From Gemmatimonadota bacterium (GTDB lineage: Bacteria; Latescibacterota; UBA2968; UBA8231), in assembly GCA_038128265.1 (NCBI GenBank), contig JAYPJE010000010.1, positions 28,849 through 52,464 of the forward strand: a stretch of 23,616 nt of DNA, read 5' to 3'. Under the pieces are notes generated by a model that saw only the letters and a list, made by a program, of their open reading frames with translations, was not told the DNA's origin and did not search any database. Positions 1-23,616 of this stretch are shown here, in pieces. Made by a program: the position numbers and the translations under genes. Each line of letters begins with the position of its first letter. Positions within the stretch are counted from its first letter, which is position 1.

Positions 1-1278
1 CGGCGTGGCCGTCATGACCAGTAAGTCGGGCTTTTCTCCCTTCTTATACAGGGCTCCGCGCTGAACGACGCCGAAGCGGTGCTGCTCATCGACAACGGCT
101 AGTCCCAACCGCGCAAACTCGACGTCCGACTGAATAAGCGCATGCGTTCCCACTGCGATCTGCGCCGCGCCGCTGGCCAGTGCCTCCTGCACCTGACGCC
201 GCGCCTTTACCCGCTGTTTACCCTTTACCAAAACAGCCTGCAGCCCCAGCGGTTCGACTAGGCTGCGCACGGTTAAGAAGTGCTGCTCTGCGAGAATTTC
301 CGTTGGTGCCATCAGGGCCGCCTGATAGCCATTTTCGACCGCTGTCAGCATGGCGCACAGCCCTACCAGCGTTTTGCCCGAACCCACGTCCCCCTGCACC
401 AGCCGGTTCATTGGATGCGGCTCGTGCATATCAGCCGCTATTTCGTCCACTACGCGCTCTTGGGCGGCCGTAAGGGCAAACGGCAGCGAATCCAGCAGCT
501 GGGGCACGCGCTCCTGACTTGGGCGAAAGGCAATCCCAGAGGGTTCGGCGAGACGGCGCGCACGCAGGCGCGCGAGGCGCAGCTGCAGGTGAAAAAACTC
601 ACCAAAGGCCAGGCGCGCACGCGCGCGTTCTACCTCGCTCATATCGCTGGGAAAATGAAGGCCCTTGAGCGCATCCGCCAGCGGCATGAGCCCCTGGCGA
701 GTGCGCACAGCCGCTGGTAGGTCGTCCGCGAGTTGCCCGGCAAATTCCTCGAGCGCACCGCGCATCAAACGGCGAAATGCGCGGCTGCGCAATCCGCGTT
801 CCTTCATATCGGCACTGGAGGTATAGAGCGGAATAATACCGCCGGTGTGCAGCAGTTCGCCTTCGCCAGCCGAAGCGACGAATTCGTACTCGGGGTGGAC
901 AATCTGCCGCCGACCCTGGAATAGATCGACCTTGCCACTGAGGGCCAGCTCATCCCCTTCGTCGAAGTTGTGCTGCATATAGCGCCCACCCGAAAACCAC
1001 GTGCAGGTGATGTCGTCCGTCTCGTCCTCGACGACCAACACAAAGCGCGGCCGTCGGCCGGGGATAAATTGCATGCTGCGCACCTGACCGATCAGCGTTA
1101 TTTCCTCGCCAATCGGCGACCGGCCAATCGGCACGATACGCGTGCGGTCGACGTAGCGCCGCGGCCTGTACCAAAGGAGATCGCCCAGCGTAAAAATGCC
1201 CGCTTCGTTGAGAACAGCTGCTCTCTTAGCGCCGATCCCCCGCACCTTATCTATCGTTAAATCAACAACTTCGGCCAT
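1..1278 (-). CDS. recG: ATP-dependent DNA helicase RecG (3' end runs off the window)
   Basis: Absent from the ORF track because it has no stop in the window. Manual translation from ATG 1278 gives MAEVVDLTIDKVRGIGAKRAAVLNEAGIFTLGDLLWYRPRRYVDR, then wedge-domain ALSGKVDLFQGRRQIVHPE, ARARLAFGEFF, Walker A MNRLVQGDVGSGKT (about 370-411), VGTHALIQ, VVDEQHRFG and LLVMTATP at the edge, all in one frame. Confidence 0.97.
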   Translation of the reverse strand, partial: MAEVVDLTIDKVRGIGAKRAAVLNEAGIFTLGDLLWYRPRRYVDRTRIVPIGRSPIGEEITLIGQVRSMQFIPGRRPRFVLVVEDETDDITCTWFSGGRYMQHNFDEGDELALSGKVDLFQGRRQIVHPEYEFVASAGEGELLHTGGIIPLYTSSADMKERGLRSRAFRRLMRGALEEFAGQLADDLPAAVRTRQGLMPLADALKGLHFPSDMSEVERARARLAFGEFFHLQLRLARLRARRLAEPSGIAFRPSQERVPQLLDSLPFALTAAQERVVDEIAADMHEPHPMNRLVQGDVGSGKTLVGLCAMLTAVENGYQAALMAPTEILAEQHFLTVRSLVEPLGLQAVLVKGKQRVKARRQVQEALASGAAQIAVGTHALIQSDVEFARLGLAVVDEQHRFGVVQRGALYKKGEKPDLLVMTATP

Positions 1279-1305
1279 TTATTATCACGTGCTATAAAGT
1301 ACTGT

Positions 1306-1332
1306 TAAAGAGATTTCTGCCCCCGCCGATCT
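1306..1332 (+). promoter_or_regulatory. Putative sigma-28 (FliA/SigD) promoter
   Basis: TAAA(1306-1309)-N15-GCCGATCT(1325-1332) against consensus TAAA-N15-GCCGATAA. Exact spacing, 47 nt upstream of the PilZ gene. Confidence 0.65.
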
Positions 1333-1379
1333 CTAAAGGGGAATACGCGTCTGTTTACCCGCTTCGAGGATCCAAGGCC

Positions 1380-2171
1380 ATGCCCACTTATTTCAAGCGA
1401 GACACCCCATCCTTGCCCATAGAAATCGGCGATCGCCTGCGCTTGCGCTATGACCAACCGCACCGCGGTTACGTGGAACAGACCGGGCTCCTGCAGGACG
1501 TGCGCAACGGCGCGCTGTGCATTGATGTGGATCCCACCTGCCGGCCGCTGCGCGGCTCGATCGTACAGGTAAGCAGCCTATGCGCCAACGCGGACGAGGT
1601 GGCATTTTCCAGCGAAATCCTCGGTCGCCATCGCCGGCAGGGCCAGTTGCCCGTCCTCCTCGTCAAAGTGCCAACGGCGGATACAGACCAGCGCCGCACT
1701 GCCCATCGCATAGAGGCAGCACTCAAGGCAGAAGCTCACTGGGAAGATGACGAGCTCACACAAAGACGGCAAACGGGCGTGTTGACGAATTTAAGCGGTG
1801 GAGGGGCGTGTCTGTTCACGCGCGCGCGGCCCGAGGTCGAACGCCTGCACATCGACATCTGTGCTCCCGATGCCTTTATCGAAGGGTGGGCCGCGCGGAG
1901 CGCCGAGCGCATGCATCGCGCCCCCCGTGCCGGCGCTGTGTGCACGGACCCCCTGCAGGCGGTGCGCCAGGCCCTGTCCAAGGAATTTGAAAACATCGAG
2001 TGCCGCATTGTCGAAAGCAGCGTATACAAGCGCGACAAACGCGGTCCCATACACGCGCTGGCCCTGTCTTATGTCGCTCCTCGCGAGAGCTGTTTTCGCC
2101 TAGTTCGCTTTCTGGAACGGCAGGCGCTCCAGCGCGGCCTGGAAGCACCGCAGCCGCGGGTAGCCGCCTAG
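1380..2171 (+). CDS. PilZ-domain c-di-GMP-binding protein, YcgR/flagellar-brake-like
   Basis: 263 aa. QRRTAHR (RxxxR) and NLSGGG (D/NxSxxG) motifs follow a predicted beta-rich N-terminal domain of about 100 aa. C-terminal helix LVRFLERQAL. GAGGA RBS upstream. Confidence 0.85.
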   Translation: MPTYFKRDTPSLPIEIGDRLRLRYDQPHRGYVEQTGLLQDVRNGALCIDVDPTCRPLRGSIVQVSSLCANADEVAFSSEILGRHRRQGQLPVLLVKVPTADTDQRRTAHRIEAALKAEAHWEDDELTQRRQTGVLTNLSGGGACLFTRARPEVERLHIDICAPDAFIEGWAARSAERMHRAPRAGAVCTDPLQAVRQALSKEFENIECRIVESSVYKRDKRGPIHALALSYVAPRESCFRLVRFLERQALQRGLEAPQPRVAA

Positions 2172-2175
2172 CGGA

Positions 2176-2205
2176 TTGACACGCAGCCAAAGGGACGATT
2201 ATCTT
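2176..2205 (+). promoter_or_regulatory. Putative sigma-70 promoter for the membrane protein gene
   Basis: TTGACA(2176-2181)-N18-TATCTT(2200-2205). Confidence 0.4.
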
Positions 2206-2250
2206 TCGCCCACCCCACAGCTCTTTTCCCTTGCCCATTTGGAGCGACGC

Positions 2251-2736
2251 GTGTCTTCTCGCCTGTCGTTTTCACAGTATTTGGTGGGACATGCCGCGCC
2301 GGTCAGGCCGCCGTTTTTTTACGCCTATATAGGCATGTGGCTGCACTTGCTGCTAGCCGGTGGCGTGGGCCTGCTGCTGGTAGCATCCGATGCGCTATCT
2401 CTGCTATCGTCGCTGGTGATGGCCTCGCTGGCGCTGGGCCTGATCATCTACGCCCTTCTCGCACGCCAATATGCCCTCTGCATCAATGCCTTTTCATACG
2501 CTGCCTATATGGCGTCTGCTTTCTCATCGAGCGCGTACGGCGTCCTGCTCGCCGTGGCTCTTAGTGCATCCCTCGTTTCCACTCACGTTCTCTTTGCACG
2601 CGAATACAGGCTATATCACCGCGAAGCCTTAGCGGAGGACATCCCACCCGTTCCAACCTGGGCGACGGCAGGCACCGCAGCACTCGTTCTCGCGCTCTTT
2701 GCCTTCGCCCTGGCTCTGCTGCCTAACGGATTTTAA
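2251..2736 (+). CDS. Hypothetical integral membrane protein (about 161 aa, 4-5 TM segments)
   Basis: In frame with ORF 2176..2736. GTG 2251 is preferred because GGAG lies at 2241-2244. Several hydrophobic stretches, no family recognised. The 3' end overlaps the mraY stop by 14 nt. Confidence 0.7.
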   Translation: MSSRLSFSQYLVGHAAPVRPPFFYAYIGMWLHLLLAGGVGLLLVASDALSLLSSLVMASLALGLIIYALLARQYALCINAFSYAAYMASAFSSSAYGVLLAVALSASLVSTHVLFAREYRLYHREALAEDIPPVPTWATAGTAALVLALFAFALALLPNGF

Positions 2737-3829
2737 TCGTCGCCAACCCGCACAGAGCCAGAATACCCGCTACGATCCAAAAGCGAATGACGATCTTGGT
2801 GTCGGCCAGGCCCCGCTGCTGGAAATGGTGGTGAATGGGCGCGCGCGCAAAAAAGCGCCGCCCCAGCCACTTGACGCCAATCTTGTCTTGTATAATGACC
2901 GAAAGGGCCTCGGCGACAAAGATCCCACCGACGATCAAAAAGAGAAACTCCTGTTTGACCAACACGGCTACCGTGCCCAGCAGACCGCCCAGCGCCATCG
3001 AACCCGTATCGCCCATAATTACATTGGCCGGATACGAATTAAACCACAGAAAGCCGAGGCACGCGCCAAAGACGATTGAGCAAATAATGGCAACCTCCCC
3101 CACGCCAGGCATAAAGGGAAAGATGAGAAACTCGGCAAAGCGCGCGTGGCTGGAGATATAGGCAAATACGCCAAAGACCGCCACGACAAAAGCCGTGGGG
3201 ACGACCGCCAGGCCATCGACCCCGTCGGCTATATTTACCGCGTTGGATATCGCCGTTATGGTAAATGCGATAAAGGGGATGTAAAACCAGGTCAAGTCAA
3301 TCAGCGGATACTTGAGAAAGGGCACGTACAGCTGCGTGGCCACTTCGGGCGGTAGCGGCGTTAGACCGGCCGTGGCGTATATAGCGCCAAAGACCAGACA
3401 ATAGCCTCCCTGCAGAGCCAATTTCGCCGTTTCCGACAGGCCGTGATCGCTGCTGCGGTGGCGCACTTTCAAGTAGTCGTCTACCCAACCGAGCCCGGCA
3501 AAGAACAGCAATCCTCCCAGGCACAGCAGCACAAATCCAGTGTGCAATTTACACCACAGGACGACACTGATCAGGATGACGGCGACCAGCAGTGGCCCCC
3601 CATAGGTCTTAGAGGGATTGCCGGCAGAAGAGTAGTTGAGATAGTTGCGGGGCCGATCGCGGTGACCGAGAAGGTAAAAATAGCGAATTACGCGCCCGCC
3701 AAAGAGGATCGTCAGGAGCAACGCCGTAATGGCACCGCAGATGGCGCGAAAGCTGATGGAGTCGACTAGGCGCAGAAAAGACAGCGCCGTGAATGCCTCC
3801 TGAAGATAAATGCCTACGTAGTAGATCAT
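2723..3829 (-). CDS. mraY: Phospho-N-acetylmuramoyl-pentapeptide transferase MraY (divergent)
   Basis: 368 aa, multi-TM. Motifs GWVDDYLK, SNAVNIADGVDGLA, GFLWFNSYPANVIMGDTGSMALGG, EALSVIIQ, APIHHHF, KIVIRFWI. Confidence 0.92.
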   Translation of the reverse strand: MIYYVGIYLQEAFTALSFLRLVDSISFRAICGAITALLLTILFGGRVIRYFYLLGHRDRPRNYLNYSSAGNPSKTYGGPLLVAVILISVVLWCKLHTGFVLLCLGGLLFFAGLGWVDDYLKVRHRSSDHGLSETAKLALQGGYCLVFGAIYATAGLTPLPPEVATQLYVPFLKYPLIDLTWFYIPFIAFTITAISNAVNIADGVDGLAVVPTAFVVAVFGVFAYISSHARFAEFLIFPFMPGVGEVAIICSIVFGACLGFLWFNSYPANVIMGDTGSMALGGLLGTVAVLVKQEFLFLIVGGIFVAEALSVIIQDKIGVKWLGRRFFARAPIHHHFQQRGLADTKIVIRFWIVAGILALCGLATIKIR

Positions 3830-5850
3830 AGAACGCGCACGTCGCGGCTACCGCCTTCGCGGCTGGCTCCCACCTGCTGCGACAGCGCGCGCAGCGACTC
3901 GTTGAGTGCAAAGGTCGGCGTAAAGTGGGGCGATGATGCGATGATCCCATCCAGGTCGCGCGCGACCTCGTCGGCGCTAAATACGCCGCGTTCTACGCCG
4001 CGTGCCAATGCGCCGACTACGCCCTGGCGAAACTGTCCGTTGGGATGCAAATAGAAGCCGCGCAGTCGGGGCAGCAGGCCGCTGCCCGTTCCAATCTCGC
4101 CCAGCGCGTTGAGCGCTGCCACTACCACATCGGGCGAACGATCGTCGAGCGCCTGCATGAGCGCCGACTCTGCAGCAGCATCGACCGCCCCCGCTTCGCC
4201 CAACATCCGCGCAGAGGCCGCACGCACTTCAAAGTAGGGATCCTCTACCAGCGCCACTGCCAGCGCCGCCCGCGTCGAGACATCGTCTGCACCCAAGCCT
4301 CCAATGCCCCACTCGACTACGTTGCGCCGCAAAATACCGCCGTGCTGATAGTCTCCTCCACACAGGCGCCGCAGGCGAGAAACCGGTCGACGGTCCAACA
4401 AAATCTTCAACAGCAGCGGGCGCTGTGCCTCGTAGGCCAGCAGGCCAACCAATTTGATGCCAACGTTGCACCGCCCCAGTGGCACCTCATACCAAGCACG
4501 GGATACGAGCAGGCGATCCGCCTGGTAGCGCAGGTACGCTAGCTCGGCCGGCGCCATCGCCCCTATCCCCCCCCCTTCGCGCAGCTGTGCCTGCACCCAA
4601 CGCAGCAGCGCATTGGCGTCGGCCGGTGGACCACTGCGGCGCAGCGGAAACTCCAAATTCAGCGGCGCGCCGCGGCGTTCGGTAGCCAACTGCCCAATCT
4701 CGTCCATTATCAGCGCCAGGCTGTCGCGCTGCGGCAGCTTTGCTGCGGCCTGTGCCATGGCATTCAGGCGCCCTGTATCGCTGAGAAGGTCCTGCAGGCA
4801 GCGCCCCAACTCCTCGCCGTCGACCGCACTTTCCAGCCCGAGATCGCCCCAGCGCGCGCGCTGGTAGATAACCTGGGCGGCGCCCAGCCGTTCCATTTCT
4901 CGCGCATTGGCCGCCTGATGATCTTCCGCTGCCGTAGCCAGCGGCACAATGAGTGCGGGTTTGCCCGCCACGCACAGCTCTGTCAGCGTGCCAGCCCCTC
5001 CTCTGCACACTACCAGATCAGCCGCGGCATAGGCCCGGTGGATGTCATCCATATACTCCAGTGGGCGATACCACGTTGCATCGTTGGCCAAACCCAAATG
5101 GGCCACTGCTTCTCGCGTGTCGGCGACGGCATCGTAGTCTGGACCGCGGTAGCGCCCTGTGATGTGCAGCACGCAGAGATTGTCCATACGGGCCAGCCTC
5201 GGCAGCGCCGCAACCAAGGCTTCGTTGACGACGCGCGCACCGCCGGAACCGCCAAATACCAATACCACCTGGACGTCCGGATCCAAGCCCAACGCCGCGC
5301 GCGATGCATCGCGGTCGAGTTCGAGAAATTCGCGGCGCACCGGGTACCCGACTACGGCGACTCGTTTCATATCAAACCAGCGGCCGGCCTGTTCAAAGGC
5401 AATGCCAACGCGGTGGGCAAGGCGGCCGACAACCTGGTTGAGCATGCCCGGATGGGCATTGGGTTCGTAGAGGAATACGCGCGCGCGCGACAGCCCGATT
5501 TTCTGCAGCAAACCGTGCGCAAAGAGAATGGGAGCGCTGACGTACCCGCCGGTGCCAACGATGACCTGTGGACGAAAACGCAGCAAGATAATTATGCTCT
5601 GGACGATCCCCCAGGCGAGGACGAGGGCGAAAGCTACCAGAGCGCGCACAGAGCGCGAGCGAGGATAGGCGCGCGCGCGCACAAAGCGAATTGGAAAGTC
5701 ACGAGCGGGCACCGCCCACGCCTCCAACTTATCGCGCCGCCCCACGTAGAGAAAGCGCGCGTCGCTCTGGCGTCGCCGGATTTCTTCGGCAATGGCCAAC
5801 GCCGGATAGACGTGCCCTCCCGTTCCCCCTCCTGTAAGCAGATATCTCAT
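3826..5850 (-). CDS. murG: MurG-type GT28 glycosyltransferase fused to a C-terminal HEAT-repeat-like domain
   Basis: The first about 390 aa carry GGGTGGHVYP, GTGGYVS, EPNAHPG, GYPVR, FGGSGGA, AADLVVCRGGAGTLTE and DHQAANA. The remaining about 280 aa look helical, with DPYFEVRAASARMLGE and ALDDRSPDVVVAALNALGEIG. ATGA overlap with mraY. Confidence 0.9.
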   Translation of the reverse strand: MRYLLTGGGTGGHVYPALAIAEEIRRRQSDARFLYVGRRDKLEAWAVPARDFPIRFVRARAYPRSRSVRALVAFALVLAWGIVQSIIILLRFRPQVIVGTGGYVSAPILFAHGLLQKIGLSRARVFLYEPNAHPGMLNQVVGRLAHRVGIAFEQAGRWFDMKRVAVVGYPVRREFLELDRDASRAALGLDPDVQVVLVFGGSGGARVVNEALVAALPRLARMDNLCVLHITGRYRGPDYDAVADTREAVAHLGLANDATWYRPLEYMDDIHRAYAAADLVVCRGGAGTLTELCVAGKPALIVPLATAAEDHQAANAREMERLGAAQVIYQRARWGDLGLESAVDGEELGRCLQDLLSDTGRLNAMAQAAAKLPQRDSLALIMDEIGQLATERRGAPLNLEFPLRRSGPPADANALLRWVQAQLREGGGIGAMAPAELAYLRYQADRLLVSRAWYEVPLGRCNVGIKLVGLLAYEAQRPLLLKILLDRRPVSRLRRLCGGDYQHGGILRRNVVEWGIGGLGADDVSTRAALAVALVEDPYFEVRAASARMLGEAGAVDAAAESALMQALDDRSPDVVVAALNALGEIGTGSGLLPRLRGFYLHPNGQFRQGVVGALARGVERGVFSADEVARDLDGIIASSPHFTPTFALNESLRALSQQVGASREGGSRDVRVL

Positions 5851-6016
5851 CGCCCAAACGCCGCTTTAGCAGAGTTTCCGCGCTATCTATTGGCCTACAA
5901 GGGGGTGATAGACGCGAAATTCTCGGGTGAAAAAAGGGCTATTTACACCCCATCAAAAATAACGTAAACAAATATATATACAAAAGTTATGGGTGTCTAT
6001 TGCAATTTATCTTTGC

Positions 6017-6044
6017 TTGACATAGGCGACGGCATATCCATAAT
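6017..6044 (+). promoter_or_regulatory. Putative sigma-70 promoter for phyH (6080)
   Basis: TTGACA(6017-6022)-N16-CATAAT(6039-6044), with an AT-rich region upstream. Confidence 0.6.
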
Positions 6045-6079
6045 TTTCACCCAATGCACCCCAGAGAAACGAGCCCCCA

Positions 6080-6820
6080 ATGACGCCAGCACACGCCGCC
6101 CTCGAACCCGATCACATCGCCGCATTTCACCGCGAGGGCTTCTTAGTGGTAGAAGACCTTCTCAGCGCAGAAGAAGTGGATAGATTTATCGAATACGAAG
6201 CGCGCGGAGTCGGTGATGGTCCCCGTGGTCTGCAGCGGCACAAAGTCGACGAACAGTGGGCACACATCGCCCATCATCCGCGCATTGGCAGCATCGTCCG
6301 CCAGCTGGGCGGTCCCCACCCACAGATCGTCCAAACCATGTATATGAACAAGGCTCCTTCCGGGGGCACCGGCGTAGCCCTACATCAGGATACCCATTAT
6401 ATACGAAACGAGCCCAATACGCTGATGGCCTGCTGGATCGCTCTCAGCGATACGGACGGCGATAACGGCGGCCTGTGCGTGGTTCCCCAGAGCAACCACA
6501 ACGGGCTCTATGAATTTGAGCGCGTGCGCGATACGGACCAACACACTTCATGGGAACAGGTCTATCCGATGAGCGATCGGCAGGGAAAAGCGTGGGAAGA
6601 GACGATGCACTCCTTTGATATCAAGGGCCTGCGCGACGAAGAGATCGCGCGTCTTAGCGTCCCCTGTGGAGCGGGCGTATTCTTCACCGGGATGACCGTG
6701 CACGGCTCCTATGCCAACGATTCGACCGACCGGCCGCGGCGCGCCTTTGCAACGCATTTCGTGCAGGAGGGCACCTGGATTTTCCGCCGCGATCTACAGG
6801 AGATGGTCGCCCTTCACTGA
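6080..6820 (+). CDS. Phytanoyl-CoA dioxygenase (PhyH) family Fe(II)/2-oxoglutarate oxygenase
   Basis: FHREGFLVVEDLLS start, HQD iron ligands, WIALSD...NGGLCVVPQS, VHGSYAN...RR. Confidence 0.92.
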   Translation: MTPAHAALEPDHIAAFHREGFLVVEDLLSAEEVDRFIEYEARGVGDGPRGLQRHKVDEQWAHIAHHPRIGSIVRQLGGPHPQIVQTMYMNKAPSGGTGVALHQDTHYIRNEPNTLMACWIALSDTDGDNGGLCVVPQSNHNGLYEFERVRDTDQHTSWEQVYPMSDRQGKAWEETMHSFDIKGLRDEEIARLSVPCGAGVFFTGMTVHGSYANDSTDRPRRAFATHFVQEGTWIFRRDLQEMVALH

Positions 6821-6893
6821 GCCTTCCCACGGAACGCAAAAACCGCCGCAGGAACACCGCGCTGGACGGCGTATTCTACCTATAGAACTGCAT

Positions 6894-8195
6894 CTAGCGG
6901 CCGTCGGCCGCTCCCACAGAAGGTAAGTTCTCTAGCCTGGCCAAGCATTCCAACACGGCGCGACCGTTGTGGTAGGGGCTTTTCCAGGCGCTTGCTTTGT
7001 TCCCCGCGGCACGACCGTCAATGCCAATCTCGGCGTGCCAATCGCCCCCCCGCCAATCGACCTGATGCGCCTCGATCCAGTCATAGGTTTTAATGAAAGC
7101 ATCCCAATAGGCCCCATCTCCCGTAAGCTGGTAGAGCGAAAGTAACCCGACCAACCCTTCGGCCTGTACCCACCAAACCTTGTCCCGATCATCGGCAGAA
7201 ATGCCGAGGTCTCCCGCCTCGTAGAAGCCCCCGCGCGCGTGATCAAAGCCATAGCGCAGGGCATTGTCTACCAACAGCCGGTACAGGTCGACCAGGGGCC
7301 CGTTGGGCACGCCTGCTGCGCGACATGCAGTAGCCAACAGCCACGTATTCTCGACGTCGTGGCCGTAGGATACGCGCGCGCGCGGCGCATCGAGCAAGGG
7401 CTTCCAGCGGCGCGTATACTGGTCGGTGCAAGCACCCACTCCTTTGCGCACAACGGCATTACTCTGTATGAGGATGAGTTCGAGCAGCCGCTCACGTGCC
7501 AATTCATCGGCGCTCAGCTCCCAATACGTAGTCAGCGCCTCCATTAGGTGTAGATGCGTATTCATTAGCTTTACGTCGGACGCTACACCCATGTAATGAT
7601 CGCTCTCCGGACCGGGTGCCCAGTCGCGGCGAAACCATTCCGCGTAGCCTCCGTAGGCGGCATCGTGGGCCTTTTCCTCTATCAGATAGAACAGCGAATC
7701 AGCCATGTGCAGAGCTTCGCCGCGGCCGCTGGCCTGGGCATACTCGACGAGCGCATAGAGTGCGAAGGCCTGCCCGTATAGGTGTTTGTTCGAGCGCGTA
7801 GCGACCTTGCCGTTGGCACTGACCGCCCAAAAGAAACCACCAAATGCATCGTCCCATAGCGCGTCGCGCAAAAAGGCATAGCCGTGATCGGCCGCCTGCA
7901 GATGCTCTTGGCTGCCGTACCCGGCGTTATACAGGCGCGAGAAGAACCACAGCGTGCGCGCCTGCACAACCAGCGCCTTATCGGTGGGGCCCTGCCATGC
8001 GCCGCTGGCGTCGTGGTTAAGTCGATAGCCTCCCCCCTCCTCGTCTATCACCTGAGGATACCAGAACGGCAGGATATTTTCGCGCAGCATGCGCTCAAAC
8101 CCGCTGCGCACGCGCTCTACTTCAGCAGCGGTCGGCTGGGCAGCCGCCGGTACAGCAACCACTATCCATGCGAACAACCAAATAAGTATTGCCAT
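6894..8195 (-). CDS. AGE-family epimerase, cellobiose 2-epimerase-like, with predicted signal peptide
   Basis: ENILPFWY, QARTLWFFS, YGQAFALYAL, MNTHLHLMEA, SYGHDVE, WWVQAE and WKSPYHNGRA. Start placed at ATG 8195 (TTG 8207 possible) because a promoter-like element lies at 8228-8255. Confidence 0.88.
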   Translation of the reverse strand: MAILIWLFAWIVVAVPAAAQPTAAEVERVRSGFERMLRENILPFWYPQVIDEEGGGYRLNHDASGAWQGPTDKALVVQARTLWFFSRLYNAGYGSQEHLQAADHGYAFLRDALWDDAFGGFFWAVSANGKVATRSNKHLYGQAFALYALVEYAQASGRGEALHMADSLFYLIEEKAHDAAYGGYAEWFRRDWAPGPESDHYMGVASDVKLMNTHLHLMEALTTYWELSADELARERLLELILIQSNAVVRKGVGACTDQYTRRWKPLLDAPRARVSYGHDVENTWLLATACRAAGVPNGPLVDLYRLLVDNALRYGFDHARGGFYEAGDLGISADDRDKVWWVQAEGLVGLLSLYQLTGDGAYWDAFIKTYDWIEAHQVDWRGGDWHAEIGIDGRAAGNKASAWKSPYHNGRAVLECLARLENLPSVGAADGR

Positions 8196-8227
8196 CGCTT
8201 GCACCAATTTCTCATTTCTTTTCTGCC

Positions 8228-8287
8228 AATCTAAAGTGGGAAACTCAGCGGTCAAGCATTGACACAATTCTTCTCCGATCGTTTACT
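8228..8287. promoter_or_regulatory. Back-to-back divergent sigma-70-like promoters
   Basis: Minus strand TTGACC(8255-8250)-N16-TAGATT(8233-8228). Plus strand TTGACA(8259-8264)-N17-TTTACT(8282-8287). The -35 boxes form the dyad GTCAA-gca-TTGAC. Confidence 0.55.
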
Positions 8288-8332
8288 CATCCACTAGTGG
8301 TGATCCCCCAAACGTCGCCGACGGGAGGCCCA

Positions 8333-9346
8333 ATGCGCATTGCCATCGCAGGACTGCACTACGGACATATTGCCGGCATGCTATCCTCTGCCCGCAGCGC
8401 CCCCAACGCCGAGTGGGTCGGCGTCGTCGAGGCCGATGACGCGCTGTGCCAGCGCCATTTGAACGGCTTGGACATACCTCGCTACGACAGCGTAGAGCAG
8501 TTGCTGGCCACTGCCCGCCCCGAGCTAATCATCGAGGGGTTGCGACACGACGAAAAGGTCGCACTCGTCGAACAATGCGCCGCTGCCGGCGTGCACCTGC
8601 TGCTCGATAAACCCCTGTGCCGCACGTTCGAAGAGTGGGAGCGCATGCGCACGGCGCTGGCCGGCACAGACGTCGAACTTTCCATGTGGTTTACTTCGCG
8701 CGCCTACCCACCTTTTGTCGCCTTGCGCGAGATCGTTGCCGCCGGCGAACTCGGCGAACTGGTCAGCCTCATCTCGACCCATCCGCACAAGCTGCGCCGC
8801 GCGACCGCTACGCCCTGGTACTTTGACCCCGACGTATACGCCGGTACGTTTCACGATCTGGCCTGCCATGGGGTCGACCAAATACGCTGGCTGACGGGCA
8901 GCGAGTGTTCCGGCGTGCACGCCCTGTGGACCTGCAAGCGCTTTACCGACGCCCCCCAACTGATCGACCATGCCCAAGCTTCGTTTCGCCTCGAAAACGG
9001 CTCGTTGGCCACGCTGACCGCCGATTGGCTGACGCCCCAAGCGAGTCCGTCGTTTGGCGACACGCGCTTTATCCTCATGGGCACGCGCGGCTCGGCCCAC
9101 CTGCGCGCCTATGCCGACGACCACCTCTACGTCGTATCGGAGGCAAAGGGCGCCCACACACCAACGCTACCCGAAGGCCGCGGCCAGCGCGTTGTTGAGG
9201 ACTTGATCACTGCAATAGAGCGCGGCCAAAAGCCCCCCATCGACAAACGCGATGTGCTCTCCGTAGCCCTGGCCTGCCTGCGCGCCCAAGAGTCGGCAGG
9301 CAAAGACGGGCAGTGGACAGAGATCGAGCCATTTGCACTTGACTAA
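8333..9346 (+). CDS. Gfo/Idh/MocA family NAD(P)-dependent oxidoreductase
   Basis: Start MRIAIAGLHYGH at 8333 after a GGGAGG RBS. HLLLDKPL (EKP-like motif) and GTFHDLACHGVD. Confidence 0.9.
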   Translation: MRIAIAGLHYGHIAGMLSSARSAPNAEWVGVVEADDALCQRHLNGLDIPRYDSVEQLLATARPELIIEGLRHDEKVALVEQCAAAGVHLLLDKPLCRTFEEWERMRTALAGTDVELSMWFTSRAYPPFVALREIVAAGELGELVSLISTHPHKLRRATATPWYFDPDVYAGTFHDLACHGVDQIRWLTGSECSGVHALWTCKRFTDAPQLIDHAQASFRLENGSLATLTADWLTPQASPSFGDTRFILMGTRGSAHLRAYADDHLYVVSEAKGAHTPTLPEGRGQRVVEDLITAIERGQKPPIDKRDVLSVALACLRAQESAGKDGQWTEIEPFALD

Positions 9347-9355
9347 CCACGTACA

Positions 9356-10663
9356 GTGGGCGCTTGTGGAACGCGAGCGACCTTGAAGGGAAACACTAAA
9401 CGCATATACGCCTGGGCGCTATACGACTGGGCAAACTCGGCCTTTGCCACCACCGTTATGGCTGGTTTCTTTCCCGCCTTCTTCAAGCAGTATTGGGGCA
9501 GCGGCATAGACGATAGTTCGAGCACTCTATACTTGGGTTTGGCCAACTCGCTCAGCAGCATCGTCGTCGTCCTCGTCGCACCCCTTCTTGGGGCCATGGC
9601 CGATCGCAGCAACCAGCGCCGGCGCTTCCTAGCGATATTTGCCTTTACCGGCGCGCTTATGACCGGTTGTCTACACCTAGTGGAGCACGGCAACTGGCAA
9701 TCGGCCGCGCTCGTCTACGTGGCGGCAACGGTCGGCTTCTCCCTAGCCAACACCTTCTATGACTCCCTGCTGGGATTTGTTGCTCCGAGCGAAAAAGTCG
9801 ACGCGATTTCTGCACTTGGCTACGGCGTGGGGTATTTTGGTGGCGGCCTGCTCTTTGCTGCCAACCTGTATGTGGTCATACACCCACAGGCCGTCGGCTT
9901 ACCCGATGCGGCTGCGGCCGTGCGCTGGTCTTTCCTCAGCGTAGCGCTGTGGTGGATTCTATTTACCTTGCCCATTTTGCTCTTTGTTAAAGAAGGCGCG
10001 CCCGCACAACGGGAGCGCCCCAGGGGGTGGTCCTCCTTGGTCGGCGGCTATCGCCAGCTGCACGAAACGCTCTCGCATATCCGTCAGTTGCCGCACCTGC
10101 TCACCTTTCTACTGGCCTACTGGCTTTACATCGATGGGGTTGATACGGTCGTGCGCATGGCCGTCGATTATGGACTGTCGCTCGGTTTTGGCCGCGACAG
10201 CCTGCTCACCGCCCTGCTCATCACGCAGTTTGTCGGTTTCCCCTCGGCCATCGCCTTTGCCCTTATAAGCAACCGCATTGGCACGCGCAGCAGTCTCTTT
10301 ATAGGAATTGCCTTCTACATCGGCGCAACCGTCTGGGCCTACTTTATCGAAGCCGTATGGGAGTTTTACGGCATAGCCGTCGTTGTCGGCCTCGTGCAGG
10401 GGGGCGTGCAGGCGCTGAGTCGCTCGCTCTACCAGCGCCTCATCCCTCCCGGTAAGACGGCCGAGTTTTTTGGTTTCTACAATATGCTCGGGAAATTTGC
10501 CGCTGTGTTGGGTCCCATTCTCATGGGATGGACGAGCGTTCTGTTGGGCTCGCCGCGCGCTTCAATCCTCTCCATCCTCGTGCTCTTTGTCGGCGGCGCC
10601 TTGCTACTGGCCAAAGTCAACATAGAGCAGGGCCAGCGGCAAGCGCAGACCTTTATGCACTAA
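9356..10663 (+). CDS. MFS transporter, UMF1/Atg22-like family
   Basis: AWALYDWANSAF, PLLGAMAD, FYDSLL, ISALGYGVGYFGG, QALSRSLY and EFFGFYNMLGKFAAVLGP; about 12 TM segments. Exact start uncertain. Confidence 0.9.
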   Translation: MGACGTRATLKGNTKRIYAWALYDWANSAFATTVMAGFFPAFFKQYWGSGIDDSSSTLYLGLANSLSSIVVVLVAPLLGAMADRSNQRRRFLAIFAFTGALMTGCLHLVEHGNWQSAALVYVAATVGFSLANTFYDSLLGFVAPSEKVDAISALGYGVGYFGGGLLFAANLYVVIHPQAVGLPDAAAAVRWSFLSVALWWILFTLPILLFVKEGAPAQRERPRGWSSLVGGYRQLHETLSHIRQLPHLLTFLLAYWLYIDGVDTVVRMAVDYGLSLGFGRDSLLTALLITQFVGFPSAIAFALISNRIGTRSSLFIGIAFYIGATVWAYFIEAVWEFYGIAVVVGLVQGGVQALSRSLYQRLIPPGKTAEFFGFYNMLGKFAAVLGPILMGWTSVLLGSPRASILSILVLFVGGALLLAKVNIEQGQRQAQTFMH

Positions 10664-11839
10664 TCAAGGGGCGCAAAAACGCAGCGCCGTCAGCGCATAG
10701 ACGCGGGCTACGCGGACCAATTCAGCTACGGCTACGCGTTCCTCGGTGGTATGTGCACCCAATCCGGCGGGACCGTGCGTGAGAGCCGTTATGCCCCCCC
10801 GCGCAACAAAGTGGTTGCCGTCGTCGACAAAGGGCTTGGCCCCGACGGGCAGTGCCCGCCCGACAACGCGGCTATGGGCACTCTGAAAAGCCTCTACAAG
10901 CGGGTCTTCTTCACGAATGCGAAACGCGTCTCCCGTCACCTCCCATTCGGACACGGATAGGCGCGTCCCGCTGCGTTCGGCGAGTTTTGCAAGAATCCCA
11001 TCAAACTCGGTGCGCACCGCATCGACGGCCCCCGGACGCACCCAGCGACGGGTTCCTTCTATGCGGCAGCGGACCGGTGATTGGTTGAAAATCTGGCCGC
11101 TTTCAACCCGTCCAACAAAGGCCGATTCGCGCCCCACGTGTTCGACCTGCATGTCGGCGAGGCGCTCGTCGAGCGCGCGCATCTGCAGCACGAATTGGGC
11201 TCCTGTGCCAATGACATCGGGCAGGCCCGGCGGGCGCAGCACCTCGTGCACGGGCTCGCCATCGCGCTCTATATCAACGGCAAATATGGCCTGTCCGCGC
11301 CCGCCTAGCGGGAGGAGGTGAGCCAGGTATTCGGGCAGCAGCACGCCGTCGCCTATGCAGCCCTCATCGATCATAGCTAACAGCTGTCGCCGGTCGCCCC
11401 AGGGCCCCTCATGGTGATCGTGCGCCGTCAGCAAGACGCCCCCTTCCTGCAGCGCATCGCTGTCGCGCAGCGCGCGCAGGGCCTCTACGGCAGCGGCTAT
11501 ACCGCCCTTCATATCGGAAGCGCCCGAGCCGCAGAGATACCCATCGACCACGCTTGGGCCGACAAAGGGTAGGTGCACCGTGTCGAGATGGCCGTCAAAC
11601 TGCAGCAGGCGCCCTCCTTCGCTTGCGCGATGGCGCACAACCACGGCCGGTGCCGTTGGCCAGTTGGCCACAGGGCGCTCCACGACAAAGCCATCGGCAT
11701 CGAGCAGTTCGGCCAGCCGATGGGCCGCCGCACCGGCCTCCAAGGTCGGGCTGGGCACTTCGACCAGCGCCGTGGCCGTAGCCAACAGGCGCTCTTCGTC
11801 GATGTGCGCCAGCGCCTCTTCCTCGCGATTTCTTCCCAT
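10664..11839 (-). CDS. M20/ArgE-DapE family metallo-hydrolase
   Basis: DGHLDTV, GSGASDMKGG, GPAGLGAHTTEE, plus a dimerisation domain. The canonical DEE motif appears as DHHE. Confidence 0.88.
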   Translation of the reverse strand: MGRNREEEALAHIDEERLLATATALVEVPSPTLEAGAAAHRLAELLDADGFVVERPVANWPTAPAVVVRHRASEGGRLLQFDGHLDTVHLPFVGPSVVDGYLCGSGASDMKGGIAAAVEALRALRDSDALQEGGVLLTAHDHHEGPWGDRRQLLAMIDEGCIGDGVLLPEYLAHLLPLGGRGQAIFAVDIERDGEPVHEVLRPPGLPDVIGTGAQFVLQMRALDERLADMQVEHVGRESAFVGRVESGQIFNQSPVRCRIEGTRRWVRPGAVDAVRTEFDGILAKLAERSGTRLSVSEWEVTGDAFRIREEDPLVEAFQSAHSRVVGRALPVGAKPFVDDGNHFVARGGITALTHGPAGLGAHTTEERVAVAELVRVARVYALTALRFCAP

Positions 11840-11863
11840 GGCAGATTCCCTCGTTTGAGTTGC

Positions 11864-12979
11864 CTATGCTATGCTCACTTCGCCATCGCGCAGGCCCAGC
11901 GGCAGCGCTGCAGGACGCTGGCAGGTGCTCTTTACCTTCAGGCTCCTGCCGGCATCGGCTGCGTCGTGAAAGGCGTGCATAAGATCGAGCACGTGGTAGG
12001 TCAACGCGCCGCTAGCTCGGTGCAATCGGCCCGTGCGCAGCGCGTTGGCCATATCGGCTACGCCCAAGCTACGCGCATTTTCATTGTAGCCGTGCGTCAG
12101 CGGGACCTCTTTCCACTCGTCGCGCCCCCGCTTGTACTTGACGGTGCCGCCAAAGCCGTTGGGATCGGGCACGCTCAGCGAACCCTCCGTGCCGTAGACC
12201 TCTATGCGCGGTAGCTCGGCACCCCATACGTCGAAGCTCGTGGTGATCTGACCAACGGCTCCGCTGGCAAATTCCATAATGCCGACGATGTGCGTCGCCG
12301 TTTCGACGGGGATGACCTTGCCGAACTTCTTCTCGCTCGTAATCGTGCGTTCGGGAAAGGTGATGCGCGTGCAGCCGCTCACCTTGGCCACCGGCCCCAT
12401 CATATTGACCAGCGCCGTCAGATAGTACGGGCCCATGTCGAACATCGGCCCTCCCCCGCGCTCGTAGTAAAATTCCGGATCGGGATGCCAACTCTCGTGA
12501 CCGTGGCCCATCATAAAGGCATTGGCTGCGATCGGCTGGCCAATCCACCCATCATCGATCAGCTTGCGGCAGGTCTGATGCCCACCGCCGAGAAACGTAT
12601 CGGGCGCCCCGCCGACCAGCAGCCCCTTCTTCTCGGCCAGATCCAGCATGGCCTGTGCCTCTTCGCGCTCTACGGCCAGCGGCTTTTCGTTGTACACGCT
12701 TTTGCCGGCCTGCAGCGCCTGCAGCGCGACGCTGCCGTGCGCCTTGGGCACCGTCAAGTTGATAACGATTTCAATCGACTTGTCAGCCAGAAGCTGTTTA
12801 ACCGTGCAGGCACGCGGTATGTCAAACTCTTCCGCTCGCTCTTTGGCGCGCTTGCGATCCAGGTCGGCGCAGGCAGCTATTTCAATATCGCGAAAGGTCT
12901 TGCCGATGCGCATATAGGCTGCACTTATAGCCCCACAGCCAATAATTCCAACTTTTACAGGTCCCTTTTTCTTCGCCAT
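11864..12979 (-). CDS. Gfo/Idh/MocA family oxidoreductase
   Basis: [56 protein letters not shown]. Confidence 0.94.
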
Positions 12980-13041
12980 TGCATCCTCTTTTTACGTATT
13001 TGTTTACCCGCAAACCTATGCCTCATTGGCCTCGGCTCGCT

Positions 13042-13070
13042 AGTATATGGATTGCACCCAGTACGAGCAA
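13042..13070 (-). promoter_or_regulatory. Putative sigma-70 promoter for the Gfo/Idh/MocA-M20 pair
   Basis: TTGCTC(13070-13065)-N17-TATACT(13047-13042). Confidence 0.55.
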
Positions 13071-13072
13071 TC

Positions 13073-13972
13073 TCAGCGCAGCACCTGCAGGCGCACCGAG
13101 TCGACCAGCGCCGAGCCAAAGTAGCCAATGCCGTCGCCCTCAACGGTAAAGTCCGCCTCATGAAAATTGCCGTCGGCTTCCTGCACCTGGTCGTGTGTTT
13201 GGATAAAGCGGGCATAGTTTTCGTCTGCCGCATAGACATACGCATCATAATCCCCGTAAAACCACAGGTCGAACCACGAGACTTCAATTGTCGAAATGCC
13301 CCCTTCGCTCGGCGTATTTTGAATCCAATCCCAGCGAAATCGAAATTCGTCGAGACGATCCTCCACGTCCTGCCGACTCTGCTGGGTAAACGGGTTTTCG
13401 TAGACAAAGTTGGCACTGGTAGCTACGCGTGGACGCAGCGTGAGCAGATAGAAGCGACTGCTCGGCGATCGCTCGATTGAAAGTGTAAAGTTGATCGGAT
13501 CGCCGCCCTCGTCCAGCGGGCGATACGGCATGGCGGGTCGGTTGACCTCGTCAATGCGAAAACCGGCCTCGGGCACCGTAGTCACCGCGCGCGCGCGCAG
13601 AGGGGTACCATCCACGCTGGCGCTCACCTCCAGCGCATAGGTTCCACCAGGCACGATCTGCAGATCGCTACCGGGGTAGTAAAACAGGCGGTCTTCGACC
13701 CGATCGGCTTCCCGCAGTGCCAGCGCATAGGACCGACCACTCGCCCCGTCGGTCAAGTGGACCTGCACATCGGCGGGAATCAGGCCGTCGCCGCGTATGC
13801 GCTCGTCAACGCGGACATTGCGCGTAATGCGAATGCCTTCTACGCCCACTCCAGGCCGCAGCAACCCCTCGATTACGAGGCGCGGCTCGTAGCTAGTATT
13901 CGACACGGAAAAATCGCCCCCACCGCAACCGAACAGGCCGAACCAAAGCAGCAAACCCAGATAGGAGTACAT
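13073..13972 (-). CDS. DUF4249-like lipoprotein, partner of the TonB-dependent receptor
   Basis: Lipobox-like LFG-C, YEPRLVIEGLL near the N-terminus, VEGDGIGYFGS near the C-terminus; 3 nt downstream of the TBDR gene. Confidence 0.72.
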   Translation of the reverse strand: MYSYLGLLLWFGLFGCGGGDFSVSNTSYEPRLVIEGLLRPGVGVEGIRITRNVRVDERIRGDGLIPADVQVHLTDGASGRSYALALREADRVEDRLFYYPGSDLQIVPGGTYALEVSASVDGTPLRARAVTTVPEAGFRIDEVNRPAMPYRPLDEGGDPINFTLSIERSPSSRFYLLTLRPRVATSANFVYENPFTQQSRQDVEDRLDEFRFRWDWIQNTPSEGGISTIEVSWFDLWFYGDYDAYVYAADENYARFIQTHDQVQEADGNFHEADFTVEGDGIGYFGSALVDSVRLQVLR

Positions 13973-13975
13973 GGT

Positions 13976-16357
13976 TCAGAACTCGATGCGCAGCCCGCAC
14001 GTGGGCAGGATGGGAAACATCCCGACCTCGTCAACTTCGGGCTGACTGTTGGCAAAGTCGTAGTCGATAAACCAGGTATTGCGTCGATTGCCAACGTTGA
14101 AAATCTGCAGGTAGGGCATCATCTGCCATGAACCATAATTGCGCTGCCATTCCAGACTCACATCCAGCCGCACATAGGCTGGCAGGCGCACGCCGTTTAT
14201 CCGCGTCGGCGCGTAAAATACGCTGACTTGCGGATCGCTCGGCGCCATGGAAGCAACGTACGCCGAACCAGGTTCCGTGATCGGCTGTCCCGTCGAATAG
14301 ACCATATTGGCACCGAAAAACCAGCGCCTCTGCCCGCTTCGCAGCGCCTTGGATAGGTCGATGCGGGCAACGGCGTTGAGCGTAGAAGTGCGATCGTGGC
14401 GCGGACTAAAAGAACGTCCGCCGTTGACCTCTGCAAAGACGTGGCGCGTGCGCGCTAGCGAATAGCCAACCCATCCACTTAGAGGGCCGGCATCCTTGCG
14501 CAGGAGTATCTCAAATCCGCTGGAATAGCCGTCCCCCACATTGAACAACCCCCGGGTGCTGGATATAGTAGGTCTATCCCGCTCGTCGAACTCCGACGCC
14601 TCTACAGCACCTAAATACGCGCGGTTGAATTGGTAGATATCGCTATAGCGCTTGTGGAATGCTTCCACTTCGAGCTGCCCCACTCGATGCCATTCGCGCT
14701 GGTAGCCAACGATGTAGTGCACGGCGCGAGACGCCCCCTGATGCGCGTTGGCTGCCGTCCATATATCGGCGGCGATAAAGCGCGGCACCCGGTGCACGTA
14801 TTGGTGATAGACCCCGGTAGCTACTTTTACCATGGATGACTCTGTCAGGCGGTACTTCAGCGCTATGCGCGGTTCGATATGATGCAGTTCTACAGCGCCT
14901 CTATAGCGGCTGTAGCGAACTCCTCCCAGCACATCCCCCAGGCCCCCGCGGGGGTTCCAGCGAATTGCCCCATAGAGCGCAGCCTGCTCGGGATGGTCGC
15001 GCACGTCGATTTTTCCAGATAGAAAATCCTGGGCATAGCGCGACTGCAGCCGCTTCCATTCGTAGCCGGCTTCAGCGCGCATCGACGAACTCCGATCATA
15101 CTGGACGTGGCCCTTTAGCGTGACGTCGTTTACCCCATTGCGCTCCTCTATCGAACCTTCAGAAAAGGCAAAGTCCGAGGCAAAGCGCGATGTCGTCAGC
15201 CCGAATTGACCGAAGAAGCGCGGTGTAAATACGCGCACGTAGCGCGCACTCGCCGTCTGGTTTTGCCAGGCGACGCCAAAGCCGCTTTTGTTTTTGGATG
15301 CTCCGCCATAGGTGATATCGAGCACATCGCGGCCGCCGAAAAATCCCAGTGTCAGCCTGTCGACATCACTCAGGTCGACCGTGGCCTTAATATGGCCGTC
15401 GTAGAAGTAGTAGTCGGGAATATCATCCGAGCGGCGGCCTATGGTCTGGTCAAAATAGGTTCGACGGAGCGAACCCGACAGCGAACCGCGCGTTCCAAGC
15501 GGGGTCTGCAAGGTGGATTTGACGGAGAGCAAACTGATCGCTACAACGCCCTGAAAGCGCTCTCGGCTGCCGTCGACATTCGCTACGTCGAGCACCGATG
15601 ACAGACGCCCTCCCCGCTCTGGGCCGAAGCCTCCTTTTGAAAGTTCGACCTGCTTTATGGCATCTGTGTTAAACGTCGAGAACAGACCAAACGCGTGTTC
15701 GGGACTGTAGACTTCAGCCCCGTCGATAAGGTAGAGGTTTTGGTCGGGCGTGCCCCCGCGCACGTAGAGCGCCGAGGAAAAATCGGATAGGGGTACGATA
15801 CCGGGCAGCGTGGCGAGCGAACGCAGCAGGTCCGCCTCGGCAAAGGGGGGAACCTGTTCGATATCCCGCGGCGCTAGATGGACCGTTGAAACAGTGCGGG
15901 CGAAGAGCCTGTCGGCCATGCGCAGCGAATCGCCCCGCACCAGCACCTCCTCGGCCTGCAGCGCTTTAGCGTCGAGAAATAGATCGATTCGAACGTGTCC
16001 ACCGGCCCCCACTATGACGGACTGCACAACGTCTTCAAAGCCAATAAACGAGGCGACGAGGGGCCAGCGACCAGCCGGCACGTCGGGAATGACAAAATAC
16101 CCGCTCTCGTTGCTGATCGACCCCAGCCCCAGGCCGCGCACCGATACGCTGGCACGGATCAGCGCCTCGCCATCGGCGCGGCTGTAGACAAACCCGCTAA
16201 TCGTCCCACTACCTTCTTCGGCACCCAGCGCGCGACAGCAGGCCAACAGCAGCGCGAAAATCCACACCCGCCCGCTAGGCGACGTCGCCTGCCCGCGGGT
16301 AGCCAAACGGCGCACCGCTACACGGCAGCGACCCTCAGGCGCTGAGCGCCAGCGCAT
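13976..16357 (-). CDS. TonB-dependent receptor with N-terminal carboxypeptidase-regulatory-like domain
   Basis: GTISGFV...GEALIRASV...SNESGYF, plug domain EADLLRSLATLPG...LYVRGGTPDQNLYLIDG, GGRLSSVLDV, RLPAYVRLDV, terminal LRIEF. The true start may lie somewhat downstream of 16357. Confidence 0.93.
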   Translation of the reverse strand: MRWRSAPEGRCRVAVRRLATRGQATSPSGRVWIFALLLACCRALGAEEGSGTISGFVYSRADGEALIRASVSVRGLGLGSISNESGYFVIPDVPAGRWPLVASFIGFEDVVQSVIVGAGGHVRIDLFLDAKALQAEEVLVRGDSLRMADRLFARTVSTVHLAPRDIEQVPPFAEADLLRSLATLPGIVPLSDFSSALYVRGGTPDQNLYLIDGAEVYSPEHAFGLFSTFNTDAIKQVELSKGGFGPERGGRLSSVLDVANVDGSRERFQGVVAISLLSVKSTLQTPLGTRGSLSGSLRRTYFDQTIGRRSDDIPDYYFYDGHIKATVDLSDVDRLTLGFFGGRDVLDITYGGASKNKSGFGVAWQNQTASARYVRVFTPRFFGQFGLTTSRFASDFAFSEGSIEERNGVNDVTLKGHVQYDRSSSMRAEAGYEWKRLQSRYAQDFLSGKIDVRDHPEQAALYGAIRWNPRGGLGDVLGGVRYSRYRGAVELHHIEPRIALKYRLTESSMVKVATGVYHQYVHRVPRFIAADIWTAANAHQGASRAVHYIVGYQREWHRVGQLEVEAFHKRYSDIYQFNRAYLGAVEASEFDERDRPTISSTRGLFNVGDGYSSGFEILLRKDAGPLSGWVGYSLARTRHVFAEVNGGRSFSPRHDRTSTLNAVARIDLSKALRSGQRRWFFGANMVYSTGQPITEPGSAYVASMAPSDPQVSVFYAPTRINGVRLPAYVRLDVSLEWQRNYGSWQMMPYLQIFNVGNRRNTWFIDYDFANSQPEVDEVGMFPILPTCGLRIEF

Positions 16358-17132
16358 TCTCGCCGAAAATAACGGGGAAACGGTGACCGTTGCTGGCCAC
16401 GGTCACCGCGTCCATATAGCACACGCTAAATGCGCGCCGAGCCTGGTCCGTGCGGTTTACGTCCGAGCTGTGCAGGAGCCAGTTGTGCAAAAGGACGACT
16501 TCGCCGGCGGCCAGTTCCAGCGGTACTGGATCGCTTTTTTCGAGCAGCCGCTGCGTTTGCTCCTCCGTGAGAAAACCCGAACCGTGTTCCGGGTTGACGA
16601 GCGCCGAGTGCGAACCGGGCACAACGTGCACGCAGCCGTTGGCCACCGTTGCCGCATCAAGTGCCGTCCACACCGTGACTAGGGGATCGCGGTCCAGATT
16701 TGTCCAGCGATCTTGGTGCCACACCAGATTGGTACCTTCGCCGGCGGGTTTGTTCATAAACATGGCGCGAAAGCAAGCGATATCCGCTGCTTCACCATAT
16801 GCGCGGGCGCATATGTGGCGAAAGAGTGGGTGCTGCATATACTTCAGAAAGGCGTCGTCGTATTCGAGGTCCTGTATTTTGCGATAGGCCAGCGTTGGCC
16901 CTTTAAATCCCCTCGACTGCGGCCCCGGCCCCGACCCCGGCCCATCCGCGCAGTCCAGCTGCATCATCATGCGGTCGTAGTCGACGTCGGCCCGGCCCAT
17001 CATGATATCGTCCATCCGCGTTTGTAGGGTCTCCAATTCATCCGGACTAGCCACCTGCCCCAGCGATAAAAACCCATCGCGCTGGAACTGCTGCCACGCC
17101 TCGTCCGTTAGTCTTTCCGCGGTAGTATTCAT
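16335..17132 (-). CDS. PhyH family Fe(II)/2-oxoglutarate dioxygenase
   Basis: FQRDGFL, WHQD, VWTALD...NGCVHVVPGSH, LHSSDVN...RRAFSVCY. AAGGGGGA RBS. Confidence 0.93.
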   Translation of the reverse strand: MNTTAERLTDEAWQQFQRDGFLSLGQVASPDELETLQTRMDDIMMGRADVDYDRMMMQLDCADGPGSGPGPQSRGFKGPTLAYRKIQDLEYDDAFLKYMQHPLFRHICARAYGEAADIACFRAMFMNKPAGEGTNLVWHQDRWTNLDRDPLVTVWTALDAATVANGCVHVVPGSHSALVNPEHGSGFLTEEQTQRLLEKSDPVPLELAAGEVVLLHNWLLHSSDVNRTDQARRAFSVCYMDAVTVASNGHRFPVIFGENALALSA

Positions 17133-17150
17133 GGCCTATCCCCCTTGCCC

Positions 17151-17206
17151 TTGCGGCGGTGTAATCTTGTTCCCATAGTATAAAAAAAACAGCGATTCCC
17201 GTTCAA
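17151..17206. promoter_or_regulatory. Overlapping divergent sigma-70-like promoters
   Basis: Minus strand TTGAAC(17206-17201)-N18-TATACT(17182-17177). Plus strand TTGCGG(17151-17156)-N17-CATAGT(17174-17179). Confidence 0.4.
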
Positions 17207-17220
17207 ACGGCTGGCCATTG

Positions 17221-18177
17221 ATGATTCAAACCGTTTTTTTCACCCATTTACCCCCAGAACAGGCGCGGTGCATTACGGCCTGCGCTCCCCCGCATTTCCA
17301 CATTGAAACGCACCCGACCAACCTACCGGATACCGAGAAAATAGCCCTGCTGCGCGATGCCCATTTTCTCATTCTGTTCCCGGGCCACCTTGCCGACGAT
17401 GTGCTGATATCAGCCACCCACCTGCGCCTGATCCAATGGGTTAGCGCCGGATTCGACCAAGGAAACTTACCTCTCTGCAAAGAACTCGGCATTCCCGTCG
17501 CCAATAACGGAGGCACCAATGCCATCGACGTCGCCGAACACACGCTGGCCTTGGTGCTCGGGCTGTACCGCCGCCTCGTTCAACTCGATGGCAACGTGCG
17601 CGCCGGTCGCTGGAACGCCGTCTCGCTGGGTTCGGATACGCAGACGGTTCACGGCAAGACGCTGGGCATCGTCGGCCTCGGCCACATCGGCCGGCGAGTG
17701 GCTCAGCTCTTTGCAGCGCTGGGCGCGCACATAGTATACAGCGACCCGGTTGGGGCCGACGACGAGACCGAGCGTGCGCTGGGCATTCGCCGCTTACCGC
17801 TCGACCAACTGCTGTCCTGTGCCGATATCGTCTCCCTGCACGTGCCGCTATCCTCCCATACTCGGCACCTGATTGGAGCGGCGGAACTCGCACGTATGAA
17901 GCAGAGTGCGCTGCTTATCAATACCTGCCGCGGTCCCGTAGTCGATCAGCAAGCCCTCTCCCATGCCCTGCGCGAGGGGCATATTGCCGGAGCCGGCATT
18001 GATGTGTTTGAAACGGAACCCATTGCCGCTGACGACCCGCTGCTAGCCCATACCCATGCCCTCTATACGCCACATGCGGCCGGCGTCACCCGCGACACCT
18101 GGGCACGCCGCGGCGCCTTTGTATTCGACAACCTGCAGCGCGTCTGGGACGGCCTAGCGCCCCAGGCGCAGCTTTAA
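17221..18177 (+). CDS. D-isomer-specific 2-hydroxyacid dehydrogenase
   Basis: VAEHTLAL, GIVGLGHIG, VSLHVPL, INTCRG, DVFETEP, TPHAAG (catalytic R/E/H present). Confidence 0.93.
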   Translation: MIQTVFFTHLPPEQARCITACAPPHFHIETHPTNLPDTEKIALLRDAHFLILFPGHLADDVLISATHLRLIQWVSAGFDQGNLPLCKELGIPVANNGGTNAIDVAEHTLALVLGLYRRLVQLDGNVRAGRWNAVSLGSDTQTVHGKTLGIVGLGHIGRRVAQLFAALGAHIVYSDPVGADDETERALGIRRLPLDQLLSCADIVSLHVPLSSHTRHLIGAAELARMKQSALLINTCRGPVVDQQALSHALREGHIAGAGIDVFETEPIAADDPLLAHTHALYTPHAAGVTRDTWARRGAFVFDNLQRVWDGLAPQAQL

Positions 18178-18195
18178 CCGCCTGCTGAAGACACC

Positions 18196-18846
18196 GTGCA
18201 GAGTTGGAATCACACCATACCTATGCTGCGCGACGGACGAGCGAAGGCTCTTCTAGGCGAAGTCGCGCGGCTGCGCCAGACGCGCGTCGTCTATCCCCCG
18301 ACCGAACGCGTCTTCCGCGCGCTCGAGCTCACTCCATTCGCCGACGTTCGCACGGTGATCCTGGGACAGGACCCCTATCACGGAGAGGGACAGGCACACG
18401 GGCTGGCCTTTTCGGTGCCAGAGGGCACCAAGACTCCGCCTTCTCTGCGCAATATCTTTAAGGAAGTGGCCAGTGACATCTACGGGGATGATGCCCCCAC
18501 TTTCTCAACGGACCTGGAGCGCTGGGCGCGCCAGGGGGTGCTGCTGCTCAATTCGTCTCTAACCGTAGAAGCGGGCCGAGCTGGATCGCACCAAAAACTG
18601 GGCTGGCACGCGCTAACGGATCAGATCGTCGAGACGCTGAGCCAGCAGCGGCACCACCTAGTCTTTATGCTGTGGGGTGCCCATGCCCAATCCAAGCGCG
18701 CACTCATCGATTCCGAACACCACCTTGTACTGGAGTCGGCACACCCATCACCGCTGTCTGCCTACCGCGGTTTTTTTGGCTGCCGTCACTTTTCCAAGGC
18801 CAACGCCTACCTAAATGCACATGGGAAACCGCCCATCGCATGGTGA
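18196..18846 (+). CDS. ung: Uracil-DNA glycosylase, family 1
   Basis: ILGQDPYHG, AHGLAFSV, PPSLRNIFKE, WARQGVLLLN, HPSPLSA. Confidence 0.97.
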   Translation: MQSWNHTIPMLRDGRAKALLGEVARLRQTRVVYPPTERVFRALELTPFADVRTVILGQDPYHGEGQAHGLAFSVPEGTKTPPSLRNIFKEVASDIYGDDAPTFSTDLERWARQGVLLLNSSLTVEAGRAGSHQKLGWHALTDQIVETLSQQRHHLVFMLWGAHAQSKRALIDSEHHLVLESAHPSPLSAYRGFFGCRHFSKANAYLNAHGKPPIAW

Positions 18847-18882
18847 CGTGGCTATACTCGGATAGACAAGCCCCGGCCAGCG

Positions 18883-19599
18883 CTAGGCCTCTAACTCGGC
18901 GATAAGCGCACCGATCCAGTCGGGGCGCCCACAGGAAAATTCACCCACGCCCATGGCTGCCAGTTCGCGAAAGCGCGCACGCGTTTCCTCAAAGCTCAAA
19001 TCGTCGCGAAATCCACAGCGCACATCCAGTCCGCGCGCACGCGCATCGGCTATGAATTCTGGGCGAGCGGCTACCGGCCAGACGATGAGCAGACCGGCAC
19101 CTAAGCGCTCGACGACTTCGGCGGCTTCAAAGGGTTTAGGCTCGACGAGAAAGTAGGCAATTTCAATATGTGGATTGAGCGCCCGAGATTCGACCAGCGC
19201 CTCTTCGTGAAAGCTCGACAGAGTGCATTGTGCGACTACGTCAGCCGCCTCAATCTGACGCACGGCCTGTTCGGCCAAATCCCCCTCTTTAAACTCGACC
19301 AATAGGCGCGCCCGGTCGCGCATGCAGTCGATGGCCTCGGCAAAGGTCGGAATGGGCTGGTCACCGCTGCGCAGTCGCTTCACCTCGGCCAGCGTCATAT
19401 CGGCCACTGCACCGCTGCCATCGGTCGTGCGATCTACCGTCGCATCGTGTATAACGACCAGCTCGCCGTCGCGGGTGCGGCGTATATCGAACTCGATTCG
19501 GTAGGCCCCCTGTGCAATGGCTGCTTCAAACGCAGCTAGGGTATTTTCAGGGGCATAGGCCATCGCACCCCGATGGGCGCCGATGCGCAGTGATGCCAT
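18883..19599 (-). CDS. Glycerophosphodiester phosphodiesterase (GDPD) family protein
   Basis: AHRGAMAYAPENTLAAF, IEFD, VVIHDATVDRTT, IPTFAE, VEFK. Confidence 0.9.
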   Translation of the reverse strand: MASLRIGAHRGAMAYAPENTLAAFEAAIAQGAYRIEFDIRRTRDGELVVIHDATVDRTTDGSGAVADMTLAEVKRLRSGDQPIPTFAEAIDCMRDRARLLVEFKEGDLAEQAVRQIEAADVVAQCTLSSFHEEALVESRALNPHIEIAYFLVEPKPFEAAEVVERLGAGLLIVWPVAARPEFIADARARGLDVRCGFRDDLSFEETRARFRELAAMGVGEFSCGRPDWIGALIAELEA

Positions 19600-19613
19600 G
19601 TTTCGTCTCCCTG

Positions 19614-22097
19614 TTAGCGCAGTATGAGCATTTTCTTGCTCGTCGTACCCGCCCGCGTTTGCAAGCGATAGATATACAGCCCCGTAGCCAGCATTTCACC
19701 GCGCTCGCTGCGACCGTCCCAGTGCATCAGGTGATCGCCCGCTTCCATCCATCCCGATGCCAGCGTCGCCACGCGCTGACCGGTCAAATTATAGACGCTC
19801 AGCAGCGCGTCTCCAGCAACGGGAAGTGCAAAACGAATAGCCGTCTCTCCGTTAAACGGGTTGGGCGCATTTTGCGTTAAACCATGGTGCGCCGGCGTCC
19901 AATCCGCGGACTCTTCGACCACGGCGGTATAGGCATCGGCCTGCCGATCGGCCACCAGGCGCACGTCATCAACGTAAAACGTGCCGCGCAAGTTGCCCAA
20001 TATGCGCAGCGAGGTAATTGGCCCTTGCAGGCGATAGAAGCGCTCTAGGGGAATCTCTACGCGCTGCCATTCGGCTCGCGCCATATCTACCTCGGCCCCT
20101 TCTCCGTCGAAGAGCAATACCTGCGATGGAGCATCGCCGTTTAGCATGACGTTGAAGGCTGGTCGCGTGCCTACGGTAGCACTGCCCGGATGGAAGGCAA
20201 AGTGCAAGGAGCGGTAGCCGGCTGCTTCAACCGGTTGGATCGGCAGAAACTCGACGGTGAATGCGCTGGCGCGTATTCCCTGGGACAGCGCACCCACCGC
20301 GGCCTGTTCGCTGGCATCATACACTTCGGCATTGGATACAAATCCCGGCGTCCAATTGTCGCCGAAGCCCTCGTCAAAGACGATCTGATCTTCGCGCGGC
20401 AATACCACTATCTCATGGCGCATTTCGGACTGCAGCAGACCAGCGGTGCTCTGCTGCTCTATATGCAATACGATTTCACGCCTACCATTGGCCAGCGCTA
20501 CCGGCAGCACTGCGCGCAGCCGGTAGAGGCCACTGCCCAACGACTCCAGCGGCTGGGCTCTATCGCCGCCCAACGCACTGAGATCGGCCACCACCTGAGG
20601 GACAGCCCCGTCGGGATGTGTGCTGTGAACGCGTAAGTCCCCTTCCCATGCGACGGCCGCTCCGCTCACCAGCGTATCGGGCAGCACACGGACCCACTCG
20701 CCGCGCACGTGAGGCGCGGGAAAGCGCGCGCTGACAAGTTGGATATCGTCCAAGAAGAAACGACCGCGCAGATTGCCAAAAAAGGTAATAGACTCGAGCG
20801 GATCTTCCAGCGGATGGAAGGTCCACAGCGGTATCTCTACTGTCTGCCAAGCAGGCGATTTGAGGTCGATACCGGCACCGGACACGGCACCTGCTCCGAT
20901 CAGATTTTCGATTTTACGCGCGTCGCGATTGAGCTGCACGGCGAAAGCCGGACGCAGCCCCACCGTCGCCTCCCCCGGGTGAAAAGCAAAGCGCAGCGCG
21001 CGGTAGCCGGCCAGGTCAACCGGCTCGACTGGGGCGAGTTCAAGGGTAAACGATTGCGCATCAACCGCCAGTGCTCGCGCGCCCTCCAACACCTCTTCTC
21101 CCTGCCAGTCAACTTCTGCATTAAGCAAGAGTCGCTGTGTCCACTCTTCGCCCAGCGCATCGTTGGCTACGGGCGCATTCATTGGGGGAATGAGCACCAC
21201 CCTTCGGCTCAGATGCTCCTCGACATCCCCCTGTTTCAAGACGACGCGCAGGTTTCGCCTCCCCGGTTGGGCACCCGCCCGAAAGGCAGCCTCGAGTTCA
21301 TACGTTCCATCACCTACCGCCCGCATCGGCTGTCGAATATCCCCTCCCAACGCACCTAAGTCAGCCCATGCCTCGATGGGCCCTGCTTCGTCCGCTTTGA
21401 CCGCCAAACGGGCGCGCAGACGGGCCGGCTCGCCGGCGACCAATGTATCAGCCCATCCCTCTTGCCATAGCCCCTGCAGCCCTCCCGGCTCAAAGTAGGG
21501 TATATGCATGCGGATATAGCGACGGTGATCGCTCGAAATAATGGCATCTTCAACGGCCTGACGACCGTAGCGCGTATAGCGACCAATATCGGCATCGTCC
21601 GTATTGGTAAAGCCTCCATTGAACACTTCGCTCCACTTGCTGGCTGGATCCATCGCGTAGTAATAGCGCGCGTCGTATCCCACCAAAACAATTAGGTGGC
21701 CGACAGTGGAAAACCCGCCGTGCACAATGACCGGCTTTCCCGCATCGAGGGCCGCGTGCAGTTGGACGAGCGTGCCGTCCTCTGTCGCCCCATCGCGGAC
21801 GCGCAGACCGCGCAGAGCCGCTTCCTCGTCAAAAACCTCGCGCAGCCCCCCCGTCGATTGGGCGACGGAGGTACCCCATTTAGCCGATATGAGGTCGGGG
21901 GTGATATCGGAAGCTCCGTAAAACTTGAGCACCATGGCGACGCAGGTGTTTTGACAAGACCCCGAGGGATTGATGCGGTTGCTGAACTGGTGGAAGTACG
22001 GCATCCCCTCGATATAGCCGGCACCAGACCTGCTGGCTATAAGCACGACAAGGACGATTGCGAAAACACCATACACCTGACGCATCACCGTTGACAT
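19614..22097 (-). CDS. Secreted modular protein: C39-like cysteine peptidase, two copies of an Ig-like plus CBM-like unit, and a FlgD-Ig/T9SS-like C-terminal domain
   Basis: ATG 22097 follows a GGAGAGG RBS, then signal peptide MSTVMRQVYGVFAIVLVVLIASRSGA. PYFHQ...GSCQNTCVAM, GHLIVLVGYD and MDP give a Cys-His-Asp triad. C-terminal QNAPNPFN...VYNLTGQRVATL...WDGR...GLYIYRL...KKMLILR. Confidence 0.82.
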   Translation of the reverse strand: MSTVMRQVYGVFAIVLVVLIASRSGAGYIEGMPYFHQFSNRINPSGSCQNTCVAMVLKFYGASDITPDLISAKWGTSVAQSTGGLREVFDEEAALRGLRVRDGATEDGTLVQLHAALDAGKPVIVHGGFSTVGHLIVLVGYDARYYYAMDPASKWSEVFNGGFTNTDDADIGRYTRYGRQAVEDAIISSDHRRYIRMHIPYFEPGGLQGLWQEGWADTLVAGEPARLRARLAVKADEAGPIEAWADLGALGGDIRQPMRAVGDGTYELEAAFRAGAQPGRRNLRVVLKQGDVEEHLSRRVVLIPPMNAPVANDALGEEWTQRLLLNAEVDWQGEEVLEGARALAVDAQSFTLELAPVEPVDLAGYRALRFAFHPGEATVGLRPAFAVQLNRDARKIENLIGAGAVSGAGIDLKSPAWQTVEIPLWTFHPLEDPLESITFFGNLRGRFFLDDIQLVSARFPAPHVRGEWVRVLPDTLVSGAAVAWEGDLRVHSTHPDGAVPQVVADLSALGGDRAQPLESLGSGLYRLRAVLPVALANGRREIVLHIEQQSTAGLLQSEMRHEIVVLPREDQIVFDEGFGDNWTPGFVSNAEVYDASEQAAVGALSQGIRASAFTVEFLPIQPVEAAGYRSLHFAFHPGSATVGTRPAFNVMLNGDAPSQVLLFDGEGAEVDMARAEWQRVEIPLERFYRLQGPITSLRILGNLRGTFYVDDVRLVADRQADAYTAVVEESADWTPAHHGLTQNAPNPFNGETAIRFALPVAGDALLSVYNLTGQRVATLASGWMEAGDHLMHWDGRSERGEMLATGLYIYRLQTRAGTTSKKMLILR
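19950..21480 (-). repeat. Internal tandem duplication of about 260 aa within the C39-like protein (boundaries approximate)
   Basis: Paired motifs ADTLV/PDTLV, ADLGALGG/ADLSALGG, GDGTYEL/GSGLYRL, GYRALRFAFHPG/GYRSLHFAFHPG, WQTVEIPL/WQRVEIPL and GNLRGRFFLDDIQLV/GNLRGTFYVDDVRLV, about 780 nt apart. Confidence 0.9.
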
Positions 22098-22138
22098 CAA
22101 AGTCCTCTCCTCTCTAAGCCAGGTAAAACCGCACCGAT

Positions 22139-22987
22139 CTAATTGGGCGATGCAGCGCGCTGCCAGTCCCCTTGATACTGTTCTATAAAACGCCCCAAAA
22201 AGGCCTGCGTTTCCCCATCGAGACCGTCCAAATACCCCTCTGTGAGAAACCACGGCTGGTCGGAAAAGTAGTCGAAGCGCGGAGCGCTGGCCTTGGTATA
22301 GGTCAACATCAGCGTGCGACGCAGCTTGTCGACGTGATAGCGCCCCCGATGCAAGCCGCAGGGATTAAAGGCGACGGCATCACCGGCTTCCAGCGCCACG
22401 CGCAGCGCACCCGGCATGGCATTGGAGCGATTGTTGTGGCCCTCGTCGGCCCGGCGAATAGCATACTCTGCCGGCGTATCCCAGCGCAGATGGGAACCGG
22501 GCACGACCTCGACGTCATCAGACGGCACTAGGGCAACCTGTAGCTGAATGCTTGTGCCCCCCTGACCGGCATCGGCAATCATGCGCTGTTCGTCCTCTTC
22601 CCGCGGGCAGTGAAACTGCGAGTCGCGGTGCCAATTGCCATCCACGCTCCGCGCCAGCGGATTCATAAAGAGACTGGTGCAGCGAAAGAGCACTTCCTCA
22701 CCGAGAATGGCGCGTCCGACCGACAATACCTGCGGATCGGCGATGGCGCGCAGCATTTCGCGCAGTTCATCAGACGTATGGGAAAAATAACCGGGGTGGT
22801 TCAGATGCCGCATAACGGTTGCATTGTCATCTCCTCCCGGCTTGCCGTTCTCGGCGCTGCGGATACGCCACTGGTCGAGTATCGATTCGGCAATGGCGCA
22901 TAACCGCGCGCTGCGCTCGGCGTCAAACAGACCGCGCACCACGACGTATCCCTGCTCTTGCCACTGGGCCTTCAACGCTTCGCTCAT
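22139..22987 (-). CDS. PhyH family Fe(II)/2-oxoglutarate dioxygenase
   Basis: WQEQGYVVVRGLF, WHRD, VVPGSH, GDAVAFN...LHRGRY...RRTL. Confidence 0.88.
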   Translation of the reverse strand: MSEALKAQWQEQGYVVVRGLFDAERSARLCAIAESILDQWRIRSAENGKPGGDDNATVMRHLNHPGYFSHTSDELREMLRAIADPQVLSVGRAILGEEVLFRCTSLFMNPLARSVDGNWHRDSQFHCPREEDEQRMIADAGQGGTSIQLQVALVPSDDVEVVPGSHLRWDTPAEYAIRRADEGHNNRSNAMPGALRVALEAGDAVAFNPCGLHRGRYHVDKLRRTLMLTYTKASAPRFDYFSDQPWFLTEGYLDGLDGETQAFLGRFIEQYQGDWQRAASPN

Positions 22988-22996
22988 ACAGTTACC

Positions 22997-23614
22997 TCAC
23001 GTCCAGTTGCGCGGGTCGGGCACCGCCACCCAAGTACCGCCCTGGGCGATGGACGCCTGGCTGACCAAACCCGGCAGGGTCATATCCATTGCCATATCAA
23101 TGTCGATCGGCGCCGGACGATCCTGGCGAATGGAATCGACGAAATCCTGCACCTCCCACCAATCCCCGCCGCCGTGCCCAGCGCGCACGGCCTCTTCTGG
23201 CGGGTTTTTCCAGTATTCTGGAAGAAACTCCTCGAGTTCGCTCAGCGCTTCCCAGCGGTGCTCTCCCGAGCGAGCGCGCAGCCAAACCCGCGCCTCGCCG
23301 CGAAAGCCATCGCCCGACTCGTAGCAGCCATCGGTTCCCTGCAGGGCATAGTGGGTCATGTGGTGCGGCCGTTCCGACAGCATATCCACGCGAATGTGAA
23401 CCAACCCGCCACCGCTCATACGGCACATCATCGTGACGGAGTCTTCCATTTCGTAGTGATCGCCGCGCGGGTCTCGGTAGTGGTGCCCCGTTCCCATCGC
23501 ACACACCGACGTCACTCGCTGGCCTGCAAACCACTGCAGCACTGGCCCCAAACTGTGGGTCGGATACGTCGAACCATTGACACCCGTCTGCCAACGGCGC
23601 CGCCACGGCGTTTG
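22997..23614 (-). CDS. Gfo/Idh/MocA family oxidoreductase, C-terminal part (5' end outside the window)
   Basis: The frame stays open to the window edge: QTPWRRRWQTGVNGSTYPTHSLGPVLQWF...LQGTDGCYE...AGHGGGDWWEVQDFVDSIR...PIDIDMAMD. Confidence 0.85.
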   Translation of the reverse strand, partial: QTPWRRRWQTGVNGSTYPTHSLGPVLQWFAGQRVTSVCAMGTGHHYRDPRGDHYEMEDSVTMMCRMSGGGLVHIRVDMLSERPHHMTHYALQGTDGCYESGDGFRGEARVWLRARSGEHRWEALSELEEFLPEYWKNPPEEAVRAGHGGGDWWEVQDFVDSIRQDRPAPIDIDMAMDMTLPGLVSQASIAQGGTWVAVPDPRNWT

Positions 23615-23616
23615 CT

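Follow-up and report, generated by a model that had tools for sequence, protein, structure and literature searches.

Why does a MurG glycosyltransferase of the Latescibacterota carry 290 additional residues at its C-terminus, and what might they contribute to the synthesis of lipid II? The gene in question lies in a stretch of 23,616 nucleotides (contig JAYPJE010000010.1, positions 28,849 to 52,464 of the forward strand), here called the window. An earlier note had described it as a continuous reading frame of 674 amino acids with an extra C-terminal domain of about 280 residues. The single reading frame contains every peptide quoted there; residues 1-384 form an intact MurG glycosyltransferase, and residues 385-674 form an all-helical extension. 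The span of 3826-4680 given earlier for the extra domain corresponds to residues 391-674 and the stop codon. The features of the locus are collected in the table.

Table. Features of the murG-HEAT/mraY locus (positions are those of the window).
Feature	Position	Strand	Basis or remark
mraY, 368 aa	2723..3829	-	No other true MraY in the genome; start codon shared in part with the murG stop (ATGA, 3826-3829)
murG-HEAT gene, 674 aa + stop	3826..5850	-	ORF, Pfam and profile searches
Core HEAT-like module, residues 460-663, ~200 aa	3862..4473	-	Five helix pairs and capping helix
Family-specific 16-residue loop in HEAT repeat 2, residues 489-505	4336..4386	-	(Near-)invariant columns in alignments A1, A2 and A3
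Linker and two adaptor helices (412-426, 434-449), residues 385-459	4474..4698	-	AlphaFold2 model, alignments
GT28 C-terminal domain (UDP-GlcNAc-binding), residues 195-369	4744..5268	-	PF04101 Glyco_tran_28_C
GT28 N-terminal domain (acceptor, membrane-facing), residues 4-149, GGTGGH loop	5404..5841	-	PF03033 Glyco_transf_28
Sigma-70-like promoter match, TAGACA-17-TATATT	5971..5999	-	10/12; ~120 nt upstream of the murG start

Three Pfam domains are recognised in the protein: PF03033 (83.2 bits against a gathering score of 26.2), PF04101 (100.9 bits against 22) and, on residues 529-615, PF13646 HEAT_2 (40.8 bits, E 2.7e-10, cut-off 27.7). Like the canonical enzymes of E. coli (1F0K/1NLM) and P. 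aeruginosa (3S2U), the window protein has the two-domain GT-B fold of family GT28. It aligns with 1F0K at E 1.8e-38 (another canonical structure matches at E 4.5e-34), GGTGGH occupies residues 8-13, and E291 and Q312, which are invariant in the homologue alignment A1, correspond to the equivalent E and Q of the E. coli enzyme. The GGTGGH loop is the conserved G-loop of MurG, and E291 and Q312 are putative nucleotide-sugar-binding residues. Helix 68-92 of the N-terminal domain is unusually hydrophobic in the AlphaFold2 model. The gene is the only MurG homologue detected by profile search in its genome (84.5% complete) and, as is usual for a canonical MurG, it is the sole copy in a genome with murC/E/F, ftsW, ftsI and ftsZ.

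In contrast to canonical MurG, the window protein carries the 290 extra residues, its gene lies outside the dcw cluster beside mraY, it falls below the equivalog cut-off of TIGR01133 (234.9 / 237.3 bits against 250.25) and it sits on a different branch of the MurG tree than the phylum's unfused MurGs. All HEAT-fused MurGs score between 214 and 245 bits against this profile, and each is the sole homologue in its genome. Outside the phylum, the fused form is the only TIGR01133 match in all five genomes checked. Among ten well-known genomes used as controls (E<=1e-20), MurG falls below the cut-off in one. Judged by its sequence, the gene is the housekeeping murG of this genome; its product is predicted to transfer GlcNAc from UDP-GlcNAc to lipid I and ends in a HEAT-repeat tail.

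The fusion is genuine. The three Pfam domains recur in every one of the 120 homologues listed, which are 605-714 aa long and 56-100% identical, and at 77 of 80 related genomic loci, closed chromosomes among them, both parts lie in one uninterrupted frame. Two of the remaining loci are cut by a contig end, and in one (L092) the parts are split into two frames. The earlier note had asked whether a stop or split occurs near 4680; contigs from two other studies span 4376-4869 and 4580-4945 free of gaps, indels and stops, and such contigs likewise bridge the murG/mraY junction at 3543-4226. They carry 12 substitutions across the gene pair, none of which creates a stop and eight of which are synonymous. 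An artefact, in which an ordinary murG and an independent HEAT gene appear as one through a missed stop, a frameshift or a chimeric assembly, as the split frames at L092 might suggest, has practically no chance of being correct and is refuted by the uninterrupted loci, the bridging contigs and the homologues of identical architecture.

AlphaFold2 models the full-length protein with a pLDDT of 82.0 and a pTM of 0.81, and the extension alone (14 helices) with a pLDDT of 85.4. In these models, the extension starts with a linker, which leads into two adaptor helices (412-449); some five HEAT-like repeats follow (460-637), closed off by a C-terminal capping helix (647-661). The HEAT-like units proposed earlier are thus present, but number about five and not three. 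Model confidence is low for linker residues 396-404. Residues 385-459 are kept among fused forms. The stacked helix pairs match HEAT/ARM solenoids in both Foldseek (alphaRep HEAT-like proteins, E 2e-4, TM ~0.5-0.57) and VIA-align (Z 18.0 and 17.8 to alphaRep, 14.9 to E. coli YibA), which bears out the expectation of an alpha-solenoid, and a sequence profile of the A3 alignment matches alphaRep with E 2.1e-44. On these models, the module is an alpha-solenoid of the HEAT/ARM, protein-binding kind. Solenoids of the HEAT type are mostly protein binders. Sequence and fold searches against solved structures returned repeat scaffolds only and no functional lead, and a feature search of the ESM Atlas with residues 455-665 returned generic HEAT clusters only.

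By profile and fold, the module shares the HEAT/PBS-lyase-like repeat type with alphaRep designs, CpcE/F, the PP2A A subunit and E. coli YibA (1OYZ), a resemblance that implies no functional relation. It differs from them in the loop of repeat 2, in a conserved F-x-P-x-F C-terminal cap and in its genomic association with mraY, murG and murJ, which is exclusive to the module family. The loop, placed in repeat 2 by our reading of the repeat register, has the signature R495..G498-G-D500..H503.G505, followed by R508-R509-N510, and represents the strongest non-canonical conservation in the tail; this region is a candidate binding site. Further conserved basic residues are K466, R487, R608 and R621. 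Among homologues that are 56-89% identical, conservation of the tail as a whole roughly equals that of the catalytic domains, with 30 or more invariant positions, and its signature motifs are retained in stand-alone and MurJ-fused proteins whose identity has dropped to 30-38%.

The adjacent MraY mentioned in the earlier note is encoded directly downstream, the ATG of its gene overlapping the murG TGA. It scores 292.3 bits against TIGR00445 (equivalog cut-off 192.05), with a match that starts at profile position 34. mraY lies directly downstream of murG-HEAT at 79 of 80 genomic loci, the sole exception being a contig end. The median gap is -4 nt, and 39 of the 77 measurable loci show the same 4-nt overlap as the window. 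The ten most distant loci (L094-L103) share none of the six window flank genes, and all ten keep murG-HEAT-mraY. Both genes have left the dcw cluster, which in the window's own genome (contig C36) reads ftsI-murE-murF-ftsW-murC-ftsQ-ftsA-ftsZ, without murG or mraY. Against TIGR00445, the HEAT-associated MraYs reach 247-306 bits, and the canonical MraYs that the HEAT-less families f5-f12 encode within the dcw cluster reach ~380-408 bits (327.7 for one contig-cut copy). The HEAT-associated proteins carry subtype-specific changes in the loop after TM1, in SDRGLS after the DD motif and in the loop around HHH, three loops that we take to be cytoplasmic. These signatures could also be plain clade markers. 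A complex prediction for MraY (alignment of 51 rows) and the extension (alignment of 69 rows), run twice and without controls, gave a score of 0.24 each time, where the mark is 0.32; it speaks neither for nor against an interaction. The RNA data consist of two 151-nt contigs, both within mraY, and give no usable sign of expression or co-transcription; the promoter search returned three sites against 1.4 expected, and the one upstream of murG is a consensus match only.

The core of ~200 residues (460-663) is a distinct module family, which is located directly upstream of mraY at the loci examined and is common to stand-alone, MurJ-fused and triple-fusion proteins. The stand-alone form, the only one of its kind verified in genomic context, occurs in all three genomes of family f2 (Latescibacterota) as an ORF of ~300 aa. 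Its product is 38% identical to window residues 462-660 (E 6e-33), has no alignable counterpart of residues 385-459 and is encoded just upstream of the genome's one true mraY, at a distance of 6-128 nt. In this family, murG is canonical (370 aa) and still resides in the dcw cluster on another contig. An upstream ORF of 239 aa was considered as a decayed MurG and rejected, as it has no MurG similarity and no Pfam/NCBIfam match. The window's family has the MurG-fused form, as do several other lineages.

Larger fusions carry the same module and signature motifs, namely the MurG-MurJ-HEAT proteins P0173, P0189, P0191, P0203 and P0231 (~1300 aa) and the MurJ-MurG-HEAT protein P0174 (1219 aa). At all five complete triple-fusion loci (P0174-type loci left out), mraY follows ~110-130 nt downstream. 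Where families f13/f14 have the fused gene, a separate murJ is located directly upstream of murG-HEAT-mraY in four of five genomes; in the fifth (G034), it is on another contig. Several apparent stand-alone or MurJ-HEAT library proteins are fragments or split gene calls. P0135 and P0136 (~333 aa) are probably fragments, as they cluster with members of 676 and 671 aa. P0175, a "MurJ-HEAT" protein of 771 aa, is probably a split triple fusion, as its contig also encodes a 529-aa protein and its cluster includes a member of 1305 aa; we therefore do not claim that MurJ-HEAT exists as a true two-domain protein. Canonical MurJ is absent from most genomes of the phylum; within the window's family, none of the other 75 genomes has it, and the weak PF03023 matches in the window's own genome were rejected as MurJ, being a MATE efflux transporter and a Wzx-like MOP flippase.

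Because the tail in many lineages adjoins or is fused to other membrane enzymes of lipid II synthesis and flipping, it is probably a built-in scaffold that links these steps. We give an even chance to a cytoplasmic scaffold that couples MraY, MurG and, where present, MurJ; from gene context, we infer physical binding to MraY and MurJ as well as substrate channelling. The core module family would serve specifically those steps of peptidoglycan precursor synthesis that take place at the membrane. The solenoid surface with its loop (R495/G498-G-D500/H503/R508-R509-N510) would hold MurG to the cytoplasmic face of MraY, whose gene, immediately downstream of murG-HEAT, would be translationally coupled. 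In lineages with MurJ in the cassette, the module would hold this protein, too. Lipid I from MraY could then be handed directly to MurG, and lipid II onward to the flippase. Since the phylum is mostly devoid of canonical MurJ, the MurJ part of this model does not apply to the window's organism. The earlier note had proposed docking of MraY or the Mur ligases, or else localisation or regulation of the enzyme, either of which may still play a part. The link to MraY gains support from the adjacency and from the f2 stand-alone gene beside mraY, and the triple fusions widen it to MurJ, but nothing points to the Mur ligases.

The module may instead bind an anionic lipid or a nucleotide-sugar and thereby position, gate or feedback-regulate MurG (and MraY/MurJ), a reading that we regard as unlikely. 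Its ligand could, at the same low probability, be undecaprenyl phosphate/pyrophosphate, a lipid I/II head group, a phospholipid or a UDP-sugar. The Gly/Arg/Asp/His-rich loop, R508-R509-N510 and the four further basic residues are atypical of a generic HEAT surface. The invariant loop, rich in Arg and Lys, could accommodate a small anionic ligand or the head group of a lipid no less well than a protein, and the three enzymes accompanied by the module have only their undecaprenyl-linked substrate in common. However, neither profile nor fold matched a known ligand-binding family, the protein-binding habit of HEAT-type solenoids speaks for another kind of partner, and the model does not require strict mraY adjacency.

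It is quite improbable that the tail is a recruitment adaptor which brings MurG to the Mur ligases MurF and MurC, to cytoskeletal or divisome proteins (MreB, FtsA, FtsW, RodA) or to an unknown flippase and so replaces contacts lost on leaving the dcw cluster. MurG is reported in complexes with elongation and division proteins (PMC2170320) and as a scaffold for Mur ligases (PMC6420597). The position of murG and mraY outside the dcw cluster in the window's genome agrees with such an adaptor, and an unknown flippase partner is conceivable in a phylum largely without canonical MurJ. Yet only mraY, murG and murJ are consistently linked with the module, the flanks vary among distant loci, and the f2 module stays with mraY and not with the dcw genes.

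Very unlikely, finally, is a passive appendage, either a neutral relic or an aid to the stability or solubility of MurG and no more, with the mraY adjacency inherited from one ancestral operon. The fused MurGs are confined to a single clade, all of them lying on one side of a branch with 98/98 support in the MurG tree. The adjacency may thus come from a single ancestral cassette, and the numerous loci do not count as independent evidence, which weighs against the scaffold reading, too. For partners in other Mur chimeras, passages of PMC10214165 also suggest an action via stability. Against a passive role stand the near-catalytic level of conservation in the tail, the survival of its motifs in stand-alone and MurJ-fused contexts and the prevalence of synonymous changes among the natural substitutions.

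For the preferred scaffold, natural fusions offer the closest comparison. Passages of the survey PMC10214165 list the Mur chimeras MurE-MurF, MurG-MurC, MurC-Ddl, MurD-FtsW and MraY-MurG, which, like the window protein, are gene fusions in the peptidoglycan precursor pathway and are taken there as evidence for multi-enzyme complexes. In contrast to these, the window protein has a non-enzymatic repeat module as its partner and not a second pathway enzyme. The stand-alone module, MurG-MurJ-HEAT and MurJ-MurG-HEAT were not found in main-text passages of this survey. Fusion of two pathway enzymes is a feature of the related MurG-MurJ-HEAT proteins only, not of the window protein.

Mycobacterial MviN/MurJ has a C-terminal pseudokinase extension with a regulatory role in phospho-signalling. 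SpoVK, an AAA+ chaperone, acts on B. subtilis MurG (PMC11513918). Both resemble the present case in placing a non-catalytic cytoplasmic element on an enzyme of the membrane steps, but they are regulatory and belong to unrelated folds and lineages, whereas the evidence here points to a scaffold common to three enzymes. The earlier note had left room for the architecture being already common and characterised. It is common in uncultured lineages, but searches of the full-text literature found neither a characterisation nor a description of MurG-HEAT or MurJ-HEAT, and "MurJ" and "HEAT repeat" co-occur there only in unrelated places. To our knowledge, the long debate on whether MraY, MurG and MurJ act as one complex has drawn on two-hybrid assays, localisation and native mass spectrometry, and no structure of such a complex is known.

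One dedicated module thus joins MurG and MurJ in stand-alone, MurG-fused, MurG-MurJ-fused and MurJ-MurG-fused forms, beside mraY at the loci examined. The natural fusions could be taken as they stand into cryo-EM and into assays that couple lipid I to lipid II synthesis, and the R495-N510 loop is a defined surface for mutation. A bolder reading, which we hold at somewhat less than even, is that an alternative and self-contained machine for lipid II is organised around the module as its hub and has replaced the dcw-encoded mraY/murG in Latescibacterota, KSB1 and other uncultured lineages, the cassette [murJ]-murG::HEAT-mraY encoding a coupled MraY-MurG-(MurJ) supercomplex. If this is true, the natural MurG-MurJ-HEAT chains would be direct evidence that one assembly couples the synthesis of lipid II to its flipping. 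Independently of this reading, the genes for the membrane steps of wall-precursor synthesis have moved out of the dcw cluster together across an entire group of uncultured bacteria.

The catalytic part of the window protein is MurG, and its tail (residues 385-674) is a HEAT/PBS-type solenoid. Residues 3-384 score 234.9 bits against the NCBIfam murG equivalog, slightly below its cut-off of 250.25. When compared with solved structures, the first 380 residues align with MurG of E. coli (1F0K, E 1.8e-38) and P. aeruginosa (3S2U); conservation extends to the GGTGGH loop and to Glu291 and Gln312, which align. The counterpart of the membrane-association helix of E. coli MurG (residues 68-92) is far more hydrophobic, VRALVAFALVLAWGIVQSIIILLRF, which suggests that this N-domain helix may insert more deeply into the membrane in the HEAT-fused clade.

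AlphaFold2 models the whole protein with a pLDDT of 82.0 and a pTM of 0.81 (30-row alignment) and the tail alone with 85.4 and 0.82 (69-row alignment). By Foldseek and VIA-align, the tail matches the HEAT/ARM solenoids alphaRep (E 2e-4, Z 18.0 and 17.8), CpcE/F, PP2A-A and E. coli YibA (Z 14.9). The sequence profile likewise gives HEAT-type repeats. The HEAT-like reading of the tail in the earlier note therefore holds, but the model shows about five repeats and not the three counted there. In the repeat register as we read it, the second repeat carries a 16-residue insertion (residues 489-505). The family signature, R495, G498-G499-D500, H503, G505 and then R508-R509-N510, is invariant or nearly so in all three alignments. 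The Arg/Gly/Asp/His loop of the module (core residues 460-663) speaks for a lipid- or ligand-binding regulator, a role that we consider unlikely. At residue 605, in the H-P-N-W-Q motif of HEAT repeat 5, the window and its closest relative have Gly in place of a nearly invariant Trp.

The module is tied to mraY, fused or not. In G037, a genome of f2 (f1 is the family of the window, f2-f14 are other families of the phylum), it forms a separate 311-aa ORF, 38% identical to window residues 462-660 (E 6e-33), with HEAT_2 as its main Pfam match and no glycosyltransferase domain. This ORF lies directly upstream of the only true mraY of the genome, and the other two f2 genomes carry it about 125 nt upstream of mraY. 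The murG of G037 (370 aa, 305 bits) is on another contig, and its division and cell wall (dcw) cluster reads ftsI-murE-murF-ftsW-murG-murC-murB-ftsQ-ftsA-ftsZ, with mraY absent. The HEAT-mraY pair (L016) is preceded by two YkuD L,D-transpeptidase genes and a 239-aa ORF that belongs to no known family; with these surroundings it makes up a small group of cell-wall genes separate from the dcw cluster. Among the 80 best related loci, taken from species-representative genomes with many closed chromosomes, mraY is next after the module in 79, and the contig ends in the remaining one; the median spacing is -4 nt. In the window, the ATG of mraY shares bases with the TGA of murG (ATGA). murG-HEAT-mraY is also intact in each of the ten most remote loci, which have 35-41% identity and bear labels such as Myxococcota, Syntrophobacteraceae, KSB1 and 'bacterium'; none of the six window flank genes is present there. 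Five of these genomes have no MurG other than the fused form.

When 1.84 billion representative proteins were searched with the tail, 208 matched at E<=1e-10, including many generic HEAT proteins. Among the matches that form a single stretch, Pfam identifies P0173, P0189, P0191, P0203 and P0231 as MurG-MurJ-HEAT proteins of about 1300 aa and P0174 as MurJ-MurG-HEAT (1219 aa). Some short 'stand-alone' and 'MurJ-HEAT' entries were rejected as fragments or split gene calls. The triple-fusion modules keep the signature (N-x-x-V-K-L, D-R-x-P, GGDF...GF-RRN, DPY-EVR, H-x-N-W, F-x-P-x-F), and mraY lies about 110-130 nt downstream in all five complete triple-fusion loci, which come from metagenomes. 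A separate murJ directly precedes murG-HEAT-mraY in four of the five f13/f14 genomes with the fused gene; in the fifth, G034, it is on another contig. Together, the three genes of this cluster cover the complete membrane part of making and flipping lipid II, and P0174 looks like a fusion of its murJ with its murG-HEAT. Canonical MurJ was found in only 7 of 168 phylum genomes (f1 0/75, f14 4/5, f13 1/1, f4 2/31) with PF03023 at E<=1e-25, a threshold that 7 of 14 control genomes pass; by this measure, most genomes of the phylum show no lipid II flippase of the canonical MurJ type. In the window's own genome, the weak matches (L104 on contig C79, L105 on C45) correspond to a MATE efflux transporter and a Wzx-like MOP flippase.

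The earlier interpretation of the tail as a built-in scaffold for MraY or Mur ligases is thus partly supported: gene linkage and the stand-alone module argue for MraY, and the fusions add MurJ, but the Mur ligases drop out. That the module is an adaptor to other partners seems somewhat less probable than a regulatory role.

The window's own genome, 84.5% complete with 4.29 Mb on 102 contigs, contains a single MurG match and a single MraY above cut-off. By tblastn, its dcw cluster on contig C36 (ftsI-murE-murF-ftsW-murC-ftsQ-ftsA-ftsZ) lacks murG and mraY. The fused gene is the housekeeping MurG, relocated out of the dcw cluster. Across the 168 species genomes, the tail is strongly matched (E 1e-27 or better) in 73 of the 75 other f1 genomes, the two exceptions being 58% and 76% complete, and in f2 (3/3), f13 (1/1) and f14 (4/5); f3-f12 give only weak generic HEAT matches (E 1e-6 to 1e-3). 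Record titles of relatives mostly read 'Candidatus Latescibacterota', and submitters labelled some of the closest Gemmatimonadota, Planctomycetota or Handelsmanbacteria. Genomes with a match have one MurG each, except G029, where the gene is apparently split by contig ends. The long form (f1, f13, f14) scores 214-245 bits and the short form (f2-f12) about 238-325 bits. MraY adjoins the module in f1, f2, f13 and f14 (247-306 bits). In f5-f12 it scores about 380-408 bits, apart from a contig-cut copy at 327.7, and a few kb separate it from murG; f3 and f4 have a homologue of 113-129 bits at a great distance from murG. In these last two families, of the window's class and devoid of the module, the best homologue (about 330-360 aa) falls below the cut-off of 192; it is a MraY that has diverged strongly, or else a different GT4 enzyme that takes the place of MraY.

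The window holds no cell-wall genes besides murG-HEAT and mraY; the rest comprises recG, a weak PilZ-like ORF, PhyH dioxygenases, GFO/IDH/MocA oxidoreductases, a TonB-type receptor and others. Of the 80 related loci, recG adjoins in 62, a 186-aa ORF converging on the mraY end is kept in 30 and the 263-aa ORF next to it in 28, all of the window's family type. The former has no match in Pfam or NCBIfam, and the latter matches PilZ below threshold only (21.9 bits vs 22.5). The three PhyH paralogues and three GFO/IDH/MocA genes share the 23-kb window with an N-acylglucosamine 2-epimerase-like gene and an MFS/ATG22 transporter; there is also a CarboxypepD_reg+Plug receptor, with a DUF4249 gene after it. 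This neighbourhood looks like one for sugar or glycan utilisation. An 879-aa protein joins an N-terminal Peptidase_C39-like to a C-terminal FlgD_ig domain, with about 600 residues between them bearing no assigned domain.

Coordinates of the features in the window, in the MurG-HEAT protein and in other genomes (G, genome; C, contig)
Feature	Position	Strand	Source or remark
murG-HEAT ORF, 674 aa	3826-5850	minus	single ORF
Glyco_transf_28	residues 4-149		Pfam
Glyco_tran_28_C	residues 195-369		Pfam
HEAT_2	residues 529-615		Pfam, E 2.7e-10, above gathering score
membrane-association helix counterpart	5575-5649	minus	
poorly ordered linker	residues 396-404		AlphaFold2
two helices	residues 412-449		AlphaFold2
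about five helix pairs	residues 460-637		AlphaFold2
capping helix	residues 647-661		AlphaFold2
Trp-to-Gly position	~4036-4038		
mraY	2723-3829	minus	TIGR00445 292 bits vs cut-off 192; next gene downstream of murG-HEAT
recG	1-1278	minus	
263-aa ORF	1380-2171	plus	
186-aa ORF	2176-2736	plus	
PhyH	6080-6820	plus	
PhyH	16335-17132	minus	
PhyH	22139-22987	minus	
GFO/IDH/MocA	8189-9346	plus	
GFO/IDH/MocA	11864-12979	minus	
GFO/IDH/MocA	22997-23551	minus	
879-aa protein	19614-22253	minus	
HEAT-mraY pair	G037:C1, region 7807-10598		L016
murJ, murG-HEAT, mraY	G031:C4:38012-42803		three consecutive genes
murJ, murG-HEAT, mraY	G033:C1:50935-55705		three consecutive genes
murJ, murG-HEAT, mraY	G035:C33:336086-340914		three consecutive genes
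murJ, murG-HEAT, mraY	G036:C543:316-5064		three consecutive genes
f3/f4 MraY homologue examples	G072:C1:2216716-2217564, G040:C1:2180534-2181358		L173, L174
long mraY frame	G105:C3:1447863-1448747		mraY lies in a frame open for 1055 aa
long mraY frame	G155:C29:21120-22004		mraY lies in a frame open for 1132 aa

A tree of 42 MurG catalytic domains (IQ-TREE, LG+C20) included the window, 7 f1 loci from 70, 3 from f13/f14, 10 distant fused forms, 4 triple fusions, P0174 and 16 unfused Latescibacterota MurGs. In this unrooted tree, which holds no outgroup from other phyla, all 26 HEAT-linked MurGs lie on one side of a 98/98-supported branch. The unfused MurGs of f2, f3 and f4, from the window's own class, fall on the opposite side, so the fused MurG is not merely the class's vertical MurG plus a tail. 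The topology is compatible with a single cassette origin, which transfer or displacement may have followed. All cassettes may share one ancestor, and the many loci are therefore not independent, which is the main weakness. A passive appendage whose synteny is inherited appears improbable; the tail is about as conserved as the enzyme part, with more than 30 invariant positions within residues 399-656 (30-sequence alignment).

The same three Pfam domains occur in each of the top 120 homologues, which are 605-714 aa long and 56-100% identical at 90-100% coverage, and glycosyltransferase and tail share one unbroken frame in 77 of the 80 best related loci, which confirms a MurG with a long C-terminal extension in one ORF; of the other three, two are truncated where the contig begins, and the third has its parts in different frames. 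Contigs of two other studies cross the domain junction without indels (4376-4869 and 4580-4945), as they do the murG/mraY junction (3543-4226); their 12 substitutions, 8 of them synonymous, create no stop, and the chance that the fusion is an artefact is negligible. The mraY frame of two genomes, G105 and G155, is open far beyond MraY length and overlaps murG-HEAT in another frame; this may be a chance effect of GC-rich DNA, or else a three-part fusion with a frameshift.

No description of the MurG-HEAT architecture was found in open-access full-text papers and bioRxiv. The passages of PMC10214165 that were consulted mention no HEAT or MurJ fusion. PMC2170320, PMC6420597 and PMC9046198 concern MurG complexes and lipid transfer between MraY, MurG and MurJ.

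The non-enzymatic solenoid module is fused to MurG, or to MurG plus MurJ, and stands beside mraY when unfused. A MraY subtype co-varies with it: the loop behind TM1 and the surroundings of the HHH loop are changed, and the DD motif is followed by an SDRGLS motif. We take these loops to be cytoplasmic in the published MraY structure. On these sequence comparisons, it is about an even call that the module tethers the enzymes: it would hold MurG against the cytoplasmic face of MraY and, in lineages having MurJ, would tether this protein as well, forming a relay from lipid I through lipid II to the flippase.
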